Shown in pieces: positions 1 through 58,975 of a stretch of DNA of 58,975 nt. The DNA is from an uncultured Bacillota bacterium. Lineage in GTDB: Bacteria > Bacillota_I > Bacilli_A > RF39 > UBA660. The stretch is taken from the NCBI GenBank assembly GCA_946407495.1, contig CAMJOB010000004.1, forward strand, positions 1 to 58,975, read 5' to 3'. The notes beneath the pieces are model-generated. The model made no database searches. It was given only the letters and a program-made list of their open reading frames with translations, and was not told where the DNA came from. The position numbers and the translations under genes are program-made. The number at the start of each line of letters is the position of its first letter. The stretch's first letter is position 1.

Positions 1-445
1 TCACGCACTATCATCTTTTTATAGACAACTTCTTCAATAGTAAGACCTGTTTCTGCTGTAAGTTGTTCGTTTACAGCACGTATCTTATCTATATCTTCAC
101 GAGGAATATAAATAGTTTGACCATCAGTATTTGTTTGTATGAACTTTAATCGTGGACAAACTTTAACCCAACGTTCAGCCCACATACAAATAAATAATTG
201 ACCTGCTACTGTTGTTTTAAATGTATACAATGGATCGTATAAGAAAGAAGTTTCTTCCTTACTTTTACCGTATGTTCCATTAAGAATAAGTTTATATCCT
301 TCAATAAGAACATTATCCCTTAATTCTTTTGCTTTATGTTTTTCATTTAATCTAGTATCAATAAACCCTATATATTGTTCATTGAATACAGGACCAAGAT
401 GTTCAGGATATAATTTAAGAGATTTACTTATACTAGGATATAGTG
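1..445 (-). CDS. polB: DNA polymerase family B, exon 2 (runs off window edge)
   Basis: Translation from 445 gives (S)LYPSISKS...KLILNGTYG...QTNTDG, i.e. PolB motifs A (end), B and C. Confidence 0.93.
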
Positions 446-811
446 TAATTGTGTTATATATACTAAGATAAATGATTGTATATAAGTCAATAGGTTTTCC
501 CTATTAGTTCAGACTATATCACAAATTATTTGCGAATTTACCTTTTAAAATTAAGGTTATATCCAAATAATTTTGGAAATTTTTCGGATACAGTTATCAG
601 TTGTACCCTACTCCTAAAAAGGATAGTCGTTGAACCTTCTTCCAAAAATTGGAAGCTTGGCTGCGTTTTGATGTGATTACCCAATACTTAATGCTTTTAC
701 GATCCGTAAAGCGTTAACTTTACTGCTACCTAATATATTACTATTTAGTGCCGTGATTAAGTCTCTAAGGGACTCCCCGCAATTTATTTCCATTTTAGTT
801 GGACCACTTTA
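446..811 (-). mobile_element. Group I intron in polB, no ORF
   Basis: P1 GUUGGAU/GUCCAAC with U.G at the 5' splice site; R element CAACGACUA (~625-633); S element GAUAUAGUCU (~511-520); P10 AGUG/CACU; splicing restores DYDVGSLYP. Confidence 0.9.
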
Positions 812-1784
812 ATCCAACATCATAGTCTACAATTACCCAATCTTTATTGGATTCCCATACTTTAGGTTCACAACATCCATGACTTCCTCCAAGACCAAAA
901 TCAAATTTATAATTATGGAATATTACAGAATATTGAAATTCTCCTTTAACTCCTCTAATTGTTTTATTTTGAATTTGATTTAAAAAGTTTTTAAACTCTG
1001 GAGATTCAATTTTACACCAATATGGAATACAATCTTTTAAGTTTATTGTAGAACGGTGAGTTCCTCCACGTTGTTTGATAACGTACTTTGGAATACCTAC
1101 TTTTCTTGAATACAAAGTAAGCATTAATTCCTCTCCCATAGGAACGTCACCCATGTTTATAACATTAACATTGAATTTTTTATTAATTTTCTCTCTAAGT
1201 TCAATTTTATTCTTTCCTTTATAGATTGAATAATCAGTTCGACCTAAAGTTACATTTAAAAATAAATAAGTTGCCCAAACATCGTTTTTATTGTAATCCA
1301 AAATACATATTTCGTCACCTGGTTTACACCAATGAGTATGGTGTATAGGCATTTCTTCCACATTTTCCATTCTCATACAAATCTCAAGATCCTTCAATGA
1401 GGTAGAACGTGCAGCATTATTATAATGCCATATTCTAAACAAATCAATTTGAGGAATAAATTTATTCTTATCAGCAATTGCACTGAATTGTTGATTTATT
1501 ATTTCTTGAGATTTATTATATAATTTTTGAGCAACAATATTTCCACTTAATTTTTTGTATTCGTCATAATGTTTAATCACATGATGTAATAATGGATAAT
1601 CATAACTCTCGTTATTAAATCCTACCATAATAAGTTTGTCTCTTTTTAAATGCTCAATTAATTTATCATAGTCATTTCGCCAATTACAAATTACAAATTG
1701 AAACCATTCTTTAGTTTTTGGAGCATAACCTGTATACGTAAAAACATTAGCTAAACATTCTAAATCGTATACTTCTAATATCAT
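812..1784 (-). CDS. polB: DNA polymerase family B, exon 1 (3'-5' exonuclease domain)
   Basis: ExoI YDLE, ExoII GFNNESYD, ExoIII YNKND; ends at motif A DYDVG. Confidence 0.93.
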
Positions 1785-2020
1785 TTCAACGCAGTTTCTT
1801 TAAGTTCAATATGTTTAAGTTCAATATATTTATTTTGATACCATTGAGCTTTCTTGAGATCTTCTTCTCCGTTTTTATTTTCAAATCTCCATTGATATTT
1901 AAAAGCATTACATTTACAAAAATCCATTACTGCTTTTAAACCATATGCAGCAATCATAGCATCAATACATTCAATACTACCAGATGCATAATGTGAAGGA
2001 TGATTTACATTATCACTCAT
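1781..2020 (-). CDS. DUF3310 family protein (T7 gp1.7-like nucleotide kinase domain)
   Basis: VNHPSHY..IECID..KYQWR..K.G.EDLKKAQWY signature. Confidence 0.85.
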   Translation of the reverse strand: MSDNVNHPSHYASGSIECIDAMIAAYGLKAVMDFCKCNAFKYQWRFENKNGEEDLKKAQWYQNKYIELKHIELKETALK

Positions 2021-2940
2021 ATAATATATGTTTTTAAGATAGATTTATATTTTACAATAATCTGTTCTATTGCTTTATCTTTAATCTGTCTTATTCTCTC
2101 TGATGTAACTCCGAACTTAGGAGCTATTTGATCTAACTGCATTGCATCACAATCTATTCCGAAAAACATTTGTAATATTACTTTTTCGCGAGGAGATAAC
2201 TTATCTAAAACTCTATTTATATCTTGTTTTAAAGAAGAATCCATTAGATTTTTATCAGAATCTTCACAATTTGGATTTCTAACAACATCAAGTAAACAAC
2301 CAGAGTCTTCTTCTGTAGTAAATGGAGTATCAACAGAAATACAGCTTGAATTATAACTATAAATCTTGTTTATTTTTTCAACCGATATTCCTGTTAATTT
2401 AGATAATTCTTCATAAGAAGGTTTAATTCCATTTAATTGTTCGAACTTATTAACTGCGTTATTAAGTTTAGATAAAGAAGCAGATTGATTTACAGGTGTT
2501 TTAATAGTTCTACTTTTTAAAGCTATCGCTTGCATTATGAATTGTCTAATCCACCATACTGCATAACTTATAAATTTATATCCTTTATTAGGATCGAACT
2601 TTTTAGCTGCTTGTATCATACCAAGATTACCTTCATTTACTAAATCAATGAAAGGTAAACCTTGATTACAATACTGTTTTGCTACAGAAATAACAAATTT
2701 TAAATTAGCACTTACAAGTTTATTAACTGCTTTATTAATTTCTATTTCAGTTAATCGTTTTTCTTGTAAAGATAATTCTTCTGAATTATTTAATTTCTTA
2801 AGGTTATTTTGAATTATATAACCTAATTCTAACTCTTCTTCTTTCGTTAATAAAGGTATTTTAGATATATCTCTAAAATAATTTTTAATAGATATATCAT
2901 CTTTATTAGTAATAGACTGAGTTATTTTAAATGGTTTCAT
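2017..2940 (-). CDS. RNA polymerase sigma-70 factor (RpoD/SigA-like)
   Basis: Region 2 NLKFVISVAKQY..DLVNEGNLG..KFISYAVWWIRQ; region 4 HTH VTSERIRQIK. Confidence 0.93.
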   Translation of the reverse strand: MKPFKITQSITNKDDISIKNYFRDISKIPLLTKEEELELGYIIQNNLKKLNNSEELSLQEKRLTEIEINKAVNKLVSANLKFVISVAKQYCNQGLPFIDLVNEGNLGMIQAAKKFDPNKGYKFISYAVWWIRQFIMQAIALKSRTIKTPVNQSASLSKLNNAVNKFEQLNGIKPSYEELSKLTGISVEKINKIYSYNSSCISVDTPFTTEEDSGCLLDVVRNPNCEDSDKNLMDSSLKQDINRVLDKLSPREKVILQMFFGIDCDAMQLDQIAPKFGVTSERIRQIKDKAIEQIIVKYKSILKTYII

Positions 2941-3131
2941 TATTCGTTTTCACACGCTACAACGTCAGGTTCAGATGTCCAATTTTCCCACTCGTCACGG
3001 TGGCTATCTGTTTCATCTACATCTCCGTTATAGTATTTATCCAAAGCTTCTTCTTCACTTTCAGCTTCTACTAAATAGCTAGTTTTCTCTACCCATTCAC
3101 CTCTTGTTTCTACACTTACTTCGTATAACAT
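2940..3131 (-). CDS. Small acidic protein (EAESxEEA family)
   Basis: ORF coupled to neighbours; VEAESEEEA motif. Confidence 0.7.
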   Translation of the reverse strand: MLYEVSVETRGEWVEKTSYLVEAESEEEALDKYYNGDVDETDSHRDEWENWTSEPDVVACENE

Positions 3132-3133
3132 AA

Positions 3134-3466
3134 TTATAACTTAATTTGTGTTAGTTTGTTTAAATAATCTACCATTGCTTTATCGTTCTTATCAACTAAA
3201 GTCGCATGAGGTCCAATCAAAGCTTCCCATTCTTTGTCATATTCAGGAAAATCATCATCTTCAGAACATCCTTCAGCTAAATTATCAGATCCCCAACTAC
3301 CTACATATAGATCATATAATCTATACCAAACATCACTACTTAAAATTAAATCCTCAACTTCCTCTTCTGGATTTTTAGAATTTAATGTTAAATTTGTTTT
3401 TAGTGCATAAGAATCAACTTCTCTATCATCAGAATAAACTTCGATTAAGAATAAATGCTCTTCCAT
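3134..3466 (-). CDS. Acidic hypothetical protein, paralog of 3466-3807
   Basis: Shared LFxIExYxDD and ATLVxxND motifs. Confidence 0.7.
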   Translation of the reverse strand: MEEHLFLIEVYSDDREVDSYALKTNLTLNSKNPEEEVEDLILSSDVWYRLYDLYVGSWGSDNLAEGCSEDDDFPEYDKEWEALIGPHATLVDKNDKAMVDYLNKLTQIKL

Positions 3467-3807
3467 TAAACTTCAATTTGAGGTAAATTATTATAAGTAT
3501 CTATCATTTCGTTATCATTAGGATTTACGAGAGTTGCATAAACAGATATTGTTTTAATAAAATCATTTATTAATGTATTATTAAAGAATTTATTTTCTAT
3601 AGCATATTCTCTATAATCTTCCCAATGTTTAGCAACATAATCTTTACGTAATTTTTCAAATAAAGATTTGTTTTCTTCAACTTTAGTTTGAGCTTCATCT
3701 TCAAGTGCCCAATTAGCATTAGGATTCAAGTCAAGAGCTAAAGCGTAACGATCTATATCGATATAATCATCTGGATAGATTTCAATTATAAATAAATATT
3801 TATACAT
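3466..3807 (-). CDS. Acidic hypothetical protein, paralog of 3134-3466
   Basis: Shared LFxIExYxDD and ATLVxxND motifs. Confidence 0.7.
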   Translation of the reverse strand: MYKYLFIIEIYPDDYIDIDRYALALDLNPNANWALEDEAQTKVEENKSLFEKLRKDYVAKHWEDYREYAIENKFFNNTLINDFIKTISVYATLVNPNDNEMIDTYNNLPQIEV

Positions 3808-4075
3808 AACCGAGTCTTTCTTTTAATCTTATTAATTTGTCTTCAAACATTTGTTTAACACAATCTTCTCCAAATATTTTAGACATTTGAATACACATGA
3901 TTAAAACATCAGCTATTTCTTCACAAATATCTGATTTGGTTACTCTATCTCTACGATATTTAGCAAGAGCATTACCTAATTCAGACATTTCTTCTATAGT
4001 CATCCAAATTTGAGGTTCTTGACCATAAGTTTCAATAGCCTTAGTTGTAATTTCATTTATTTCTTTTAGTTCCAT
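3800..4075 (-). CDS. MazG-like NTP pyrophosphohydrolase
   Basis: EEMSEL...EEIADV motifs. Confidence 0.8.
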   Translation of the reverse strand: MELKEINEITTKAIETYGQEPQIWMTIEEMSELGNALAKYRRDRVTKSDICEEIADVLIMCIQMSKIFGEDCVKQMFEDKLIRLKERLGYV

Positions 4076-4086
4076 TGTAAATAAAA

Positions 4087-4299
4087 TTACATTTCAACAG
4101 TTTTACCTCTACAATCAGTTATAGAAATAAGATCATCTTCATCTTCTGGTTCCCTATCTACTTCCTTTATTATTCTTTCATTATAGTAATCGCCACAATA
4201 AAATTTACTTTCTGCTTCTCTTACAGAATCAGCATCAACTGTAGCGGTCATAAGGTTTATTACTTTATCAGTAGCATTAAATAAAATTTGATATTTCAT
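4087..4299 (-). CDS. Small acidic protein (EAESxEEA family)
   Basis: Probable start MKYQI at 4299; VDADSVREA motif. Confidence 0.65.
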   Translation of the reverse strand: MKYQILFNATDKVINLMTATVDADSVREAESKFYCGDYYNERIIKEVDREPEDEDDLISITDCRGKTVEM

Positions 4300-4303
4300 A
4301 ATT

Positions 4304-4699
4304 TTACCAATCGTATATAAATCCAATAATATTATCACTTATGATTGTGTCATATATTTCTTTCTGAAGATCTTCTTTAGTAACACCTTTTTCTTTACAT
4401 ATTTCTGTTATACAACCTTCATAATCTTCATTTATCCAATCACTAATTTGTGAAAAATAAATTGTTTCACATCTATTAACCCAAGACCCACTAATGTAAT
4501 CAGTGTATACATCAAAAATTCTATTAGTCATTATAAAACCTTCTATTTCAAATAGTTTGGAATCTTCAAATATTCTAATAGCTTGTTCATAATTTATTTT
4601 CTTTTCATCTATTAGTTGTTGGACTTCTTTTTTAAGATCTTCTCTCAAATTAGAAAGACGTTCTTTATAAGGCTTTAAAAATTCAATTTCATCGATCAT
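4304..4699 (-). CDS. Hypothetical protein
   Basis: Operon-packed ORF. Confidence 0.65.
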   Translation of the reverse strand: MIDEIEFLKPYKERLSNLREDLKKEVQQLIDEKKINYEQAIRIFEDSKLFEIEGFIMTNRIFDVYTDYISGSWVNRCETIYFSQISDWINEDYEGCITEICKEKGVTKEDLQKEIYDTIISDNIIGFIYDW

Positions 4700-4902
4700 A
4701 AAACTTGGTCTCCTTCTTCATTAAAAACACCTGTAACATACGCTTCTGTGGCGTCTCCCCAATCTGGTTCTGTATTTGAAAACATATATTCACCATCACC
4801 GTCATTTACTTTATCACGAGCTTCTTTTGGAGATTCTGCTTCTATTTCATAGTAATCATAACTATGTATTATATGATGTACTTCAACTTGATATTTACTC
4901 AT
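4696..4902 (-). CDS. Small acidic protein (EAESxEEA family)
   Basis: IEAESPKEA motif. Confidence 0.7.
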   Translation of the reverse strand: MSKYQVEVHHIIHSYDYYEIEAESPKEARDKVNDGDGEYMFSNTEPDWGDATEAYVTGVFNEEGDQVL

Positions 4903-6079
4903 AGTCTCTAATTGCTTTTAATACAGGTTGTAATGGTGTTCCATCATCACTATAATAGAAGAATTTAACAGTAGCCATTTTACCTATAAGTTCATCGAGG
5001 TCTTTACGATATTGGTCTTTAAGTTCACGAGAACCCATTGGCTTAGCTTTAAATTCAATTCCATCAGCAGTTTTTAATGTAAAACACATATCTTCATCTC
5101 TAAGTCCTTCAGATATACCTGTGATTTCAAACTCTGCATCTTGATACATTTTGAACTTAATCATTTCAGATCCACGTCCACCATTCTTATATAATCCTTT
5201 AGGATCTCGAACAACACATCCTTCCCAACCTTCTGCAACATATTTATCATGGAGCGCGATAATATTCTCTTTGCCAGAAACCTTTTCTTGCGGAACCATT
5301 TGTACGCGTAAATCGTTATCGGACCAGACCCTGTTTGGATCAAATCCCAAATTGAGTTCGAGGCTGATTCTATTGAGTGTTTGAAGTCGCTCGGAGAAAG
5401 GTTTTGGTTCCATGACATCATAAATGTAATATTCGAGCCAGTCGCAACCATCAGCAGTTTTCTCCATTCGTGCAGCTCCCGAAATTTGTTGTAAAGATTT
5501 TCCATGTTTGTAAAGTTCTCCATCAAGTATAATATTTGGATTATTTTTAAAGAACTCAATAAATTCTGGATTAGTTCTTAATTGATAAGTAGAATAATCA
5601 TAATGACCACCTCCACGAGATGCTGTATGAATTTCTCCGTCTTTCCAATAGAATGAACAACGTACACCATCTATTTTACGACTAGCATACCAAAATTCAG
5701 GTTTATTAATTGTTCTATCGGAAACTTTATCAGCTTGTTTAGCTAACATATGTTTAGCAAAACCGTTAGAGTCAGTTACAATTTCTCCTACTATACTATT
5801 TAATTCTTCAGAAGTATAAGTATCAATAGGATTATCAATTGGTTTATATCCTTTATCAAGTTTTTCTTTAATTAAAGAATTAAATTTAAGTTCAGCCTGT
5901 TCACTAACAGTTCTCTTAGCTTTTCCTTCAGAAATTATAATGTCTGGTTGCTGAGTTCGTTTTCCTCCATATTGATATGTTACTCTTGTAATTAAATAAC
6001 TTCCATCATCCAATAGGGTTTTTTCAAATTCAGCAACTCTAATTTTACCTTTAGCGTCTTTAGTAATAAGTGTATTCAT
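4895..6079 (-). CDS. lig: ATP-dependent DNA ligase
   Basis: KIDGVR adenylation motif, LDGELY, YIYD, EGCVVR, KFK. Confidence 0.93.
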   Translation of the reverse strand: MNTLITKDAKGKIRVAEFEKTLLDDGSYLITRVTYQYGGKRTQQPDIIISEGKAKRTVSEQAELKFNSLIKEKLDKGYKPIDNPIDTYTSEELNSIVGEIVTDSNGFAKHMLAKQADKVSDRTINKPEFWYASRKIDGVRCSFYWKDGEIHTASRGGGHYDYSTYQLRTNPEFIEFFKNNPNIILDGELYKHGKSLQQISGAARMEKTADGCDWLEYYIYDVMEPKPFSERLQTLNRISLELNLGFDPNRVWSDNDLRVQMVPQEKVSGKENIIALHDKYVAEGWEGCVVRDPKGLYKNGGRGSEMIKFKMYQDAEFEITGISEGLRDEDMCFTLKTADGIEFKAKPMGSRELKDQYRKDLDELIGKMATVKFFYYSDDGTPLQPVLKAIRDYE

Positions 6080-6513
6080 TCAATGACTTCTTTAATTTTA
6101 GAAATAATTTCGTCATCTGTCCAAGTATAAGGTATTTCTAAAAACGTAATATTACGTTTATTACACCAATCCATAACAGCAATATCACGTTTACGCTGTT
6201 CTAAATACTTGTCATATGTTTTATGAAAATAATTAGAGAATTTATAATGTTGTTCACCATTATATTCAATTGCAATTCTCTTATTATCTTTAAAAACCAT
6301 AAAATCTATATAAGCATTGTTAGTTTTTCTAATACCACGTGGGAGTTTTATATGATATTGAGATTTAAACAGAACGTCACTATGTGAAAGAAACGATTTA
6401 ATCATAGCTTCACATCGTGACATTCTTTGTTTATTCTTTTTGAATCCTCTATATTTTAAATATAAGTATCCAAAATGAATATACTTTTTAATCCTCTTCA
6501 GACCTTTCATCAT
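6076..6513 (-). CDS. PD-(D/E)XK / Vsr-like endonuclease
   Basis: IDF..IAIEYNGEQHY..RD..K..WC..IPY pattern. Confidence 0.7.
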   Translation of the reverse strand: MMKGLKRIKKYIHFGYLYLKYRGFKKNKQRMSRCEAMIKSFLSHSDVLFKSQYHIKLPRGIRKTNNAYIDFMVFKDNKRIAIEYNGEQHYKFSNYFHKTYDKYLEQRKRDIAVMDWCNKRNITFLEIPYTWTDDEIISKIKEVIE

Positions 6514-6796
6514 AGATTATTTCGGACATTCCACTTTCATCCTCTGCGGGATATATTTCAAATGAAACATCTTGCATAAATATATCGAATCTATCGTCCT
6601 CATCTTCGTCCTCGTATATATCTTCTACTAAATTTCCAAAACTATCATATAAATCACAACAGATTTCCTCTATTATATCACCATTGAACCAATCTGATTT
6701 TTCAGGATTAGTTTTAGAATATGCACCGAAAAGTAAACTTGCATCACTTGCAACTGGTGCTTTAGCTCTAATTGCCCATAACTTTATTTCTTCCAT
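6488..6796 (-). CDS. Acidic hypothetical protein
   Basis: Operon-packed ORF. Confidence 0.65.
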   Translation of the reverse strand: MEEIKLWAIRAKAPVASDASLLFGAYSKTNPEKSDWFNGDIIEEICCDLYDSFGNLVEDIYEDEDEDDRFDIFMQDVSFEIYPAEDESGMSEIIYDERSEED

Positions 6797-6798
6797 AT

Positions 6799-7236
6799 TT
6801 AATCCTTTTTAGTGTGTCCAAATCCACCTTCACCACGTTCTGTTTCATCTAAACTTCCAGCAATAATCCATTCGACTTGTTCATGCTTAGCAATGACCAT
6901 TTGGGCAATACGCTCTCCAGGAACTATTGTATAAGCAGCATCACCTTGATTAATAAGCAATACCATGATTTCTCCACGATAATCAGCGTCTATAGTGCCA
7001 GGAGAATTAAGTACAGTAATTCCATATTTTAGTGCAAGTCCACTACGAGGTCTTATTTGTGCTTCATAACCAACAGGAAGTTGTATATATAATCCTGTAG
7101 AAACAAGTTTTCTTTCACGAGGAAATAATATTAAATCTTCTTCAATGTTTGCACGAAGATCCATACCTGCACTTTGTGGAGTAGCATATTTAGGAAGATC
7201 GTAATTAGATTTATTAATTATATTAACTTTCAGCAT
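6799..7236 (-). CDS. dut: Trimeric dUTPase
   Basis: [31 protein letters not shown]; probable start 7236. Confidence 0.95.
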
Positions 7237-7654
7237 TTTCGTTTGATGAGAATAGTTCTTCAATAGCATCTATCATATCTTTAGCATCATATTCTGTTAT
7301 TTCAAATGAATAAATAGAATTTAATGTTAAAAATAGTTTCTTATCCCAATCTATATCTACAATGTTAGAAGTATAATAGAACTGTGAATCATCTCCCAAG
7401 TGTAAAGACATTCCTTTTGTTAATATTGCAAACCAACCAGATACTGATTCATTTGTAAATAAATATCCAATATTATTAGAAATTTTCTTAATCTTAATCC
7501 AACCAGATTTAGAATTTTTAATTCCTTCAATTAATTTTGGATCTTTAACTAAATTTTCAAGTTCGTTTTCAGGTGTTAGTTTAAGTTTAAGAAGTTCATA
7601 AATGTTTTTCGGAAGGCTTGTAATTCCTGGGATTTTCTCATTTCTGTTTCTCAT
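7223..7654 (-). CDS. Hypothetical protein
   Basis: Operon-packed ORF. Confidence 0.65.
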
Positions 7655-7898
7655 ATTCTAAGAAATCTTTAAAAACATTACTACTAGCTTCAGAATAAAA
7701 TCCTTTTATTAGGTTATTATCATCATCGATAATACCAATAAAAGGAGTTTTTCTTGCAGCAAATCTACCTTTAATTTTATATGCATCTTTCTTTTCCTTG
7801 AAATTACCCTCATTAATAATGATAGGTTCATATTCAAGTACTTCAGATGGAATATCATCAAAATTATGAATTAGGTAAATTTTCATTTGATTTATCAA
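7638..7898 (-). CDS. Hypothetical protein, possible thioredoxin-like fold
   Basis: KTPF..IKGFY resembles the cis-Pro region; no CxxC. Confidence 0.5.
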   Translation of the reverse strand: MINQMKIYLIHNFDDIPSEVLEYEPIIINEGNFKEKKDAYKIKGRFAARKTPFIGIIDDDNNLIKGFYSEASSNVFKDFLEYEKQK

Positions 7899-7964
7899 TT
7901 AAATAATAACCGAACCCAAGGAATCCGATTATTAACATAATAAATAGTATACAAGCGAATGTAT

Positions 7965-8309
7965 TCATTCTCTCATTATTAAGTCGATTTTAATACTTGG
8001 ATCATGACGATATTCATTTTCAAAATGTCTTTGTGCTTCATCATACGAATTAGCATCAGTCCATTCTTTGAAATCATCAATTATTTCTCCATTATCATCT
8101 ACTTTCCTATAATAACAAATGTATCTTTTTAAGAAGTCCTTAGATTCTACTTCTTTTTTAATAGCTTCTGTAGACTTCTTTTTCTTTTTAACTGTAGGTG
8201 TAGCTGATTTTAGATAATGCTTTTTGCCTTCATCATCTACAAAGAACTGACCACCTTTTTTACCAGTTTGGATTTCATATTCTTTACCTTTGTACTTATG
8301 CGTTGCCAT
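7965..8309 (-). CDS. Hypothetical protein (basic N-terminus, ANSxDEA C-terminal domain)
   Basis: ORF track. Confidence 0.65.
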   Translation of the reverse strand: MATHKYKGKEYEIQTGKKGGQFFVDDEGKKHYLKSATPTVKKKKKSTEAIKKEVESKDFLKRYICYYRKVDDNGEIIDDFKEWTDANSYDEAQRHFENEYRHDPSIKIDLIMRE

Positions 8310-8821
8310 AAAGAAAGATTATTTTTAAATATATAATAATCTAGCATTTCATTAACCAATTCCTTATGATTAAATGCCCATTTAAAGTTATTAATCTTTT
8401 CAATAGGAATCCATTCAATTTTTTCAACTTCATCTGTTTCACTATAAGAATTAGTTGTAGTAGGAAGATAATCACGTTTTAACAAATAGAAATATCTAAA
8501 TGTTATATTTTGACGTTTATCGCCAAAAGGATCATCATTGATTTTATAAAATACTAAATTATCAGGTTTAACAATAACACCTGTTTCTTCAAATAATTCA
8601 CGAGTTGCAGCGTGTCTTAATGTTTCATTATAATCAAGATAACCACAACATAAGTTCCAAGATCCAACAAATTCTGGATCTGGAGTTCCTTTACCTCTTT
8701 GTGATGCAAGAACATAGTATTTACCTTTTACTTTAGCAACAATAAGAGTTACTACACAAACAGAACGAGAAAGCCATCCTATTGGATTGCCTTCTATATC
8801 ATAACAAGGTTGATTTTTCAT
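8237..8821 (-). CDS. Nudix hydrolase (possible ADP-ribose pyrophosphatase)
   Basis: Nudix box GYLDYNETLRHAATRELFEETG; AFNH C-terminal motif; substrate is inferred. Confidence 0.88.
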   Translation of the reverse strand: MKNQPCYDIEGNPIGWLSRSVCVVTLIVAKVKGKYYVLASQRGKGTPDPEFVGSWNLCCGYLDYNETLRHAATRELFEETGVIVKPDNLVFYKINDDPFGDKRQNITFRYFYLLKRDYLPTTTNSYSETDEVEKIEWIPIEKINNFKWAFNHKELVNEMLDYYIFKNNLSLWQRISTKVKNMKSKLVKKVVSSL

Positions 8822-9420
8822 TATTCTTCAGATTCAAGTTCAAATTGCTTTTCAAAATCAAATTTCTCACCAATGAAAGCGATACCATCATAATATGGAG
8901 TTATATTCATACCAATACATTTAAGATTCTTATATGTTTCATAAACACAATAATCACCTGCTACACCACAAATGATAAATTCATCGTCTTCTCTATAGAA
9001 ACTTATATAATCAAAATTATCACCGTTTACTTTGAATTCAACTTCACCATTAGATAAAAATTCATTGATAAAGTGTGCAAATGCTCCATATTCTTCCTTG
9101 TTTTCATCAGAACCCTTCTTGATGATTTCAGGATATTTCTGTATTGAATATGCTGCTTTTATCAAAGGTTCTACAATATTAGAACCTTTTGTATATTTAA
9201 CACAATGAACAGGCCACTGACCACCATTCTCTTTAAAAGAACAATGAGTAAGAGGATGCCAATCCACTGTAAATATAACATTTACAGTATCCTTTTCATC
9301 TTTTAATGATTCAAGATACTTTTTAATGTTCTCAACTGCTACTTCAGCACCTTTTACATAAAGTGCACCTTCTGGATTGCAAAAATCCTCTTGACAATCA
9401 ACAATAATAATATGTTTCAT
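8821..9420 (-). CDS. pncA: Nicotinamidase (isochorismatase family)
   Basis: VDCQEDF, DWHP..H, WPVHCV..T.G, KG, GVAGDYCV. Confidence 0.9.
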   Translation of the reverse strand: MKHIIIVDCQEDFCNPEGALYVKGAEVAVENIKKYLESLKDEKDTVNVIFTVDWHPLTHCSFKENGGQWPVHCVKYTKGSNIVEPLIKAAYSIQKYPEIIKKGSDENKEEYGAFAHFINEFLSNGEVEFKVNGDNFDYISFYREDDEFIICGVAGDYCVYETYKNLKCIGMNITPYYDGIAFIGEKFDFEKQFELESEE

Positions 9421-9423
9421 AAT

Positions 9424-9555
9424 TTAATCTTTTGAAATTCTAATTCCGTCACGTATTGCACAATCAATACAATAACTATCTAAATCATAATAAAACTTAT
9501 CCTCTTTTGTAAGAGGTTTGCCACAGCAACAACAAGTTCCGTATTTATTTTTCAT
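9424..9555 (-). CDS. 43-aa zinc-finger protein (not in ORF track)
   Basis: MKNKYGTCCCCGKPL...YCIDC; fills the gap between neighbours. Confidence 0.6.
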   Translation of the reverse strand: MKNKYGTCCCCGKPLTKEDKFYYDLDSYCIDCAIRDGIRISKD

Positions 9556-9862
9556 CTTTCTTCAAAGTTGGTAAATATTCTCTATATAACTGATATATCT
9601 TTTTAATTATATTGATGTAATTTGCTTTACTCTTAATATAATCAAATACATACATTGCTACTGTATGAATTACACGAGCAGAAGGTTGTTCTGAAGAATA
9701 TTCATATCCTTTAACAAAAGCTTCTTGAAGTTCTTCAGTTTCATAAAGTTCTCGTGCTTTCTTATAGATCATAGTTCTATCTTCAAGATCTAAACTTTTA
9801 AAATAATCGGAAAGTTCAGTTCTTTTACGATCTAACTCTTTTGATAAAGACTCTTCTTTCAT
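9545..9862 (-). CDS. Hypothetical protein
   Basis: Probable start MKEES overlapping the nrdG stop. Confidence 0.6.
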   Translation of the reverse strand: MKEESLSKELDRKRTELSDYFKSLDLEDRTMIYKKARELYETEELQEAFVKGYEYSSEQPSARVIHTVAMYVFDYIKSKANYINIIKKIYQLYREYLPTLKKDEK

Positions 9863-10353
9863 TTTAATACTACAGTACCTTGTTTTATTGATTTTTGAAC
9901 ATCTATCACTCTTTGATTGGAACTTCCAACCCAAGGTTTATTAGGAGATTTTAATTCTTCTATAAAAGGACCATCACATAATACATCAACATTACTTAAT
10001 AAAATATAATATTTATTTATTAAATCCTCATATAAATATCCTGTATATATCCATACAGTTTTATTATATTTTTTAGCAAGATCAACAATTAAGCTAGTTT
10101 GTTTTACATTTTCTGGAGCTAATGGATCACCTCCACTTATTGTAACTCCAGCAATGTAATCTTCCTTTAGTTTATTCTCAAGATGCATTAATTTTTCTGC
10201 ATCTTTGAGTTCGTCATCAAAACTTGGAACTTTAAATTCCCAAGTCTCAGAATTAAAACATCCTTTACAATGATGATGGCACCCCTGAAGGAAAACCACT
10301 TCACGGATGCCATCTCCATTTAATAAATCATCATCGTAAATATGTATAATCAT
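9859..10353 (-). CDS. nrdG: Anaerobic ribonucleotide reductase activase
   Basis: NGDGIR..GCHHHCKGCFN radical-SAM motif, SGGDPL, GSSNQR. Confidence 0.95.
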   Translation of the reverse strand: MIIHIYDDDLLNGDGIREVVFLQGCHHHCKGCFNSETWEFKVPSFDDELKDAEKLMHLENKLKEDYIAGVTISGGDPLAPENVKQTSLIVDLAKKYNKTVWIYTGYLYEDLINKYYILLSNVDVLCDGPFIEELKSPNKPWVGSSNQRVIDVQKSIKQGTVVLK

Positions 10354-10355
10354 TT

Positions 10356-10559
10356 TTAAGATTCTTTACTTGCAGTAGGATCGTCTTTAGTAGGATTATC
10401 AGTAAATACATGATAGCCAAACCATAAATTTGCTAAAACTCCAACTCCAATTAAACTCCATTTTATTGCAGGCAATTCAAACATAGTTCCAATTAGAATT
10501 AGAAATATACCTAAAAAAGCAATACCACCTTTAATTAGATTTTTATTATTGTTACTCAT
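10356..10559 (-). CDS. Small two-TM membrane protein
   Basis: Two hydrophobic helices. Confidence 0.65.
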   Translation of the reverse strand: MSNNNKNLIKGGIAFLGIFLILIGTMFELPAIKWSLIGVGVLANLWFGYHVFTDNPTKDDPTASKES

Positions 10560-10716
10560 TATTAATCAAGTTTGTATCCTCGAAATCAGAATCTATTGCT
10601 TTTGCTCTTCCATAACGTCCACCACAACATCCACTTCCACAGCAACAGCATCTTAATACTTCATTTGATAAAGCACAAGTATGTACTTTCATTGTAGGTT
10701 TATTGTACTTTTTCAT
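10552..10716 (-). CDS. 54-aa Cys-rich peptide with YxKP leader (not in ORF track)
   Basis: MKKYNKPTMKVHTCALSNEVLRCCCCGSGCCGGRYGRAKAIDSDFEDTNLINNE; fills the gap. Confidence 0.65.
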   Translation of the reverse strand: MKKYNKPTMKVHTCALSNEVLRCCCCGSGCCGGRYGRAKAIDSDFEDTNLINNE

Positions 10717-10720
10717 ATTA

Positions 10721-11173
10721 TTAAGGATGTGTAAATTTAAAAGGATATTTCTGATTTAACTTATCTAAAATACTTAAAAGTACTTTTCCATTCTCTTTAA
10801 TTTTTGGAACTTCTATATTATATGATCCAGCAAAGTCTATTACTTCGCTAAATAATTCTGAAAAATCTATTTTAATAACGTTTGGAGAATAAAGTGTAAT
10901 AAAATAATGACAATCTAAATCTTCATAGAAATCATTATCTACTAGTTTATCATCAAACGCATTACCATCTTCAAAATATTCACAAATAATTTCTCCAATT
11001 ATTTGTTCTAGATCATTAAGATTATAAATAATTTCGTTTTCAAAATCTTCTTCATCGAAATTAATCATAGTTAAATCACAATAGTCTAGAAACCATTTAT
11101 AAATTTCCCATGTAGAAATGGCGTCTTCGTAATTCCAACCAAGTCTATTATATAAAAATTCTCTTTTATCCAT
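10721..11173 (-). CDS. Acidic hypothetical protein
   Basis: Operon-packed ORF. Confidence 0.65.
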   Translation of the reverse strand: MDKREFLYNRLGWNYEDAISTWEIYKWFLDYCDLTMINFDEEDFENEIIYNLNDLEQIIGEIICEYFEDGNAFDDKLVDNDFYEDLDCHYFITLYSPNVIKIDFSELFSEVIDFAGSYNIEVPKIKENGKVLLSILDKLNQKYPFKFTHP

Positions 11174-11373
11174 TACTTAATGTCGCTTAAAAATTCAAAA
11201 CTAGTAATTGATTCAGGATCTGAAGAATAATCAGAGTCATAACTATCCAATATTTTATAGTTACCATCCTTTAATTCGTCTAAAATTTCATCTTCAGATT
11301 CTGTTTCTACTTCTGCTGTTATACAATCTAATATTTTAGCTTGTACCAAAAATCTTACTGTATATTTTTTCAT
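11173..11373 (-). CDS. Small acidic protein (EAESxEEA family)
   Basis: MKKYTV...VETESEDE. Confidence 0.65.
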   Translation of the reverse strand: MKKYTVRFLVQAKILDCITAEVETESEDEILDELKDGNYKILDSYDSDYSSDPESITSFEFLSDIK

Positions 11374-13526
11374 TATAGATTTTTTCTTAGTTTAAATTCT
11401 TTAATTTTACCTTTGTTAAATTTATTAACTCCGAGTATTGTTTTAGAATATCCAAGATAACCATTCATTCTACGAATTCCGACAGTGTTCATACTACCAC
11501 AAACAGGACATCTATAGTTCTGTTCATAAGGCATACTATCATCACCAATCCAATGGTGTCCGCAATCAGTACATCTATTAGCTGCGTGATTTACAGATTG
11601 ATAGTTACCAATTTTCATAGCATGACGAATAATGGCTTTAACACCTTCTAACATTTCATCAGAAATAGAAGGAATTTTAACGTGACAAATTGAACCACCT
11701 TTAGATAATGGGAAGAATTGATTTTCAAAATTAATCTTCTCAATAGGTGTTACGTCTTCATCAACGTTAATATGGAATGAATTAGAGAAGAAACCTTTTT
11801 CTGTTACTCCTTCAATTTGTCCATACATTTCAACAAATTGATCACAAGCACGTGGAAGCCAAGATTCACCTGGAGTTCCATAAATTGCATAAAGTACATT
11901 GTCAGATTTCTTAATTTCTTCTACTTTATCATTAAAATAAGTCATTACTTCTTTAGCAAAATTACAATCTTCATAGTAATGAGTTTCAATGTTATGATCC
12001 TTATTATATAAAGTTTGTAATTCACTAAGACCACCATAACCGAAACTTATAGTTGAATGTTTAAGAATTGGAGCTACAGAATCATTTGGTCCAACATAAC
12101 CATCATCAAATCCACCTTCCATAAATGCAAGTGGACTACTTGCTCCTTTAAGTTTTCTTTTCAGATATTCAATAGTTCTAAGATTAATTTGTCTTGCTAA
12201 TTCAAAGTAATAATCAAATACTTCATAAAAAGTTTTGTTTTCTAATTTAGCCTTTTGATAGAACATAGGTAAATTGAGAGAAATAACTCCCATATTACAT
12301 CTGTTTATAAGAAGTTCTCCATCTTCATTATAATCAGGAGATAGACACGCTCTACAACCCATCATGGTTATAATCTTGCCTGTCTTCTTATACATATTAC
12401 CAACATAACCAGCATCAAGACTTAAGAAATCAGGATACATTGTATCTTTAGAACATTTAGCAGCTAAATCAAATAAATCTTCAGATATACCACCTTTTCC
12501 GTGTATCTCATCTCTATAAGTAAAGATAAGTTTAGGGAATAATACAGGTGTTTTACCACCAGGTTTACCTTGACCACCCATTCTTGTTTCAAGAATAGTT
12601 TGACTTACAAGTTTAGACCATCTGTCAGTTCCGTTACCAAAACTAAAACTAATAAATGGAAAATCACCTCTACAAGATGAAACACTGTTAAATGTATGTT
12701 CGATACCTTGATAACCTTGCTGTATTTCTCTCTTTACTTTTTTATAAGCATAGTCATCTGCTTTACGAGGGTCTACACCACAACCAGCATCTCCTATAAT
12801 ATTACTATATTCTTTAATATAAAAATTATATGATTTTTGACAGTAATAAGATAAATCCTCATCAACTTGAGGCCAAGTAAGACCACCATATTGATTTCCT
12901 GCAGTAACGCTTATAATATCAGATGCAACTGCTATCGCAGCAGCTACACTGCCTGGTTCTGTATAAGGCATATTTTCAAGAGTAAATCCACCTTTCATAA
13001 TACGACCAACATTTAATAAACAACAATTATATGTTCTATATCGGTCTTTCATATCATGTGGGTAAATAAATCCTTCATTTACAGCTTTTCTTTCTTCTGG
13101 TGTTAAGAAGAATCTCATATAAGATTCTTTAAGGAACTCACCATAAGTAAGAATACCTTTAGTAGATACTAACTGTGAATTACAATTAGCATTAGAATGA
13201 TCTGGTTGAGAATCTAATTCTATTTCTTTATTAATTACCGCTTCCCAAATTTCTTTAATATCAGTTTTATAGTTACGATAACTACGATAAGATTCTGCAA
13301 CTGAATTAAAACCACAATGATCTAATGCACATTCTACTATATTATGAAGTGTTTTAACTGGAACATTCTCAGTTAAAGTAGAATATACGTAATCTGATAC
13401 TTTTTTACAATCGTCATCAGTAAGATCCACAAACACTCGACTAGCACTCTTTCGAATTGCAGTTGCAATTCTCTGTGGATCGAAATCTTCTAAAATACCG
13501 CATTTGTTAATTACTTTTATATCCAT
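11373..13526 (-). CDS. nrdD: Class III anaerobic ribonucleoside-triphosphate reductase
   Basis: ATP cone, YNCC, MGCRA, NSFH, CxxC...CPxCG, RRMNGYLG glycyl-radical loop. Confidence 0.96.
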   Translation of the reverse strand: MDIKVINKCGILEDFDPQRIATAIRKSASRVFVDLTDDDCKKVSDYVYSTLTENVPVKTLHNIVECALDHCGFNSVAESYRSYRNYKTDIKEIWEAVINKEIELDSQPDHSNANCNSQLVSTKGILTYGEFLKESYMRFFLTPEERKAVNEGFIYPHDMKDRYRTYNCCLLNVGRIMKGGFTLENMPYTEPGSVAAAIAVASDIISVTAGNQYGGLTWPQVDEDLSYYCQKSYNFYIKEYSNIIGDAGCGVDPRKADDYAYKKVKREIQQGYQGIEHTFNSVSSCRGDFPFISFSFGNGTDRWSKLVSQTILETRMGGQGKPGGKTPVLFPKLIFTYRDEIHGKGGISEDLFDLAAKCSKDTMYPDFLSLDAGYVGNMYKKTGKIITMMGCRACLSPDYNEDGELLINRCNMGVISLNLPMFYQKAKLENKTFYEVFDYYFELARQINLRTIEYLKRKLKGASSPLAFMEGGFDDGYVGPNDSVAPILKHSTISFGYGGLSELQTLYNKDHNIETHYYEDCNFAKEVMTYFNDKVEEIKKSDNVLYAIYGTPGESWLPRACDQFVEMYGQIEGVTEKGFFSNSFHINVDEDVTPIEKINFENQFFPLSKGGSICHVKIPSISDEMLEGVKAIIRHAMKIGNYQSVNHAANRCTDCGHHWIGDDSMPYEQNYRCPVCGSMNTVGIRRMNGYLGYSKTILGVNKFNKGKIKEFKLRKNL

Positions 13527-13586
13527 TATTTTTTATATTTAAGTGAAAACTAATATACACATTAATTCTCACTTAAACAAATTATT

Positions 13587-14375
13587 TTAGAAGGAACCAA
13601 GAATATCTTTAATAAGTAAAGTTTTCTCTACTTTATTCATAATATCTCGTTTATCGTCAGTGATTTGTTGGGTAAATGCATTATATACATTAAACATTGT
13701 AGTATCGTTTCCTTCACCGACATAATAAGGCGAATCTTTTTTCTCAAAAAGATCTTTATATGTATCAATTATATTTGTCGCACTTAATTTAACTTTTCCA
13801 AATCCGTTATCGTAAGATAGAGCAATAGAATTACGAATCCACTCGCCAAGTGATTCATTTATTGAAACATAATCAGTAGCAAATGAAGTAGTGTGAAGTT
13901 TATTAAGCCATGCTTTAAGGTCACAAGTTTGCTCCATCATTTGACGAATAGGTTTATAATTAAATGGCTTTTCTGCTTCAATTTCTTGAATATGTAGAAA
14001 AGAAGGATCGAATACACAAAGATTAGTACAAGCTCTATTAAGACCACCTCTGTATAACTTTACAATTGGTTTGCGACAATCTAAACCATATACCATACCA
14101 ACAACTTCATCGTGATTGTCAAAAGCATATTCTTCAGGCATCACTGCTTGAATCCAAACACGATTATAGGTAATATCATCATAATTAATATCTCCATTAG
14201 AAGTCTTAGTAATTTGATCTGGGAGTTTTGCCTCAATTCTAAAATCAGAAGTGAATTTAGACATTCTTTCTATAAATGGTTCTACATAAGCTGCAGTTGG
14301 AAAAAAGTCATTTTCCTTAATTCGAGTTGCTTTACCCTTTAGTAATTCTTCAAGTTTTAATTCCATAGTAATCAA
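13587..14375 (-). CDS. DUF932/DUF945-like phage protein
   Basis: NRACTNL and FNVYNAFT motifs. Confidence 0.65.
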   Translation of the reverse strand: MITMELKLEELLKGKATRIKENDFFPTAAYVEPFIERMSKFTSDFRIEAKLPDQITKTSNGDINYDDITYNRVWIQAVMPEEYAFDNHDEVVGMVYGLDCRKPIVKLYRGGLNRACTNLCVFDPSFLHIQEIEAEKPFNYKPIRQMMEQTCDLKAWLNKLHTTSFATDYVSINESLGEWIRNSIALSYDNGFGKVKLSATNIIDTYKDLFEKKDSPYYVGEGNDTTMFNVYNAFTQQITDDKRDIMNKVEKTLLIKDILGSF

Positions 14376-14768
14376 TTAGAAAACCTCACCTTCAGGTACA
14401 CAGTAATTAAATGTATAATCTTCTCCACCAAATGAGATAGTCTTTGATGTTGCCTTTATATAATCTTCTGGTGAAATTAAATAAGCACCACTTTCATCGA
14501 CAAAATCAAGTTTGTAGTTCTTATTTATAATACCATACTTAAGTCCAACATATTCATAAATATTGTGACGGATAAGGTTAGTAATATTATCAATGAAACT
14601 TAAGTCTGTAATCCAAGTAAACTTGGTAGATACTTTATAAAGTTGTTCATCTGGAATTTCATTAGCAACATTTCCAAACTTCTTCTTTACAATACTTTGT
14701 GTTTCTTTAAGAGATAAAATACCAAATTGCTTCATTGCTTTATTATAAATTTTTTCAAGTGTGTTCAT
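14376..14768 (-). CDS. Hypothetical protein
   Basis: Operon-packed ORF. Confidence 0.65.
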   Translation of the reverse strand: MNTLEKIYNKAMKQFGILSLKETQSIVKKKFGNVANEIPDEQLYKVSTKFTWITDLSFIDNITNLIRHNIYEYVGLKYGIINKNYKLDFVDESGAYLISPEDYIKATSKTISFGGEDYTFNYCVPEGEVF

Positions 14769-15358
14769 ATGCAGTTTCTATAAATATTTAACATTATTTT
14801 ATCTATCTCAACTTTATTAGGTACATCACAAGTATGAATGTTTAAATCATGTAAATTTATAAAGTTACACTTTTTACACGCTTTACTTGGAGATTCTAAT
14901 TTTAATAAATCTTTTAAATCTTGTTTAAATTTATTAATGATGTCTATGTTTTCATCAATTAAAATATAATCGAAATAATTCACAGAATTGATAATCAAAA
15001 CTTTACAATTTTCTTGCATCATTTGTACAAAATAAAGTAAAGCCTGATTTATTTGATACTTATATGCTGCCGAATTTCGTTTAATTGACCTTTTACATTC
15101 CTGTATTCCGAAAAATTTAAACTTGCTATCATCATCAAATTTAAACCTAATTAATCCATCTGTAACTCCTTTTAAAAATCTCTTTTTAATAACATCGGTT
15201 TTTCCGCTTGTAGAACGTAAGATGGAGTTACAATAGATTGATTCTATTACACTTTCAACCTCTACATTTCCTTCTTTATCAAAGAAATCATTATAAAAGT
15301 CAGTTCCTTTTACGGGAATAAATGTAACATTTTTAGTAATTGTGTTTATTTGACGCAT
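14765..15358 (-). CDS. Hypothetical protein, possible PD-(D/E)XK fold
   Basis: TDG..QECK..QALLY pattern. Confidence 0.5.
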   Translation of the reverse strand: MRQINTITKNVTFIPVKGTDFYNDFFDKEGNVEVESVIESIYCNSILRSTSGKTDVIKKRFLKGVTDGLIRFKFDDDSKFKFFGIQECKRSIKRNSAAYKYQINQALLYFVQMMQENCKVLIINSVNYFDYILIDENIDIINKFKQDLKDLLKLESPSKACKKCNFINLHDLNIHTCDVPNKVEIDKIMLNIYRNCI

Positions 15359-15393
15359 CCGCCGTTAGTTTCACTTTCGTGTTGTAATAAAAA

Positions 15394-15427
15394 AATAGGC
15401 GATGCTGATTTCTCAACATCGCCTATT
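15394..15427 (-). terminator. Rho-independent terminator
   Basis: AAUAGGCGAUG...CAUCGCCUAUU followed by a U-run. Confidence 0.75.
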
Positions 15428-15440
15428 ATATTAAAAAAGA

Positions 15441-16073
15441 TTAAGCCTTGATACCAAAAGCGATATACTTACCAGGTCTTGTATTCTTAGAAGGAGTATA
15501 CTCATAAACAGCAGCAATAGCCTGCTCTGGATTACGTGTTACTTTCTTGTAAAGAATAACAACATCTTCCTTGATTACACCATCAGTGAAGAGTTTCTTA
15601 GCTACCTTATCAGCATCAGCTTTCTTAACGCGGATTTCCTTCTCTGCTTCGTTGTTTTCACCATCGTTCTTAACTGTAACCTTAGCGAATTTCTTTGCGT
15701 CGTCAAGTGTAACAGTAGCATAAACCTTACCAGATGCCTTACCAACGATGTCGAAGTTAGTTACCCACTCACGCTTACCGTTCTCGTTCTTTACGTTAAT
15801 TTTCTTGTAAGGACGTTCACGCTTGTCAACAATTGCAGACTCCTCTACAATGATATAACCAGAACCCTCAACATTCTTAGTTTTCTTCTTAAGATAATCA
15901 AGGAAGAACTGCTTCTTAGCTGACTCTGTTACAATACCAGTCTGCTCTGAAAGCCACTTCTTATATGCCTGTGTTGCGTTTCCCTGAATACCAAATGGTG
16001 CGAATGACTTAGCCTCGTCAAGATTAGCTGCTGTAAACTCTACTTTCTCAAAATTTAAAATTTTCTCTGCCAT
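15441..16073 (-). CDS. Hypothetical protein, probably highly expressed
   Basis: Own promoters and terminator; AAG/GAG/AAC-rich codon usage. Confidence 0.75.
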   Translation of the reverse strand: MAEKILNFEKVEFTAANLDEAKSFAPFGIQGNATQAYKKWLSEQTGIVTESAKKQFFLDYLKKKTKNVEGSGYIIVEESAIVDKRERPYKKINVKNENGKREWVTNFDIVGKASGKVYATVTLDDAKKFAKVTVKNDGENNEAEKEIRVKKADADKVAKKLFTDGVIKEDVVILYKKVTRNPEQAIAAVYEYTPSKNTRPGKYIAFGIKA

Positions 16074-16130
16074 AATTTTACTTTTTTATTAAACATTTAT
16101 TCTTATTAACATGATCTAAAAATTCTAAAT

Positions 16131-16162
16131 CAAATATATATATTAATTTTTATACTAACAAA
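16131..16162 (-). promoter_or_regulatory. Bacteroidota sigma-A type promoter
   Basis: TTTG-N20-TATATTTG (-33/-7 consensus). Confidence 0.7.
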
Positions 16163-16217
16163 TATTTTAATATAAATTTTTGATTTTTTCAACTTTTCTT
16201 TTCCCGAAAAGCTGATA

Positions 16218-16249
16218 CAAATATACATCTGCTTTCTGAAATTTCCAAA
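16218..16249 (-). promoter_or_regulatory. Bacteroidota sigma-A type promoter
   Basis: TTTG-N20-TATATTTG. Confidence 0.7.
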
Positions 16250-16270
16250 TATTTTAAATATTAATTTTTG

Positions 16271-16627
16271 TTAAAATGGAACAAATTTATCAAAAATATC
16301 TTTAATGGTATTTAAGATTTCTTTTTCATTTAAATCAAAAGTTGGAAATTCCGTACATCCATAACCAAATTCATCGCAAACGACCGCCAGAGCCTTTAAA
16401 TATCTGTCTGGAATACCTTTACCTACAGCCAATTTTTGAATGATTTGGTAATGCGTAATATCTGGTTTTTTGGATTTTAATTTATGTGTCGTATAACAAA
16501 TTAATGAAATTAAAGCCATTTTGGTTTTAAAATCAGTATCTAAAAATCCTAATGAAAAGAATTTATGATAGATTTGTAATAATTGTTTATACGAATACCA
16601 ATCCTCAATTTCTAAATCACTGCTCAT
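16271..16627 (-). CDS. Hypothetical protein
   Basis: ORF track. Confidence 0.65.
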   Translation of the reverse strand: MSSDLEIEDWYSYKQLLQIYHKFFSLGFLDTDFKTKMALISLICYTTHKLKSKKPDITHYQIIQKLAVGKGIPDRYLKALAVVCDEFGYGCTEFPTFDLNEKEILNTIKDIFDKFVPF

Positions 16628-17685
16628 AAACCACTATTTATGAAAGTTTCTGCCTTTATAGCATCTTTATAAAATAAAGTAATAGCAGCTCTTCTTAGTA
16701 AATCTTTGAATTCCTTTGCTCCAATTTTAAATAACTCTCTTGTCATAGGAGTTACTTTTGTATAATAATTTGGAATAGTTGAAACCCATAAGAAATTACT
16801 TTTAACACTACATTTTTCTAAATTATAAAACTTCTTAGCACATAAAGAAAGTAAGTAACAATACATATACATTTCTCTATAGTAATGATATTTCATAATT
16901 TGGTCATCGCAATTGTCGAGTGTTCTTCCAATTGTTTTAACATCATTTACAGTAATTAGATTTGATTCTTTATCAATAGTATAATTATCAATTTTAGATT
17001 TTAATCTTACTGTAAAAGGTTCAAGTCCTTCAGCTTCTACCCTAACATCAAGTAAAATAGCTTGCTCACATTCAGAAATCGGATCTTCAAGTAATCCTTT
17101 AGGATGAAGTAACTCTTGGACTTTTTTATTATTTTGTAAAGCAGAAATACAATTTTTAGCTTTATCTAACGTTTTTGAATCCAAGAAAGTAGATACCTTT
17201 CTATCATCATATTGTAAGAATTGATTCAACTTTATTAGATAATTCTTAATTTTAGGAAGTATTTCTTTGCGTTTTTCATTTGTCGGATTACCTTTATAAT
17301 AATCCACAGTTAAACAGGCTTGTAAAAATTCTTCTTTTGTAAAATTTGATACATCATCCGATTTTGTAATCTTAGCAATTTCGTCTGCTACAAAACCTAC
17401 TTTCGCAGTAGGTCTGTCTAAATCTGGACAAATATCAAATAAATCAGGTTGAAGAATTTGTTCATGAACAACTGTTCCCAAAGTTAAACTGTCACTAAAT
17501 ATTCTATTAGATGCAAATCCATCCAAGAATTTTTGTGGGGAACCTCCATTTGTAGGATCTATAAAGCCAAGCCTTGAATTACTTATATAGTCTTTATATA
17601 CCTCACTAAAATACTCTTCGTCCGAAATTTTTTGCAGACGAAGAGTATCAAGTAATGGGGTTATTTTAATATCGTTTAAATTCAT
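16624..17685 (-). CDS. PD-(D/E)XK exonuclease (RecE/ExoVIII-like)
   Basis: ISNSRL, LGTVVHE, KSKID..NDVKT, Y.Y..EMYMY. Confidence 0.8.
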   Translation of the reverse strand: MNLNDIKITPLLDTLRLQKISDEEYFSEVYKDYISNSRLGFIDPTNGGSPQKFLDGFASNRIFSDSLTLGTVVHEQILQPDLFDICPDLDRPTAKVGFVADEIAKITKSDDVSNFTKEEFLQACLTVDYYKGNPTNEKRKEILPKIKNYLIKLNQFLQYDDRKVSTFLDSKTLDKAKNCISALQNNKKVQELLHPKGLLEDPISECEQAILLDVRVEAEGLEPFTVRLKSKIDNYTIDKESNLITVNDVKTIGRTLDNCDDQIMKYHYYREMYMYCYLLSLCAKKFYNLEKCSVKSNFLWVSTIPNYYTKVTPMTRELFKIGAKEFKDLLRRAAITLFYKDAIKAETFINSGL

Positions 17686-18191
17686 TCTAAATTCTTATCA
17701 GTTAATAATTTATTATAAACACCTTCAATTTCTGCATACTTTAAAGAATATATGCGATAAGGTGTTTCATAATTCTTATTTTGAACAGAATCAATTAAAA
17801 GACAGGGGATTCCTTTCTTATTTAAGTCTTCAAAAATTCTAACGGAATCATCAATGAATACATCAACTTTTCCACGAATTGTTTCAGCCTTACTTAAGTG
17901 ATAACCAGGAATTTGATATAATGGGCTTTTAGGCAAACCTCTATCATTGAGATATTGTTTTGTCCATCGTTTATTGTTAATTCTACAACTACAATAAAGT
18001 CTTGGCTCAAAATCGGGTTTTCTTAAAAGAGGCAATCCTAACCAGAACTCACGTTCTTTAATAAGAATATTATTTACATTTCTTGTAATTGCCCAATCAA
18101 CTTTTGGAAACTTTCCAAATCTTTCAATATATCCTTGTGAAAATCCAGCGATAGTATCATCAATATCTAATCCTATTCGTAGTTTATTCAT
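17682..18191 (-). CDS. HAD-family 5'(3')-deoxyribonucleotidase-like protein
   Basis: GLDIDDTI and FIDD motifs. Confidence 0.8.
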   Translation of the reverse strand: MNKLRIGLDIDDTIAGFSQGYIERFGKFPKVDWAITRNVNNILIKEREFWLGLPLLRKPDFEPRLYCSCRINNKRWTKQYLNDRGLPKSPLYQIPGYHLSKAETIRGKVDVFIDDSVRIFEDLNKKGIPCLLIDSVQNKNYETPYRIYSLKYAEIEGVYNKLLTDKNLE

Positions 18192-18459
18192 ATTTATACA
18201 TTCTAATATTTGGAAAATTTGTTTTAACGAAGGCTATTAAGTCATCGTAATCATCAAAAGAATTATCAGATCTGCCATCGTTATCGTGAAATTCGTATTG
18301 TTCACTTAGAGGATTATAAAATAACAATCCTTTAGGATTATCCGTAAGAATAAAACCTATTAAAAAATCATCTGAGTTTATGACTTTTCTATTTTTTTCC
18401 TCGATTATTAACTCAGGAAGGGTTGAAAGAAAATTCGTCTCCATTGTATATATCTCCAA
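18184..18459 (-). CDS. Hypothetical protein
   Basis: ORF track. Confidence 0.55.
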   Translation of the reverse strand: MEIYTMETNFLSTLPELIIEEKNRKVINSDDFLIGFILTDNPKGLLFYNPLSEQYEFHDNDGRSDNSFDDYDDLIAFVKTNFPNIRMYKYE

Positions 18460-18646
18460 TACTAAAATCTTGTTTATTTAATTCTTCTCGAAGTTCTCTC
18501 CAACTAGAAACATTACCAAAATCATAATCTTCTCTGAAAAGTTCTTCGAATTTTTCTTCAGCTTCAGCTAAAGAATTAGCTATTACATATTTGATAGTCG
18601 GACGATCTTGACTCAAATCATCCACAGGACAAATATATGTATTCAT
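18413..18646 (-). CDS. Small acidic protein (ANSxxEA family)
   Basis: VIANSLAEAEEKF. Confidence 0.65.
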   Translation of the reverse strand: MNTYICPVDDLSQDRPTIKYVIANSLAEAEEKFEELFREDYDFGNVSSWRELREELNKQDFSIGDIYNGDEFSFNPS

Positions 18647-19179
18647 TTCTTAATTAATTCGTAAAAATAGTCAAGTGGAATTATAGCAACAGCACCTTTA
18701 CTTATACTTCCTGGTTCTGGAGCTTTTTTCCATAAAAGACAAAATGGTTTAGATTTATCTGAACATTCTTCTGATATTCTAAAATAAGATGGAGTATTCA
18801 TTGTATATTTACACTGAATATTTACAGGAAGTTCATCTTCCATGTCTATAATATCAATCTTATTATTATCAGTAGACCTAGATTCTCCAGCTGCTCTTAT
18901 ACAACCTGGATAACCTATATCTTGAAGTTTATGAACAATTTCAGACTCAAAGGTACTACCTTTGTTCTTAGACTTTTTAGCTTGATAATGTCTTCTTGTA
19001 TGTTCATCTAACCATTCAAACTGTGTTTTATCTTTACCACCTGCACCTTTTCGATTTGCTCTTATCTTTATAGAATTGACGGTAATACCTGTCTTTTCAG
19101 ATGCTTCTTCTACAGAACTAAATTCTTCTGTATGACCGTCTTTGAATATCGCTTTACAAGCTGTGTTTAATTCAACCAC
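18643..19179 (-). CDS. Holliday junction resolvase with N-terminal NUMOD1-like HTH
   Basis: KNKGSTFE..ID..NIQCK; N-terminal FSSVEEASEKTGI. Confidence 0.75.
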   Translation of the reverse strand: MVELNTACKAIFKDGHTEEFSSVEEASEKTGITVNSIKIRANRKGAGGKDKTQFEWLDEHTRRHYQAKKSKNKGSTFESEIVHKLQDIGYPGCIRAAGESRSTDNNKIDIIDMEDELPVNIQCKYTMNTPSYFRISEECSDKSKPFCLLWKKAPEPGSISKGAVAIIPLDYFYELIKK

Positions 19180-20177
19180 CTACTTTTTAGCCATAATAAT
19201 TTTTCTTTTAAATAACTTATGAATTTCTCTTTACCTAATAATTTGCGAAGATCTGATATGTCTTTTGCTCCAGATTCTCTTGGAATCCAAATATATTTTA
19301 ATTCGGGATGTTTCTTTTTAATTTTATTCATATTACTAATTCCAGGTAAGTCATTATCATAAAGAACGTATATATTTGTAAAACGTTCTTTAAGTTTTTC
19401 TAATACTGAATCAGTTATAAATAAATTTTCCGAATTAGGAGCAATTGCTGTTATTCCTATAGAATATAATGTCATTACATCTTTCATAGATTTAGTAATG
19501 ACAAGAGTATTTCCTGTTTTGGGAAGTTGGTCAAAACCTTGAATTTTATTTGCGTTCCAGTTACTTAGAAACCTGTATTCTTTTCGTTTTGGGAAATAAA
19601 TTCTCCAAAGTTCAACCTTATCTTTAATGTTTCCGTAATAGCCAAATATCATATTGGTTCTTGATGAACTCGCGAACCTATTTCCATTTAACCATACGTT
19701 TTTACAAGAATAAACTTTAAACTTTTTAAGTATTTTTTCGTCTATTCCATATTTTTTCCACCATTTGAGTTCTGTATCAGTAAAATCTTGTATTTCTACA
19801 TTGATAATTGCTTGTCCAGAATCTACAAATTTAGGCACTTCTTTGATTTTAATTTCTTCTTTTTTAACAGAAGTTTTAATTAAACCAAAATCAGAAGCTA
19901 TGATTTTTAATGCTTTATGATAACTACATTCGTATTTAGTCATTACAACATTAACGAAATTACCATAGAAAGCACCACTAAAATCCTTAAAGATAAGTTC
20001 TCCAGATTTATTTCTAAAGAATGAACAAGTAGGAGTTTTATCTCCCCTCAAAGGAGATCTGAATAATCCTTTTTTAACAGGAATACCCAAATAATGTGTC
20101 ATATAAGTTTCTTCGCTAAACTTAGATAAAAGAAATTCTTTAGTTATTTCTTGTTCAAATTCAAAATTTAATTTCAT
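19167..20177 (-). CDS. DNA primase (TOPRIM)
   Basis: SPLR.D.TP.C, KDF, ITKSMKDVM, YDND..G, KDISD. Confidence 0.88.
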   Translation of the reverse strand: MKLNFEFEQEITKEFLLSKFSEETYMTHYLGIPVKKGLFRSPLRGDKTPTCSFFRNKSGELIFKDFSGAFYGNFVNVVMTKYECSYHKALKIIASDFGLIKTSVKKEEIKIKEVPKFVDSGQAIINVEIQDFTDTELKWWKKYGIDEKILKKFKVYSCKNVWLNGNRFASSSRTNMIFGYYGNIKDKVELWRIYFPKRKEYRFLSNWNANKIQGFDQLPKTGNTLVITKSMKDVMTLYSIGITAIAPNSENLFITDSVLEKLKERFTNIYVLYDNDLPGISNMNKIKKKHPELKYIWIPRESGAKDISDLRKLLGKEKFISYLKEKLLWLKSRWLN

Positions 20178-20230
20178 CTTTAAAATAAATTAATATTATC
20201 TAATATAAATTATTTTAATGAGAAATTAAA

Positions 20231-20258
20231 ATAAAACTTACCCGAAGGTAAGTTTTAC
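20231..20258 (-). terminator. Rho-independent terminator
   Basis: UAAAACUUACC-UUCG-GGUAAGUUUUA followed by a U-rich tail. Confidence 0.8.
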
Positions 20259-20262
20259 GTTG

Positions 20263-20958
20263 TTAATCCATCAGACCTGCGAAATCATCAATTACATTTT
20301 CTGATCCCTTATCAGATTTGCTATCTGAAGGTGCTTCTGTGTCAGCCATCTTTGTTGGAGCAGCTGTTTCATACTTCTTCTTCTCATCAAGTTCATAATT
20401 AGAGAAAGCTACAGCGTCACCAATGAAAGTGTCAGAAGTATAAGGATTTCCGTCCTTACTGATTCTACAATAAACAGGAAGACCACAGAAAATCTTACCA
20501 TCATTGTTCTTTCCAACAAGCTTAAGCTTTGGAGACTTATCAGTCTTCTCGTTAAGAATCTTCTTTACGAGACCAATAAGTGTGTCATAACTATCAATCT
20601 TACTTCCATTCTTCTTAAGAATGTCAAGTCCTGTTGATGTAAATGCTGCAATAACCTGTGCAATAAACACAAGATTAGATTCATGATTAGATGGAATCCA
20701 ACGCTCTACGCCGTTCTTATCCTTATATGATTTACGATCGTTATTAGTAGGTTCAAAGAAACGTTCGGTATACTTACCCTCCTTGAACTCGAAAACGAAA
20801 TCCCAAGCTCTCCACTCAGAACCGTCTTGACGTTTACCTTTAATAACGTCGCTAATTCCACCAAACTTTACATTCTCATAGATATTCCAAGGACGAGGAC
20901 CACCAACTGCTGTTGGCTTAACTGTTTCAAAACCACCAAAATTAAATCCGTTACTCAT
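20263..20958 (-). CDS. Putative single-stranded DNA-binding protein
   Basis: Between recombinase and primase; aromatic beta-rich body; acidic tail. Confidence 0.55.
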   Translation of the reverse strand: MSNGFNFGGFETVKPTAVGGPRPWNIYENVKFGGISDVIKGKRQDGSEWRAWDFVFEFKEGKYTERFFEPTNNDRKSYKDKNGVERWIPSNHESNLVFIAQVIAAFTSTGLDILKKNGSKIDSYDTLIGLVKKILNEKTDKSPKLKLVGKNNDGKIFCGLPVYCRISKDGNPYTSDTFIGDAVAFSNYELDEKKKYETAAPTKMADTEAPSDSKSDKGSENVIDDFAGLMD

Positions 20959-20968
20959 TTTTCAAAAA

Positions 20969-21583
20969 TTAAATTGTTAATTCAAAATTAAAAACTTCAG
21001 TTTTTTCATCTTCTTTACTTGATTCGTCGAGTAGATCAACTAATGCTTCGTCAACCTCCTCTTCATCTTCATCATCTATTTCTACAACTTCACTCTTTAC
21101 CTCTGGTACAGCAGAAGGACGAGGTTTATTACCAACTAAGATAAATAAACCTGACTTAGAAGGATGAGGTTCAAATGTAAATTGATCACCGTATTGAGAC
21201 AATTCTTCATTTGCTTTACCTCTACAACTAACAGTTAAACTTTTAGAAAGTTTATTTCCTGCTTTTGTACCAAATGTAGTGTTAGATCCAATTATAGGAA
21301 CAAATACATTACCTTGTTTCTCGTACTTAATTTCTATACGATCATCAGGTGACACACCAAGTAATTCGGCAGCTCCTGTTGTAATGGTATATTTATTTGT
21401 TTCTAGAATTAACCTTGCTGTAGTATCCTCAGAAACTGCTGACTCTTTCTTCTTAGTAGCAGATTTCTTTTTAGAGATTGTTAGATCTCTACATTCTCCT
21501 GTTTCAGGATCGACAGCCATAAAACTGTCGGTCTCAGGATCGAAATAAACTTCCATTTTTATAAGATTAATCTTCATTGTCAT
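20969..21583 (-). CDS. Hypothetical protein with acidic C-terminus
   Basis: ORF track. Confidence 0.7.
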   Translation of the reverse strand: MTMKINLIKMEVYFDPETDSFMAVDPETGECRDLTISKKKSATKKKESAVSEDTTARLILETNKYTITTGAAELLGVSPDDRIEIKYEKQGNVFVPIIGSNTTFGTKAGNKLSKSLTVSCRGKANEELSQYGDQFTFEPHPSKSGLFILVGNKPRPSAVPEVKSEVVEIDDEDEEEVDEALVDLLDESSKEDEKTEVFNFELTI

Positions 21584-21788
21584 ACTCCTCTATTCTTGAA
21601 ATTACTTTCTGTAAATCATTATCAATAAGTAGATCTTCAAACATTCCCATTGGGGACTTAGCTGTACAAGTTCCATCTGAGTTAGTCTTAAACATATATT
21701 TAGGATTACCGTCGTCATCACGTGTTACTTCAGTAAAGAAAACATATGTAAACAGACCTTCAAGAGTAATAACGTTATCAATCATTTT
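21567..21788 (-). CDS. Sak4-like AAA ATPase, exon 2
   Basis: KMIDNVITLEGLFTYVFF...CTAKSP continues exon 1 in frame. Confidence 0.88.
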   Translation of the reverse strand, partial: KMIDNVITLEGLFTYVFFTEVTRDDDGNPKYMFKTNSDGTCTAKSPMGMFEDLLIDNDLQKVISRIEEYDNED

Positions 21789-21864
21789 CGTTAAAATTAC
21801 ATAAATTTTTTATTTGATATAATTACTATCAAATTTATGCCTACCGTATTTCTACGGGAACTGA

Positions 21865-22731
21865 CTATGTATTCATAAATTCTTTATATTTAATAAATTT
21901 AAACCCTTTTACATCATTTATTTTATGATTACAACAATTTGATATACTACAAGTACTAATTCCTGTTTTAGTACTTGCCAAAACAGCAGTTTTAAAAATT
22001 TCAATTAAATTATTATTTAAATCTAATTGAACTATACTATTATCAGTATATGTATTTATTTCAAAGTTATCATTTTCAAATCTCCAAATAAATCCACCTG
22101 CTGTTTTATGATTTGGTTTATGATTACAACAATGACTAATATTAGCTCTATCTATATTTAATTCATTAGCTGCATCTACTGCACAATCCCAAATTTTTAT
22201 AAAATTACCTTTTTTATCAAATTGTTTAATCTTTTTTCCTTGTAAACTTCGTATTGAATTTTTTAATTTCTGTTTTGTTTCTTCAGAACGTTTTATTCCT
22301 TGAAGTCCTTTAGAAATTTTTTCTTTTGTTATTTCATCACGATGTTTACCTCTTAATTTAGAAGCTCTTTTTTCAATAGATTCTTTAGAAAATTTTTGGT
22401 TTTGATTTCCATCACCACCATCTGTAAGATTAGTTAAATTAAATCCCCAAATTCTTAATTGAGAAATCCAATATTGTTCTAACCATTTCCAATCTTCATT
22501 TTCTGAAAATTCCATTGAATCTAATTCAAGAATAATTATTTTAAAACCATCTTCTAATTCTTTATTTATCCAATTATAATTATGGTTTTTAAAATCTTTA
22601 TTCATTTTATGACGTTTAGCATCTAATAAATGTTGCGAAAGTCTTCTAGTTAATTTTTGTTTAGATTTACCTACATACCTGATATTATCAGGATTTCTTG
22701 TAGAACTTAAAGTATAAATTTTTATATTCAT
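21865..22731 (-). CDS. GIY-YIG homing endonuclease with NUMOD3/NUMOD1 repeats
   Basis: KIY..RYVGKS..R..QH, E..WI, NLTDGGDG, SEETKQK repeats, TAGGFIW. Confidence 0.92.
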   Translation of the reverse strand: MNIKIYTLSSTRNPDNIRYVGKSKQKLTRRLSQHLLDAKRHKMNKDFKNHNYNWINKELEDGFKIIILELDSMEFSENEDWKWLEQYWISQLRIWGFNLTNLTDGGDGNQNQKFSKESIEKRASKLRGKHRDEITKEKISKGLQGIKRSEETKQKLKNSIRSLQGKKIKQFDKKGNFIKIWDCAVDAANELNIDRANISHCCNHKPNHKTAGGFIWRFENDNFEINTYTDNSIVQLDLNNNLIEIFKTAVLASTKTGISTCSISNCCNHKINDVKGFKFIKYKEFMNT

Positions 22732-22753
22732 AATTATTATAATTTTATTACAA

Positions 22754-22784
22754 CAAATATAATATAAAAAATTTACACCTCAAA
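22754..22784 (-). promoter_or_regulatory. Intron-internal promoter for the homing endonuclease
   Basis: TTTG-N19-TATATTTG about 22 nt upstream of the ATG at 22731. Confidence 0.7.
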
Positions 22785-22989
22785 TTAAAATATATAAAAT
22801 TTACATCCCCATTTCAAAATTGATTAATTACTTCAATTTCTACGTAGCCGATCCGCTACTAGTCGATACACGCGCCCAAAATAGTCTAGAATTCTATTTT
22901 TGCTTGGCTCGGCATTGTCATACAATTAATCTCACGATTTGTGCTTCAGATTTCGCCGAATTAGGGGTTATACTGGCAAAATATTATTT

Positions 22990-23466
22990 ACCTTGAGTCT
23001 TAATCTTATAATAAGGATTAAGTTTATCACCTGTATTCTCACTATGAGTAAGAATAACAACATACAAATCATCACGAAGATTCATAGAATCCTTAATAAC
23101 TTGATAAGCATGTTGAGCCATTTGAGTAAACTTATCATATCCTTTATCACCAGCTCTATCCATAGCTTCAAAGCCCATTACATACTGATAATCATCAATA
23201 ATAACAGTCTTTATGTGTGGAAGTTTAGAGTCGATTAATTTAAGCATCTTTCCAATATAATCAACATTAGATGCTGTGAAGAAATTACCTGAAATCTCCT
23301 TTGTTGTAGGATCGATTTTAAATGTAGGATATTTCTTCTTTGCTCCTTTTGTTCCAGGACGTTTTCCAGTAGTTGATATTATAAAAGTTTCTTCTGGATT
23401 AAGATTTCTAATACTAGTGGTCTTACCAGAGCCACTTTCTCCTACAACTGCAATTAATTCTGCCAT
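22990..23466 (-). CDS. Sak4-like AAA ATPase, exon 1
   Basis: Walker A GESGSGKTT, Walker B VIIDD, GYDKF. Confidence 0.88.
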
Positions 23467-23468
23467 AT

Positions 23469-24569
23469 TTATAAGTTAAATTTAAATGATTTATTATTTG
23501 TATTCTCATCTAAAACACTATTATTATCTGGCATTTCTTGCTTTTTCCAAAGCCAATCTGGAGTTTTATATTTTTCTACGTCAAATATTTCTTCTGGTTT
23601 AGGTAATTCTACCCAGATATTAGATTTGCCATAGAAAGCACAACTGTCTTCTACATTAGATTCACCATATCTATTTTTAATACATACAATACTTCTAAAT
23701 GTATCGCCAAATTGTACTATATCGTATTTATTATGAGTTTTCAATTTATCAACATTAGGATTATAAATTGCTAATGTAATATCAGAATCCTCATACGGAA
23801 CATTAGTTTCCTTAACATCAGACATTTGAGGCAAATACATACCTAATTGTCTTCTTGCAGATGAAGATTGATCTCTATTAGATTGCATAATAGCAAGCGG
23901 ACTAATTCCACAAGTATTACGAAGATAAACAAAGTAATTTGATAATAAATCAATTTCTTGCTTTTTAGTTCTTCCTGCTTTAGTACGAAGTAATCCCATA
24001 TGATCAACAACAACCAAATAAGTTAAATTTGGATTGTTCGGATAATATATTTTACGAGTTCCTTGCTCTTCAAATTTACCCTTTTCTTCTAAATCTTCTT
24101 TAAGTTTAGCATAAATTGTATCAGCATTAGCTCCTTTATCGAATATTTTAAGTTTAGATTCTACCTTTTTCAACCAAGGCATACACTCTAAAACTATTTT
24201 ATAATATTCGTCTGGAAGTCTATAATTTCTCTTTTTAGAAAGTAATTCTTTAAAAGAAATTTCAATGTGATACTTTTCAAATATGTAAATACAAAGAAGT
24301 TTAGCAAGAATGATTTCTGCTTTCATCTCTAATGAAAATAAATAAACAAAGAAATCATCATCGTCAATATGTTCCATTAATGGTCTATAAATATAAGCAT
24401 ACATCATGAGATTTGATTTACCACAACCTGAACCTGCAAATAATAGTGTATATGTTTGTTTACATACACCATCTACAATATTTTCAAGTTTTGGTAATCC
24501 CATAGTATATCCCCAATTCGAACCATCTCTACCGTTTGTGATTTGTGTTAATAAGGAATTACTAATCAT
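23469..24569 (-). CDS. DnaB-like replicative helicase
   Basis: AGSGCGKS, FSLEM, VVDH, QSNR, KNRYG. Confidence 0.88.
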   Translation of the reverse strand: MISNSLLTQITNGRDGSNWGYTMGLPKLENIVDGVCKQTYTLLFAGSGCGKSNLMMYAYIYRPLMEHIDDDDFFVYLFSLEMKAEIILAKLLCIYIFEKYHIEISFKELLSKKRNYRLPDEYYKIVLECMPWLKKVESKLKIFDKGANADTIYAKLKEDLEEKGKFEEQGTRKIYYPNNPNLTYLVVVDHMGLLRTKAGRTKKQEIDLLSNYFVYLRNTCGISPLAIMQSNRDQSSSARRQLGMYLPQMSDVKETNVPYEDSDITLAIYNPNVDKLKTHNKYDIVQFGDTFRSIVCIKNRYGESNVEDSCAFYGKSNIWVELPKPEEIFDVEKYKTPDWLWKKQEMPDNNSVLDENTNNKSFKFNL

Positions 24570-25186
24570 AACATTCTGACATTATTTACATTAATTGTAT
24601 TTCCTCCGTCACGGAGTGCCTGTAAATCTAGCCAGCTGTGATCACAAATAAAGTTCGCTAACGATTTATTTATGTCTATATTATTTTCTGTTGCCCAATC
24701 TAACAAACCGATTATTTCTCGGTGTGTTTCAGGATTCCACTTGATTATTTTACCATACTTACGCCAAGCATCTTCAAGGTCTATAAATTTCTTTGATACA
24801 TTTCTTATTCCTACAAGATTACCATTAATGTTAGCAAATTGTGGATAATGTTCAAATAATTCTTCACCCATATCTCCTGACGCTCGGTAAAAGTTCTTTA
24901 AGAAATTCTTATTAAACTCTATTTCGTAAATATCAAGTGATTCTCCTTTATTGGGAATGTTATAACTTTTTAAAATAATTCCTTTATTTTGTAATGAAAT
25001 TAATATGTTTCTAAAATCTCCTCTTACGTCTTCTGGAATACTTAAATATTTGACAAGATATTCTTTTTCTTCATCGCTTTCTTGTGCTAGAAGTAAAAGT
25101 CTTGTTACAAACATTTCGGTTGGTGTTATCTCATATTTCTCAATAAGAGCTAATTCTTCGTCAATATTAAAATTTAATTTTTGCAC
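24566..25186 (-). CDS. Hypothetical replication protein
   Basis: Coupled to the helicase; wHTH-like N-terminus. Confidence 0.6.
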   Translation of the reverse strand: MQKLNFNIDEELALIEKYEITPTEMFVTRLLLLAQESDEEKEYLVKYLSIPEDVRGDFRNILISLQNKGIILKSYNIPNKGESLDIYEIEFNKNFLKNFYRASGDMGEELFEHYPQFANINGNLVGIRNVSKKFIDLEDAWRKYGKIIKWNPETHREIIGLLDWATENNIDINKSLANFICDHSWLDLQALRDGGNTINVNNVRML

Positions 25187-25234
25187 TATGTAGTTAAAAT
25201 TAGTTTATAAGAACTAATCTATGCTACAAATCGT

Positions 25235-25432
25235 TTAAACTTCTTTCGAAGGGTTATCCTTTGCAAATTCTTTATAAAAGTCATTAGAAAGTTCAGTACT
25301 TCTTCTTATTACTTTAATCATGTCTATATTATGTTCTTTTACAAAACAATTTGCTTCATAATCAGACATTTTTACAAGAGTATTACTCAATTGATTAAGC
25401 AATACCAATTCAAGCATTCTTTCTACTGTCAT
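25235..25432 (-). CDS. Hypothetical protein
   Basis: ORF track. Confidence 0.55.
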   Translation of the reverse strand: MTVERMLELVLLNQLSNTLVKMSDYEANCFVKEHNIDMIKVIRRSTELSNDFYKEFAKDNPSKEV

Positions 25433-25433
25433 T

Positions 25434-26714
25434 TTAAAATCTAAAAGTTAATTTTTGTATTTTCTTTTTATACGGTTTAGGTTCTTCATAATTAAGAACT
25501 GCTTCTAACCCTGTCTCATCAATAGTTATGTATTGAGATTTAGAATGTGCTTTTCTAAACCATTCTGTTTCAGCTGTATCATTTATAACTAAGTTAAAGA
25601 TTTCAGCTTGCTTATTTTCTTGTGCTCTACAAACTCTTCCTACTCTTTGAACTGCTTTAATTTTAGAAGAATCAATTCCTAACATTATTGCTATCGACAA
25701 ATCTGGAATATTTAAACCTTCATTTGCTTTTGCAATAGTGTTAATAACTTGTATATCCCCACTTTCTAATTCTTCTAAAGTAGCTCTTCCTTTCTTTTTA
25801 GAGTCCTTTCCACTGTAAACTTTACCTATTCCAATGGCTTCTGCCATTTTAATATTATTAGAAAAGGTAATTATTTTAGCATAAGGACGAGATTGAATAA
25901 TTTTTCTTGCAACTTCAATCTTTTTAGGATGATTATTAATAAACGCTTTTCTACCTTGTAATGCTCTCATAAAAGCAGTAGAATGGTAGATAATCGATTT
26001 AAGAGTAGCTGATTTCTCTTCTTGTGTTCCATTTGGACATAATCTATCTCTATAGGCAATTCTTGTTAAATATCCTTTCGGACCTACCATAGACATAACT
26101 AATCCAAAGTCATAATTAAAGAAACCAAAATGTTCATTGAACTCTTTATTTAAGTTCTTATAAGTTTGTATATCATCTACGTCAATCAATACTTGATATT
26201 CTTTATACTTAGAAATCCAACCATTAAACTCACATTCTTCCAATGGAATTTCATCACATACAGGACAATATTGTTTAATGATTGCTTCTTTACCATCTAA
26301 TCTTTCTATAGTTGCAGTAAGACCTAATATTAATTTATATTTGACCTTACTGAAAACTTGTTGAAATAAATCGGACGCGAATCTATGGATTTCATCCAAT
26401 ATTAATAGATCGCATGTATATGTTGTTTCGTGTAATACAACAGTATTGACTACTTCTACAGAACAATTTAATCCATATCCCAGATTGTCAAGAATACCTT
26501 CCCATTGTTCTTTTAAAGTGGTAGTAGGAACTACAATTAAAAATCTAAACTGAGGTTTAATTTTTAATACCTTTCCTATAAGATTTGTGCCAACTCTCGT
26601 CTTTCCAAATCCAGTAGCACCTACAACTGTAGCTTTACCTTTAAATTTTTTCCAATTTTCAATACATTGAGCTTGACGCTCGTCTCTACTGATAGGACCA
26701 AATAAATTATTCAC
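25434..26714 (-). CDS. SF2 DExH helicase
   Basis: ATGFGKT, DEIH, LTAT, NEGLNIP, QRVGR. Confidence 0.92.
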   Translation of the reverse strand: MNNLFGPISRDERQAQCIENWKKFKGKATVVGATGFGKTRVGTNLIGKVLKIKPQFRFLIVVPTTTLKEQWEGILDNLGYGLNCSVEVVNTVVLHETTYTCDLLILDEIHRFASDLFQQVFSKVKYKLILGLTATIERLDGKEAIIKQYCPVCDEIPLEECEFNGWISKYKEYQVLIDVDDIQTYKNLNKEFNEHFGFFNYDFGLVMSMVGPKGYLTRIAYRDRLCPNGTQEEKSATLKSIIYHSTAFMRALQGRKAFINNHPKKIEVARKIIQSRPYAKIITFSNNIKMAEAIGIGKVYSGKDSKKKGRATLEELESGDIQVINTIAKANEGLNIPDLSIAIMLGIDSSKIKAVQRVGRVCRAQENKQAEIFNLVINDTAETEWFRKAHSKSQYITIDETGLEAVLNYEEPKPYKKKIQKLTFRF

Positions 26715-27612
26715 CGTCTACATTCAGTGTATACCCTTTTAGATTACATACTTCATTAATCTGTTTAATTCGAGTTTCCCATTGTTTAATATGAGCATCA
26801 ACCTCATCCTCAAGATAGAAAAGAAGTTTATTCTGTAAAAGGGTAAGCTGGTCAGTAGTAAGTTGAGAATAATTCTTGTTCTTTAACTGAATAGCCGCTC
26901 TAAACTCAGTATAATTAAGTTTAGCATTTTCATCATCAACTATAAGTCGGATATAGTTACGTATTCCAAGCCTTTCCTTAATAACTTCAAGTCTATTACG
27001 AACTTTACCATCTTCTGTCTTTTCAGTAAGATCTCTCATCTCTTGCTGTGTAAACCAAAGAGGAAGTTTAGTAATGAAATTAAGTGTAATATGTTTCTTA
27101 TTAAACACTCCTAAAGAATCAAGACAAGCATCGATTACTGTATTAATAGGTATATTAGCAAATTCATTAGGAATATTCTCAAGAATACCGATTGGAAGTT
27201 CTTTGAGATTCTCTACATTATAACTTGCTTTAAGTTCTAGTTCATGTTCATGAAGGAACTTACGAATTTCCTCTTGATAACGAAATCTTGGGAATTTAGA
27301 TCTATCGTTAGAAGGATGATATGTGTTTTCAAGGTAACGCATAAACAACTCAGCATTACATTTCATTCTTTGGTCTTTAATAATCTTAAGAAGAACATAA
27401 CGTCCAGGATTTTCCTTATCTCTACTATAGAGCATTGAAGCACAATGATTGAACGCTTTTTGAAGCTGTTCTTGTGTCATGTCCATAAGTCTAATTTCAT
27501 CCTGTACTTTACATCCATTAACGTCTTTCTTTGGACCCTTCCATACGTACATATTTACATTGTTGTTCTTAGCATCGAGTGCTTGTGTAAGTGCATCTCC
27601 GAGTATATTCAT
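26707..27612 (-). CDS. Hypothetical phage protein
   Basis: 301-aa ORF. Confidence 0.75.
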   Translation of the reverse strand: MNILGDALTQALDAKNNNVNMYVWKGPKKDVNGCKVQDEIRLMDMTQEQLQKAFNHCASMLYSRDKENPGRYVLLKIIKDQRMKCNAELFMRYLENTYHPSNDRSKFPRFRYQEEIRKFLHEHELELKASYNVENLKELPIGILENIPNEFANIPINTVIDACLDSLGVFNKKHITLNFITKLPLWFTQQEMRDLTEKTEDGKVRNRLEVIKERLGIRNYIRLIVDDENAKLNYTEFRAAIQLKNKNYSQLTTDQLTLLQNKLLFYLEDEVDAHIKQWETRIKQINEVCNLKGYTLNVDGE

Positions 27613-27645
27613 TTTATTTTAATATAATAAATTAATTAAAATGAT

Positions 27646-27999
27646 CTAAAGGATTATTTCGTTTTTATCAACTTCTTCCTTTAAAGGAATGAACTTAATA
27701 AAATGAAAATGATCATAATTGTGATGGATAAATTTATTTCCATCCCACCATTCTGTTACTCCAGATAATATTTCTTCGCATTGTAGAAAACCTTCTTCAC
27801 CGATATGAATGATTTTTTGATTCCAATTTGGATATTGAATACAAATTAAATACTTAGTATCTAATCTTTTTATTTCATCTCTATCCAAAAGTAAAAATAC
27901 ATAATTAGTATAATCATTAATATCGTTTACAAAGTCTACTAATTTTGCGCGAGTTATTATCTTAAGACTCTTTGTATTCTGAACATCCATACTTTGCAA
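27646..27999 (-). CDS. Hypothetical protein
   Basis: ORF track. Confidence 0.6.
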   Translation of the reverse strand: MQSMDVQNTKSLKIITRAKLVDFVNDINDYTNYVFLLLDRDEIKRLDTKYLICIQYPNWNQKIIHIGEEGFLQCEEILSGVTEWWDGNKFIHHNYDHFHFIKFIPLKEEVDKNEIIL

Positions 28000-28123
28000 A
28001 ATCGAAATGTAAATTATCCATTCTTAAAAAACATGGATATTTTGAACAATTACTACAAGATCTATTTGGATATTTATATCTAAATCCAGAACTATCTTTT
28101 AAAAGTTTATTTAAGTCGCTCAT
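27962..28123 (-). CDS. Small Cys-containing protein
   Basis: CSNCSKYPC..GC; probable start 28123. Confidence 0.55.
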   Translation of the reverse strand: MSDLNKLLKDSSGFRYKYPNRSCSNCSKYPCFLRMDNLHFDFAKYGCSEYKES

Positions 28124-28509
28124 TTTAATAGCAATAATCCTGATATACCACCTAAGATTCCAATAATCCAATTCTTTATTTTATGTTTAGTTTTTGAAAG
28201 TTTTAAATTTTTATTTAAATCGGATATTGTCTTTTCTTTATTTTGCAATTCTTGTCTATACAATTTTGATTTAACTGTATTAACAGAATCTAGTTGTTGG
28301 TAATTATCAATAACTCTCTCGTAAGATGCTATTTGTTCTAAATAAACTGCTTTTTCTTTCTTTAAAGCATCATGTTCGTTGAATATTAAATTAATTTGCT
28401 TTAATTGTGTCGCTGTTATTGTAACCGTAGAATCTTTCGAGATAGTTTGTGAAATACTCGAAATCGGAATCAATAGATTGATTAATAATAGTAATACTAT
28501 CTTTTTCAT
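28120..28509 (-). CDS. Signal peptide + coiled coil + C-terminal TM protein (possible spanin-like)
   Basis: Hydrophobic termini; overlaps the upstream TM/coiled-coil gene. Confidence 0.55.
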   Translation of the reverse strand: MKKIVLLLLINLLIPISSISQTISKDSTVTITATQLKQINLIFNEHDALKKEKAVYLEQIASYERVIDNYQQLDSVNTVKSKLYRQELQNKEKTISDLNKNLKLSKTKHKIKNWIIGILGGISGLLLLK

Positions 28510-28768
28510 AATTTAATCGTATTGAGGATAGTTTTTCGGAGTTTTCTTTAATTCGAATAATAATACTATCATTATTTTTACGAATTGTATCAGCAACAGA
28601 ATCAAGTCTCTGAATTTGAGGATATAATGTTTCATTTTTATGAATATAGTAATTGCTGAATAAGAATCCAGCAATTACTATTATTATAAATATGAATATA
28701 AGTTTATACCTCAGCAATAAGTTCAGCGTCTTTCTTAGCACGCTTTGCATCAAACTTCTTCTTTGCAT
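28391..28768 (-). CDS. TM + coiled-coil protein (possible spanin-like; start uncertain)
   Basis: LIFIFIIIVIAGFLF TM followed by a coiled coil. Confidence 0.5.
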   Translation of the reverse strand: MQRRSLMQSVLRKTLNLLLRYKLIFIFIIIVIAGFLFSNYYIHKNETLYPQIQRLDSVADTIRKNNDSIIIRIKENSEKLSSIRLNYEKDSITIINQSIDSDFEYFTNYLERFYGYNNSDTIKAN

Positions 28769-29141
28769 CAGAATATCCCTTTATGTAAGCATTGATATTC
28801 TCTACAATATGATTATACTCATTCTCGAGAACATCGTTTATGATCTTTGATGTAAAATTGAAGTTTGAAGCAATTACTGGAACAAACTCATTGTTACTGA
28901 ACTTCTTTAGGAGGTTCTTTACTGCACGTTGAACTCCAAGGATTTCAACAAACTCATCCTTTGGATGCTGAATTGATACTCCAAGACCGATAAGATTCTT
29001 AGTGCCCTGTGTTTTCTTAACGAGTGATAGCATATCGTATACAACAATTGTAATCTTATGGGTATCACCCTTAAAATCAACGAAATTCTTTACTACATGA
29101 GCAATAACATTCTGGTCCTTCTTAATTTTACTTACGTCCAT
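28704..29141 (-). CDS. Hypothetical protein
   Basis: ORF track; GVSIQHPKDEF. Confidence 0.7.
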   Translation of the reverse strand: MDVSKIKKDQNVIAHVVKNFVDFKGDTHKITIVVYDMLSLVKKTQGTKNLIGLGVSIQHPKDEFVEILGVQRAVKNLLKKFSNNEFVPVIASNFNFTSKIINDVLENEYNHIVENINAYIKGYSDAKKKFDAKRAKKDAELIAEV

Positions 29142-29154
29142 TTTTTCTTATTTT

Positions 29155-29784
29155 TTAATTGGTTAATATTTTCCACTTATTAGTTTTATCACAATTTAAT
29201 TCTAAATTGATTGTTAAACATTTAAAATCTTTAAAAATGCTTAACAAAGGATACCTGTTTGAGCCTAAAATGATTAGATTATTACGTACATAGTCTGGTA
29301 ATTCATCAGCTACACGAATAACATCTCTATAGTTTAATTTAAAATCGTATGAGGATATTGCATATAAATAGTAATTTCCAGATTCTTCTTGTGCTAATTT
29401 AGCAAAGTTATTGAAATCTTTTACTCTTTTATGAAATTCCTCTTTTCGATTTGGTAATGTAAAATCTATATGTCCAGAACACCAACTCCAACCATTATTA
29501 GTATCACAATAATATCTTATTTTAGAATCATCATGTGTTTGTAAGAAACTTTCTTCACTTGCATAATATTGCTTATAAGGACTATCTTTTATATAAAGAA
29601 TATCATCATTTGAAATAGCATTGAATAAGTTTCCATTAAACAAATCTAATAATGATTTGAAATTTTTTGCTGTCATTGAATCAGTTGGACTCTTATATCT
29701 TTTTTGAAATATATCAGCAAAAATAAAAGATTCACATAATCCTCCAATACAACATAAATTGGATATATGTATATATTCAGACAT
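29155..29784 (-). CDS. Hypothetical protein, weak DUF1796-like similarity
   Basis: N-terminal Cys and SPTD motif; weak. Confidence 0.45.
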   Translation of the reverse strand: MSEYIHISNLCCIGGLCESFIFADIFQKRYKSPTDSMTAKNFKSLLDLFNGNLFNAISNDDILYIKDSPYKQYYASEESFLQTHDDSKIRYYCDTNNGWSWCSGHIDFTLPNRKEEFHKRVKDFNNFAKLAQEESGNYYLYAISSYDFKLNYRDVIRVADELPDYVRNNLIILGSNRYPLLSIFKDFKCLTINLELNCDKTNKWKILTN

Positions 29785-30092
29785 TACTTTTTAGATTTTT
29801 TATTCGTTAATTCTGTCAACCTAAAACCATTATTTTCTATATACTGTTTAGGTGCTCCAATCATTTCTATTTCTCTAATTTCAGTTTCCCATTTAGAAAG
29901 TTTTTTAACTAAATAAGTTTTTTTAAATTTAAGTGGAACTTGACTTGAGATATGTCTACAAGATTCAAGTTCTACTCTGCTTTCTTTTTTATAAATATGA
30001 GTGATTGTTAATTCATATATAAAAGTGTCAGATTTATATAGAATATCACCATTACCATTTTGGTAACATATTTGGGGCGTACTCTTTGCCAT
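29784..30092 (-). CDS. Hypothetical protein
   Basis: ORF track. Confidence 0.6.
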   Translation of the reverse strand: MAKSTPQICYQNGNGDILYKSDTFIYELTITHIYKKESRVELESCRHISSQVPLKFKKTYLVKKLSKWETEIREIEMIGAPKQYIENNGFRLTELTNKKSKK

Positions 30093-30510
30093 TCCAATGA
30101 TACTTTATAACAAGATTCTTCATTTTCTTAGCATTTTTGTCATAGACATTGAATAAAGAAAGAATCTGTGGAATATCAGATTGACCACAAACATGAGAGA
30201 AAGTTGTTATTGTATTATGAACAACTTCACCTTTCTTATTTCTCTTATTCCTTCCGAACTTAGGATGTGGAGCAATCGTAACTATAATCTTATCTCTTAC
30301 AGGAATAGAATAAGAAGACTTCTTAATTCCATTTGCAAGATCATAATTACGGTTTCTTAGTCTCCTAAGAAGCTTCTTCTCCTTATCTGTTTTAGTCCAA
30401 ACAGACTCGTCACGAGGAACTGCTACAGGAACACGAATACCAAGAGATACCATTTCAAAATCGTTGGATACGTCAACGGGATTTTGAGAATTTTCTGAAT
30501 TTTTCTTCAT
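30052..30510 (-). CDS. Basic hypothetical protein
   Basis: Probable start MKKNSE. Confidence 0.6.
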   Translation of the reverse strand: MKKNSENSQNPVDVSNDFEMVSLGIRVPVAVPRDESVWTKTDKEKKLLRRLRNRNYDLANGIKKSSYSIPVRDKIIVTIAPHPKFGRNKRNKKGEVVHNTITTFSHVCGQSDIPQILSLFNVYDKNAKKMKNLVIKYHWNGKEYAPNMLPKW

Positions 30511-30547
30511 TTTATAATTGATTTGATTTATATTATGGATTCCAAAC

Positions 30548-30820
30548 TTATTCGGAATCTCCATGTTTCCACTGTTCGTAATTTTTAATAGCAAATTCTA
30601 TTATAAAAAGGACTTCATCTCTTTCTGATTTAGAGAGTTTAGATACTTTTCCCAAAATTGCTATTCCTTCAAGCATATAGATGTCTGCATTATAAATACC
30701 TTTTACTGCAAGGTTCTTAGCTGGATTAGATAGTTTACAAAATCCTGCTATTATTTGTTCAAGACGTTTTAGAAACTTAATGTCTTTACAATATTCTATT
30801 ATTTGTTCTTCTGTTACCAT
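30548..30820 (-). CDS. Hypothetical protein
   Basis: ORF track. Confidence 0.6.
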   Translation of the reverse strand: MVTEEQIIEYCKDIKFLKRLEQIIAGFCKLSNPAKNLAVKGIYNADIYMLEGIAILGKVSKLSKSERDEVLFIIEFAIKNYEQWKHGDSE

Positions 30821-30823
30821 ATA

Positions 30824-31141
30824 TTAATTTATGTTTTTATTTAAGAATTTAATAATTCTCATGAATAATTTACTTTTTAACCCTGTCCATTTAATAAATC
30901 CTCCTACCATAATAGCTTCAAAATATCCTTTCATAATAAGTATACAAGGTACTATTATATTAACAATAGGAATAAAAAATGATATTATGACTAATAAGAT
31001 TTCCCATAATTTAAATTTAACATATGGTCTTTCTATAACGTGCGAACGACTATCCCATTCCAGAATAATTATTTTAGTATTAAAATAAATAATAATAAAA
31101 ATAAAGTAAAGAAATGTTCCTATTAAATATATGTCAATCAT
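30824..31141 (-). CDS. Membrane protein, paralog of 31138-31443
   Basis: FIPIVNIIVP and FLNK C-terminus. Confidence 0.65.
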   Translation of the reverse strand: MIDIYLIGTFLYFIFIIIYFNTKIIILEWDSRSHVIERPYVKFKLWEILLVIISFFIPIVNIIVPCILIMKGYFEAIMVGGFIKWTGLKSKLFMRIIKFLNKNIN

Positions 31142-31443
31142 AAATCTTTATTTAAGAAATCAACAAAGAATTTAAGTTTTCCTTCTTTTAATACTATATC
31201 ATAATCAAAACTTAAGTAAATAAATTGAGTTATAGAAATAGCTAATGGAAAAATTATATTAGCAATAGGTATAATGAATATTATTCCAGCTAATACTACA
31301 AACCAAACTTTTCTAGGAAAAAGTGTTCTATATCTATCCTTTTCATCAGTAGAATAGTAATACTTTGTAACAAACTCTGTATTTTTATCAAGGAAAAATA
31401 TAATTATATATAGTATTAATGCAATTATGTAAATCATATGCAA
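31138..31443 (-). CDS. Membrane protein, paralog of 30824-31141
   Basis: IIPIANIIFP and FLNK C-terminus. Confidence 0.65.
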   Translation of the reverse strand: MHMIYIIALILYIIIFFLDKNTEFVTKYYYSTDEKDRYRTLFPRKVWFVVLAGIIFIIPIANIIFPLAISITQFIYLSFDYDIVLKEGKLKFFVDFLNKDL

Positions 31444-31492
31444 AAATTTTTTAAATGATTCGGGAAAATTAATTCCCGAATCATATATTATT

Positions 31493-32278
31493 TTACTTAG
31501 TTATAACGAGAGGTGTATTTTCACCAGTCATTACACTTGGAAGCTCACCATCCCACTTGTCAATCCACCTAGCCTTAAGAATAGCAGGTGTAAGTGCTTG
31601 TGTCTTAAGTGCATTAGCCTTTGCTTCTGCCTCTGCGATTACAATCTTCTTTTCAGCTTCAGCTTTAGCAACAGCTACCTCATTACGAACTCGCATACTA
31701 TCCTGAACTGCCTTATTCTTAGCATTAATAGCATCCTCATAAGATTGTGGATACTTAATACCAGGAGTTAGCTGATCGAGTACAAAATGTTCCTTAAGGA
31801 GTGCTGTTCTTACGTTAAGTTCAAATGATTTATCAACAGCTGCTCTATTAGAAACAATCTGGTCTGCAGTATATTTATTAAACTCAGCTCTTGCTGCATC
31901 CTTTATGTATACGTAGAGTGTCTTATTTATAATTTCAGATAGATCCTTTCTATACTTCTTAAATATCGTTGGAGACTTACCGTCCTCAATCTTAATAAGA
32001 ACACTTGGATCAACAGTAAACTTAGTTCCATCCTTTGAGTTAATCTCAAATGCAGGATAATCTACTGTTTGTACATAGGTTGGATACTCAAATACATCCT
32101 GTGTAATACTATTATACCACACAGCACCTGTACAAAGAGATACATCACCTACACCCTTTTCATCTCCATAGAGATTTACGAGAATACCCTCACAGCCAGC
32201 GTCAATACGCTCATAACCACAAGATGAAAGACTAAGAATTGCTACACACACTACGATAAATGATAAAATTTTCTTCAT
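31493..32278 (-). CDS. SPFH/band-7 (prohibitin-like) lipoprotein
   Basis: Lipobox LSSC, AEAE coiled coil, KWDGELP. Confidence 0.88.
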   Translation of the reverse strand: MKKILSFIVVCVAILSLSSCGYERIDAGCEGILVNLYGDEKGVGDVSLCTGAVWYNSITQDVFEYPTYVQTVDYPAFEINSKDGTKFTVDPSVLIKIEDGKSPTIFKKYRKDLSEIINKTLYVYIKDAARAEFNKYTADQIVSNRAAVDKSFELNVRTALLKEHFVLDQLTPGIKYPQSYEDAINAKNKAVQDSMRVRNEVAVAKAEAEKKIVIAEAEAKANALKTQALTPAILKARWIDKWDGELPSVMTGENTPLVITK

Positions 32279-32283
32279 GCTTT

Positions 32284-32487
32284 TTACTTTTTGTTTTTAG
32301 TTGATTTAAAAGGATTTGATGTGAAAAGTCTAGATTTTTCTGATAATACTGCATAACCTACAATTGCTCCTATTCCAAGAACATTTGCAGCAGTGTTAGG
32401 ATAATTAATTAGACTAAATGCGAAATTTAACCATAGTAGAGTACAGACTATCCATACTACTACTAAAACGAATGTTTTACTGCTCAT
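32284..32487 (-). CDS. Small membrane protein
   Basis: Two TM helices. Confidence 0.6.
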   Translation of the reverse strand: MSSKTFVLVVVWIVCTLLWLNFAFSLINYPNTAANVLGIGAIVGYAVLSEKSRLFTSNPFKSTKNKK

Positions 32488-32591
32488 TTCTTTTGACTTC
32501 CTGGTTTTGTATATCCAGTTTTGTTTTTAATTGACTCCCAGAATTTAATCCTGGCTTCAAGCTTTTTGATTCTGTTTTTGTACTTCATTTT

Positions 32592-32945
32592 TTAATCGTT
32601 TTCTGGTTTATCCAAAATGTTTTCTTCATCCCAACTTTCTAATATGAAAGAAAGTTCAAGTATTTCGTAATAAAGTTCTGCTTTAAATCCACCTGTTGAA
32701 ACACCAAATACATGAACTTGTTCATCTCCGTATATTCTATTATTAATATAACGATCTACTACATCATTAAGAAGTTTACGAGCACATTGTTTAAGTTCAA
32801 GAACATCAGGAACTTCACCTCGTGTAGTAGCCCATGTCCAATTAAGATGTTCCATTATATCATGAACCTTATTGAAATCAAAGCAATCCATGATATTATC
32901 AATTTTCTGTTGAAGTTTTAATTTAATTTTGTCTAATTCTTTCAT
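32592..32945 (-). CDS. Hypothetical phage protein
   Basis: FDFNKVH.IM..LNW.W..TGGF. Confidence 0.7.
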   Translation of the reverse strand: MKELDKIKLKLQQKIDNIMDCFDFNKVHDIMEHLNWTWATTRGEVPDVLELKQCARKLLNDVVDRYINNRIYGDEQVHVFGVSTGGFKAELYYEILELSFILESWDEENILDKPEND

Positions 32946-33355
32946 AACGATTGACTTGCTCTTACCGCTAATTTATCAACTATTTCGTTATATTTATCTC
33001 CGTTATGACCATGCACCCATTCAAATGTAATATCAGAACATAGTTGTGAAACTTTTTCATATATTTCGTCATACTTTTTCCACAAATCTTTATTCTTTTC
33101 TTTTTTCCATCCTTTAGATGCACATCCTATTACGTATTGCGAATCAGACACAATAGTAATTTTATCTACCTTTCCTTTAACAGATTTTAATGCAAGCAAT
33201 ACTGCTTTTATTTCCATTCTGTTATTAGTAGTATTTTTATATTTACGAGAATATTCTAATACTACATCATTATTTTGCAAACAAATGATACCTATTCCTC
33301 CTGCATTACGAGAAGAAGAATAAGCACCATCCGTGTAAAATTTTAATTCAATCAA
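32942..33355 (-). CDS. rnhA: Ribonuclease HI
   Basis: YTDGA, TNNRME, SDSQY, WVHGH.G..NE..DKLA. Confidence 0.95.
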   Translation of the reverse strand: MIELKFYTDGAYSSSRNAGGIGIICLQNNDVVLEYSRKYKNTTNNRMEIKAVLLALKSVKGKVDKITIVSDSQYVIGCASKGWKKEKNKDLWKKYDEIYEKVSQLCSDITFEWVHGHNGDKYNEIVDKLAVRASQSL

Positions 33356-34440
33356 AATGCGTCTTTTCCATATAGTGTATCATCATCATCTGGATTTGTA
33401 ATATAGAAATACTCCCAACAAGAAGAATCTTCTTCAGAATTATAATCTATTGTTGCTTTTAATGCAGAATCTTTCTTCTCAAGAATTACGTAAGTAGTAC
33501 TTCCAATATTAAATTCATCTCCTACTTCAAGATCATCATATTTCTTATCACATTCTATATGTGTATGATAATATTTATCAAATCTTTCAGACATATTATA
33601 AGAATTATATTTCTTAATAAAGTCATCTATATTTTGTATATTATCATAACCATTGTGATAATCTCTAAATATACTATAATCGTATATAATTGTATCGAAT
33701 TTCATATATTCTTGAACTTCCTTAATAGAAGATCCGAACATATTAATTTCTTCTATGATAGCTTTAAGAATATCAATAGTACAATCGTTGAGAGTTTGAA
33801 CAAAATTAATGATTTCTGGAATTTTAGTTTTATCTTTAAGATTATCTTCAAGATAAGACTTAATTAACTCAACAGGTAAATCCAGATATTCTTTACGATA
33901 ACGAATACGAGAAGGACGTGAAAATAAATTATCATTTATTTTCGTAGAATTAGTTGTAAGTATAAACAACTTACGATTAAAGTTAGAAAACATTCCATCC
34001 ATTAAAGTAAGGACAGAATCGTCTCCTTCTTTAAATACTTTCTCAAATTCATCAAAGAATAATACACATGGAAAATCAAAAGTTTTAATAAAATCAATAT
34101 AATTTTGTTCATCTGTATCAACTAATACAATTGGAAGATTAACTTCATTAGCAATTATTTTAGCTGTTACAGTTTTACCAGAACCTTTAGTTCCGCTAAG
34201 TAATATTCCAAGATTATCTGAATTGTTAAGCCAATAAGCTAAAACATGAGTTATAAAATCTTGATCTTTGTTGTAGATTTTATGATTAAATTCAAACTTT
34301 TCAGAAAGTTTTTCTAATTTAAAACCATCTCTTGTATTTAAAATTTTATATACACCAACAGGTAAATTACCTGAAAAAAGTTTAGAATTTGCTTCCACTT
34401 CTTGGAAAACATTTCCATAATTAAGCCATTTACTGTTCAT
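33352..34440 (-). CDS. AAA+ ATPase
   Basis: GTKGSGKT, FFDEFEK, TTN, RPSRI. Confidence 0.88.
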   Translation of the reverse strand: MNSKWLNYGNVFQEVEANSKLFSGNLPVGVYKILNTRDGFKLEKLSEKFEFNHKIYNKDQDFITHVLAYWLNNSDNLGILLSGTKGSGKTVTAKIIANEVNLPIVLVDTDEQNYIDFIKTFDFPCVLFFDEFEKVFKEGDDSVLTLMDGMFSNFNRKLFILTTNSTKINDNLFSRPSRIRYRKEYLDLPVELIKSYLEDNLKDKTKIPEIINFVQTLNDCTIDILKAIIEEINMFGSSIKEVQEYMKFDTIIYDYSIFRDYHNGYDNIQNIDDFIKKYNSYNMSERFDKYYHTHIECDKKYDDLEVGDEFNIGSTTYVILEKKDSALKATIDYNSEEDSSCWEYFYITNPDDDDTLYGKDAF

Positions 34441-34752
34441 TTAATAATATTTTATTAAAGTATTAGTATTTCCAAATACTCCGTTATAATCTATTTTTAT
34501 TAAACTTTGTATATTAAATTTTTTAATATAATATTCCAAAACCATTCTAAGTAAAACTACTTTAGCAGAGTCTGGAGCATTATTAAATTTAGAAAATAAA
34601 TCTAATGCTTTAGAAGGAGCTGTTTCATTAAGTGCTTCAGACATAAACTTATTAACTTCATTCAATGAAAGTTGAACTTGGTTTTGTGAAGCATTAATTT
34701 TATTTGCAAGATTAATAATTTTATTTCTATCCATGACAACAAAAAAGACCAA
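34441..34752 (-). CDS. Hypothetical protein
   Basis: ORF track. Confidence 0.6.
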   Translation of the reverse strand: MVFFVVMDRNKIINLANKINASQNQVQLSLNEVNKFMSEALNETAPSKALDLFSKFNNAPDSAKVVLLRMVLEYYIKKFNIQSLIKIDYNGVFGNTNTLIKYY

Positions 34753-34915
34753 GCAAAAGCCTGGTCAATATATTAATTTTAACTAACATCCAACAAAAAT
34801 ATTACTATGCTACTATGTAGAATGAGTATGCACAAGCAGCAATAGTAATAACACTAATAAATAAAACTTTAATTTTTTTCATAATAAACTCCTTTCTTTT
34901 TAAAAAATTTATTAG

Positions 34916-34987
34916 TTACTCCTAAATGATTCGAACATTTACTACCAGAGTCAAAGTCTAGTGTGCTAACCATTACACCAAGGAGCA
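34916..34987 (-). tRNA. tRNA-Gln(UUG)
   Basis: Cloverleaf; anticodon loop CUUUGAC. Confidence 0.9.
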
Positions 34988-35142
34988 ATGTGGTAGTTTT
35001 TAAAAACTACCTGTTTTACTGTGCATAACAAGCACCTTCTGGAATAACAATAAGTTGTGTAAACTTCTTTAAGTTTCTTCCATAAAATTTAATGCCTGCT
35101 TTCACAATTTTACATAAAGTTTTCATAACAAATCCTTTCTGT

Positions 35143-35310
35143 TTACTCTGCGATAGTGTCAATAACAAGTGTATCAACATCAAGAGTGTCTACAAGTGTA
35201 TCTGCTGTAATTGTATCATCAGAAAAGTCAACAGACTTAACAGAACCTGAACCGCAACTTGCAAGACACATTACACTCATTAAAGCAAATGCAAATACTA
35301 ATTTCTTCAT
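35143..35310 (-). CDS. 55-aa lipoprotein with five D-T-(I/L) motifs (not in ORF track)
   Basis: MKKLVFAFALMSVMCLASC-GSGSVKSVDFSDDTITADTLVDTLDVDTLVIDTIAE. Confidence 0.75.
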   Translation of the reverse strand: MKKLVFAFALMSVMCLASCGSGSVKSVDFSDDTITADTLVDTLDVDTLVIDTIAE

Positions 35311-35356
35311 AAACATTTTAATTTAAGTTACTATTAATTATCTATTAAATTATAAT

Positions 35357-35387
35357 CAAATATAATATTTAATTTGATTTTTTCAAA
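35357..35387 (-). promoter_or_regulatory. Bacteroidota sigma-A type promoter
   Basis: TTTG-N19-TATATTTG. Confidence 0.7.
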
Positions 35388-35449
35388 AAATTTAAGCTTG
35401 ATTTAAATCAATATTTTTTACTCGATTTTAACAAATTTTAACTTTAATG

Positions 35450-36055
35450 TTATAAATCTTCTCCGTTACTGTAATTATACAAATTCTCGTAATAGAGGAC
35501 TATTCTATATTGATTATCGCCTTCATCAGAAACGTAAAACCATATTAACTTCTTAGAAAGATGCTTTTTAAGTTCTATTTCACTTAATTTATTATAATTA
35601 ACATTTCCTCCTAATTGTAAAAAATTGGCAACGAATCTTTTATTTTCAATATTCATACTATAAGATAGATTAGTATTATTATCTATATAGTATGTAGCTT
35701 CGTTTTCTATCTTAATATAATTAGACTTACTTTGAAATTCTTGAGACAAAGTATTATATTTCGATTTAACACTGTATGAATCCATTAAAGGAAATACAAC
35801 AAATACTCGCCATACTTTTCCTTTATATTCATTCATATTAATAAGAACGTGTTCTCCATTAAATAATCCGAATAGACCTTCATCAAAAGGAATAAATCCT
35901 TTATCTTTCAATCTATCAGTCATAAGAGAAACAGATCCATCTATAGGAATACCCATAAACTGAGTAATATCCTTTTTCAAAGGCTCACCAAGTCCCTGTG
36001 AATACGAAGCACAGAATACTAAGCTGCATACTAAAATAAATAATAATCTTTTCAT
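35450..36055 (-). CDS. Secreted hypothetical protein
   Basis: Signal peptide; FMGIPIDG motif. Confidence 0.7.
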   Translation of the reverse strand: MKRLLFILVCSLVFCASYSQGLGEPLKKDITQFMGIPIDGSVSLMTDRLKDKGFIPFDEGLFGLFNGEHVLINMNEYKGKVWRVFVVFPLMDSYSVKSKYNTLSQEFQSKSNYIKIENEATYYIDNNTNLSYSMNIENKRFVANFLQLGGNVNYNKLSEIELKKHLSKKLIWFYVSDEGDNQYRIVLYYENLYNYSNGEDL

Positions 36056-36057
36056 AT

Positions 36058-36852
36058 CTATAGATTTTTAAATGTTGGCATTGGATTTCTCTTGAACTCA
36101 GAAGAAATGATCATTTTACGTATTTTATGTATACTTTCTTTGTCAGCATCATCAAAACTTCTAAATCCATTTCTTATATAAGAGTCAAGAAGTTTATAAG
36201 TAAACCCAAATTTCTCTTCATCTGGTGAACTATTAGGTAGTCCATCATCTGGAGTTTTATGAACCCACTCATGTGGTAATCCAAGATAATCACCAATTTG
36301 AAGAATTTCTGTAACAGTTAAATCACCCAATGGTGACATATCACCAGCTGCGTCACCATAAATGGTTTCATAACCAATCATATTTTCAGAAAGATTACAA
36401 GTGTTGATAACTCTGCCATTTAATGTTTGTGATATTAAATAGAGCATTATCATTCGACATCTTGGAGGAAGATTCTGAACTGATTGACCAGAAAATTCAT
36501 TTAAAGCAACACCATTTTCTACAATATCTGTAGAAAGTGTAGCAAGAGTTATATCTTTTATTGGTGCATTAATACATCTGATACCAAGGTATTCACAGAT
36601 TTTATCAGCATCATTTAAAGATTGTGCATAATCAGGCATCATTACACCGATTACTTTTTCTGGCCCAAGTGCTTTGGCAAGTAAGGCAGCACATATTGTG
36701 CTATCCTTACCGCCAGACATTCCGAGAACTGCATTACAACCTTTGCCGTTCTCTTCAAACCATAACTTAATCCATTCAATTAAGTTCTTGGTTGTTCTTT
36801 CTACATTAAATTTATACATAAAATATTGGAAGACGTCTGAATATTTCGTCAT
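36058..36852 (-). CDS. nadE: NH3-dependent NAD+ synthetase
   Basis: SGGKDS PP-loop, N..PR.RM, TCNLSE..GY.T.YGD, P..GL, DE...GFTY. Confidence 0.94.
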   Translation of the reverse strand: MTKYSDVFQYFMYKFNVERTTKNLIEWIKLWFEENGKGCNAVLGMSGGKDSTICAALLAKALGPEKVIGVMMPDYAQSLNDADKICEYLGIRCINAPIKDITLATLSTDIVENGVALNEFSGQSVQNLPPRCRMIMLYLISQTLNGRVINTCNLSENMIGYETIYGDAAGDMSPLGDLTVTEILQIGDYLGLPHEWVHKTPDDGLPNSSPDEEKFGFTYKLLDSYIRNGFRSFDDADKESIHKIRKMIISSEFKRNPMPTFKNL

Positions 36853-37414
36853 CAGGAGTCTTAAATACAGGATCCCAATAACGTTCGATTATTTTAAAAC
36901 CTTTAAATTCATGTGTTTCGATGATTTCCTTACCTATTTTATCATTTGTAAAATAATAAAGTCGGTTAGACTTAAGTTCTTTGAACTGATTTCGATATTC
37001 ATGCAACATAGCAAGAACATTGTCCCAATCGTTACTGTTTTTAGGACATATAGTTATACCATCAAAACCATCTATATCACATCCAGCTTGTAGATATTCA
37101 TATAGAGCTGTTCCAGATGTATAAACGTATATGTTTTTAATATTAGGATAATGTACTCTAATTGCAATAGCAATATCGTTTGCCACTTCTTTTATCAAGA
37201 AAGGTTCACCACCTGTAATACATAAAGTATTTACAGTTTTAAGTTCTTTAACCGTAGGAACAGGAATTTCATCAATGTTATAAAGCTTATTACAACACAT
37301 AGGACAACTATGATCACAAGCATTTGTAATCATTAGATGCATCACATTAATCTGTGAGTTCAAGGTCATATTTTGCATGTTCAATTTCTGTTTTATCACC
37401 TGTGTGTTTACCAT
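36812..37414 (-). CDS. Radical SAM protein
   Basis: CDHSCPMC (CxxxCxxC), ITGGEPF, YTSG. Confidence 0.85.
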   Translation of the reverse strand: MVNTQVIKQKLNMQNMTLNSQINVMHLMITNACDHSCPMCCNKLYNIDEIPVPTVKELKTVNTLCITGGEPFLIKEVANDIAIAIRVHYPNIKNIYVYTSGTALYEYLQAGCDIDGFDGITICPKNSNDWDNVLAMLHEYRNQFKELKSNRLYYFTNDKIGKEIIETHEFKGFKIIERYWDPVFKTPDDEIFRRLPIFYV

Positions 37415-38540
37415 AATCGTCAGAAAGCTTGACAGTTAAATGCTTACTATCTTCATCATTTAATGAAGCACAAGACATCTTCATTACAATATTTTCTGCG
37501 TTATAGTGTTCTCCTGTTGGAGAATAAACATCACAGGTTAAGTTTGTTCCGACACCATAAGTATCTTTAAGATTATGGTCTTTACAATACTTATGGATCT
37601 CAGGAATTTTGTTAAAGTCAAGAGCATTAGAGAACACTAATACCTTAGAAGAAGGATCAATATTCAGTTTAGAATAATGGTTTATAGCATTGTGAATAAA
37701 CTCAAATTCATCTCCTGAATCTTGTCTGATTCCATCGTATGCTCTTGCAAAATGGTCGTCGAAAGCCTTGAAGAAGTTTAATGATGTATAAGTATCAGTA
37801 AGACCTATTGCGAACTTACCATTATATACATTCAACCAATTCTCTAGTGCAAGTTTATTAGCGGACTTATATCCGAAAAGTGCACCGTGAAACATAAACC
37901 ACTCATGTGGATGTGTTCCAATTGGCTTCATTCCATACTTCTTAGCAAAATATACATTAGAAGTACCTGAACAAACATCTTTATAACTGCTTAAATACTG
38001 ACAAACCTTGTCTTGTATTTCTTGAGAAAAGCGACGACGAGTTCCAAATTCACTAAAAGTAAATTCGTTTTTCTTAGCAATACGTATCTTATTATCAAGA
38101 TCATTTATAAATTCAGTCCAAGCAATAGGCTTATCAACATTGTTTACTTCAGAAACAAGAAACATAGAAGGAATCTCATATAGACTTGCTTTATAACTAT
38201 AATCAAATGGACCTTCTATACAAAGTACTTTGTTCTCGTCAAGATAAATATTGACTTTATCATATTCGTAATAGAATCCGAACAACCATTCCCAATATAC
38301 CTTTGGTATTCCAGGAATAACATCTGGCTGCATAAGCCATCTCCACTCTTCTTCTGACAAGAATGTTTCCTCACAATACTTCTTATATGCTTTCTTGAAG
38401 TTTTCAAGAAATTCTTCAGTACGAGGAGTGTTATTTCTGTCTTTGAACACGAACTGACATTTTGCATCAGGGAATAACTTCATATAAGCATATGAAGTTG
38501 TAAACTTATAAAGATCTGTATCAAGAAGTGAATACACCAT
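37347..38540 (-). CDS. pncB: Nicotinate phosphoribosyltransferase
   Basis: SLLDTDLYKFT, EFGTRRR, GTSNV, GTHPHEW, LTDTY, RQDSGD, GVGTNL, KLSD..GK. Confidence 0.95.
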   Translation of the reverse strand: MVYSLLDTDLYKFTTSYAYMKLFPDAKCQFVFKDRNNTPRTEEFLENFKKAYKKYCEETFLSEEEWRWLMQPDVIPGIPKVYWEWLFGFYYEYDKVNIYLDENKVLCIEGPFDYSYKASLYEIPSMFLVSEVNNVDKPIAWTEFINDLDNKIRIAKKNEFTFSEFGTRRRFSQEIQDKVCQYLSSYKDVCSGTSNVYFAKKYGMKPIGTHPHEWFMFHGALFGYKSANKLALENWLNVYNGKFAIGLTDTYTSLNFFKAFDDHFARAYDGIRQDSGDEFEFIHNAINHYSKLNIDPSSKVLVFSNALDFNKIPEIHKYCKDHNLKDTYGVGTNLTCDVYSPTGEHYNAENIVMKMSCASLNDEDSKHLTVKLSDDYGKHTGDKTEIEHAKYDLELTD

Positions 38541-39051
38541 AGTTGTATAAATTTTTGTTTTTAATATAATTAATTACTTCTTTTGTTAAAAAAGGTTGAG
38601 TTTCTTTATTATCATTGAGTAAAGCTTTTATTTCAGTAGATGAAATATTAATCTTTTCTCTGTTTATTCCAACAAGACCACAAACACTTAGTATAAAATC
38701 TGATTGTTTCCAACGATGTATGTTTTCAACAATATCATATCCTCCAATAATAGAAAATCTATAATTTGAAGTTGTAGTTTTAACTAAATGTTTAATTAAT
38801 TCATAACTATAATCTGGCTTAATTGTAGATTCAACACTATCAACAATAATTTTTGGATTGTTAATAGTATCAAATAACAATTTAGTCATATTATACCTAT
38901 GTTCAAATGGTAAACTTTTACCTTTTTTAAACGGATTTTGCCATGCTGGAATCACCCAAACTTCATCAACGTAATCAAGTGCTTCTACTGCAATATAAGC
39001 ATGACCAATATGCGGTGGATCAAATGATCCAAGTAATAGACCTATATTCAT
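38521..39051 (-). CDS. nadD: Nicotinate-nucleotide adenylyltransferase
   Basis: GSFDPPHIGH, NPFK, IIG.D..W, ISSTEIK. Confidence 0.93.
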   Translation of the reverse strand: MNIGLLLGSFDPPHIGHAYIAVEALDYVDEVWVIPAWQNPFKKGKSLPFEHRYNMTKLLFDTINNPKIIVDSVESTIKPDYSYELIKHLVKTTTSNYRFSIIGGYDIVENIHRWKQSDFILSVCGLVGINREKINISSTEIKALLNDNKETQPFLTKEVINYIKNKNLYNYGVFTS

Positions 39052-39251
39052 GATTTAATTTCCCAATCGTTTGATGTTATGTCTAATCCACTAAGACTAT
39101 AAAAGGAATCATATATTTCTTCATTTTCAATTAAATAAAGATATTTTGCTCCTGTATTAGAAAGAATCATATAAAAACTTGGATTATCCCAACTTCTTTT
39201 ATATACTTTCTTTCCATTTTTTAAATGAGGTAATATTTCTTCAAATGTCAT
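39048..39251 (-). CDS. Tad2/DUF2829-like anti-defence sponge
   Basis: MTFEE....LKNGKKV..RSW...D..SNDWEI. Confidence 0.7.
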   Translation of the reverse strand: MTFEEILPHLKNGKKVYKRSWDNPSFYMILSNTGAKYLYLIENEEIYDSFYSLSGLDITSNDWEIKS

Positions 39252-39745
39252 AATATTTCTTCAAGTATAATAGATTCAGATGCATAACTATTCTGTTCAC
39301 GAGAATAACTAAAACCAGAAGATCCTTCATAATACCAAGTATATTCTGGAATTGTGCATTTTACAATAATATATTCTCTACCATCACTGTAATATTTAAG
39401 TTCTTTTCTTAAATTTTCAGCAGAATATATATCTTTAAAAGTATGAAAGCCTTTTGTAACAACATCGTAATCTTTTATACGATAATAATTTATAGCTGCT
39501 TTTATATTATTAAAGAAAGAATTTGAACTAAAACTTGTTATTATAATTCTTTCCAACATATAGCGATTTATTTTTTCATCAAGAGTTGAGGAAAGACTAG
39601 TACCAAAATCAAATGAAGTATTATATCTATGATTTAACATATATTGAAACCATTGATACGGAGATGTTAAAGTTGATTCCAATACTTTATAACAAGTAAT
39701 TCTTTTATTACCTGTATATTTAAGTTTATCTTTAATTAAGCACAT
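39248..39745 (-). CDS. Hypothetical protein, paralog of 39736-40170
   Basis: MCLI..CYK..GFHT..C.IP..YYEG. Confidence 0.7.
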   Translation of the reverse strand: MCLIKDKLKYTGNKRITCYKVLESTLTSPYQWFQYMLNHRYNTSFDFGTSLSSTLDEKINRYMLERIIITSFSSNSFFNNIKAAINYYRIKDYDVVTKGFHTFKDIYSAENLRKELKYYSDGREYIIVKCTIPEYTWYYEGSSGFSYSREQNSYASESIILEEIL

Positions 39746-40170
39746 ATTATTTTATTTATTTTAATACTATTACTTACATATCCTTTATAACACAAATATG
39801 TTCCTTTGTAATATTTAGCACCTTTTGGAATTATACATTCACAAACTACTAATCTTTTGTCTATATTTCTTTCTTTTATTGCATTTTTTAGTTTTACATA
39901 AGAATGAAATCCTTGATTAACACCTTTAACATCAAGAAAACTGTTAAAAAGATCATAAAACATACGTTTAAAAAATGATAATACGTAAGTATTACAATCG
40001 TAAGAAACAGATATATTTGTATGATATGTTTCTCCTAACCTATAGCCAAAATCTTGATATTGAGCAACAAGTAAATCTGGAACTGCAAAAGATTTAAATA
40101 AAATCTTATAGCATTTTATATCTTCTTGTGCAATTTCAAGTTTATTAAATTTTGTAATTATTAAACACAT
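39736..40170 (-). CDS. Hypothetical protein, paralog of 39248-39745
   Basis: MCLI..CYK..GFHS..C.IPKG..YYKG. Confidence 0.7.
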   Translation of the reverse strand: MCLIITKFNKLEIAQEDIKCYKILFKSFAVPDLLVAQYQDFGYRLGETYHTNISVSYDCNTYVLSFFKRMFYDLFNSFLDVKGVNQGFHSYVKLKNAIKERNIDKRLVVCECIIPKGAKYYKGTYLCYKGYVSNSIKINKIICA

Positions 40171-40207
40171 ATTTTTAAGTTTTTAATTGTGGAGGTAGAG
40201 GGAGTCG

Positions 40208-41075
40208 CAAAAAATTAACATTTATTAACAATAAAAATTATAAGTATCCACATAAATTTCTTATATTTACATATATTAAATAAAATAAAAAATTATGGAA
40301 ATTTTAAAAGATTATTGTAAAAATCGAAAATTAATCACATTAATTTGTGATTGTTGTGGTAAAGAATTTCAAAAACCACTTTCCGAATATAACAGAAATG
40401 TTAAATTAGGAAGAAAAAATTATTGTTCTAGAATTTGTTCTGGAAAATCTAATAAAAATTTATCATTATCAAATGAAAAATATGATATTTCACAACATTC
40501 TGGAAATAGAAGAGATGAATTTAGTCCTTTTAGATATACAATGAGATGTATAAAACGTAGATCTAAAGAAATAAATATTGATTTAGAATATTTAAAATTA
40601 ATATGGGAACAACAAAATGGAATATGTCCTTATACTAATCTTAAATTAACATTACCAGAAGATAATAATATAAATAATTTAAATATAATTTATCGAGCAT
40701 CTTTAGATAGAATTGATTCATCTAAAGGATATATAAAAGGTAATGTTCAATTTGTATCAACTCCTATTAATTTAATGAAACAACAAATGTCTGATTTAGA
40801 AACTAAAAAATTTCTAAAACAAATTTCTTCCTATACTTCTACTTTCATAGAAGATTAGACTATATCATCATCTCTTAATGAGATGTCGGACGCTCAAGTT
40901 GGTAATTAAGAACACTATAGTTCTCCAATAGTCGTTGCACTTTTATAGAGTGTACTCTATACTTAGCTCAGGATTGGCATGAAATAAAGCTTATCTTGAG
41001 CTTTATTTTTTAGCGTTCCCTGAATTCATCCGATGTTTTTAACTATAAATCACTTTATAGCTGGTCCAACTATTA
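40208..41075 (-). mobile_element. Group I intron in the tmRNA T-loop
   Basis: P1 GGUU/GACC with U.G; terminal G at 40208; R GCAACGACUA; S GAUAUAGUCU. Confidence 0.9.
40295..40858 (+). CDS. Putative His-Me finger homing endonuclease, antisense within the tmRNA intron
   Basis: N-terminal CDCCGKEF..YCS..C zinc finger; QNGICPYT..SLDRIDSSKGY..GNVQ..N.MK; the only convincing plus-strand gene. Confidence 0.85.
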   Translation: MEILKDYCKNRKLITLICDCCGKEFQKPLSEYNRNVKLGRKNYCSRICSGKSNKNLSLSNEKYDISQHSGNRRDEFSPFRYTMRCIKRRSKEINIDLEYLKLIWEQQNGICPYTNLKLTLPEDNNINNLNIIYRASLDRIDSSKGYIKGNVQFVSTPINLMKQQMSDLETKKFLKQISSYTSTFIED

Positions 41076-41410
41076 AACCCTCGTCTTACTAAAATATCAT
41101 CGAAATTTGTACACGCTTTTCAATTTTTAAAAGTTTTCTTCTTTAGGCTGACTGAATGTCAGCTCCACCAATTAGTTTTGTGAAAACTAATAAAACTTTG
41201 CTCATTTAATTACTGCCGATGCCAGCGATGAATACTATTTCTGTTCCTCGGTAAGTATTCTGTGTTTCCCGGGTATCATACTTAATTTAATTAAGCAGCG
41301 ATACGGAAGATTGTTACATCATTTCCATTTAAATTGTTTGTTGTCTTTCCAACTGTCTTTGCGTGATTTCTTTGCTTCTCTTAGCAATCAAAACCAAATA
41401 CCCCCAAATT

Positions 41411-41485
41411 AAGACGCAAGAATGGATTCGAACCATCGTCGGGAACATTACCTGTCACCATAGCCACTTGGTCATCATGCGTCTT
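41411..41485 (-). ncRNA. Atypical tRNA-like RNA upstream of tmRNA
   Basis: Terminal stem AAGACGCA/UGCGUCUU, canonical T arm, GG D-loop, shrunken anticodon arm. Confidence 0.6.
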
Positions 41486-41608
41486 TTATTGAAAATTATT
41501 TAATGTTTCCCAATCACCAGAAAGATAAACATAATATAATTTAGGAGAAAATAAATGTCGAAATTTCTCGTTTTGAATAAGTTCTTCTTTTGCTTGTTTA
41601 AAAGTCAT
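41486..41608 (-). CDS. Short Tad2/DUF2829-like remnant
   Basis: MTFKQAKEEL...LSGDWE. Confidence 0.4.
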   Translation of the reverse strand: MTFKQAKEELIQNEKFRHLFSPKLYYVYLSGDWETLNNFQ

Positions 41609-41615
41609 AATATAA

Positions 41616-41825
41616 TTATTTATATTCTTCCCAATCATCAGCAAGATAATCAGCAGAACAAAAACATGGAAATTCAAGTTTTTCTTGATTTTTAAAGTTT
41701 AAATATCTCATAATGAACATACCATTTTGAATATATATGTATATATCAGGAGAATTTTCTTTCCAAGATGAACGATGCATTTTCTTGCCTTGCTTGAGTT
41801 CTTCTATTGCTTGTCCAAAGGTCAT
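41616..41825 (-). CDS. Tad2/DUF2829-like anti-defence sponge
   Basis: MTFGQAIEELKQGKKMHRSSW...DYLADDWE. Confidence 0.8.
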   Translation of the reverse strand: MTFGQAIEELKQGKKMHRSSWKENSPDIYIYIQNGMFIMRYLNFKNQEKLEFPCFCSADYLADDWEEYK

Positions 41826-41829
41826 AATA

Positions 41830-42060
41830 TTAGTCTATAAAATCGTTATTTACTATTTCAAGAACTTGATCAATAAATTGATCAATCATATCGTCTCTGT
41901 AAAAACAATCAATTCCATAATTAAATTGAGATATGCGTGCAGCATTTTTGAAAAGCTCTGGATGCATATCTACATAATTAAAAACTGCTTGTCCTTTTCT
42001 GTAGCAAGGATTCTCTTTTCTGAGTATTCCTGCTCCTCTTAATATATCTTCTTTAGTCAT
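41830..42060 (-). CDS. Hypothetical phage protein
   Basis: RKGQAVFN..DCFY motif. Confidence 0.7.
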   Translation of the reverse strand: MTKEDILRGAGILRKENPCYRKGQAVFNYVDMHPELFKNAARISQFNYGIDCFYRDDMIDQFIDQVLEIVNNDFID

Positions 42061-42138
42061 AATAAAACAATAAAAACCCCAACAACCTTATTAAAAGATC
42101 ATTGGGGAAAAATATATGCAAAATGAAAAAAACAAAAG

Positions 42139-42212
42139 TGGACGATGAGGGATTTGAACCCTAAACTCCTCCTTGCAAAGGAGGTGTGTTAGCCAGTTAC
42201 ACCACAAAGCCC
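42139..42212 (-). tRNA. tRNA-Ala(UGC), 8/4-like acceptor/T fold
   Basis: Loop UUUGCAA; G3.U70; A73. Confidence 0.8.
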
Positions 42213-42424
42213 AAATGTGTGATTTAAAGGAATCACACAACCTTTTTATATATAATTATAGATAAAAAATAAAGTTTATTGCCTAAAATCAATTTACCCT
42301 TATTGGTTTTAATTATGAAGAAGTATATATCCTATCATCTTTTCAAACTACTAATATTTTGGGTATTAAATATTTTCGTTGGTAATAAACTTGTACGCCT
42401 TTATACTCCGAGAGAAGGCTAACT

Positions 42425-42868
42425 CTAACCAATACGATGGTTTCCAGACCTTTTACACTGTATTGTGTGTCTGTGGTTACGATTCACTTTGTGACTACTC
42501 AAAATTTTAATTTTAACCTGTTTTAAACAAATTCGTTTACTATCTTTTGGATGAATAAGTATATCAACTCGATGATGAAATCTTTTATTCATTACATCAC
42601 GAACTTCATATACTCCAAAGCCTTCAATCCAAATTAATTTCGGTTGATTTTTTGGAAACATCCATAAGAGATCTCTACTTATAGCACACCATTTAATTTT
42701 GTTATGTTTTAAATGATGTAAATTTATTTTACTACCATCTGCAGTTATTAGTGGATCATTATTACATTGTTCCACTACAGGTTGGTAATATGTAAGAGTT
42801 ACATGAGTAACTTGTGCATATACTCCTATGCTTAATAAGAGCATTAATAATAAAATAAGTTTTTTCAT
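42425..42868 (-). CDS. 3D-domain cell-wall protein with signal peptide
   Basis: TYY..TADG..CAISRD..GVYEVRD..VDIL (three-Asp pattern). Confidence 0.75.
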   Translation of the reverse strand: MKKLILLLMLLLSIGVYAQVTHVTLTYYQPVVEQCNNDPLITADGSKINLHHLKHNKIKWCAISRDLLWMFPKNQPKLIWIEGFGVYEVRDVMNKRFHHRVDILIHPKDSKRICLKQVKIKILSSHKVNRNHRHTIQCKRSGNHRIG

Positions 42869-42893
42869 AATTATCTAATATGTTATGTTATAG

Positions 42894-42966
42894 TCTAGAT
42901 AGCAGGACTCGAACCTACAACAGCGTGTCTCCAAAGCACGTCGTCTACCAATTGACGTATATCTAG
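42894..42966 (-). tRNA. tRNA-Pro(UGG)
   Basis: Cloverleaf; C1-G72; loop UUUGGAG. Confidence 0.85.
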
Positions 42967-42972
42967 TTATTG

Positions 42973-43066
42973 TGCCAAGGAGTAGATTCGAACTACCTTA
43001 CTGCGAGACCAGTACGACTATTTGTTAAAGCAGACAGCATTTACAGTGCTGCGCCGTTACCTTGGC
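42973..43066 (-). tRNA. tRNA-Tyr(GUA)-like RNA lacking a local D arm
   Basis: Acceptor GCCAAGG/CCUUGGC, A73, loop CUGUAAA, canonical T arm, enlarged variable arm. Confidence 0.75.
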
Positions 43067-43077
43067 AATTAGAAGAC

Positions 43078-43644
43078 TTATTGTAAGTCTTCTTTTGAAC
43101 CTCTTTCAGATTCTGTTTCTCTATCGCATTCTTCTAATACAAATTTAGAAAAAATGTAATCAAGAACTGTATCTTCTAAACTCTCTAATTCGTAATTAAT
43201 TTGAGTAATATATTCATATCTCAAATAATCCATTTCCGTTTTAGGAGTATCCGAATATTCATTATCTGGAACAAATCTAATAGTAGATAATATAAGAAGA
43301 TTTTCAATAATTCTATTTATATCTTCATCATAAGAATTTACTATTTGTTCCATTTCATAATCATCATTAGGTCTATTTCTTTCTATTTCTCCATTTTCTT
43401 TAATCTCTTTTACTAAAGAAAGGAGATAATTTTCTTCTATATCAGTTGCTAAAAGTTTAACTCTACAGAAAATATCAGTATAATTAGTTTCAATCTTATT
43501 TTCATAATAAGCCTTAATCATACTTACTTTCAATAGAATTTTATCTTTATCTGAAGATGTATATTTAAATTTAAGTTCTCTTAAAGCATCTTCTTTCTGA
43601 TATTTACTTTCCTTTTTTAATTTGAAATAATGATAATAACTCAT
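43078..43644 (-). CDS. Hypothetical protein
   Basis: ORF track. Confidence 0.7.
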   Translation of the reverse strand: MSYYHYFKLKKESKYQKEDALRELKFKYTSSDKDKILLKVSMIKAYYENKIETNYTDIFCRVKLLATDIEENYLLSLVKEIKENGEIERNRPNDDYEMEQIVNSYDEDINRIIENLLILSTIRFVPDNEYSDTPKTEMDYLRYEYITQINYELESLEDTVLDYIFSKFVLEECDRETESERGSKEDLQ

Positions 43645-43660
43645 AGTATTGAATTTTTAG

Positions 43661-43734
43661 TGACTCTGGTAAGACTCGAACTTACAACTTCTTGTTTCGT
43701 AGACAAGTGCTCTGATCCATTGAACTACAGAGCC
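43661..43734 (-). tRNA. tRNA-Arg(ACG)
   Basis: Cloverleaf; loop CUACGAA. Confidence 0.92.
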
Positions 43735-43739
43735 ATTTG

Positions 43740-43847
43740 TAGATGCAATAGGATTCGAACCTATGTTTATTACTATCGTCATGGGTGTAAAGTTCCCCAT
43801 CGCACAACTCAGATAGTCAGTTCCCAAAGAACTCGTTACACGCATCT
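43740..43847 (-). ncRNA. tRNA-like RNA with elongated anticodon-arm domain
   Basis: Acceptor AGAUGCG/UGCAUCU; T arm AUAGG-UUCGAAU-CCUAU; ACUAUC/GAUAGU + AUGGG/CCCAU arm. Confidence 0.7.
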
Positions 43848-43852
43848 ATTTG

Positions 43853-43929
43853 TGGAGGCACTGGGAGTTGAACCACAGGCCTAGGGTTTTTCAGACCCTC
43901 GCGCAAACAACCACCTACGCTATACCTCC
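43853..43929 (-). tRNA. tRNA-Phe(GAA)
   Basis: Cloverleaf; loop CUGAAAA. Confidence 0.88.
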
Positions 43930-43934
43930 AAATA

Positions 43935-44011
43935 CAAAACGCTTTAATTAGTTCATTGAAATTTAGGAAATTTTTTCAGAGTTAATTACATTTATTTGCT
44001 GTAAGCGTTTT
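43935..44011 (-). ncRNA. YACAGCAAA element 1
   Basis: AAAACGCU-UACAGCAAA...AGCGUUUU-G. Confidence 0.8.
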
Positions 44012-44041
44012 TAATTTAACTATGGTAAATTTAAAAATAAG

Positions 44042-44130
44042 AGGAGGATGTGGGATTCAAACCCACGAGCCATCTTACGACGACTTCCAGATTAGTAGTC
44101 TGGTGCTTTAAATCACTCAGCCAACCCTCC
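44042..44130 (-). tRNA. tRNA-Ser(ACU)
   Basis: Class II cloverleaf; loop CUACUAA. Confidence 0.85.
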
Positions 44131-44134
44131 ATTA

Positions 44135-44200
44135 CAGAATACTTTTATAAAGCATCTTCCCCTTAAAAATGTATTTTACAAAATTTGCTGTAAGTATTCT
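44135..44200 (-). ncRNA. YACAGCAAA element 2
   Basis: AGAAUACU-UACAGCAAA...AGUAUUCU-G. Confidence 0.8.
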
Positions 44201-44234
44201 TTTAAAAAATTATAGACGGGATAATATCCCAATG

Positions 44235-44309
44235 TGTGTCGCAACGGATTCGAACCGATATCTCAGTGATTCACAGTCACCGCCTTTAGCCAATTAAGTT
44301 AACGACACC
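44235..44309 (-). tRNA. tRNA-His(GUG)
   Basis: Encoded G-1; loop CUGUGAA. Confidence 0.88.
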
Positions 44310-44312
44310 ATG

Positions 44313-44519
44313 TTAATCAAATATTGGATTAGATGATATTTCTTTAGAATGTCTGCATCCTGGGCAACTATCTCCATTATTATAAGTACAATAGCCAGGA
44401 TATACATCTGATTTTTCACAACCGCAATTACAAACAGAATGATGTACTTGTGAACCGATCATCAAATCTTCAGATTCCGATATTATTAATTGTATTTCGG
44501 GTTTAATGTATTTAGTCAT
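44313..44519 (-). CDS. Cys-rich peptide with YxKP leader
   Basis: MTKYIKPEIQLIISESEDLMIGS followed by a six-Cys core. Confidence 0.7.
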   Translation of the reverse strand: MTKYIKPEIQLIISESEDLMIGSQVHHSVCNCGCEKSDVYPGYCTYNNGDSCPGCRHSKEISSNPIFD

Positions 44520-44686
44520 ATAAATAGTTATTTAATAAAACAATTTCTTGTTTAAGAGAATCATTTTGTTGTTGAAGTGTTTCAATATGTTGCTCAATAT
44601 TATTATAAAAAATATTCATTATAATTAAAACACAAGCTGTAGCAATTATAATCATTACTAATAATCCATTAAAATTACTTTTCATA

Positions 44687-44854
44687 TTAATAACTTCTTA
44701 ATAATTTGTAATTAATTTTAGAATGGTCACATTTAGAGTTATACATCATTATTAATGTATCTTCTCTTTTTTGATATTCACTTGTTATACGACTAATATA
44801 TCCAATTAATCCTAATATAGTGAAAATTAATATTGCAATAATTAAATTTTTCAT
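44687..44854 (-). CDS. Small TM protein
   Basis: Probable start MKNLII. Confidence 0.55.
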   Translation of the reverse strand: MKNLIIAILIFTILGLIGYISRITSEYQKREDTLIMMYNSKCDHSKINYKLLRSY

Positions 44855-44855
44855 T

Positions 44856-45131
44856 TTACTTGTTATTTTTATATTCATCAATAAAAATATTAGCTTGGTT
44901 TCTTAATAAAACTGAAGCCATTTTAAGTCGATCATTTGTAACAAGATAAGAACTAAAATCAGCATCAAGAATATAAGGAACATATTCTTTAACGAAATAG
45001 TCCTTCCATTTCCACCATAAAAACTTATGAGTTTCCTCATAAACATTAACAGTAACAGTTAAATCACAACATTCTCCTGGAATACAACACTCTTTAACTG
45101 TTAAAGAAAAAGTTTTAATAATTTTTTCCAT
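44856..45131 (-). CDS. Hypothetical protein
   Basis: ORF track. Confidence 0.6.
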   Translation of the reverse strand: MEKIIKTFSLTVKECCIPGECCDLTVTVNVYEETHKFLWWKWKDYFVKEYVPYILDADFSSYLVTNDRLKMASVLLRNQANIFIDEYKNNK

Positions 45132-45152
45132 ATTTGCTTATTTTTTAATTAG

Positions 45153-45244
45153 AGGAAGGTGTGGGACTCCAACCCACACACCGCTGTAACACGATTACTG
45201 AGAATTTTCAAGATTCTTGCCTTAGCAATTAGGCTTAACCTTCC
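45153..45244 (-). tRNA. tRNA-Ser(UGA)
   Basis: Class II cloverleaf; loop CUUGAAA. Confidence 0.88.
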
Positions 45245-45250
45245 GATTAG

Positions 45251-45324
45251 TTGGATAACTTGGATTTGAACCAAGGACTTCCACATTATCAGTGTGGTAC
45301 TCTAACCAACTGAGTTATTATCCA
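45251..45324 (-). tRNA. tRNA-Ile(GAU)
   Basis: Cloverleaf; loop CUGAUAA. Confidence 0.92.
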
Positions 45325-45329
45325 ATATA

Positions 45330-45398
45330 CAGAATACATTTGTTATAATTTCAGTCCAATTTAAATTATTTTAAAAATTAATTTGCTGTATGTATTCT
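45330..45398 (-). ncRNA. YACAGCAAA element 3
   Basis: AGAAUACA-UACAGCAAA...UGUAUUCU-G. Confidence 0.8.
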
Positions 45399-45425
45399 TT
45401 AATTATGCCTATATTGTAAAAATAG

Positions 45426-45497
45426 AGGCTCTACTCAGAATCGAACTGAGATTTTCGGGTTACAAAGCCGAGGTAATAACCATTATACTAAAGAGCC
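45426..45497 (-). tRNA. tRNA-Thr(UGU)
   Basis: Cloverleaf; loop UUUGUAA. Confidence 0.88.
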
Positions 45498-45648
45498 AAG
45501 TAAATCCTGTTTTAAACCTCATTATTAACAGGATTTCTTACACTTTCGTGCGTTTACTTAATATAGGATAAGTAAATCCTATCTCCGTTTCTTGTTGTAA
45601 CCGAGATTTAAAAGTCAATGTGGTTTGGCTCCACATCAGCCGAGGTTG

Positions 45649-45721
45649 TAGAGGCGTTGGGATTCGAACCCAAATGAACAGATCGAAAATCTGTAATCCT
45701 AAACCCTTAGATGACGTCTCC
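45649..45721 (-). tRNA. tRNA-Glu(UUC)
   Basis: Cloverleaf; loop UUUUCGA. Confidence 0.88.
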
Positions 45722-45733
45722 AAATTTGTAAAT

Positions 45734-45764
45734 CAAATTTACACAAAAGATTTTAATTTACAAA
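45734..45764 (-). promoter_or_regulatory. Bacteroidota sigma-A type promoter
   Basis: TTTG-N19-TAAATTTG just upstream of tRNA-Glu. Confidence 0.7.
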
Positions 45765-46067
45765 ATATTTTAACAAATTTTAAATATAGTAAATAGTGAA
45801 CATTCTACTTCTCTTTTTTGGCGGGCGGTGCGCTTATCACTAATTATCACACACTCCACATACATAGAATATCGTTTTACTATATTATATTAAACAAAGT
45901 CCGTTCTCTTCTTTCCCTAAGTCTAAACGATGGCTAATGTCACCAAAACTCCATTAATAGGGTTACCTGGTTGCTGTTTATTCTATCAACTTATTTGAAC
46001 TATTATTCGCATCGAATGCCTTGAATTACTCCAAGTAACGGCTGCGCCTGTAATACTTTGTTTATTG

Positions 46068-46798
46068 TACCCTTACCAAGAATCGAACTTGGATCAATAG
46101 TTTAGCCTGCCACTCTATGTTACCATAGCCAAATAACTCTTGGATTCTAACCAAGAAACCGCCATTACCTCAAGCATCACAACCATGCTTTCGACTTTGC
46201 ATTACTGCTTTCAGATAGTTTACATATAGGTTGCTCTACTATCATCAGTTATTTGTTGTGGTCTGGAACATATTATAACCATATTGAAATTCTCGCGCAA
46301 GTAGTGTCTGTTTCAGTGATAGCAGTTCATGTAAGCCTGCTTATTTGACCGTCCCACAATTTCAACTTAGGCTGTACCTCTATGTTCTCTACACGTTTAT
46401 GAGAATAAACAATATTTACGAATTGCCACCAATAAATATTGTACAATGGAAATCAAGGAGTCTACAAGGAGGCAATTGCTTCTGCTTGTACTTTCTTTTC
46501 ATTCTATTCTCAACTTAGCTCGGTATAATCCTATTCCATTATTGTTTAGGAAAATCTTCTAACAGCACTCCTATGGAATTACCCAATGGTCTGTCGCCTT
46601 TATCATTTCAAAAGAGGGTTGAACATTTAGTCTTTCTCTTTTATAGATAGTAAGACTCAAGGTTACTGGTTTAAGATTCATACTTCTAACCTTTTTTCTG
46701 AAGGACTTCCACCGAATTAGGATACTTCTACTATGGGATTTCTCGCCATAGCACTCCTTATTTGAAGACTACTGCTCTATCCATTGAGCTATAAGGGC
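46068..46798 (-). tRNA. tRNA-Arg(UCU); exons 46765-46798 and 46068-46105
   Basis: Joined exons give a cloverleaf with loop CUU|CUAA. Confidence 0.9.
46106..46764 (-). mobile_element. Group I intron in the tRNA-Arg anticodon (659 nt, no ORF)
   Basis: Follows U34 and ends in G; P1 with AAGG; R GUAGAGAACAU pairs with S AUAUGUUCC; P9 CUAUG-GUAA-CAUAG. Confidence 0.85.
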
Positions 46799-46804
46799 AT
46801 CATT

Positions 46805-46867
46805 CAGAATACGTTTTTTAATTTAAACTACTTTTAATTATATTAATAAATTTGCTGTATGTATTCT
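46805..46867 (-). ncRNA. YACAGCAAA element 4
   Basis: AGAAUACA-UACAGCAAA...CGUAUUCU-G. Confidence 0.8.
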
Positions 46868-46894
46868 TTCAGTTATCCCATGTAAAACTATTTG

Positions 46895-47125
46895 TTATCC
46901 TTTTAACCTATTGAGATGATTTTTAGTTCGCTCAATTTCCTCAGAAAGACGCTTACACTCTTCAGCATAAGTTCTTCCAGGATGGAAATGAGGTTTACCG
47001 TTTCTTGTACTTGTCCAAGACTCCTTATCCTTTTTAGCAGCCTTAAACGTTTCGTAAGAGGCTTCAAGCCTAGTCAATGCGCTTCTAAGGCGAGCGCTAA
47101 GTCCACCTTTCTTACTTTTTCCCAT
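46895..47125 (-). CDS. Small basic protein
   Basis: ORF track. Confidence 0.65.
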   Translation of the reverse strand: MGKSKKGGLSARLRSALTRLEASYETFKAAKKDKESWTSTRNGKPHFHPGRTYAEECKRLSEEIERTKNHLNRLKG

Positions 47126-47142
47126 GATTTAATTGTTTAAAA

Positions 47143-47358
47143 TTATTTTTTCCAGTTATACCAACTTATAATAGATAATACTGTATAAAATACAAACATT
47201 ACTATTTGGCTCCAATTTGGAATAGTCATAAAATTAACTATAATCCAAAGTATATTTGCAATTATCCATAAAGGAAATACCCAAATAATTTTTCTAATTA
47301 AAAGTATATTTCCTAAAATAGAAAATGACATTGCAATAAATGATAAAGTATCAATCAT
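47143..47358 (-). CDS. Three-TM PnuC-like (nicotinamide riboside transporter half) protein
   Basis: GNILLIRKIIWVFPLWIIANILW...WYNWKK resembles the PnuC repeat. Confidence 0.6.
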   Translation of the reverse strand: MIDTLSFIAMSFSILGNILLIRKIIWVFPLWIIANILWIIVNFMTIPNWSQIVMFVFYTVLSIISWYNWKK

Positions 47359-47527
47359 CGTCAACAACACTAATAAAAGTATATGCAATTCCTATAAATA
47401 AAATTGCATACAATATGAGTTCTAAAAGTTTAGTCATAATTAATTAAAAATAACAGAAAGCCAATTAAGTTGACTTTTTGTTAAATTATCGTACCATTCT
47501 TCAAAGTCTTTATCAGGGTTTACAAAT

Positions 47528-48607
47528 TTAAACCATATCTTCAGTTTGTTTTTTAAAGTCAGATCGTTTAACAAATAAATAGAATTTTCCATATCCCATA
47601 TTAATTCGAGCTTCAGGAGAAAGTGTTTCAAGTGCTTTATTACATAATGTTAATTGTTCTCTCCAATCATTAACGTAATCAGATTCTGGATATTTTTCAA
47701 GATGTTCATTAAGATCTTGTATTGTTTCCTTAGTCTTTATAACTTCTGGATTTGTTGTAGTTATCCAATAATCTTGACCATTTAATTTCCTGGAAATAAA
47801 TGAATTTACAGGAATCCAATTTTCTGCTAAATGAGCACGTTTCTTATGTTCATAATCACTTCTCTCTAAAGATGATTTATATTTTTCATATGGAACTGTT
47901 ATATACTTGTGTTTACTATAATCATAATGAGATTCTTTATAATTAAAATATTCTCTATAATAATAAGAACTACAAGTATATAATGGTAATTTTAAAACTT
48001 TCTGATTAACAACAACCCAAAATGTTCCAAGTAAAATTGGATTTGTTTTGGTATGATGTAAATAAGTATCATTTATATAATTACCCCAATTATCCTTTTT
48101 ATGTGCATAACGAGGATCACTTATACATATTCCTAAATTAGGTAATTTAACTCTTTCATTAAATCGTTTTTGTTTTCTATCTAATGTAGGATATGCACGA
48201 TTACGATATGAAAGTTTTTTACATTTATGGATAATATTGTTTTTATCAATATAAAACTTTTGTTTCCAACAATAAGCCTCTTTTATTTCATCGTAAAATA
48301 AATAATCCTCTAATCTACACCATTCAAGATTATATTTTTTAAGATTTTTTAATCGGTTATCAAATTCTTGTTTAAAATCATAATATGATTTTCCAACAAA
48401 CTTATTTAATAAACCAATTATATATTTAGAATGAAGAGCTGCACCACCACGATCATGCCATTCTCTTTTATAATGTTGTCTCATACCAAGATGTGTGCCT
48501 TCAAATGAATTCATTTGATGACGTGGAAATTGTGATCCACCTCTTTTACCATGTCTTCCTCGAAAACTATAATTTCGATACTTTGCAATCCATTTATGTT
48601 CACTCAT
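47528..48607 (-). CDS. Hypothetical protein
   Basis: 359-aa ORF. Confidence 0.7.
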   Translation of the reverse strand: MSEHKWIAKYRNYSFRGRHGKRGGSQFPRHQMNSFEGTHLGMRQHYKREWHDRGGAALHSKYIIGLLNKFVGKSYYDFKQEFDNRLKNLKKYNLEWCRLEDYLFYDEIKEAYCWKQKFYIDKNNIIHKCKKLSYRNRAYPTLDRKQKRFNERVKLPNLGICISDPRYAHKKDNWGNYINDTYLHHTKTNPILLGTFWVVVNQKVLKLPLYTCSSYYYREYFNYKESHYDYSKHKYITVPYEKYKSSLERSDYEHKKRAHLAENWIPVNSFISRKLNGQDYWITTTNPEVIKTKETIQDLNEHLEKYPESDYVNDWREQLTLCNKALETLSPEARINMGYGKFYLFVKRSDFKKQTEDMV

Positions 48608-48630
48608 AATTTATTGAATTTAAATTGAGA

Positions 48631-48729
48631 ATAAACTGTGTGCTATTTCAAATTCTATACACCAAACCTACAAACAAAAATGTGTGGTAGGTTTCCAAAC
48701 AGGATTCTAACCTGGATTCCTTAGTTTAT
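48631..48729 (-). ncRNA. Circularly permuted tRNA-like RNA
   Basis: AUAAACU/AGUUUAU closing stem; T-like CAGG-UUAGAAU-CCUG; AAACCUAC/GUAGGUUU; D-like GUGU..GCAC. Confidence 0.55.
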
Positions 48730-48731
48730 TG

Positions 48732-48804
48732 TCTAGATAGTAAGACTCGAACTTACAACCCCATCATCCCAAATGACGAATTCTACCTATTGAACTATAC
48801 CTAG
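48732..48804 (-). tRNA. tRNA-Pro(UGG), second copy
   Basis: Cloverleaf; loop UUUGGGA. Confidence 0.9.
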
Positions 48805-48933
48805 ATTTCGATAAGGACTTACTCGGACATTTGCCTTATCATAAATTGACATTCAGCTATCGCGTCGCTACACAGTCCTTTTTTGGCGACACTAACACAC
48901 TCTTACTTAGCTAGTAAGTGCTATACCCAATTC

Positions 48934-49302
48934 TTATCCTATTTCTTGAAATTCAAATTTAGCACCACATGAACATACCATTACACCCGCAACACCTAAT
49001 GGAGTTGGATAAAAATGGTAACTAAATCCTTTTTCTTTACAAGTTTTATAATGTTCAGCTACCCATTTGTCAATAGCTTCTTTTTCTTCTTTACTTATAG
49101 GAAAACCTCTATAATAATCTTCCTTAAGTCGTTTATTTTCTTCTCTTAATTTAGAAACATAACCTATTTCATAAGTTTTATTTCTATGTTCTTCATTTTC
49201 TTTTTCAACACGTTCTTTATGTAACTTAAGCCATTCATACTTATTTTTAAGCATTTCAAGTAATTCATCAAACGTGTATTGATTAAAAAATATATTATCC
49301 AT
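48934..49302 (-). CDS. Hypothetical protein
   Basis: ORF track; FYPTPLG..CSCG. Confidence 0.7.
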   Translation of the reverse strand: MDNIFFNQYTFDELLEMLKNKYEWLKLHKERVEKENEEHRNKTYEIGYVSKLREENKRLKEDYYRGFPISKEEKEAIDKWVAEHYKTCKEKGFSYHFYPTPLGVAGVMVCSCGAKFEFQEIG

Positions 49303-49306
49303 TTAA

Positions 49307-49732
49307 TTAAAGTTTTCCAAGATCCATATATTCTAATGTATCATTATATTCAATATTATCTTTAAGATAATAAGCAGTCATATACACTGTTGATTGTTGA
49401 TGATAAAAATGTAGTTGAATTATATTATCGTACTTGAATGGTAAAGTATACCTTAATCGATCAGATATAGTAAGTTGTGGTAACTTATCTGCATTTGAAT
49501 CAATTACATTTGTATCAAGTATATTTGTACCAAGTAATTTAGGTATTTGAATATCATTATATTCTACAACTTGCATCTTTGGTTTTTCCCACGGATATTT
49601 TGCTTCATATATTGCAGCAAAACTTGTTGTAGCAAATCGTATCTGTGTAGCATCTTTATGCTTAATTAATATAAGACTTTCTAAATTACTATCAACAGTT
49701 ACTTTGAACTCATCTTCTTCAAAAATTTTCAT
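49307..49732 (-). CDS. Hypothetical protein
   Basis: ORF track. Confidence 0.65.
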   Translation of the reverse strand: MKIFEEDEFKVTVDSNLESLILIKHKDATQIRFATTSFAAIYEAKYPWEKPKMQVVEYNDIQIPKLLGTNILDTNVIDSNADKLPQLTISDRLRYTLPFKYDNIIQLHFYHQQSTVYMTAYYLKDNIEYNDTLEYMDLGKL

Positions 49733-49754
49733 AATTATTTATTTTATATTAAAG

Positions 49755-49828
49755 TGGACCCCCTCAGGGTTGAACTGAGACTCTCACAGCTTATGAGGCT
49801 GGTGTTTTAACCTTTAAACTAGAAGTCC
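49755..49828 (-). tRNA. tRNA with CAU anticodon (Met or Ile2)
   Basis: Cloverleaf; loop CUCAUAA. Confidence 0.85.
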
Positions 49829-49951
49829 TTATTCCCATCTATACGTACTTCCCCAGCTGAGGGAACGATGGGAACTTTCTATTTGTGCGTCCGTCGGCTT
49901 TACCATCTTTACGGTAGGTCTGCGCAGTGCCGCTGCCACAAATATACAATT

Positions 49952-50161
49952 TTATTCTGATTTTGTTGTATGGGTTTTAAAGGCTGAGCCTATAATACTA
50001 AGTAACACACTACAACCAAATGCTTGCCAATATGTTAGAATTGGAGCAGTCTTCCAAAACAATGGAGCTAACCAATTCCATAATGTTTGAAGACACCATG
50101 CTTCAAAAAAACTTAACGCAATAATTACTACGATAAGTAAAAAACATCCTAATTTACTCAT
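49952..50161 (-). CDS. Small membrane protein
   Basis: LWNWL.P..LTYWQAFG motif. Confidence 0.7.
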   Translation of the reverse strand: MSKLGCFLLIVVIIALSFFEAWCLQTLWNWLAPLFWKTAPILTYWQAFGCSVLLSIIGSAFKTHTTKSE

Positions 50162-50413
50162 TTTTATTAATTTAAGTTTGTATAAACAAAAAATGCTTAG
50201 CTTCTAATGGCTAAACATTCTTCGATTTCCTTCTTTCGACTGAAAGATGAACTCAATTTTCAAAAAATTTGGAATAAAGCCAACAAATAGGAGCAAATAT
50301 AATTGATACTATTCCTGTGAATATTACTCCAATAAAAGCCGCTATTATTATAAATAAACTTATAATAGGCGATAAAATAAAAAGTATAGCTTTCATAATT
50401 TTTTATTTTTTAA

Positions 50414-50536
50414 CAGAATACTATAAAAAATTCGCGTTCTACCACTGAACTACACTACCTGTTACAGTAGAGAAGGGAATCGAACCCATGTTACGGCATT
50501 ACAAGTGCTAATTTAATAATTTGCTGTGAGTATTCT
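50414..50536 (-). ncRNA. YACAGCAAA element 5 with permuted tRNA domain
   Basis: AGAAUACU-CACAGCAAA...anticodon, T, closed acceptor and D arms...AGUAUUCU-G. Confidence 0.85.
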
Positions 50537-50556
50537 TTTTACTTATATTTTAATTT

Positions 50557-50985
50557 TTATTTAATTCCAATAATGGTATCGAAATCAAAATCATCCATAA
50601 TGTGAATATTTTTAGTTTGTCCATTTAAAGGAGGTGACAATCTAATAGTCATACTTTTTTGACTTCCAATTTCTTTAATAGGAATTAAAATAACTTTATC
50701 TAAAGGAACTATATAACAAGCAATATAATCAACATCATTTTCATATGTTGTATAATGTTTATTAGTTGTATGATTAGTACTACTTGCACATGGACATTCT
50801 ACTGAATTATATTTAGTAATTTGTCCACAATATTTAATCTGAATTTTATTTAATTTACCATTAAACTCTGCTATTAAATCATATCTTGCAGAATCTCCAA
50901 AAGGTAAACAACACTGTATACCTCTTTTAGTAAATTCAGCTAATACAATAGCTTCACCAATATTTCCTTTTTCTTTCGTTATCAT
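50557..50985 (-). CDS. Free-standing PD-(D/E)XK homing endonuclease (I-Ssp6803I-like)
   Basis: TKEKGNIGE..PFGD..RYDLI..KIQIK..Y..DVDY. Confidence 0.85.
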   Translation of the reverse strand: MITKEKGNIGEAIVLAEFTKRGIQCCLPFGDSARYDLIAEFNGKLNKIQIKYCGQITKYNSVECPCASSTNHTTNKHYTTYENDVDYIACYIVPLDKVILIPIKEIGSQKSMTIRLSPPLNGQTKNIHIMDDFDFDTIIGIK

Positions 50986-50989
50986 TTTG

Positions 50990-51062
50990 TACTTCCACTG
51001 AGAGTTGAACTCAGATAACCCAAATTAAAAGTTTGGTGCTCTACCAATTAAGCTATGGAAGC
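50990..51062 (-). tRNA. tRNA-Lys(UUU)
   Basis: Cloverleaf; loop CUUUUAA. Confidence 0.92.
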
Positions 51063-51141
51063 TAAATAAATTAAATTAAACAAATTATAATCAAATTAGC
51101 GTTACCCAGACACACCACGTGGAGGTTTTGATTATGTGTCC

Positions 51142-51212
51142 TTGCGGTAGTGGGAATTGAACCCCTCTTTAAGGTTATGAGCCTTATGTGCGACCATCAC
51201 ACTGCTACCGCG
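51142..51212 (-). tRNA. tRNA-Met(CAU), initiator-like 5' end, short T stem
   Basis: CGCGG 5' end with C.A mismatch; loop CUCAUAA. Confidence 0.75.
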
Positions 51213-51216
51213 ATAT

Positions 51217-51387
51217 TTAGTCTAATATTTGTATTTTACTTTTATGTAATGCTACAACAATCGGTCCTACCATTACATTATAAATGTCACCATTTATTTC
51301 TTCTACTCTACCAACCATTCCTTTAAGATAAGGAATATTGCAATTGAGTACTTTCACTCTTTGTCTTGTATCTTTTTTATAAGCCAT
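51217..51387 (-). CDS. Small KOW/SH3-like protein
   Basis: Start moved out of tRNA-Trp; VKVL..YLKGMVGRVEEI. Confidence 0.6.
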   Translation of the reverse strand: MAYKKDTRQRVKVLNCNIPYLKGMVGRVEEINGDIYNVMVGPIVVALHKSKIQILD

Positions 51388-51401
51388 AATTAATTTATTA
51401 G

Positions 51402-51473
51402 CAGGTCTTAGTGGAATCAAACCACTCTCTTTGGTTTTGGAGACCAATGTTCTAGTCGATGAACTAAAGACCA
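51402..51473 (-). tRNA. tRNA-Trp(CCA)
   Basis: Cloverleaf; loop CUCCAAA; G73. Confidence 0.88.
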
Positions 51474-51479
51474 ATGTTA

Positions 51480-51582
51480 CAGAAAGCAAAATATCAGTTT
51501 AATTTAACCGCTATTCTTCTAAATCTTTAATGAGTTCTATTTTTAATTACAATGAAAAAAGTAAATTTGCTGTATGCTTTCT
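51480..51582 (-). ncRNA. YACAGCAAA element 6
   Basis: AGAAAGCA-UACAGCAAA...UGCUUUCU-G. Confidence 0.8.
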
Positions 51583-51620
51583 TTCCAATTATGAATAATT
51601 TTTTTAAAATTATCTCAAAG

Positions 51621-51691
51621 AGGGCAGTACCTGAGTCAAACAGGTCTAATTGGTTTTGCAGACCAATATATAATCGCTCTAACAACTACCC
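51621..51691 (-). tRNA. tRNA-Cys(GCA)
   Basis: Loop CUGCAAA; U73. Confidence 0.85.
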
Positions 51692-51694
51692 AAG

Positions 51695-51877
51695 TTATGA
51701 TAAAAAGTCTCTAATTTCCATTAAAGAAAGAATCTCTTTCTTTCTATTATTAAACAATCTGTTACCTTTACACCACGGACAATCTCCATGATTTCTACAA
51801 CGATATGAAACGTTTTTTGCACCTCTATATTGTTTTCGGTGCTCTTTTCCTGATTGAATAGCTTTATCAAAACTCAT
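51695..51877 (-). CDS. Small basic Cys/His protein
   Basis: MSFDKAI.SGKEHRK..CRNHGDCPWC. Confidence 0.7.
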   Translation of the reverse strand: MSFDKAIQSGKEHRKQYRGAKNVSYRCRNHGDCPWCKGNRLFNNRKKEILSLMEIRDFLS

Positions 51878-51896
51878 AGTAATTAATTTTAATAAG

Positions 51897-51980
51897 TGCA
51901 GATAAAGGGACTCGAACCCATACGTATATTTCAACACTAGATCCTAAGTCTAGCGCGACTGCCAATTTCGCCATATCTGC
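51897..51980 (-). tRNA. tRNA-Leu(UAG)
   Basis: Class II; loop CUUAGGA. Confidence 0.9.
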
Positions 51981-51992
51981 AAATAATAATTG

Positions 51993-52065
51993 AGCAGCGT
52001 AAGAGATTCAAACTCTCGCCTTTGGAGTGGAAGTCCAATATGCTAATCACTAACACCAACGCTGC
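51993..52065 (-). tRNA. tRNA-Gly(UCC)
   Basis: Loop CUUCCAC; U73. Confidence 0.88.
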
Positions 52066-52070
52066 AAATT

Positions 52071-52153
52071 CGGAATACTGATGGATTTGAACCATTTAAA
52101 ACAATATAATCAGTATTATTTATTAACCATAAAATATTTGCTGTAAGTATTCC
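52071..52153 (-). ncRNA. YACAGCAAA element 7 with cloverleaf-like insert
   Basis: GGAAUACU-UACAGCAAA..D-like, CUGAUUA loop, T arm..AGUAUUCC-G. Confidence 0.85.
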
Positions 52154-52187
52154 TTTAAATTTTTTAACATGAAAACTAAAATCACAG

Positions 52188-52258
52188 CGGTCTATAAGGG
52201 AGTCGAACCCTTGCTTCAAGAGAGACAGTCTAGCGTCCTACCGTTAAACGAATAGACC
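52188..52258 (-). tRNA. tRNA-Asp(GUC)
   Basis: Loop CUGUCUC; G73. Confidence 0.88.
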
Positions 52259-52262
52259 AATT

Positions 52263-52342
52263 CAGAATAGTATATTATAATGCTTTTTACATGTCTTTTT
52301 TCTTAAGTTTAAATAATTATAAAATTTTGCTGTGACTATTCT
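52263..52342 (-). ncRNA. YACAGCAAA element 8
   Basis: AGAAUAGU-CACAGCAAA...ACUAUUCU-G. Confidence 0.8.
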
Positions 52343-52376
52343 TTACCTTTAGGTTAAATTCATATGAAACATAATA

Positions 52377-53132
52377 TTAAAATTTAAATGTTCTACACGA
52401 GAACAATTTATTTTTATAATCAACTTCTACAAAATGTTTATTATATTTCTCATTAATAAACTTTGCAGCTTTCTTAAAAATAAATTGATCAGAATAATAC
52501 TTTGGATTATTGTCAGTTATTATAATTTTAAAACAAACATCTATTAATTCTTTAATGTCTTCCTTTTTACCAAAGTAAACACCAGAATTTATAAAATGTT
52601 TATCTTTTATATCACTCAAACTTTCAATGTTTGATGTTTCAAAGTATTCTTTAACATAACCTGGAGATTTTTCAGTAGGATAATACATCTTGAAGAAGAA
52701 AGGATAATCATATTCATCTTTATTAAATAAGACATTACAATTATAACTATTAAATCTTTCAAGAATTTCGTTAAAAGAAATATCTACATTTAATACTGTA
52801 TCTCCAGAATCTATAAATAATATATAATCATTTAATAAATCATACTTTTCATCAAGAATTTTTTTAAAATATAATATTTTTTTAATATTTAAAGCATAAT
52901 TAACATTTTCATATATATTTATAGAATTTATGTTATTCTCATTTATATATTTAAGTAATGTTTTAGAAAATGGATAATTATCTGTTGATCCATAAACTAA
53001 AGTAACATTATCATTAAATTCTGTCAATTTATCTGAATTTATTTTAGCTTTAACAACAGTTCCGTAAAAATATTTTACAAGTTGTTGTGCTTTTAATTTC
53101 ATTCCCGCAAAATGGTGAACTAATGTATTCAT
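52377..53132 (-). CDS. Glycosyltransferase, GT-A (PLOD GT-domain-like)
   Basis: LFIDSGD, FINSGVYFG, SDQ motifs. Confidence 0.7.
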   Translation of the reverse strand: MNTLVHHFAGMKLKAQQLVKYFYGTVVKAKINSDKLTEFNDNVTLVYGSTDNYPFSKTLLKYINENNINSINIYENVNYALNIKKILYFKKILDEKYDLLNDYILFIDSGDTVLNVDISFNEILERFNSYNCNVLFNKDEYDYPFFFKMYYPTEKSPGYVKEYFETSNIESLSDIKDKHFINSGVYFGKKEDIKELIDVCFKIIITDNNPKYYSDQFIFKKAAKFINEKYNKHFVEVDYKNKLFSCRTFKF

Positions 53133-53148
53133 AATAAAGATTTATTAG

Positions 53149-53231
53149 CGCACGGAGAGGGATTCGAACCCACGAAACATTTCTGTGGCAGGTTAACAGC
53201 CTGCTGCCGTTGACCACTTGGCTATCCGTAC
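53149..53231 (-). tRNA. tRNA-Asn(GUU) with long variable arm
   Basis: Loop CUGUUAA; G73; class II body. Confidence 0.85.
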
Positions 53232-53248
53232 TAATTTTAAAGGTAAAT

Positions 53249-53279
53249 CAAATATAAAATTTAATTTTTTAATTCCAAA
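53249..53279 (-). promoter_or_regulatory. Bacteroidota sigma-A type promoter
   Basis: TTTG-N19-TATATTTG upstream of tRNA-Asn. Confidence 0.7.
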
Positions 53280-53299
53280 ATAATTTTTGAAATTTTTTG

Positions 53300-53373
53300 T
53301 AGAGCTTGTTAGAATCGAACTAACGATCTTCTGGATGTAAGCCAGATGTTTTAGACCACTAAACTAAAGCTCT
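53300..53373 (-). tRNA. tRNA-Val(UAC)
   Basis: Cloverleaf; loop CUUACAU. Confidence 0.92.
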
Positions 53374-53422
53374 AAAATTAGTGTGTGCACCTTAAAAATA
53401 CTTTAAAATTATACTGAAAGAA

Positions 53423-53515
53423 CGAACGAGAAGCATAAGATTATTTCTCATAAGATACACACACGTTAAACTTAACTTTGATTAATGCTAAAAATTAATT
53501 TGCTGTGTCTCGTTC
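53423..53515 (-). ncRNA. YACAGCAAA element 9 (directly downstream of the TROVE-like gene)
   Basis: GAACGAGA-CACAGCAAA...UCUCGUUC-G. Confidence 0.8.
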
Positions 53516-53550
53516 TTAAAACCATGTTCTAAGTAAAGGGAATTAACCCT

Positions 53551-55257
53551 TTACTTAATTTTCTTTATCAATTCTTGATTAAGAGCAGCATCGAATAATT
53601 CTTTTGCTGTCTTAGGAATTGATGGTGTATATTTTGTTCCTGTTAGAAATGCAATTCCAGCAGGATCAAATCCGCTCATGTAATAGAAGTTAGGTCTATC
53701 TGCAATACCCTCAAACTTAGGATGTATATTCTTACCGTAGTAATATCCATTTGGAATATCCCAAAGAACAAGTTTAAAGTTATCTACAAACTTATCACTA
53801 AATCCTCCTTTACGAAGTATTTCAAGAAATTCTTCGAAGTCAGATTTGTCAGAAGGAGCTTCATCAAACTCTCCATCAGAAACACAAATTACTCCTGTTG
53901 GAAATTCTGATTCATTGTATCCTTTTCTTTTAAGGTCTACAAATAAATTAGCAATTGAAAGGAAATTTGTATTATCACATTCTCCTGATAGAGGTGTATT
54001 TCTCCACTTCTCAAATGGAGTATCTCCATTCCAAGTTCTAATTACAGTTTCTTCTGCGAACTCCAAGAATGTGTTAGCAAAATTACCTTTAAGTAATTCG
54101 CTGAAGTAAAGTGCCATACTTATAGCAACTTCTATACTTCTAACATCTGTTCCAATAGCTGGAGCTTTCATTGAGCCAGAAGTATCTACACATACAATGA
54201 AAGATGTTTCTGTATTCATGTCCTTCTTAGCTGTCTCAATCAAACTTTTAAACTGCTTATTTAAAGTAGATATTTGATAAGACTTCAAACGAGTTGGTTC
54301 TTGATAATATATACCAAACTTCAAGTCATTATAAAGACCTTTGAAAAGCTCATATGGATAACCTGTGAACTTAGCAACAGGTTGCTTTTCAAGCCACTGA
54401 TAATAAGCATTTACCAAATCGTGGTTCTCTAAGAATTTAGACTTGACAAGTTTACTAAGAGCACGTCCAGCAATAAGACTGAAATTAATCTCATTATATT
54501 TCTGTTGAGAAATCTTTTGTTCCCACGTATGTGCTTTACCAGAAGCCTTAAAGCTACGATAATCTGCATACGCTTTCTTCTTGTCTATATCTCCTCTTTT
54601 ATCCCATACTGCAATCAGTTTACCAATTATACTATTGGCTTGCTTTCGTGGAGTAGTACATTTTGAAGATGGATTGATTTTTGGCAAGTATTTCTTAATA
54701 AGATCTACTTGGTTTTCATTCTGGAAATTGTCTACAATGTACTGAATGACTGTTGTAAACAATCTACGAGTAAAACGATGTGCACCACGATAGTACAAAT
54801 CTGTACGTAACAATTCAAACAAATCGTTCCATGAACCAGCCGCTACAAAAATATCAAGATTTCTCTTAAACATTTTTGGATAATTCAGAGCAAAGAAATA
54901 CAATCTTCCAATGTATTCATGCTTTAAACCTTGTCCACGATGTACTCCAAGAGTTTTATCTTGGAAGAATGGAGCACGAGTAATTAGTCTTAAATAGACT
55001 GTTAGCCTCAGAGCTATAACAGGATCGATATTACACAATTTTTGTGTTGTGTAAAAAATATCATCCATTTCTCTTAGCTCTCTGTAATTAGCTAATTGAG
55101 CGAAGTCATCAAGGAAAATGTCACCTGTAGTTTTGTACTTGACACTTCCATTACCAGAAGTAGTTTGCACTTCTTTTTTAAACATTTCTTTTTCAAAAAT
55201 GTTCATGTCTTTTACAGACTTCTGTTTCTTTCCGTAAAGATTTTCTAACTTTTTCAT
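53551..55257 (-). CDS. TROVE/Ro60-like helical repeat + vWA protein (DUF2828-like)
   Basis: MIDAS VDTSGSM, TNF, VSDGEFD, MSGFDP; N-terminal helical region with LITR..RGQG, GSWNDL; start moved out of tRNA-Leu. Confidence 0.8.
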   Translation of the reverse strand: MKKLENLYGKKQKSVKDMNIFEKEMFKKEVQTTSGNGSVKYKTTGDIFLDDFAQLANYRELREMDDIFYTTQKLCNIDPVIALRLTVYLRLITRAPFFQDKTLGVHRGQGLKHEYIGRLYFFALNYPKMFKRNLDIFVAAGSWNDLFELLRTDLYYRGAHRFTRRLFTTVIQYIVDNFQNENQVDLIKKYLPKINPSSKCTTPRKQANSIIGKLIAVWDKRGDIDKKKAYADYRSFKASGKAHTWEQKISQQKYNEINFSLIAGRALSKLVKSKFLENHDLVNAYYQWLEKQPVAKFTGYPYELFKGLYNDLKFGIYYQEPTRLKSYQISTLNKQFKSLIETAKKDMNTETSFIVCVDTSGSMKAPAIGTDVRSIEVAISMALYFSELLKGNFANTFLEFAEETVIRTWNGDTPFEKWRNTPLSGECDNTNFLSIANLFVDLKRKGYNESEFPTGVICVSDGEFDEAPSDKSDFEEFLEILRKGGFSDKFVDNFKLVLWDIPNGYYYGKNIHPKFEGIADRPNFYYMSGFDPAGIAFLTGTKYTPSIPKTAKELFDAALNQELIKKIK

Positions 55258-55281
55258 AATTGTAAATAAATTTACTTTATG

Positions 55282-55368
55282 TACTGAAAGCGAGACTCGA
55301 ACTCGCACAACCATTACTGGTCAAGGGATTTTAAGTCCCTCGTGTCTACCTAATTCCACCATTTCAGC
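55282..55368 (-). tRNA. tRNA-Leu(UAA)
   Basis: Class II; loop CUUAAAA. Confidence 0.92.
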
Positions 55369-55375
55369 GAATTAG

Positions 55376-55462
55376 TACCTTTGGTGGGACTCGAACCCGA
55401 CACGAACCCTTCGGTTCATCAAATTTTAAGTCTGACGCGTATACCATTTTCGCCACAAAGGC
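55376..55462 (-). tRNA. tRNA-Leu(UAA), second divergent copy
   Basis: Class II; loop CUUAAAA. Confidence 0.9.
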
Positions 55463-55542
55463 ATATGATAACTTTACCGAAATAAAGTTATCAAATTTAG
55501 AATTAATTTTTTATTTTTAAAAACAAAAAATGTTAATTTTTG

Positions 55543-55845
55543 TTAATCTTCAGAATCTTCAGAGAAATCTGAATTCAACATTTCTTTTGCCTTCTTGATG
55601 TATGCAAGTTTCTGTTCCTCAACATCAAGATCCACAATGCACTGAACTAGCTTTGTTACAATCTCTTCACCAGAAGTTTCCGAGTCTACAGTATTCGCAA
55701 TTGATGCAAGTTTATCTTTTGCATCCAATACTGCTGTTTCTTGATTTGTAAGTGCACTTTCAATTGCTACTCCAATTTTTCTACGGAAAATTGCTTCTCT
55801 TGCTGACTTTGGCAAACCTTTTACTAAAATGTCAATTAGCTTCAT
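55543..55845 (-). CDS. Hypothetical protein
   Basis: ORF track. Confidence 0.7.
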   Translation of the reverse strand: MKLIDILVKGLPKSAREAIFRRKIGVAIESALTNQETAVLDAKDKLASIANTVDSETSGEEIVTKLVQCIVDLDVEEQKLAYIKKAKEMLNSDFSEDSED

Positions 55846-56648
55846 ACTTTAAAATTTAAATTTATATTAAGTTTTGGAATTTTAATATTAAATTTTGTTT
55901 GTTCTTCTTGTTCTTGTTTATCCATTTCCATTACTTGTCTAAAAAAGGATGTCGGATTATGTGCAAATAATTCTCTTTTTAAATCAGCCACTACCTTATT
56001 TAAATCCTCTAATGTTTTAAAACAATAAACACTATAAGGAACTCCAAGTGGATTATTATAAACTGGAGTTATTTTACGTAAATCAGCATATCCAAGAATA
56101 CGTTCTAAATAATCACGAGGTTTTACACGCATTTTTGTGAAAATCTCATCATTATCATATGCATTTTTCATATTATGTAAAAAATATGAGCCATCACATT
56201 TTTTTACTTTATATATTAAAACAGACTTATCAGGAAAATGAATTTTAATTTCATCATCTAACTCATAAGAAGTAGTTACTTTAAGATTTTTAGGACATTC
56301 TGCTTTTTTTGAATTAGTCAGTTTCTTTAAATCTTTTATTACTCTGTTTATAGCTGATGATGTTAAAAAACGAGGAACTGCTTGACTATCTTGATAAGAG
56401 CCATCTCTTACAAAACCAACATTATAATCCCCATAAAGTTCCTTCACGAAATGAAAAGGATCTAATTTTAATTTATTAAAAACTTCATTATGGCAATTTG
56501 GATTTGTTATATTATATAAGTAATATGATTCATGCTCAATATCATTAAAATCAACAATATTACCACCTATAGTTTTTATTGTATATTGTAAAGTACAATC
56601 AGGAAAAACAAACTCAATTCTATCATTTACAGAATATTCAACAAACAT
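55842..56648 (-). CDS. Hypothetical protein with an internally duplicated domain
   Basis: Y..D.I...FPD..L.Y..K..SY.L.N..N..E.F.K...P occurs twice. Confidence 0.7.
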   Translation of the reverse strand: MFVEYSVNDRIEFVFPDCTLQYTIKTIGGNIVDFNDIEHESYYLYNITNPNCHNEVFNKLKLDPFHFVKELYGDYNVGFVRDGSYQDSQAVPRFLTSSAINRVIKDLKKLTNSKKAECPKNLKVTTSYELDDEIKIHFPDKSVLIYKVKKCDGSYFLHNMKNAYDNDEIFTKMRVKPRDYLERILGYADLRKITPVYNNPLGVPYSVYCFKTLEDLNKVVADLKRELFAHNPTSFFRQVMEMDKQEQEEQTKFNIKIPKLNINLNFKV

Positions 56649-56832
56649 TTTATGTTAAAATTAAAGTTTATTTAATACTTGATTTAGTCTTCATCTTTAT
56701 GTACTTTTATGTAAAGACAAGCACAAACGATAATTGCAACTGTAATTGTAATTACCCAAAGATTTTCGTTAATTGTTTCCATATTTTTTAATTATTAATT
56801 TCCTCTCTGAAATGAATCAGAGAGGAAATGTG

Positions 56833-57207
56833 TTAGACAACTGTACCTTGAATAACAAGATAACCATGCGCTTTCACGATATCTATTGACTTCTGAAGAA
56901 TCATATTTTCATATGCTTCTTTCTTGATTACCTTGTTTGCCTTGTACTTTTTTGTTCTCTGTGTATTGAACTCCTTGATAACGTTTTCCAAGTACTTGAA
57001 ATACACAGGTTTTTTAGGAAGCATATATTCATTTCTTCCTACATAAAGGATTACACCTTTGTTGCTTAGCAAATTGATTAAAGCTAAGTCTTTACCCAAT
57101 CCCACTTCGTTAAACAAAGTTCGCATTTCTTTACAAGTAAAAACACGATTAGGATTTTCAGCTCTCTTCACGTTAAAAAGAGCTGTGATTTTTTTATAAT
57201 CTTTCAT
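56833..57207 (-). CDS. Hypothetical protein (possible wHTH)
   Basis: Probable start MKDYK. Confidence 0.65.
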   Translation of the reverse strand: MKDYKKITALFNVKRAENPNRVFTCKEMRTLFNEVGLGKDLALINLLSNKGVILYVGRNEYMLPKKPVYFKYLENVIKEFNTQRTKKYKANKVIKKEAYENMILQKSIDIVKAHGYLVIQGTVV

Positions 57208-57712
57208 ATTCTGATTTGAGTTTATCTTCTGCATCATAAACGCAGGTTGTTAGAAAATCTCTGAATTGTTCGAATACATTTTGAAGGTCTAAATCAGATG
57301 CTGATACAATCCAATCATTAAACTTAATATATAAGTTTTTTTGATCAATTTTTTCAATAACAACATCTTCAAAATTACCTTCTGGATCAAGTCTTAACCA
57401 ATTATCTGGCTTCTTAATAGATGAAACAAATAGAGGAATAGAACGATCTGCACAATATTTTCTTTCAAACATTTGTTTATAAATATTGAACAAATCTCGA
57501 ATTACTTCTTTTTTCTTACTTATTGTACCACGACTAGATAAATATAAGTACTTAATACTATTAAGTTTTACGATGATTTTAAAGATTTCGTCTTTTTCCT
57601 CTTTGATTTCTTTCTCATGTTTCATTTTCATCAAACGATTTACACGTAAATCATTTAGAAAGATGACAATTAGAAACAAAAGAAAAAAGATAGCGAGAAC
57701 AATTACTTCCAT
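57194..57712 (-). CDS. Hypothetical protein with N-terminal TM
   Basis: ORF track. Confidence 0.65.
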   Translation of the reverse strand: MEVIVLAIFFLLFLIVIFLNDLRVNRLMKMKHEKEIKEEKDEIFKIIVKLNSIKYLYLSSRGTISKKKEVIRDLFNIYKQMFERKYCADRSIPLFVSSIKKPDNWLRLDPEGNFEDVVIEKIDQKNLYIKFNDWIVSASDLDLQNVFEQFRDFLTTCVYDAEDKLKSEYERL

Positions 57713-57741
57713 ATTTATTAGTTTTTTAAATGAAGATATTG

Positions 57742-58083
57742 TTACTGAATTTCAGTAACAACACCTTTGTCAATTGTGATGGTATACTCATTCTTGTGGA
57801 GTCTTCTGATCTCCTCAAAAATGTAGCCAAACACTCCGTTGGCATAGTCATACTTCTTGTAGAATGGACGACCTCTGAGGATGTCCAAAGAACGACCTAC
57901 TCGTGTACAATCACAGATGGCTCCATTCTTGTCCAACTTGACGAAGAGCATGAAATCACCAACCTTGTGAGTAGAGTCATCTATCAGAAGCTCACTCTTG
58001 CCAATTACTTCTTTGAACTTCTTAGGCTTGAGATTGAATGACTTACGCATACCATTGTTAAAGAATTTCTTACTATTTGACAT
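57742..58083 (-). CDS. Hypothetical protein
   Basis: ORF track; coding strand of the region. Confidence 0.65.
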   Translation of the reverse strand: MSNSKKFFNNGMRKSFNLKPKKFKEVIGKSELLIDDSTHKVGDFMLFVKLDKNGAICDCTRVGRSLDILRGRPFYKKYDYANGVFGYIFEEIRRLHKNEYTITIDKGVVTEIQ

Positions 58084-58221
58084 AGTATTACCTGCTTGCC
58101 CAGGATTTATTTACGGCAAGAAAAGATTACTATTTTGTATTCAAGTATAGTTACTTGTCTTGTTTTAAGCGATGTTCGAACTTAGTTCTACTTATATAAA
58201 CAAGCTAAAGCAAAAAATTAG

Positions 58222-58292
58222 AAGTTCTTGCCGGACTCGAACCGACCACCTCTGCTTACGCGACAGTGCTCCCACCTGTGAGCTAAAGAGCT
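58222..58292 (-). ncRNA. Atypical tRNA-like RNA with 15-nt anticodon arm
   Basis: Normal acceptor, D and T arms; CUGU-CGCGUAA-GCAG without U33. Confidence 0.7.
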
Positions 58293-58374
58293 TTTACCCA
58301 TCGTTGGACTTTCACCAATCCAGATTGCTTAAGCGCTAATAACAATAATGGGGATTTATTACTAGTAAAAATCG

Positions 58375-58444
58375 CAATCCCTATCGGACTCGAACCGATA
58401 ACCGCTGTTAAAGAACAGTGCTCTCACCATTGAGCTAAGGGATT
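58375..58444 (-). ncRNA. tRNA-like RNA with 4-nt anticodon loop
   Basis: Perfect acceptor, D and T arms; CUGUU-CUUU-AACAG. Confidence 0.8.
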
Positions 58445-58532
58445 TTTGCATATAACATCTTGAGCTCATTAATGTTATACGTGCCAGTTGACGCCACCTA
58501 TAGATTCATTCAACTTCATAATAGAAATGCAG

Positions 58533-58649
58533 TAGATATAACAGGATTCGAACCTGTGACCCCGCGCCGTATCATATAAATGATGTTAGTATTATGAATG
58601 TACACTCAAAACCCGAGTCGCTACTCTAAACCAACTGAGTTATATATCT
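58533..58649 (-). ncRNA. tRNA-like RNA with multibranch insert replacing the anticodon arm
   Basis: AGAUAUA/UAUAUCU acceptor, canonical D and T arms, three hairpins closed by GCG/CGC. Confidence 0.8.
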
Positions 58650-58743
58650 ATGTTATTTTTATGGTTGTTTAAAAAATCGTATTACTATTTTCACAAACTG
58701 TAATACGCAGAATTTTAACAAATATAACCAAACAACCTATGAG

Positions 58744-58814
58744 TAGGAAAGCCAGGATTCGAACCTGGATTACCAGAGTGAGAATCTGGAGTACTACCAT
58801 TATACGACATCCCC
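58744..58814 (-). tRNA. tRNA-Glu(CUC)
   Basis: Cloverleaf; loop UUCUCAC. Confidence 0.88.
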
Positions 58815-58975
58815 TAGTAATACACTTATAAAGATTTAAGAAACTTAGTGCATTTAAGACCTCGAGTCTAAGTTTACTGTGTCGGACAACTAACTAAAAC
58901 CAAAGTTTAATTTGGTAACAGTATTTTCTTTATTTGTTTAACTGCTTCTTTAGCTTCTTCAGCAGTTTTGAAGTA

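Follow-up and report, generated by a model that had tools for sequence, protein, structure and literature searches.

Ro-like proteins with adjacent YrlA-like RNAs have been published for mycobacteriophages, in a paper that also gives the Ro60 recognition motifs as GGUCCGA or GNCGAAN0-1G (PMC4201824). The Thermus phage phiLo encodes a Ro60-type ring/vWA protein, a recognised Ro60 homologue, with the RNAs Yrl1 and Yrl2 beside its gene and binding reported in vitro; the two RNAs were chosen on the basis of CGAA, a motif found in canonical Y RNAs, and the sections of the report cited here describe no tRNA-array context (PMC12135203). In the Felix O1-like E. coli phage Bas63, gp130 has a Ro60-like fold, is encoded directly upstream of a tRNA array and counters the Ppl defence system. 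Its authors only guessed that some of the annotated tRNAs could be Y RNAs, and the cited parts of their paper define no RNA partner, handle or family (PMC11482910). For the protein CKA15_055, the top HHpred match is Rsr (PMC12282133).

The locus analysed here, from a large rumen phage, is like the Ro60 (Rsr)/Y RNA system in that several different RNAs are encoded per genome, on the same strand as a Ro60-like gene and no more than a few kb from it, and in that their 5′ and 3′ ends pair to form a stem whose 5′ side has a conserved motif. It is unlike that system in that a phage can have as many as about ten copies, set among its tRNA genes, and in that the cargo is often a short hairpin or a mimic of an anticodon arm. 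We propose, with a probability of about 0.65, that these elements are modular Y-RNA-like partners of the Ro60-like protein, released from tRNA-array transcripts, and we predict that the protein binds them. An earlier note on this DNA had suggested a distinct class of Y-like RNAs for a DUF2828-type Ro relative. The co-occurrence and the cargo described below support that suggestion, but the system is not wholly new, because the mycobacteriophage proteins and their YrlA-like RNAs were already published.

Nine elements with a common plan

The window, meaning the whole 58,975-nt stretch that was analysed, comes from a phage contig. The motif YACAGCAAA occurs in it nine times, every time on the minus strand; dinucleotide shuffling gave an expectation of 1.06 and a maximum of 4, and none of 100 shuffles reached nine. 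In each copy, the 8 nt preceding the motif pair with 8 nt located 37–97 nt downstream, which are followed by a G. The common plan is an 8-bp terminal helix with YACAGCAAA next to it, an insert that varies between copies, and a G that is left unpaired (Table 1). The helix is fully paired (8/8) in every copy except copy 4, where 7 of the 8 positions pair. A covariance model made from relatives and run with filters off recovered all nine copies (E 8.5e-13 to 0.1) and, beyond these, only three matches in the window, all weak (E 0.07–0.85). The motif count, the pairing check and the covariance model thereby confirmed the nine minus-strand elements with one grammar that had been noted before, including their differing but paired stems and the single mismatch in copy 4.

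Table 1. Elements, tRNA genes and the Ro60-like protein gene in the window. Bit scores are from the covariance model.
Feature	Position	Strand	Description
Element copy 1	43935..44012	-	Helix AAAACGCU/AGCGUUUU, UACAGCAAA, 51-nt insert, trailing G; 46.5 bits
Element copy 2	44135..44201	-	Helix AGAAUACU/AGUAUUCU, UACAGCAAA, 40-nt insert, trailing G; 67.1 bits
Element copy 3	45330..45399	-	Helix AGAAUACA/UGUAUUCU, UACAGCAAA, 43-nt insert, trailing G; 50.4 bits
Element copy 4	46805..46868	-	Helix 7/8 paired, UACAGCAAA, 37-nt insert, trailing G; 50.4 bits
Element copy 5	50414..50537	-	Helix AGAAUACU/AGUAUUCU, CACAGCAAA, 97-nt insert; 19 bits
Element copy 6	51480..51583	-	Helix AGAAAGCA/UGCUUUCU, UACAGCAAA, 77-nt insert, trailing G; 37.3 bits
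Element copy 7	52071..52154	-	Helix GGAAUACU/AGUAUUCC, UACAGCAAA, 57-nt insert, trailing G; 42.5 bits
Element copy 8	52263..52343	-	Helix AGAAUAGU/ACUAUUCU, CACAGCAAA, 54-nt insert, trailing G; 39.7 bits
Element copy 9	53423..53516	-	Helix GAACGAGA/UCUCGUUC, CACAGCAAA, 67-nt insert, trailing G; 26.1 bits
tRNA-Phe	43852..43929	-	Directly downstream of copy 1, 5 nt after its G
tRNA-Ser(act)	44041..44130	-	Directly downstream of copy 2, 4 nt after its G
tRNA-Ile	45250..45324	-	Directly downstream of copy 3, 5 nt after its G
tRNA(UCA)	46067..46798	-	637-nt intron in anticodon loop; directly downstream of copy 4, 6 nt after its G
tRNA-Trp	51401..51473	-	Directly downstream of copy 6, 6 nt after its G
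tRNA-Gly	51992..52065	-	Directly downstream of copy 7, 5 nt after its G
tRNA-Asp	52187..52258	-	Directly downstream of copy 8, 4 nt after its G
Ro60-like protein gene	53551..55314	-	587-aa ORF from first ATG; phrog_850 match 7.7e-33

The grammar was absent from the 18 other motif matches in the 1.14-Mb genome bin; the bin site C1:51244-51310 reached 8/8 pairing only via G-U pairs and had no trailing G. The terminal helix was present in all nine minimum-energy folds, and the thermodynamic z-scores of the copies were modest (−0.39 to −3.04). Copy 9 starts 35 nt past the stop of the Ro-like gene (53551), the distance given earlier, and has a tRNA-Val 49 nt downstream. The interleaving of elements with tRNA genes had not been noticed in the earlier note.

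Covariation of the terminal helix

Among 52 copies taken from many different phages, the 8-bp helix was 99.5% paired, with 139 double-sided changes, and all eight pairs covaried. The covariation score was 0.902, compared to 0.207 for shuffles (0 of 500 reached the observed value) and no more than 0.133 after sliding the partner strand. The outermost helix pair, which lay outside the sequence selection, was A-U in 47 copies, G-C in 5 and never unpaired. A crude pairing test, counted as a weakness, had a high background: 378 of 652 sites closed perfectly, versus 131–244 of 652 with the 5′ strand shifted. Covariation shows that the elements have an RNA structure, and the previously claimed selection on that structure is borne out at every pair.

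The Ro60-like protein

Homologues of the Ro60-like protein are mostly ≈568 residues long. The protein has a helical DUF2828 region at the N-terminus and a DUF7788/Ro60-type vWA domain at the C-terminus, in which the MIDAS residues D377, S379, S381, T449 and D480 are invariant across the family. Pfam vWA_Ro60 matched 18 of 30 family members. The best PDB sequence matches were Ro60 chains: one search returned those two alone, and in a second they were the top two of six (E 0.006 and 0.0094, versus 0.25 for a generic vWA protein). Unlike Ro60, the phage protein matched DUF2828/DUF7788, and the Pfam TROVE model gave no match to it. The earlier description of a TROVE/Ro60-like vWA protein thus holds for the vWA domain but not for TROVE; judged from its sequence, the Ro60-type part of the protein is the vWA domain only.

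Linkage of the RNAs and the protein across phages

The same grammar was found beside homologues of the DUF2828/DUF7788 protein. In 82 protein-anchored loci, searched at a threshold of E ≤ 0.01, all 268 of 268 covariance-model matches were on the gene strand, a count that is partly circular because the model sequences came from the loci then searched. In whole phage records of 70–183 kb, 28 of 28 matches fell within ≈13 kb of the protein gene. A motif-first scan found the protein in 13 of 15 RNA-positive records versus 3 of 60 RNA-negative ones (Fisher p = 4e-10), and the two RNA-positive records without it were fragments (4% and 25% complete). Seven of seven reference phages were concordant, with neither feature in T4, T5, K, SPO1, phiKZ and rV5 and both in KVP40. 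Cultured phages that carry the grammar infect E. coli, Listeria, Mycobacterium, Vibrio and a cyanobacterium. The RNAs are genetically linked to the protein, strand-specifically, across distant phages; the handle tracks the Ro60-like protein gene in phages that are otherwise very different. Co-occurrence with a TROVE-like gene, set beforehand as the point on which the proposal could fail, was strong.

The total strand bias also bears on the possibility that the repeats work as DNA and have no role as RNAs; they might be recombination sites, miniature transposons, promoters or terminators. Inverted repeats around variable inserts in intergenic DNA have that appearance, but the arms covary freely beside an invariant asymmetric 7-mer, unlike the arms of transposase or recombinase sites, and no transposase is associated with them. 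A promoter scan was at chance (75 sites, 72.4 expected), and an 8-bp stem with a 40–100-nt loop is not an intrinsic terminator. Together with the strand bias, this makes a DNA-level role very improbable.

tRNA-like inserts

tRNA-type 7-nt hairpin loops were present in 64 of 280 unique inserts, compared to 3 of 280 shuffles, and a T-loop motif in 41 of the 55 inserts of 91–130 nt; the T arm came before the D arm in 16 of these 41 and in the normal order in one. The copy 7 insert contains a T-arm-like hairpin, GGUUCAAAUCC. The insert of copy 5 consists of an anticodon-like hairpin, a T arm, a closed acceptor hairpin and a D arm, in that order, and is a whole circularly permuted tRNA mimic, which the earlier note had missed. 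Inserts thus often mimic parts of tRNAs, and the interchangeable cargo previously suggested was found as anticodon-loop-like, T-loop-like and whole permuted tRNA-like modules.

As with YrlA (RF02553), often one RNA per genome has a T arm, a D arm and a closed acceptor hairpin (PMC4201824). The RNA of mycobacteriophage Moostard to which Rfam gives a YrlA score of 37.9 bits is located inside the ACAGCAA handle; this mycobacteriophage "YrlA" RNA is a whole permuted tRNA mimic within the handle. One further RNA inside the handle was found in L063 and one in the E. coli phage E9, a Bas63 relative with four elements within its tRNA array. Copy 5 scored 24.1 bits against RF02553 (E 0.19); unlike YrlA itself, the phage copies, at 24.1–37.9 bits, are all under the gathering score of 69.

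The handle compared with known RNAs

The handle is a helix plus N-ACAGCAA, and not GNCGAAN0-1G or the bulged GGUCCGA helix, in agreement with the earlier remark that the classical bulged-C Y RNA helix is absent. Only one Rfam family matched it, RF01414 (Dictyostelium Class I RNA), with seven elements at 20.1–39.3 bits (best E 4.7e-4), all below the gathering score of 41.5; copy 2 scored 27.2 bits and copy 4 25.3 bits. The claim that no named family covers the elements stands insofar as all Rfam matches were sub-threshold, but RF01414 resembles the handle.

The handle closely resembles this orphan RNA class of social amoebae. In both, a conserved single-stranded motif (Rfam consensus CCUUACAGCAA) lies directly 3′ of the 5′ strand with an identical ACAGCAA core, the middle is variable, the ends AAG ... 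CUG(U) are conserved and many differing copies occur per genome (PMC7919456). However, the phage stem has 8 bp and that of Class I 6 bp, and the phage inserts often exceed those of Class I in length, the extreme being whole tRNA mimics. Expression of the phage RNAs is bacterial/phage-type, not from a DUSE promoter. Class I RNAs are reported as confined to Dictyostelia.

The elements might also give free RNAs that serve as decoys or regulators, their handle being recognised by something other than the Ro-like protein. A host nuclease, a defence sensor or another protein of the phage could be that reader, and the Ro-like gene would merely be co-inherited in a tRNA/RNA-repair module. The tRNA-Lys(UUU) anticodon loop CUUUUAA is reproduced in the cargo of 18 inserts and a CUUGUAA loop in that of 4, and tRNA-Lys is an anticodon nuclease target. 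The dissimilarity of the handle to published Ro60 motifs (PMC4201824) is in keeping with another reader and was counted against partnership with the Ro60-like protein; the sole proven direct binder of Dictyostelium Class I RNA is an RRM protein, according to PMC7919456 and its preprint. Nevertheless, we consider another reader quite unlikely: the co-occurrence persists with proteins ≈22% identical and hosts from five bacterial phyla, the RNAs are usually a few hundred bases to a few kb from the gene on the same strand, and module sharing alone would not hold the linkage where the tRNA array is absent, as in the cyanophage Lbo-JY46.

Elements among tRNA genes

As partners of the Ro60-like protein, the RNAs would be co-transcribed with the tRNA array and released by the tRNA-processing machinery, the 3′ side being trimmed when RNase P cuts at the next tRNA; the RNase P site of tRNA-Phe would set the 3′ end of copy 1. 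The predicted handle comprises an 8-bp helix closing the 5′ and 3′ ends, with A-G at its start and C-U at its finish, an unpaired A ahead of it and an unpaired G behind, and the single-stranded N-ACAGCAA directly 3′ of the 5′ strand. The protein would bind this handle in the manner of Ro60, which contacts its Y RNAs at the 5′ strand of their stem. Depending on the element, the cargo is a simple hairpin, a mimic of an anticodon arm or T arm, or an entire tRNA mimic in circularly permuted order; it would either recruit tRNA-directed enzymes or serve as their decoy, and the resulting RNP may act in RNA repair, quality control or counter-defence during infection. We infer discrete stable transcripts, protein binding at ACAGCAA and such a downstream function. 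In a metatranscriptome, element depth was 10–26, in assembled contigs only, where discrete ends are invisible and DNA carry-over may contribute.

For seven of the nine window copies, the end of the element lies just 4–6 nt ahead of a tRNA gene (Phe, Ser, Ile, tRNA(UCA), Trp, Gly and Asp), and it is therefore possible, if unlikely, that the elements act only in cis, within tRNA precursors. The elements would then be leader modules that never persist as free RNAs, the helix and ACAGCAA marking or protecting polycistronic tRNA transcripts or guiding their processing, and the Ro-like protein could be what reads them. At related loci, 131 of 324 elements (non-overlapping, with a downstream tRNA present) end ≤10 nt before a tRNA and 93 begin 11–30 nt past one, all elements and tRNAs being on one strand. 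However, an element precedes only 88 of the 687 unique tRNAs of these arrays, and copy 5 in the window is followed by a small ORF and no tRNA. Dictyostelium Class I RNAs, which look alike, are stable free RNAs of 42–65 nt (PMC7919456). Tandem copies that neither enclose nor precede a tRNA were found directly past the stop of the protein gene in Lbo-JY46 (five copies) and Moostard (three copies), and just upstream of that gene in two phages of Listeria, P100 and CKA15 (three copies each), those of P100 having a promoter-like TTGACA/TATCAT site of their own in front.

Nine elements of one design on a phage contig

The window is one entire contig (C4) of a genome bin of 1.14 Mb and 52 contigs, and from its gene content it looks like a large phage. 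The genes lie on one strand; among them are those for DNA polymerase, ligase, helicases, primase, NrdD, a sigma-70 factor and NAPRTase. The minus strand also has 27 tRNA genes, and one group I intron was found. Megablast of the region against cultured phages gave no match. The motif YACAGCAAA occurred nine times in the window, always on the minus strand, compared to a shuffle expectation of 1.06, and none of 100 shuffled sequences got to nine. At every copy, the 8 nt preceding the motif pair with 8 nt situated 37–97 nt downstream, which are followed by a G. Copy 4 pairs at 7/8 positions; the other eight pair at 8/8. A covariance model recovered exactly these nine copies and no other convincing match, and none of the remaining 18 motif matches in the bin had the same grammar. 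The terminal helix appeared in 9/9 minimum-energy folds, with modest thermodynamic z-scores of −0.39 to −3.04. Since motif count, pairing, model recovery and folds agree, the earlier note's description of nine minus-strand elements with a common grammar, a mismatch in copy 4 and a 35-nt gap after the protein gene was confirmed in every detail.

Two points were missing from that description: the tRNA-linked placement of seven copies and a tRNA mimic in copy 5. Seven of the nine copies stop 4–6 nt short of a tRNA gene (Phe, Ser(act), Ile, Trp, Gly, Asp and tRNA(UCA)). Copy 9 starts 35 nt past the stop of a 587-aa ORF and lies 49 nt ahead of tRNA-Val, and the feature following copy 5 is a small ORF. 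The 97-nt insert of copy 5 is a circularly permuted tRNA mimic, in the order anticodon-like hairpin, T arm, closed acceptor hairpin and D arm; it is the only one of the nine copies with a tRNA-like domain. All copies are on the strand of the Ro-like gene, a DUF2828/DUF7788 vWA ORF, with copies 6–9 less than 4 kb from it, copy 5 within ≈3.1 kb and copies 1–4 at 6.7–9.6 kb. Metatranscriptome contigs (four runs, three studies, sheep and bovine gut) span the elements at depth 10–26 and the protein gene at depth 26–75, which is weak evidence for expression of the window elements; RNA ends, strand and level are not readable from such contigs, and DNA carry-over is possible.

Coordinates of the Ro-like gene and of other features observed near the arrays
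Feature	Record	Position (strand)	Observation
Ro-like gene	window	53551–55314 (−)	DUF2828/DUF7788 vWA ORF
tRNA(UCA)	window	46067–46798 (−)	anticodon UCA (reads UGA); 637-nt intron at position 37/38; found by ARAGORN only with introns allowed
High-depth stretch	window	45380–46755	depth 376–2100 vs 2–70 for neighbours; many variable joints (metatranscriptome contigs, four runs)
tRNA, anticodon UUA	window	58374–58444 (−)	ARAGORN; Rfam tRNA, 57.4 bits; possible TAA (ochre) suppressor
Group I intron	window	40836–41085 (−)	Rfam, 97.3 bits
ORF adjoining the intron	window	40295–40858 (+)	may encode a homing endonuclease
HDV-like ribozyme match	window	51087–51142 (−)	weak match to RF02682, 24.4 bits vs cut-off 44; just downstream of tRNA-Met
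tRNA-Met	window	51143–51211
tRNA match	window	58533–58649 (−)	117 nt; Rfam tRNA, 42.8 bits; uncalled by ARAGORN; may be a tRNA with an insertion
Two small "hypothetical protein" CDSs	E. coli phage E9 (L089)	11916–12228	overlap the fourth handle RNA; probably mis-annotations
RNA of ≈490 nt	Listeria phage CKA15 (L210)	4513–5004 (26,236–26,727 in CKA15)	TTGACA/TATAGT site; between tRNA-Pro and CKA15_058; no Rfam name

The protein has a predicted Ro60-type vWA domain

The Ro-like protein of the window matched Pfam DUF7788 above the cut-off (E 4.4e-9) and PHROG 850 (phrog_850, "RNA-binding protein") over residues 46–564 (E 7.7e-33); its match to DUF2828 was weak, at 21 bits vs a 29-bit cut-off. A total of 976 homologues were found at E ≤ 0.001. 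When 30 aligned family members were searched, DUF2828 matched 29/30, DUF7788 matched 29/30, and the Ro60 vWA family (PF25045, vWA_Ro60) matched 18/30, with a best E of 7.7e-7. Ro60 chains were the best PDB sequence matches and the sole ones reached by the family profile below E 0.1. The MIDAS residues D377, S379, S381, T449 and D480 are invariant in the family. These matches point to a vWA domain of the Ro60 type, containing a MIDAS site, in the Ro-like protein.

The HEAT-repeat ring of Ro60 (TROVE, PF05731) matched 0/30 family members at E ≤ 1. A six-frame search of the genome bin for PF05731 gave no match, whereas control genomes matched; in 301 genomes of the bin's phylum there was no TROVE match at 1e-20, a cut-off at which control genomes were equally silent. 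No homologue longer than 1050 aa was among the matches, which counts as weak evidence, and the ESM Atlas returned for one homologue (P0100) only its own DUF2828/DUF7788 virus clusters.

By tblastn, the family is present in 494 cultured-phage records. Among the phages concerned are Felix O1-like ones infecting E. coli and Salmonella, P100-like ones infecting Listeria, phages of Staphylococcus, Enterococcus, Bacillus and Vibrio, and mycobacteriophages. The mycobacteriophage gene is annotated "Ro-like RNA binding protein", and the "Ro-like" protein of mycobacteriophage Moostard consists of DUF7788 and DUF2828 by Pfam. For CKA15_055, the top HHpred match is reported to be D. radiodurans Rsr, and the protein is also listed in virions (PMC12282133). 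Ro60-like proteins are found in hundreds of cultured phages, and a bacterial defense is countered by at least one such protein: Bas63 gp130 is described as having a Ro60-like fold and as counteracting the Ppl defense system (PMC11482910).

The elements belong to a covarying RNA family

Related RNAs were sought in 79 loci taken from phage contigs, most of them 100–200 kb, via protein homologues. The loci were obtained by a search with an alignment query; a single-protein query yielded no loci. In these loci and the window together, ACAGCAA was found at 652 sites on the gene strand and 110 on the other, a 6-fold enrichment (reversed controls, 49 and 33), and one or more copies closed by a perfect stem were present in 74 of the 80 sources. 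A crude count of perfect pairing gave 378/652 sites vs 131–244/652 with a shifted strand. Because this background is high, we relied on a covariance model and on covariation.

An alignment of 52 copies has the layout A-A-G, helix, N-ACAGCAA, variable region, return strand of the helix and C-U-G. ACAGCAA and the trailing G are invariant in 52/52 copies, and the flanking A, A, G and C, U are each conserved in at least 90% at the DNA level. Pairing in the 8-bp helix is 99.5%; 139 changes are double-sided, and covariation extends to all 8 pairs. The helix covariation score was 0.902, compared to 0.207 in shuffles (0/500 attained the observed value), and slid partners scored at most 0.133. The outer pair, which was unused by the selection filter, is A-U in 47 copies and G-C in 5, and is never unpaired. 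Model R1, a covariance model made from aligned handle RNAs of related phages, gave 268 matches at E ≤ 0.01 over 82 loci, including its own seeds; 268/268 were on the gene strand. R1 is AT-rich and misses GC-rich copies, such as those of Moostard. A promoter and terminator scan stayed at chance level. The elements form a family of structured RNAs whose handle is asymmetric and invariant.

Five cultured phages were inspected individually. Cyanophage Lbo-JY46 has five tandem copies, starting 9 nt past the gene stop and joined by UGAUAAG linkers, with no tRNA close by. In the Felix O1-like E. coli phage E9, the tRNA array that comes just past the "RNA-binding protein" gene contains four copies, with UGCAGCAAA and UUCAGCAAG as variants of the motif, and the fourth carries a permuted tRNA mimic. 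Listeria phages P100 and CKA15 have three tandem copies immediately upstream of the gene, preceded in P100 by a TTGACA/TATCAT site, and in both the Ro-like gene is followed, a few kb downstream, by genes for RtcB and RNA ligase. Moostard has three copies directly past the stop, of which the middle one is an RNA that scores 37.9 bits with the Rfam YrlA model.

RNA and protein occur together

When eight records were searched whole, matches were found in seven, the GC-rich Moostard being the one missed; 28/28 matches were on the gene strand and within ≈13 kb of the gene. The search was also made from the RNA side: the pattern ATAAG-N7-ACAGCAAAT was scanned over the collection, yielding 80 loci, mostly chance matches. 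Fifteen of the records were model-positive, and the protein was present in 13/15; the two RNA-positive records lacking it are fragments, 4% and 25% complete. RNA-negative records had a protein match in only 3/60, all weak and partial (Fisher p = 4e-10). Co-occurrence with the Ro-like gene across genomes had been put forward in the earlier note as a test of its own proposal, and the proposal passed. Reference phages were chosen with no foreknowledge of their content: T4, T5, K, SPO1, phiKZ and rV5 had neither RNA nor protein, while KVP40 had both, on the same strand and 7.5 kb apart, with the RNA copies within its tRNA array. The RNA family is linked to the Ro60-like vWA protein, strictly and strand-specifically, across distant phages.

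The cargo is variable and often copies tRNA parts

A tRNA-type 7-nt hairpin loop was found in 64/280 unique inserts vs 3/280 shuffles. Each loop resembled either an anticodon loop (CUUUUAA, 18; CUUGUAA, 4) or a T loop (UUCGAAU, 14; UUCGAGU, 8; UUCAAAU, 4). Inserts of 91–130 nt contained the T-loop motif in 41/55 cases, with the T arm before the D arm (permuted) in 16 and the normal order in 1; among short inserts, 119/119 had neither a T- nor a D-arm motif. The cargos copy parts of tRNAs, and the interchangeable cargo that had been suggested from the window is supported: on one handle, inserts have anticodon-loop-like or T-loop-like structures or are permuted tRNA mimics. The elements are not general tRNA leaders, because only 88 of 687 unique tRNAs in related arrays are preceded by one.

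A probable variant of the Ro/Y ribonucleoprotein

Like Y RNAs, the elements lie on the strand of a Ro60-type gene, in the window within ≈4 kb for copies 5–9. The Ro60 recognition motif that Y RNAs have close to their 5′ end is given as GNCGAAN0-1G or a bulged GGUCCGA helix (PMC4201824), whereas all copies have N-ACAGCAA in its place; the classical bulged helix is missing, as already noted from the window. No copy reached the YrlA (RF02553) gathering score of 69 bits. The best window score was 24.1 bits (E 0.19) for copy 5, and the model did not match the other eight; Moostard reached the score stated for its middle copy and L063, another phage locus, 30.1 bits. A tRNA-like domain with T arm, D arm and closed acceptor stem, a trait of YrlA, was observed in the window in copy 5 only; in relatives it is common among the 91–130-nt inserts and was missing from 119/119 short ones. 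YrlA-like phage RNAs have been reported adjoining Ro-like genes (PMC4201824). At least in Moostard, L063, E9 and the window, phage "YrlA-like" RNAs carry the ACAGCAA handle and lack GNCGAAN0-1G, the motif which that paper gives for Y RNAs of bacteria.

The handle RNAs and the linked protein are probably a variant of the Ro/Y-type RNP, and the main interpretation of the earlier note stands up to its co-occurrence test. They differ from known Ro/Y RNPs in having another handle, in being multi-copy and modular, and in being embedded in tRNA arrays, and the candidate partner protein is of the DUF2828 type instead of TROVE-type Ro60. Published work already covers Ro-like proteins, a handful of YrlA-like RNAs from phages and guesses that there are "Y RNAs among the tRNAs". 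Literature searches, including full-text searches for the motif letters (which returned primers only), found no description of the handle, the family or the likeness to Class I RNA discussed below. RNA partners of phage Ro-like proteins were previously limited to few YrlA-like predictions; the 8-bp helix with ACAGCAA now singles out candidates for this role in phages that infect Proteobacteria, Firmicutes, Actinobacteria, Cyanobacteria and rumen bacteria. The design is modular, a single handle with many cargos. The handle also accounts for stretches of phage tRNA arrays that were left without annotation or given spurious small ORFs, and supplies mutants for probing how the protein works.

Resemblance to Dictyostelium Class I RNA

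Class I RNAs have been known since 2004 and are abundant; to our knowledge, they are still without a mechanism. DUF2828/DUF7788 proteins occur in eukaryotes too. In the comparison with Rfam that the earlier note had proposed, no family was named at the elements at gathering thresholds, in line with that note; below threshold, RF01414 (Class I RNA) was the sole family to match the handle. Its scores were 27.2 and 25.3 bits for window copies 2 and 4, 20.1 for E9, and 39.3, 30.7, 26.2 and 25.8 in Lbo-JY46 and L063 (best E 4.7e-4); no element attained the gathering score of 41.5 bits. The Rfam consensus of RF01414 is stem, CCUUACAGCAA, variable region, stem, UG.

Class I RNAs are described as having their ends connected by a covarying 6-bp stem, a variable middle and numerous genes per genome. 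An unstructured 11-nt motif adjoins the 5′ strand, with T, C, C, A and A nearly invariant at positions 3, 6, 9, 10 and 11; the ends AAG and CUGU are conserved, and the conservation account in that paper gives no instances beyond Dictyostelia (PMC7919456, Kjellin et al.). The phage terminal stem is likewise maintained by compensatory changes, at a length of 8 bp. The phage ACAGCAA corresponds to positions 5–11 of the 11-nt motif; positions 1–4 vary in the phage RNAs because they are located inside the helix. The conserved AAG/CU ends and trailing G of the phage elements, seen at the DNA level, may correspond to the mature Class I ends AAG ... CUGU. In these features the phage handle resembles Class I RNA closely, length and promoter excepted: there is no DUSE promoter ≈60 nt upstream, and the setting is a phage genome with bacterial-type tRNA arrays. 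On the protein side, DDB_G0281243, for which no function is given, was one of four proteins pulled down with a Class I RNA (preprint 10.1101/2020.04.05.026054).

We consider it possible, though rather unlikely at present, that a single family, with the helix and ACAGCAA as its defining handle, takes in both the phage RNAs and the Class I RNAs of dictyostelids and has DUF2828/DUF7788 proteins as its conserved partner. If so, a second, ancient Ro/Y-type ribonucleoprotein lineage would be common to phages and eukaryotes, and the orphan Class I RNAs would gain a protein partner and a testable function. The near-identity of the handles makes this 20-year-old orphan class of RNAs testable.

Proposed mechanism

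The handle RNAs would be excised from transcripts of the tRNA arrays. Cleavage by RNase P at the next tRNA could leave C-U-G-U plus 2–4 nt on the element, and the tandem arrays with 5-nt linkers imply that an additional endonuclease would be needed there. The Ro-like protein may bind the helix and ACAGCAA, with the cargo either tethering it to tRNA-directed enzymes or soaking such enzymes up. Most likely, the theme of the system would be counter-defense or RNA repair, because Bas63 gp130 has an anti-Ppl phenotype, CKA15_055 is listed in virions, P100 and CKA15 have RtcB and RNA ligase genes, and Lys-type anticodon loops occur among the cargos.

Other RNAs near the arrays

The 637-nt intron of tRNA(UCA) gave no Rfam intron match. 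The high-depth stretch in the same region may be a stable, widespread structured intron or another RNA. Together, the UUA and UCA tRNAs hint at a different reading of stop codons in the phage or its host; genomes in the bin's phylum are small, at 0.7–2 Mb. The HDV-like match has the location described for gut-phage ribozymes that trim the 3′ trailers of tRNAs. The most-transcribed non-coding region of CKA15 was considered as a handle RNA and rejected, being the different RNA of ≈490 nt listed in the table. In seven of the phage loci (L018, L030, L037, L063, L064, L072 and L087), tmRNA, hatchet and hammerhead ribozymes and group I introns were seen near the tRNA arrays and the Ro-like gene.

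Follow-up and report, generated by a model that had tools for sequence, protein, structure and literature searches.

Results

A phage tRNA array with a Ro60-like gene and ten box elements

The window, by which we mean the whole stretch of 58,975 nucleotides analysed here (contig CAMJOB010000004.1 of assembly GCA_946407495.1, from an uncultured Bacillota bacterium), carries a phage tRNA array together with a gene for a Ro60-like protein. Within the array we found ten elements that share a sequence box (Table 1); the reversed-sequence control gave none. Six of the ten lie 4–10 nt before a tRNA. Element 5, the subject of this report, comprises 123 nt, runs on the minus strand from 50536 to 50414 and sits 3.0 kb downstream of the Ro60-like gene, on the same strand.

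Table 1. Features of the locus in the reading direction of the minus strand
Feature	Position	Strand	Remarks
Ro60-like protein gene, 587 aa	53551..55314	-	Pfam DUF7788 and weak DUF2828; phrog_850 'RNA-binding protein'
Family element	53423..53515	-	Begins 36 nt past the Ro60-like gene
Family element	52263..52342	-	4 nt before tRNA-Asp
Family element with T-arm-like hairpin	52071..52153	-	5 nt before tRNA-Gly
Family element	51480..51582	-	6 nt before tRNA-Trp
Element 5, whole	50414..50537	-	Starts A-AG; terminal stem and box, then the permuted tRNA-like interior; ends ...CUG
Terminal stem, 5' strand AGAAUACU	50529..50536	-	8 bp with 50415-50422
Box CACAGCAA	50521..50528	-	Single-stranded; abuts 3' side of 5' stem strand
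Anticodon-arm-like hairpin UAGCA-CUUGUAA-UGCCG	50494..50510	-	4/5 stem pairs; after linker
Spacer UAAC (4 nt)	between anticodon-like hairpin and T stem	-	
T arm AUGGG-UUCGAUU-CCCUU	50473..50489	-	One U-U mismatch; Rfam YrlA alignment
Acceptor 3' strand CUCUACU	50466..50472	-	7-bp helix, 6/7 pairs
Acceptor-closing loop GUAACA (6 nt)	between acceptor strands	-	
Acceptor 5' strand GGUAGUG	50453..50459	-	Pairs with CUCUACU
UA + D arm GUUC-AGUGGUA-GAAC	50436..50452 (arm alone 50436-50450)	-	Then G, linker
Terminal stem, 3' strand AGUAUUCU	50415..50422	-	Then G at 50414
Family element	46805..46867	-	Immediately before interrupted tRNA(UCA); Rfam Class I match 25.3 bits
Weaker candidate element, box AAACAGCAAC	45863..45986	-	Supported by the element scan alone
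Family element	45330..45398	-	5 nt before tRNA-Ile
Family element	44135..44200	-	4 nt before tRNA-Ser; Rfam Class I match 27.2 bits
Family element	43935..44011	-	5 nt before tRNA-Phe

The 587-aa protein has a predicted Ro60 fold

An AF2 model of the 587-aa protein (pLDDT 83.3) predicts the fold of Ro60, in which helical repeats form a ring and a MIDAS-bearing vWA domain comes after them. Its ten top structural matches were all Ro60 (best Z 17.9, rmsd 4.4, 436 residues aligned); full-length Ro60 structures matched with Z 13.6–17.9 over 401–440 residues, and vWA-only matches reached at most 10.2. The MIDAS residues D377-x-S379-x-S381 were invariant in 39 sequences. By sequence, Pfam gave no TROVE match in the protein, only the two domains of Table 1, and a phmmer search against PDB sequences, solved Ro60 chains included, returned nothing below E 0.7. 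With tblastn we reached mycobacteriophage genes annotated 'Ro-like RNA binding protein' at 22–24% identity. Our search found no fused or long forms of the protein (1051–3000 aa), which is weak evidence, and the ESM Atlas yielded viral DUF2828/DUF7788 clusters only, with no eukaryotic lead. In the available literature excerpts, mentions of DUF2828 concern plants and a tardigrade.

Element 5 holds a full but permuted set of tRNA parts

An earlier note on this DNA, made from the sequence alone, had proposed a circularly permuted tRNA domain with an anticodon hairpin at this site. All tRNA parts were indeed found in element 5, on the minus strand (Table 1). By inspection, the nucleotides of the canonical tertiary contacts are in place (U8, A14, G15/C48, G18, G19 and A21, as well as G53-C61, U54, U55, C56 and A58), and the anticodon-like loop has the equivalents of U33 and R37. 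ARAGORN called no tRNA gene in the native order of element 5. When the block of acceptor 5' strand and D arm was put before the anticodon-like arm, the program called a 71-nt tRNA-Thr(tgt) with default settings; as in a permuted tRNA gene, the 3' half precedes the 5' half and the two together give a complete tRNA. Thermodynamics does not select the cloverleaf-like fold (−13.9 kcal/mol), the minimum free energy of −25.1 kcal/mol belonging to another pairing, and we did not count the MFE z-score of −1.07 as support. The RtcB gene is absent from the window; one copy is present on another contig (C1) of the same bin.

The structure is conserved by covariation

We built a covariance model (R1) from 24 relatives picked by eye. 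Element 5 scored 87.6 bits over positions 1–120, a value that is not independent, since it was itself a seed. In the 24-relative alignment 93.7% of cells were paired, compared with 66.5% after shuffling and at most 47.8% when slid by 1–3 columns, and both-sided changes occurred in 22 of 24 pairs. A larger set consisted of the 109 distinct sequences among the best 150 model matches, from 59 related loci and the window. Here 95.5% of cells were paired and all four helices covaried, with both-sided changes at 8/8 pairs of the terminal stem and 7/7 of the acceptor-like helix (96.5% of cells paired). Covariation extended to 4/5 pairs of the T arm, in which G53-C61 was invariant in 109/109 sequences, and to 4/4 of the D arm. 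The permuted domain, on whose conservation the earlier note had made its claim depend, is thus kept among homologs.

For the anticodon-like arm, ARAGORN was powerless as a test, accepting 94/109 re-ordered real relatives as against 75/109 with a shuffled and 75/109 with a reversed pre-T region, and we therefore used a fixed-offset test instead. A canonical arm stood at the right distance in 28 of the 109 relatives, compared with 0–4 at other offsets; such canonically placed arms carried 12 different 'anticodons'. A hairpin identical to that of element 5 occurs at a related locus (L187:8700-8817). The hairpin of the earlier note may equally be the counterpart of the optional 'V' stem-loop of YrlA; it is canonical in a minority of relatives only. 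Some relatives encode ACCA directly after the 3' acceptor strand (e.g. L141:15655-15807 and L132:13270), and in several the acceptor is closed by UUCG or has only 3–4 bp (L090, L146:8556 and L169:13090). We also considered pairing of a recurrent interior UGUAA with UUACA of the box, and rejected it because the variants, judged by eye, do not covary.

Element 5 was covered in RNA-library contigs from sheep and bovine gut metatranscriptomes (four runs, three studies). Such contigs indicate presence only and say nothing on transcription, strand, RNA ends or level, and uncovered bins carry no meaning. Two runs matched with 100% identity over 50332–50590 (X1) and 50348–50704 (X2). Among the strains in these contigs, indels in element 5 were confined to its two linkers, at 50425 and 50514. 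In a related strain (run X7, one contig), positions 50539–51141, which hold a PD-(D/E)XK gene and tRNA-Lys, were replaced by a different sequence of 124 nt, and the junction coincides exactly with the 5' edge of element 5.

The RNA family accompanies the Ro60-like gene across phages

The box consensus is YU(U/A)ACAGCAA(A), and 332 distinct elements gave the overall consensus A.96 A.87 G.89 ... C U (U/A) ACAGCAA ... U C U G (U/A). At least one element was found in 75 of 80 viral loci around relatives of the 587-aa protein. The 447 elements of these loci were all on the strand of the gene (zero in the reversed control), with up to 12 per locus interleaved with tRNA genes; 393 elements were downstream of the gene and 39 upstream. 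Conversely, viral records retrieved by the RNA motif alone encoded the protein in five of five cases. A T-loop motif was absent from 220 of the 332 distinct elements, and short members carry near-perfect anticodon stem-loops such as UCAAA-CUUUUAA-UUUGA, UAGA-CUUGUAA-UCUA and UCAAA-CUGCUAA-UUUGA.

In cultured phages of Enterococcus, Bacillus, Listeria, E. coli (Felixounavirus), Fusobacterium, Leptolyngbya and Mycobacterium, RNA and gene remain paired at protein identities of 22–25%; members include the Felix O1 group, Listeria P100 and mycobacteriophages, and ACAGCAA is conserved in phages of six host phyla. Leptolyngbya phage Lbo-JY46 has five elements head to tail directly after the gene, with no intervening tRNA, and in Fusobacterium phage Fnu1 and Listeria phage P100 elements adjoin the Ro60-like gene itself. 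Staphylococcus phage Alsa_4, one of nine gene-bearing cultured phages, had no credible element within 5 kb. The looser pattern scan used for cultured phages yields false positives (four in reversed controls of the nine loci), and elements were accepted there on gene adjacency, AAG/CUG termini and model matches. Partial model matches (positions ~25–111) at tandem tRNA junctions were rejected as false positives of the type warned of in the excerpts of Chen et al. 2014 (PMC4201824).

The link between the repeat family and Ro/Y biology that the earlier note had drawn is thus real, given the predicted Ro60 fold, the 75 loci and the five records. The structure of the RNA, its family and its genomic partnership with the gene are shown by these comparisons. 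Co-occurrence could partly reflect a shared neighbourhood, because RNA family and gene both occupy tRNA regions. In literature searches the box sequence returned primers and unrelated matches only.

Discussion

We consider it probable that element 5 is a stable non-coding RNA of ~125 nt, consisting of a scaffold and a tRNA-shaped cargo and most likely bound by the Ro60-like protein. We infer its release as a discrete RNA, its binding by the Ro-like protein and its biological role. Element 5 would be cut from the long tRNA-array transcript of the phage. For elements that stop 4–10 nt upstream of a tRNA, RNase P cleavage of the adjoining tRNA would define the 3' end; downstream of element 5 there is no tRNA within 585 nt, so that its 3' end requires another nuclease. 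A first module, i.e. AAG, a stem of 7–8 bp whose sequence is free and whose pairing is kept, the YU(U/A)ACAGCAA box and a CUG(U/A) end, would form a family-wide scaffold and serve as a binding handle, most likely for the Ro60-like protein, whose same-strand gene lies 3 kb upstream. The second module would be cargo, in element 5 a complete tRNA shape, its D and T loops forming an elbow and its anticodon-like arm in canonical position; the remaining nine elements of the window would hold other cargoes. Since the acceptor end is closed by a loop, element 5 is not chargeable as made. While tethered to the Ro-like ring, this look-alike may be shown to tRNA-recognising proteins or nucleases, as YrlA is on bacterial Ro60. 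The role of such an RNP would probably be RNA surveillance or counter-defence in infection.

A different reading takes element 5 as a permuted or split tRNA-Thr(UGU) gene, whose acceptor loop would be opened by RNase P and a 3' nuclease and whose product would receive CCA and be used in translation; acceptor helix and terminal stem would keep the pieces together, or the pieces would be rejoined once the stem is removed, and the tRNA is perhaps a nuclease-resistant spare. The presence of every tRNA part, the acceptance of the re-ordered element by ARAGORN, the ACCA of some relatives and the preference of the anticodon-like arm for its canonical distance are consistent with this, as is the 7-bp acceptor, a feature of substrates for RNase P and CCA addition in M. 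smegmatis YrlA (excerpts of PMC4201824). We nevertheless regard the reading as unlikely. The phage also encodes a normal tRNA-Thr(UGU) at 45425–45497, to which element 5 is no nearer than to other tRNAs (best 68%, to tRNA-Asp). In tRNA numbering, its acceptor has G-U at 1-72, G-C at 2-71 and a U-U mismatch at 6-67. Moreover, no canonical anticodon arm is present in 81 of 109 relatives, some acceptors are sealed by UUCG or reduced to 3–4 bp, no bulge-helix-bulge is evident by inspection at the 26/27 break, and the 36 scanned ORFs contain no splicing-endonuclease Pfam family. Improbable, too, is that the elements act only in cis, as processing punctuation or leaders of the tRNA transcript or as borders of recombination modules, with their nearness to the Ro60-like gene due to a shared tRNA region and the tRNA-like interior of element 5 a rearranged remnant. 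The spacing fits such a role: 172 of 457 elements, six of the ten in the window among them, stop 4–10 nt short of a tRNA, with a gap sharply favouring 5 nt (113 elements; 6 nt in 38). The replacement joint at the 5' edge of element 5 fits as well, and so does a scan of the minus strand between 49700 and 51200 that gave no promoter-like or terminator-like site. However, element 5 and 284 others have no tRNA within 10 nt, the tandem elements of Lbo-JY46 have no tRNA between them, and those of Fnu1 and P100 abut the gene. A remnant would not retain compensatory changes in four helices over 109 distinct sequences, and the 7-nt box, invariant from mycobacteriophages to cyanophages, points to a partner acting in trans.

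Large phage tRNA arrays are thought to offset tRNA-targeting defences. The elements reside in such arrays, and each might show an entire tRNA shape, or else an anticodon or T arm, as a free-standing decoy for host tRNA-cleaving defence nucleases, acting without the Ro60-like protein. The near-perfect anticodon stem-loops of different tRNAs in short members and the 12 'anticodons' of the canonically placed arms would suit decoys. This seems to us very unlikely, as it leaves the invariant box, the terminal stem and the tight linkage to the Ro60-like gene unexplained; many elements have no tRNA-like part (two-thirds of the distinct ones have no T-loop motif), and no nuclease target is known. We prefer the scaffold-and-cargo RNA bound by the Ro60-like protein.

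Ro60 and its Y RNAs make up a conserved system of RNA surveillance, of which the branches in bacteria and viruses are little understood. The small RNAs beside the phage Ro60-like gene are a widespread and undescribed family. On the reading that we prefer, large phages would bear a whole set of Y-like RNAs on a common handle, one of them a near-perfect tRNA with sealed ends. It is this handle, beyond the tRNA-like part, that is conserved in mycobacteriophages, Felix O1, Listeria P100 and cyanophages. A simple search rule (AAG, stem, YUNACAGCAA ... stem, CUG) can locate such RNAs, now unannotated or mislabelled 'tRNA-pseudo', in hundreds of genomes.

Comparison with known systems

YrlA has this same succession of T arm, closed acceptor and D arm, as the earlier note had said; the excerpts of Chen et al. 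2014 state it (PMC4201824), and the Rfam alignment matches element 5 arm to arm. Further features common to YrlA and element 5 are a gene near a Ro60-type gene on the same strand (for YrlA within ~4 kb according to the available text; 3.0 kb for element 5), several Y-like RNAs per locus, a terminal stem in which the two RNA ends pair, canonical nucleotides in the T and D loops and an extra hairpin upstream of the T arm, which is optional in YrlA. The Rfam YrlA model (RF02553) aligned element 5 end to end, but with 24.1 bits (E 0.005 for 351 bases searched, 0.86 window-wide), well under the gathering score of 69; relatives reached ~25.5–40.1 bits. The motif GNCGAAN0-1G near the YrlA 5' end, the presumed Ro60 contact in the same excerpts (PMC4201824), is absent by inspection from the 5' side of element 5, which reads AGAAUACUCACAGCAA and has the ACAGCAA box in its place; the sole CGAA of element 5, which follows the D arm on its 3' side, fails to match the motif. 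Unlike the Ro60/Rsr of YrlA, the neighbouring protein is a DUF2828/DUF7788 Ro60-like protein without a Pfam TROVE match. The pre-T hairpin of element 5, unlike that of YrlA, resembles an anticodon arm in canonical position, and the phage elements number up to 12 per locus among tRNA genes. Among the features by which YrlA is recognised are binding by Ro60 in vivo and modification of its T and D loops by TruB and DusA. The statement of the earlier note that the RNA could not be aminoacylated holds as transcribed, with the qualification that a 7-bp acceptor helix made M. smegmatis YrlA a substrate for RNase P and CCA addition (excerpts of PMC4201824). Element 5 is best read as a Y-RNA-like tRNA mimic, a variant of the YrlA kind under the YrlA threshold and without GNCGAAN0-1G. 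The excerpts of Chen et al. 2014 also report YrlA-like sequences in 22 phages, among which some tRNA-like mycobacteriophage members may already figure, and co-transcription of D. radiodurans Yrn2 with a tRNA (PMC4201824).

Phage Ro/Y systems offer two further parallels. The Ro60 of Thermus phage phiLo binds two phage Y-like RNAs, Yrl1 and Yrl2, according to the available text (PMC12135203). In phiLo/phiRo60, as in the window, a phage Ro60 homolog has phage Y-like RNAs adjoining its gene, and the phiLo protein (9l5y, 9kop) was among the top structural matches of our 587-aa protein. The phiLo RNAs were chosen by a CGAA motif in a stem-bulge-stem, and the excerpts describe no tRNA-like domain or ACAGCAA box in them. 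In phage Bas63, the Ro60-like gp130 lies directly upstream of tRNA genes and counters the ppl defence system, and the authors guessed that some of the 'tRNA genes' are Y RNAs (excerpts of PMC11482910). Our family supplies concrete RNA candidates for this counter-defence protein.

We also compared element 5 with permuted genes. The red alga Cyanidioschyzon merolae has permuted tRNA genes, and among tmRNA genes there is a permuted, two-piece type with its own Rfam family (RF04321). As in these, the tRNA fold has its 3' part encoded before the 5' part, and the ACCA after the 3' acceptor strand of some relatives recalls permuted tmRNA genes; weak RF04321/tmRNA matches fall on the ACCA-encoding relatives. 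Unlike such permuted genes, element 5 has no evident bulge-helix-bulge signal and no evidence of circularisation, its break at 26/27 is bridged by a conserved stem-plus-box scaffold, and its tRNA duplicates a normal tRNA-Thr(UGU).

The scaffold itself (AAG start, covarying stem, CUUACAGCAA box, CUG(U) end) unexpectedly matches the published hallmarks of the Class I RNAs of Dictyostelium. These hallmarks, as given in the excerpts of Kjellin et al. 2021 (PMC7919456), are found in the 332-element consensus and in the stem covariation at 8/8 pairs. Each of the seven matches to the Rfam Class I model (RF01414; three in the window, four in three related loci) corresponds over its full length to a family element, and all are below the model's gathering score of 41.5 (element 5 17.9 bits; best members 27.2 in the window and 30.7 at L141). 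By the descriptions available to us, both kinds of RNA start with AAG and have a short terminal stem that keeps pairing rather than sequence. The 11-nt single-stranded motif of Class I RNAs abuts the 5' stem strand (Rfam ...CCUUACAGCAA, compared with CU(U/A)ACAGCAA(A) in phages), the end is CUGU as against CUG plus U/A, and the remainder is variable in both. Short phage members measure 55–80 nt and Class I RNAs 42–65 nt; element 5 has 123 nt and, unlike Class I RNAs, many phage members have cargoes of 100–200 nt. Class I genes are described with a DUSE promoter ~60 nt upstream, whereas element 5 is inside a phage operon without a promoter-like site; the phage elements are bacterial-virus genes co-transcribed with tRNAs, and Class I genes are scattered, Pol-driven and eukaryotic. 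Avesson et al. in 2011 reportedly listed four Class I-binding proteins. In the excerpts of Kjellin et al. 2021, the sole identified direct binder is the RRM protein Rnp1A, which is not Ro-like, and no Class I RNA is reported beyond Dictyostelia (PMC7919456). Our literature searches linking Class I RNA with TROVE, or Dictyostelium with Ro60 and Y RNA, found nothing.

The role of Class I RNAs, open since 2004, can now be put as a direct question, namely whether they bind a Ro-like or DUF2828 protein. We tentatively raise the possibility, itself rather doubtful, that ACAGCAA-box RNAs are the cognate RNAs of a second, DUF2828-type branch of Ro60 and that Class I RNAs belong to the same RNA family. 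Such a branch may span phages of at least six bacterial phyla, and Class I RNAs may owe their place in the RNA family to descent, or else to capture from a phage or a bacterium. If this were true, Class I RNAs would be analogues of Y RNAs, with the conserved box and stem as the handle for a Ro-like protein, and phages would show interchangeable cargoes on that one handle: anticodon arms, T arms, closed tRNAs and tmRNA-like domains.

Element 5 contains a permuted tRNA-like interior

Element 5, a 123-nt member of the repeat family, is read on the minus strand. An earlier note had proposed that it carries a circularly permuted tRNA domain in the order of YrlA Y RNAs. We found every listed part in its place (table) and the observation was confirmed.

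In its native order, element 5 gave nothing with ARAGORN. With the block from the acceptor 5' strand through G26 moved by script to a position ahead of the anticodon-like arm, default ARAGORN settings gave a tRNA-Thr(tgt) call of 71 nt. The Rfam YrlA model aligned with element 5 from end to end, with the T arm, the closed helix and the D arm each on its counterpart. The score fell short of the gathering threshold (24.1 vs 69 bits; E = 0.005 for 351 bases searched, 0.86 for the window). Energy-based folding was rejected as support: the minimum free energy (-25.1 kcal/mol, z -1.07) belonged to an alternative pairing and the cloverleaf-like fold evaluated at a weaker -13.9 kcal/mol. Because of the low YrlA score and the unhelpful folding, the case rests on comparison with relatives.

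Positions of the parts of element 5, of elements in cultured phages and of further features (L-numbers, fetched viral loci; other positions refer to the window unless stated)
Feature	Position	Strand	Remarks
Element 5, terminal stem, 5' strand AGAAUACU	50536-50529	-	
Element 5, box CACAGCAA, then 10-nt linker	directly after AGAAUACU	-	
Element 5, anticodon-like arm UAGCA-CUUGUAA-UGCCG, then UAAC	3' of 10-nt linker	-	
Element 5, T arm AUGGG-UUCGAUU-CCCUU	3' of UAAC	-	
Element 5, closed acceptor CUCUACU-GUAACA-GGUAGUG, then UA	3' of T arm	-	
Element 5, D arm GUUC-AGUGGUA-GAAC, then G, then 12-nt linker	3' of UA	-	
Element 5, terminal stem, 3' strand AGUAUUCU-G	50422-50414	-	
Ro60-like gene (587-aa ORF)	53551-55314	-	
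Leptolyngbya phage Lbo-JY46	L199:6923-7275		five elements, head to tail, first 8 nt after gene
Fusobacterium phage Fnu1	L200:9889-9947		one element, 39 nt upstream of gene
Listeria phage P100	L204:4686-4951		three elements just upstream of gp165
Enterococcus phiSHEF16	L201		three elements
Bacillus phage Skywalker	L202		three elements
Felixounavirus fjerdesal	L205		two elements
Mycobacterium phage DyoEdafos	L207:5461-5737		three elements between gene and terminator
Citrobacter phage Ci1, tRNA label	L203:8023-8135		
P100 RNA-repair genes	L204:7144-11317		
Hatchet ribozyme	L141:5320-5467		91.5 bits
RAGATH-1 hammerhead	L141:1208-1284		76.5 bits
tmRNA	L161:7607-8205		77 bits
CCYYCCC-ACCA elements	L141:15655-15807; L161:15783-15937		similar subgroup members exist
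RtcB gene	contig C1, 98701-99945		
UCA tRNA-like gene, loop CUUCAAA	46060-46800	-	appears split by ~0.65-kb insertion
UCA gene, 5' part (acceptor, D arm, anticodon stem)	directly after family element 46867-46805	-	
UCA gene, T arm and matching 3' acceptor strand	near 46088-46060	-	
tRNA, anticodon UUA (reads stop codon UAA)	58374-58444	-	ARAGORN and Rfam (57.4 bits)
Group I intron	40836-41085	-	Rfam, 97.3 bits
ORF, HNH/endonuclease VII-type PHROG matches	40295-40858	+	overlaps intron on opposite strand
Rfam tRNA match, 117 nt	58533-58649	-	42.8 bits; uncalled by ARAGORN
HDV-like ribozyme match RF02682	51087-51142	-	weak, 24.4 bits (gathering score 44); between tRNA-Met (51143-51211) and tRNA-Lys (50989-51062)
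RF02682, second match	L187:5636-5691		sub-threshold, 24.5 bits; directly after tRNA match
Segment replaced in run X7	50539-51141		PD-(D/E)XK endonuclease gene and tRNA-Lys

The family within the window

The 5' end of element 5 recurs nine times in the window with at most 3 mismatches (2.3 expected), a count reached by 0 of 100 shuffled windows; six of the nine matches lie on the minus strand within the tRNA array. A scripted scan (7-nt stem, 2 nt, ACAGCAA, 10-230 nt, complementary stem, then G) returned 10 elements, and none in the reversed sequence. Their stems differ yet compensate (e.g. GGAAUAC/GUAUUCC, GAAUAG/CUAUUC). A tRNA begins 4-6 nt after six of the 10, and the next tRNA after element 5 is 585 nt away.

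The window is AT-rich (29.6% G+C) and is the entire contig C4 of a 1.14-Mb, 52-contig, 68%-complete bin, with the content of a large phage. The minus strand carries all its genes, including sigma-70, NrdD, a DnaB-like helicase, ligase, a GIY-YIG nuclease and NAD-salvage genes, and ARAGORN found 27 tRNAs spread over 34.9-58.8 kb. An RtcB gene lies elsewhere in the bin. The split UCA gene was called by neither ARAGORN nor Rfam; together with the UUA tRNA it suggests suppressor tRNAs, and possibly that stop codons are reassigned late in infection. The group I intron and the overlapping ORF are probably a mobile intron with its own homing endonuclease, and the 117-nt match may be a tRNA containing an insertion.

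The permuted domain is conserved and the cargo is modular

Among 24 elements picked by eye, 93.7% of helix cells were paired, against 66.5% after shuffling and no more than 47.8% after sliding, and 22 of 24 pairs had changed on both sides. Searching 1.55 Mb with the covariance model built from them gave 280 matches at E ≤0.01, of which the best 150, each at least 100 nt, comprised 109 distinct sequences from 59 loci and the window. Paired cells made up 95.5% of an alignment that was fitted to the model and hence biased towards structure. Compensatory change was found in 7/7 pairs of the closed acceptor-like helix (96.5% paired), 4/5 pairs of the T arm, in which G53-C61 was invariant, 4/4 of the D arm and 8/8 of the terminal stem. 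Homologs therefore conserve the permuted domain, with compensatory change in all helices. Cultured phage phiSHEF16 gave full-length matches of 97.9 and 80.9 bits; those in DyoEdafos, fjerdesal, Ci1 and Skywalker scored 63.3, 62.5, 44.3 and 42.6 bits.

Only a minority of relatives have the anticodon-like arm. Defined by at least 4/5 stem pairs, U33, R37 and a variable region of 4 or 5 nt before the T stem, it was canonically placed in 28 of the 109 relatives, and at 14 other offsets in 0-4 of them. At the closest relative locus (L187, Ro60-like protein 67% identical), the element at 8700 has the same anticodon-like arm as element 5 and that at 5428 the same T/acceptor block. With its features split between two elements there, we conclude that the cargo is modular. 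Other cargoes were bare anticodon-like hairpins, T arms alone, tmRNA-like ends with encoded ACCA, and another permutation (3' acceptor strand, ACCA, loop, 5' strand, D, anticodon arm, T). One subgroup (interior T arm, CCYYCCC, ACCA, loop, GGGRRGG) draws weak tmRNA and permuted-tmRNA matches; on the same scaffold it seems to bear a tRNA-like domain of tmRNA type whose CCA end is encoded.

The family is coupled to a Ro60-like gene

The 587-aa ORF matched Pfam DUF7788 (4e-9), DUF2828 weakly, and phrog_850 'RNA-binding protein' (8e-33), and it had 975 relatives at E ≤1e-5, many of which come from 100-190-kb contigs. No sequence-level TROVE or PDB match was found by Pfam scan or by a search of PDB sequences; tblastn, at 22-24% identity, reached genes of mycobacteriophages that carry the annotation 'Ro-like RNA binding protein'. 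With an AlphaFold2 model (39-sequence alignment; pLDDT 83.3, pTM 0.81), the first 11 Foldseek matches in the PDB were all Ro60 or TROVE (E 1e-8 to 2e-6, ~570 columns), which points to a Ro60 fold. The best VIA-align match was 2i91_A (Z 17.9, rmsd 4.4, 436 residues aligned); nine further Ro60 entries, among them D. radiodurans Rsr and the Ro60 of Thermus phage phiLo, reached Z 13.6-17.7, and vWA-only structures no more than 10.2. D377, S379 and S381 of the DxSxS MIDAS motif were invariant. In phage P100, a metal-dependent phosphohydrolase, an RtcB-type tRNA splicing ligase and an RNA ligase follow the Ro60-like gene within 5 kb, a neighbourhood that by annotation recalls the bacterial rsr-yrlBA-rtcBA operon. 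Upstream of the gene in related phages we observed a Hatchet ribozyme, a RAGATH-1 hammerhead and a tmRNA.

Starting from the protein, at least one element was found in 75 of 80 viral loci fetched around its relatives; two of the five empty loci have <100 bases downstream of the gene. All 447 elements lay on the gene's strand (reversed control, 0), 393 downstream and 39 upstream. Starting from the RNA, a scan of viral contigs for a 17-nt box pattern gave 119 loci, mostly chance matches in coding sequence, with true elements in ~30, several per contig. All five RNA-first records searched outside the protein set encode a Ro60-like protein. In cultured phages, elements neighboured the gene even where protein identity was down to 22-25%; Citrobacter phage Ci1 had only a covariance-model match, overlapping an annotated 'tRNA-Pseudo', and the 5 kb around the Staphylococcus Alsa_4 gene held no credible element. 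The Felixounavirus segment was 96-100% conserved in 250 records, Felix O1 included; we take phage Bas63 to be a Felixounavirus. Labels of 'tRNA-Pseudo' or 'tRNA-OTHER' stand in or near elements of Ci1 and of Felixounavirus wV8, Si3 and ST11, and permuted family members have probably been mis-annotated publicly as broken tRNAs.

We conclude that these structured RNAs form a family in which the handle is conserved and the cargo varies, and that the family is genetically coupled to a protein of modelled Ro60 fold. The retained domain, the coupling and the predicted fold support the link to YrlA and Ro/Y biology drawn in the earlier note.

Proposed release and function

Elements frequently end shortly ahead of a tRNA (172 of 457 at 4-10 nt, 113 of them at 5 nt), so RNase P would trim them. 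This arrangement makes release from a polycistronic transcript plausible; D. radiodurans Yrn2 has a tRNA in the same transcript (PMC4201824). By analogy with the Ro60/Y-RNA paradigm (Chen et al. 2014, PMC4201824), to which phiLo Ro60 with Yrl1/Yrl2 belongs (PMC12135203), the handle would bind the Ro-like ring and the tRNA-shaped cargo would engage tRNA-recognising factors. A jumbo-phage survey noted ROT/TROVE proteins 'with a tRNA-like partner'. One hint at function is the Ro60-like gp130 of phage Bas63: encoded directly upstream of that phage's tRNA genes, it counters the ppl defence system, and the authors of the work suspected Y RNAs among the 'tRNA genes' (preprint, PMC11482910).

The 7-bp length of its acceptor helix means that element 5 might be opened by RNase P and receive CCA, as happens to M. 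smegmatis YrlA (PMC4201824). That it decodes as a tRNA seems unlikely: a normal tRNA-Thr(UGU) already exists in the phage and is not specially related to element 5, and most relatives lack the anticodon arm or have the acceptor sealed by UUCG. Element 5 is best classed as a variant among the YrlA-type Y RNAs that mimic tRNA.

Element 5 is covered by contigs of four RNA-library runs from three studies of sheep and bovine gut, which is no proof of transcription. Two were identical to the window; in two relatives, indels within element 5 were confined to linkers. In one of these two relatives (run X7, one contig), 124 other letters replace the adjoining segment, and the joint coincides precisely with the 5' edge of element 5; the endonuclease cassette looks mobile.

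Likeness to Dictyostelium Class I RNAs

The Rfam Class I model gave three sub-threshold matches in the window (27.2, 25.3 and 17.9 bits; gathering score 41.5) and four in three related loci (30.7, 30.4, 25.8 and 22.8 bits), and all seven coincided end to end with family elements. Kjellin et al. 2021 (PMC7919456), who report none outside Dictyostelia, define Class I RNAs as starting with AAG, ending in CUGU and having a terminal stem of 6 bp, conserved by pairing rather than sequence, with an 11-nt unpaired motif adjoining its 5' strand. Our literature searches returned no paper linking them to Ro/TROVE proteins, and the scaffold appears undescribed for phages. Across 332 distinct phage elements, with ACAGCAA and the final G fixed by the scan pattern, the consensus was A(.96) A(.87) G(.89) ... 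C(.78) U U/A ACAGCAA A ... U(.78) C(.89) U(.87) G U/A, and that of Rfam Class I is GaUcuCCUUACAGCAA...GagAuCUG. From these matching consensus sequences we conclude that the architecture is the same nucleotide for nucleotide, except for one base pair of stem length; the likeness could reflect either homology or convergence. Element 5 thus matches Class I RNAs in its scaffold and YrlA, as a tRNA mimic, in its interior.
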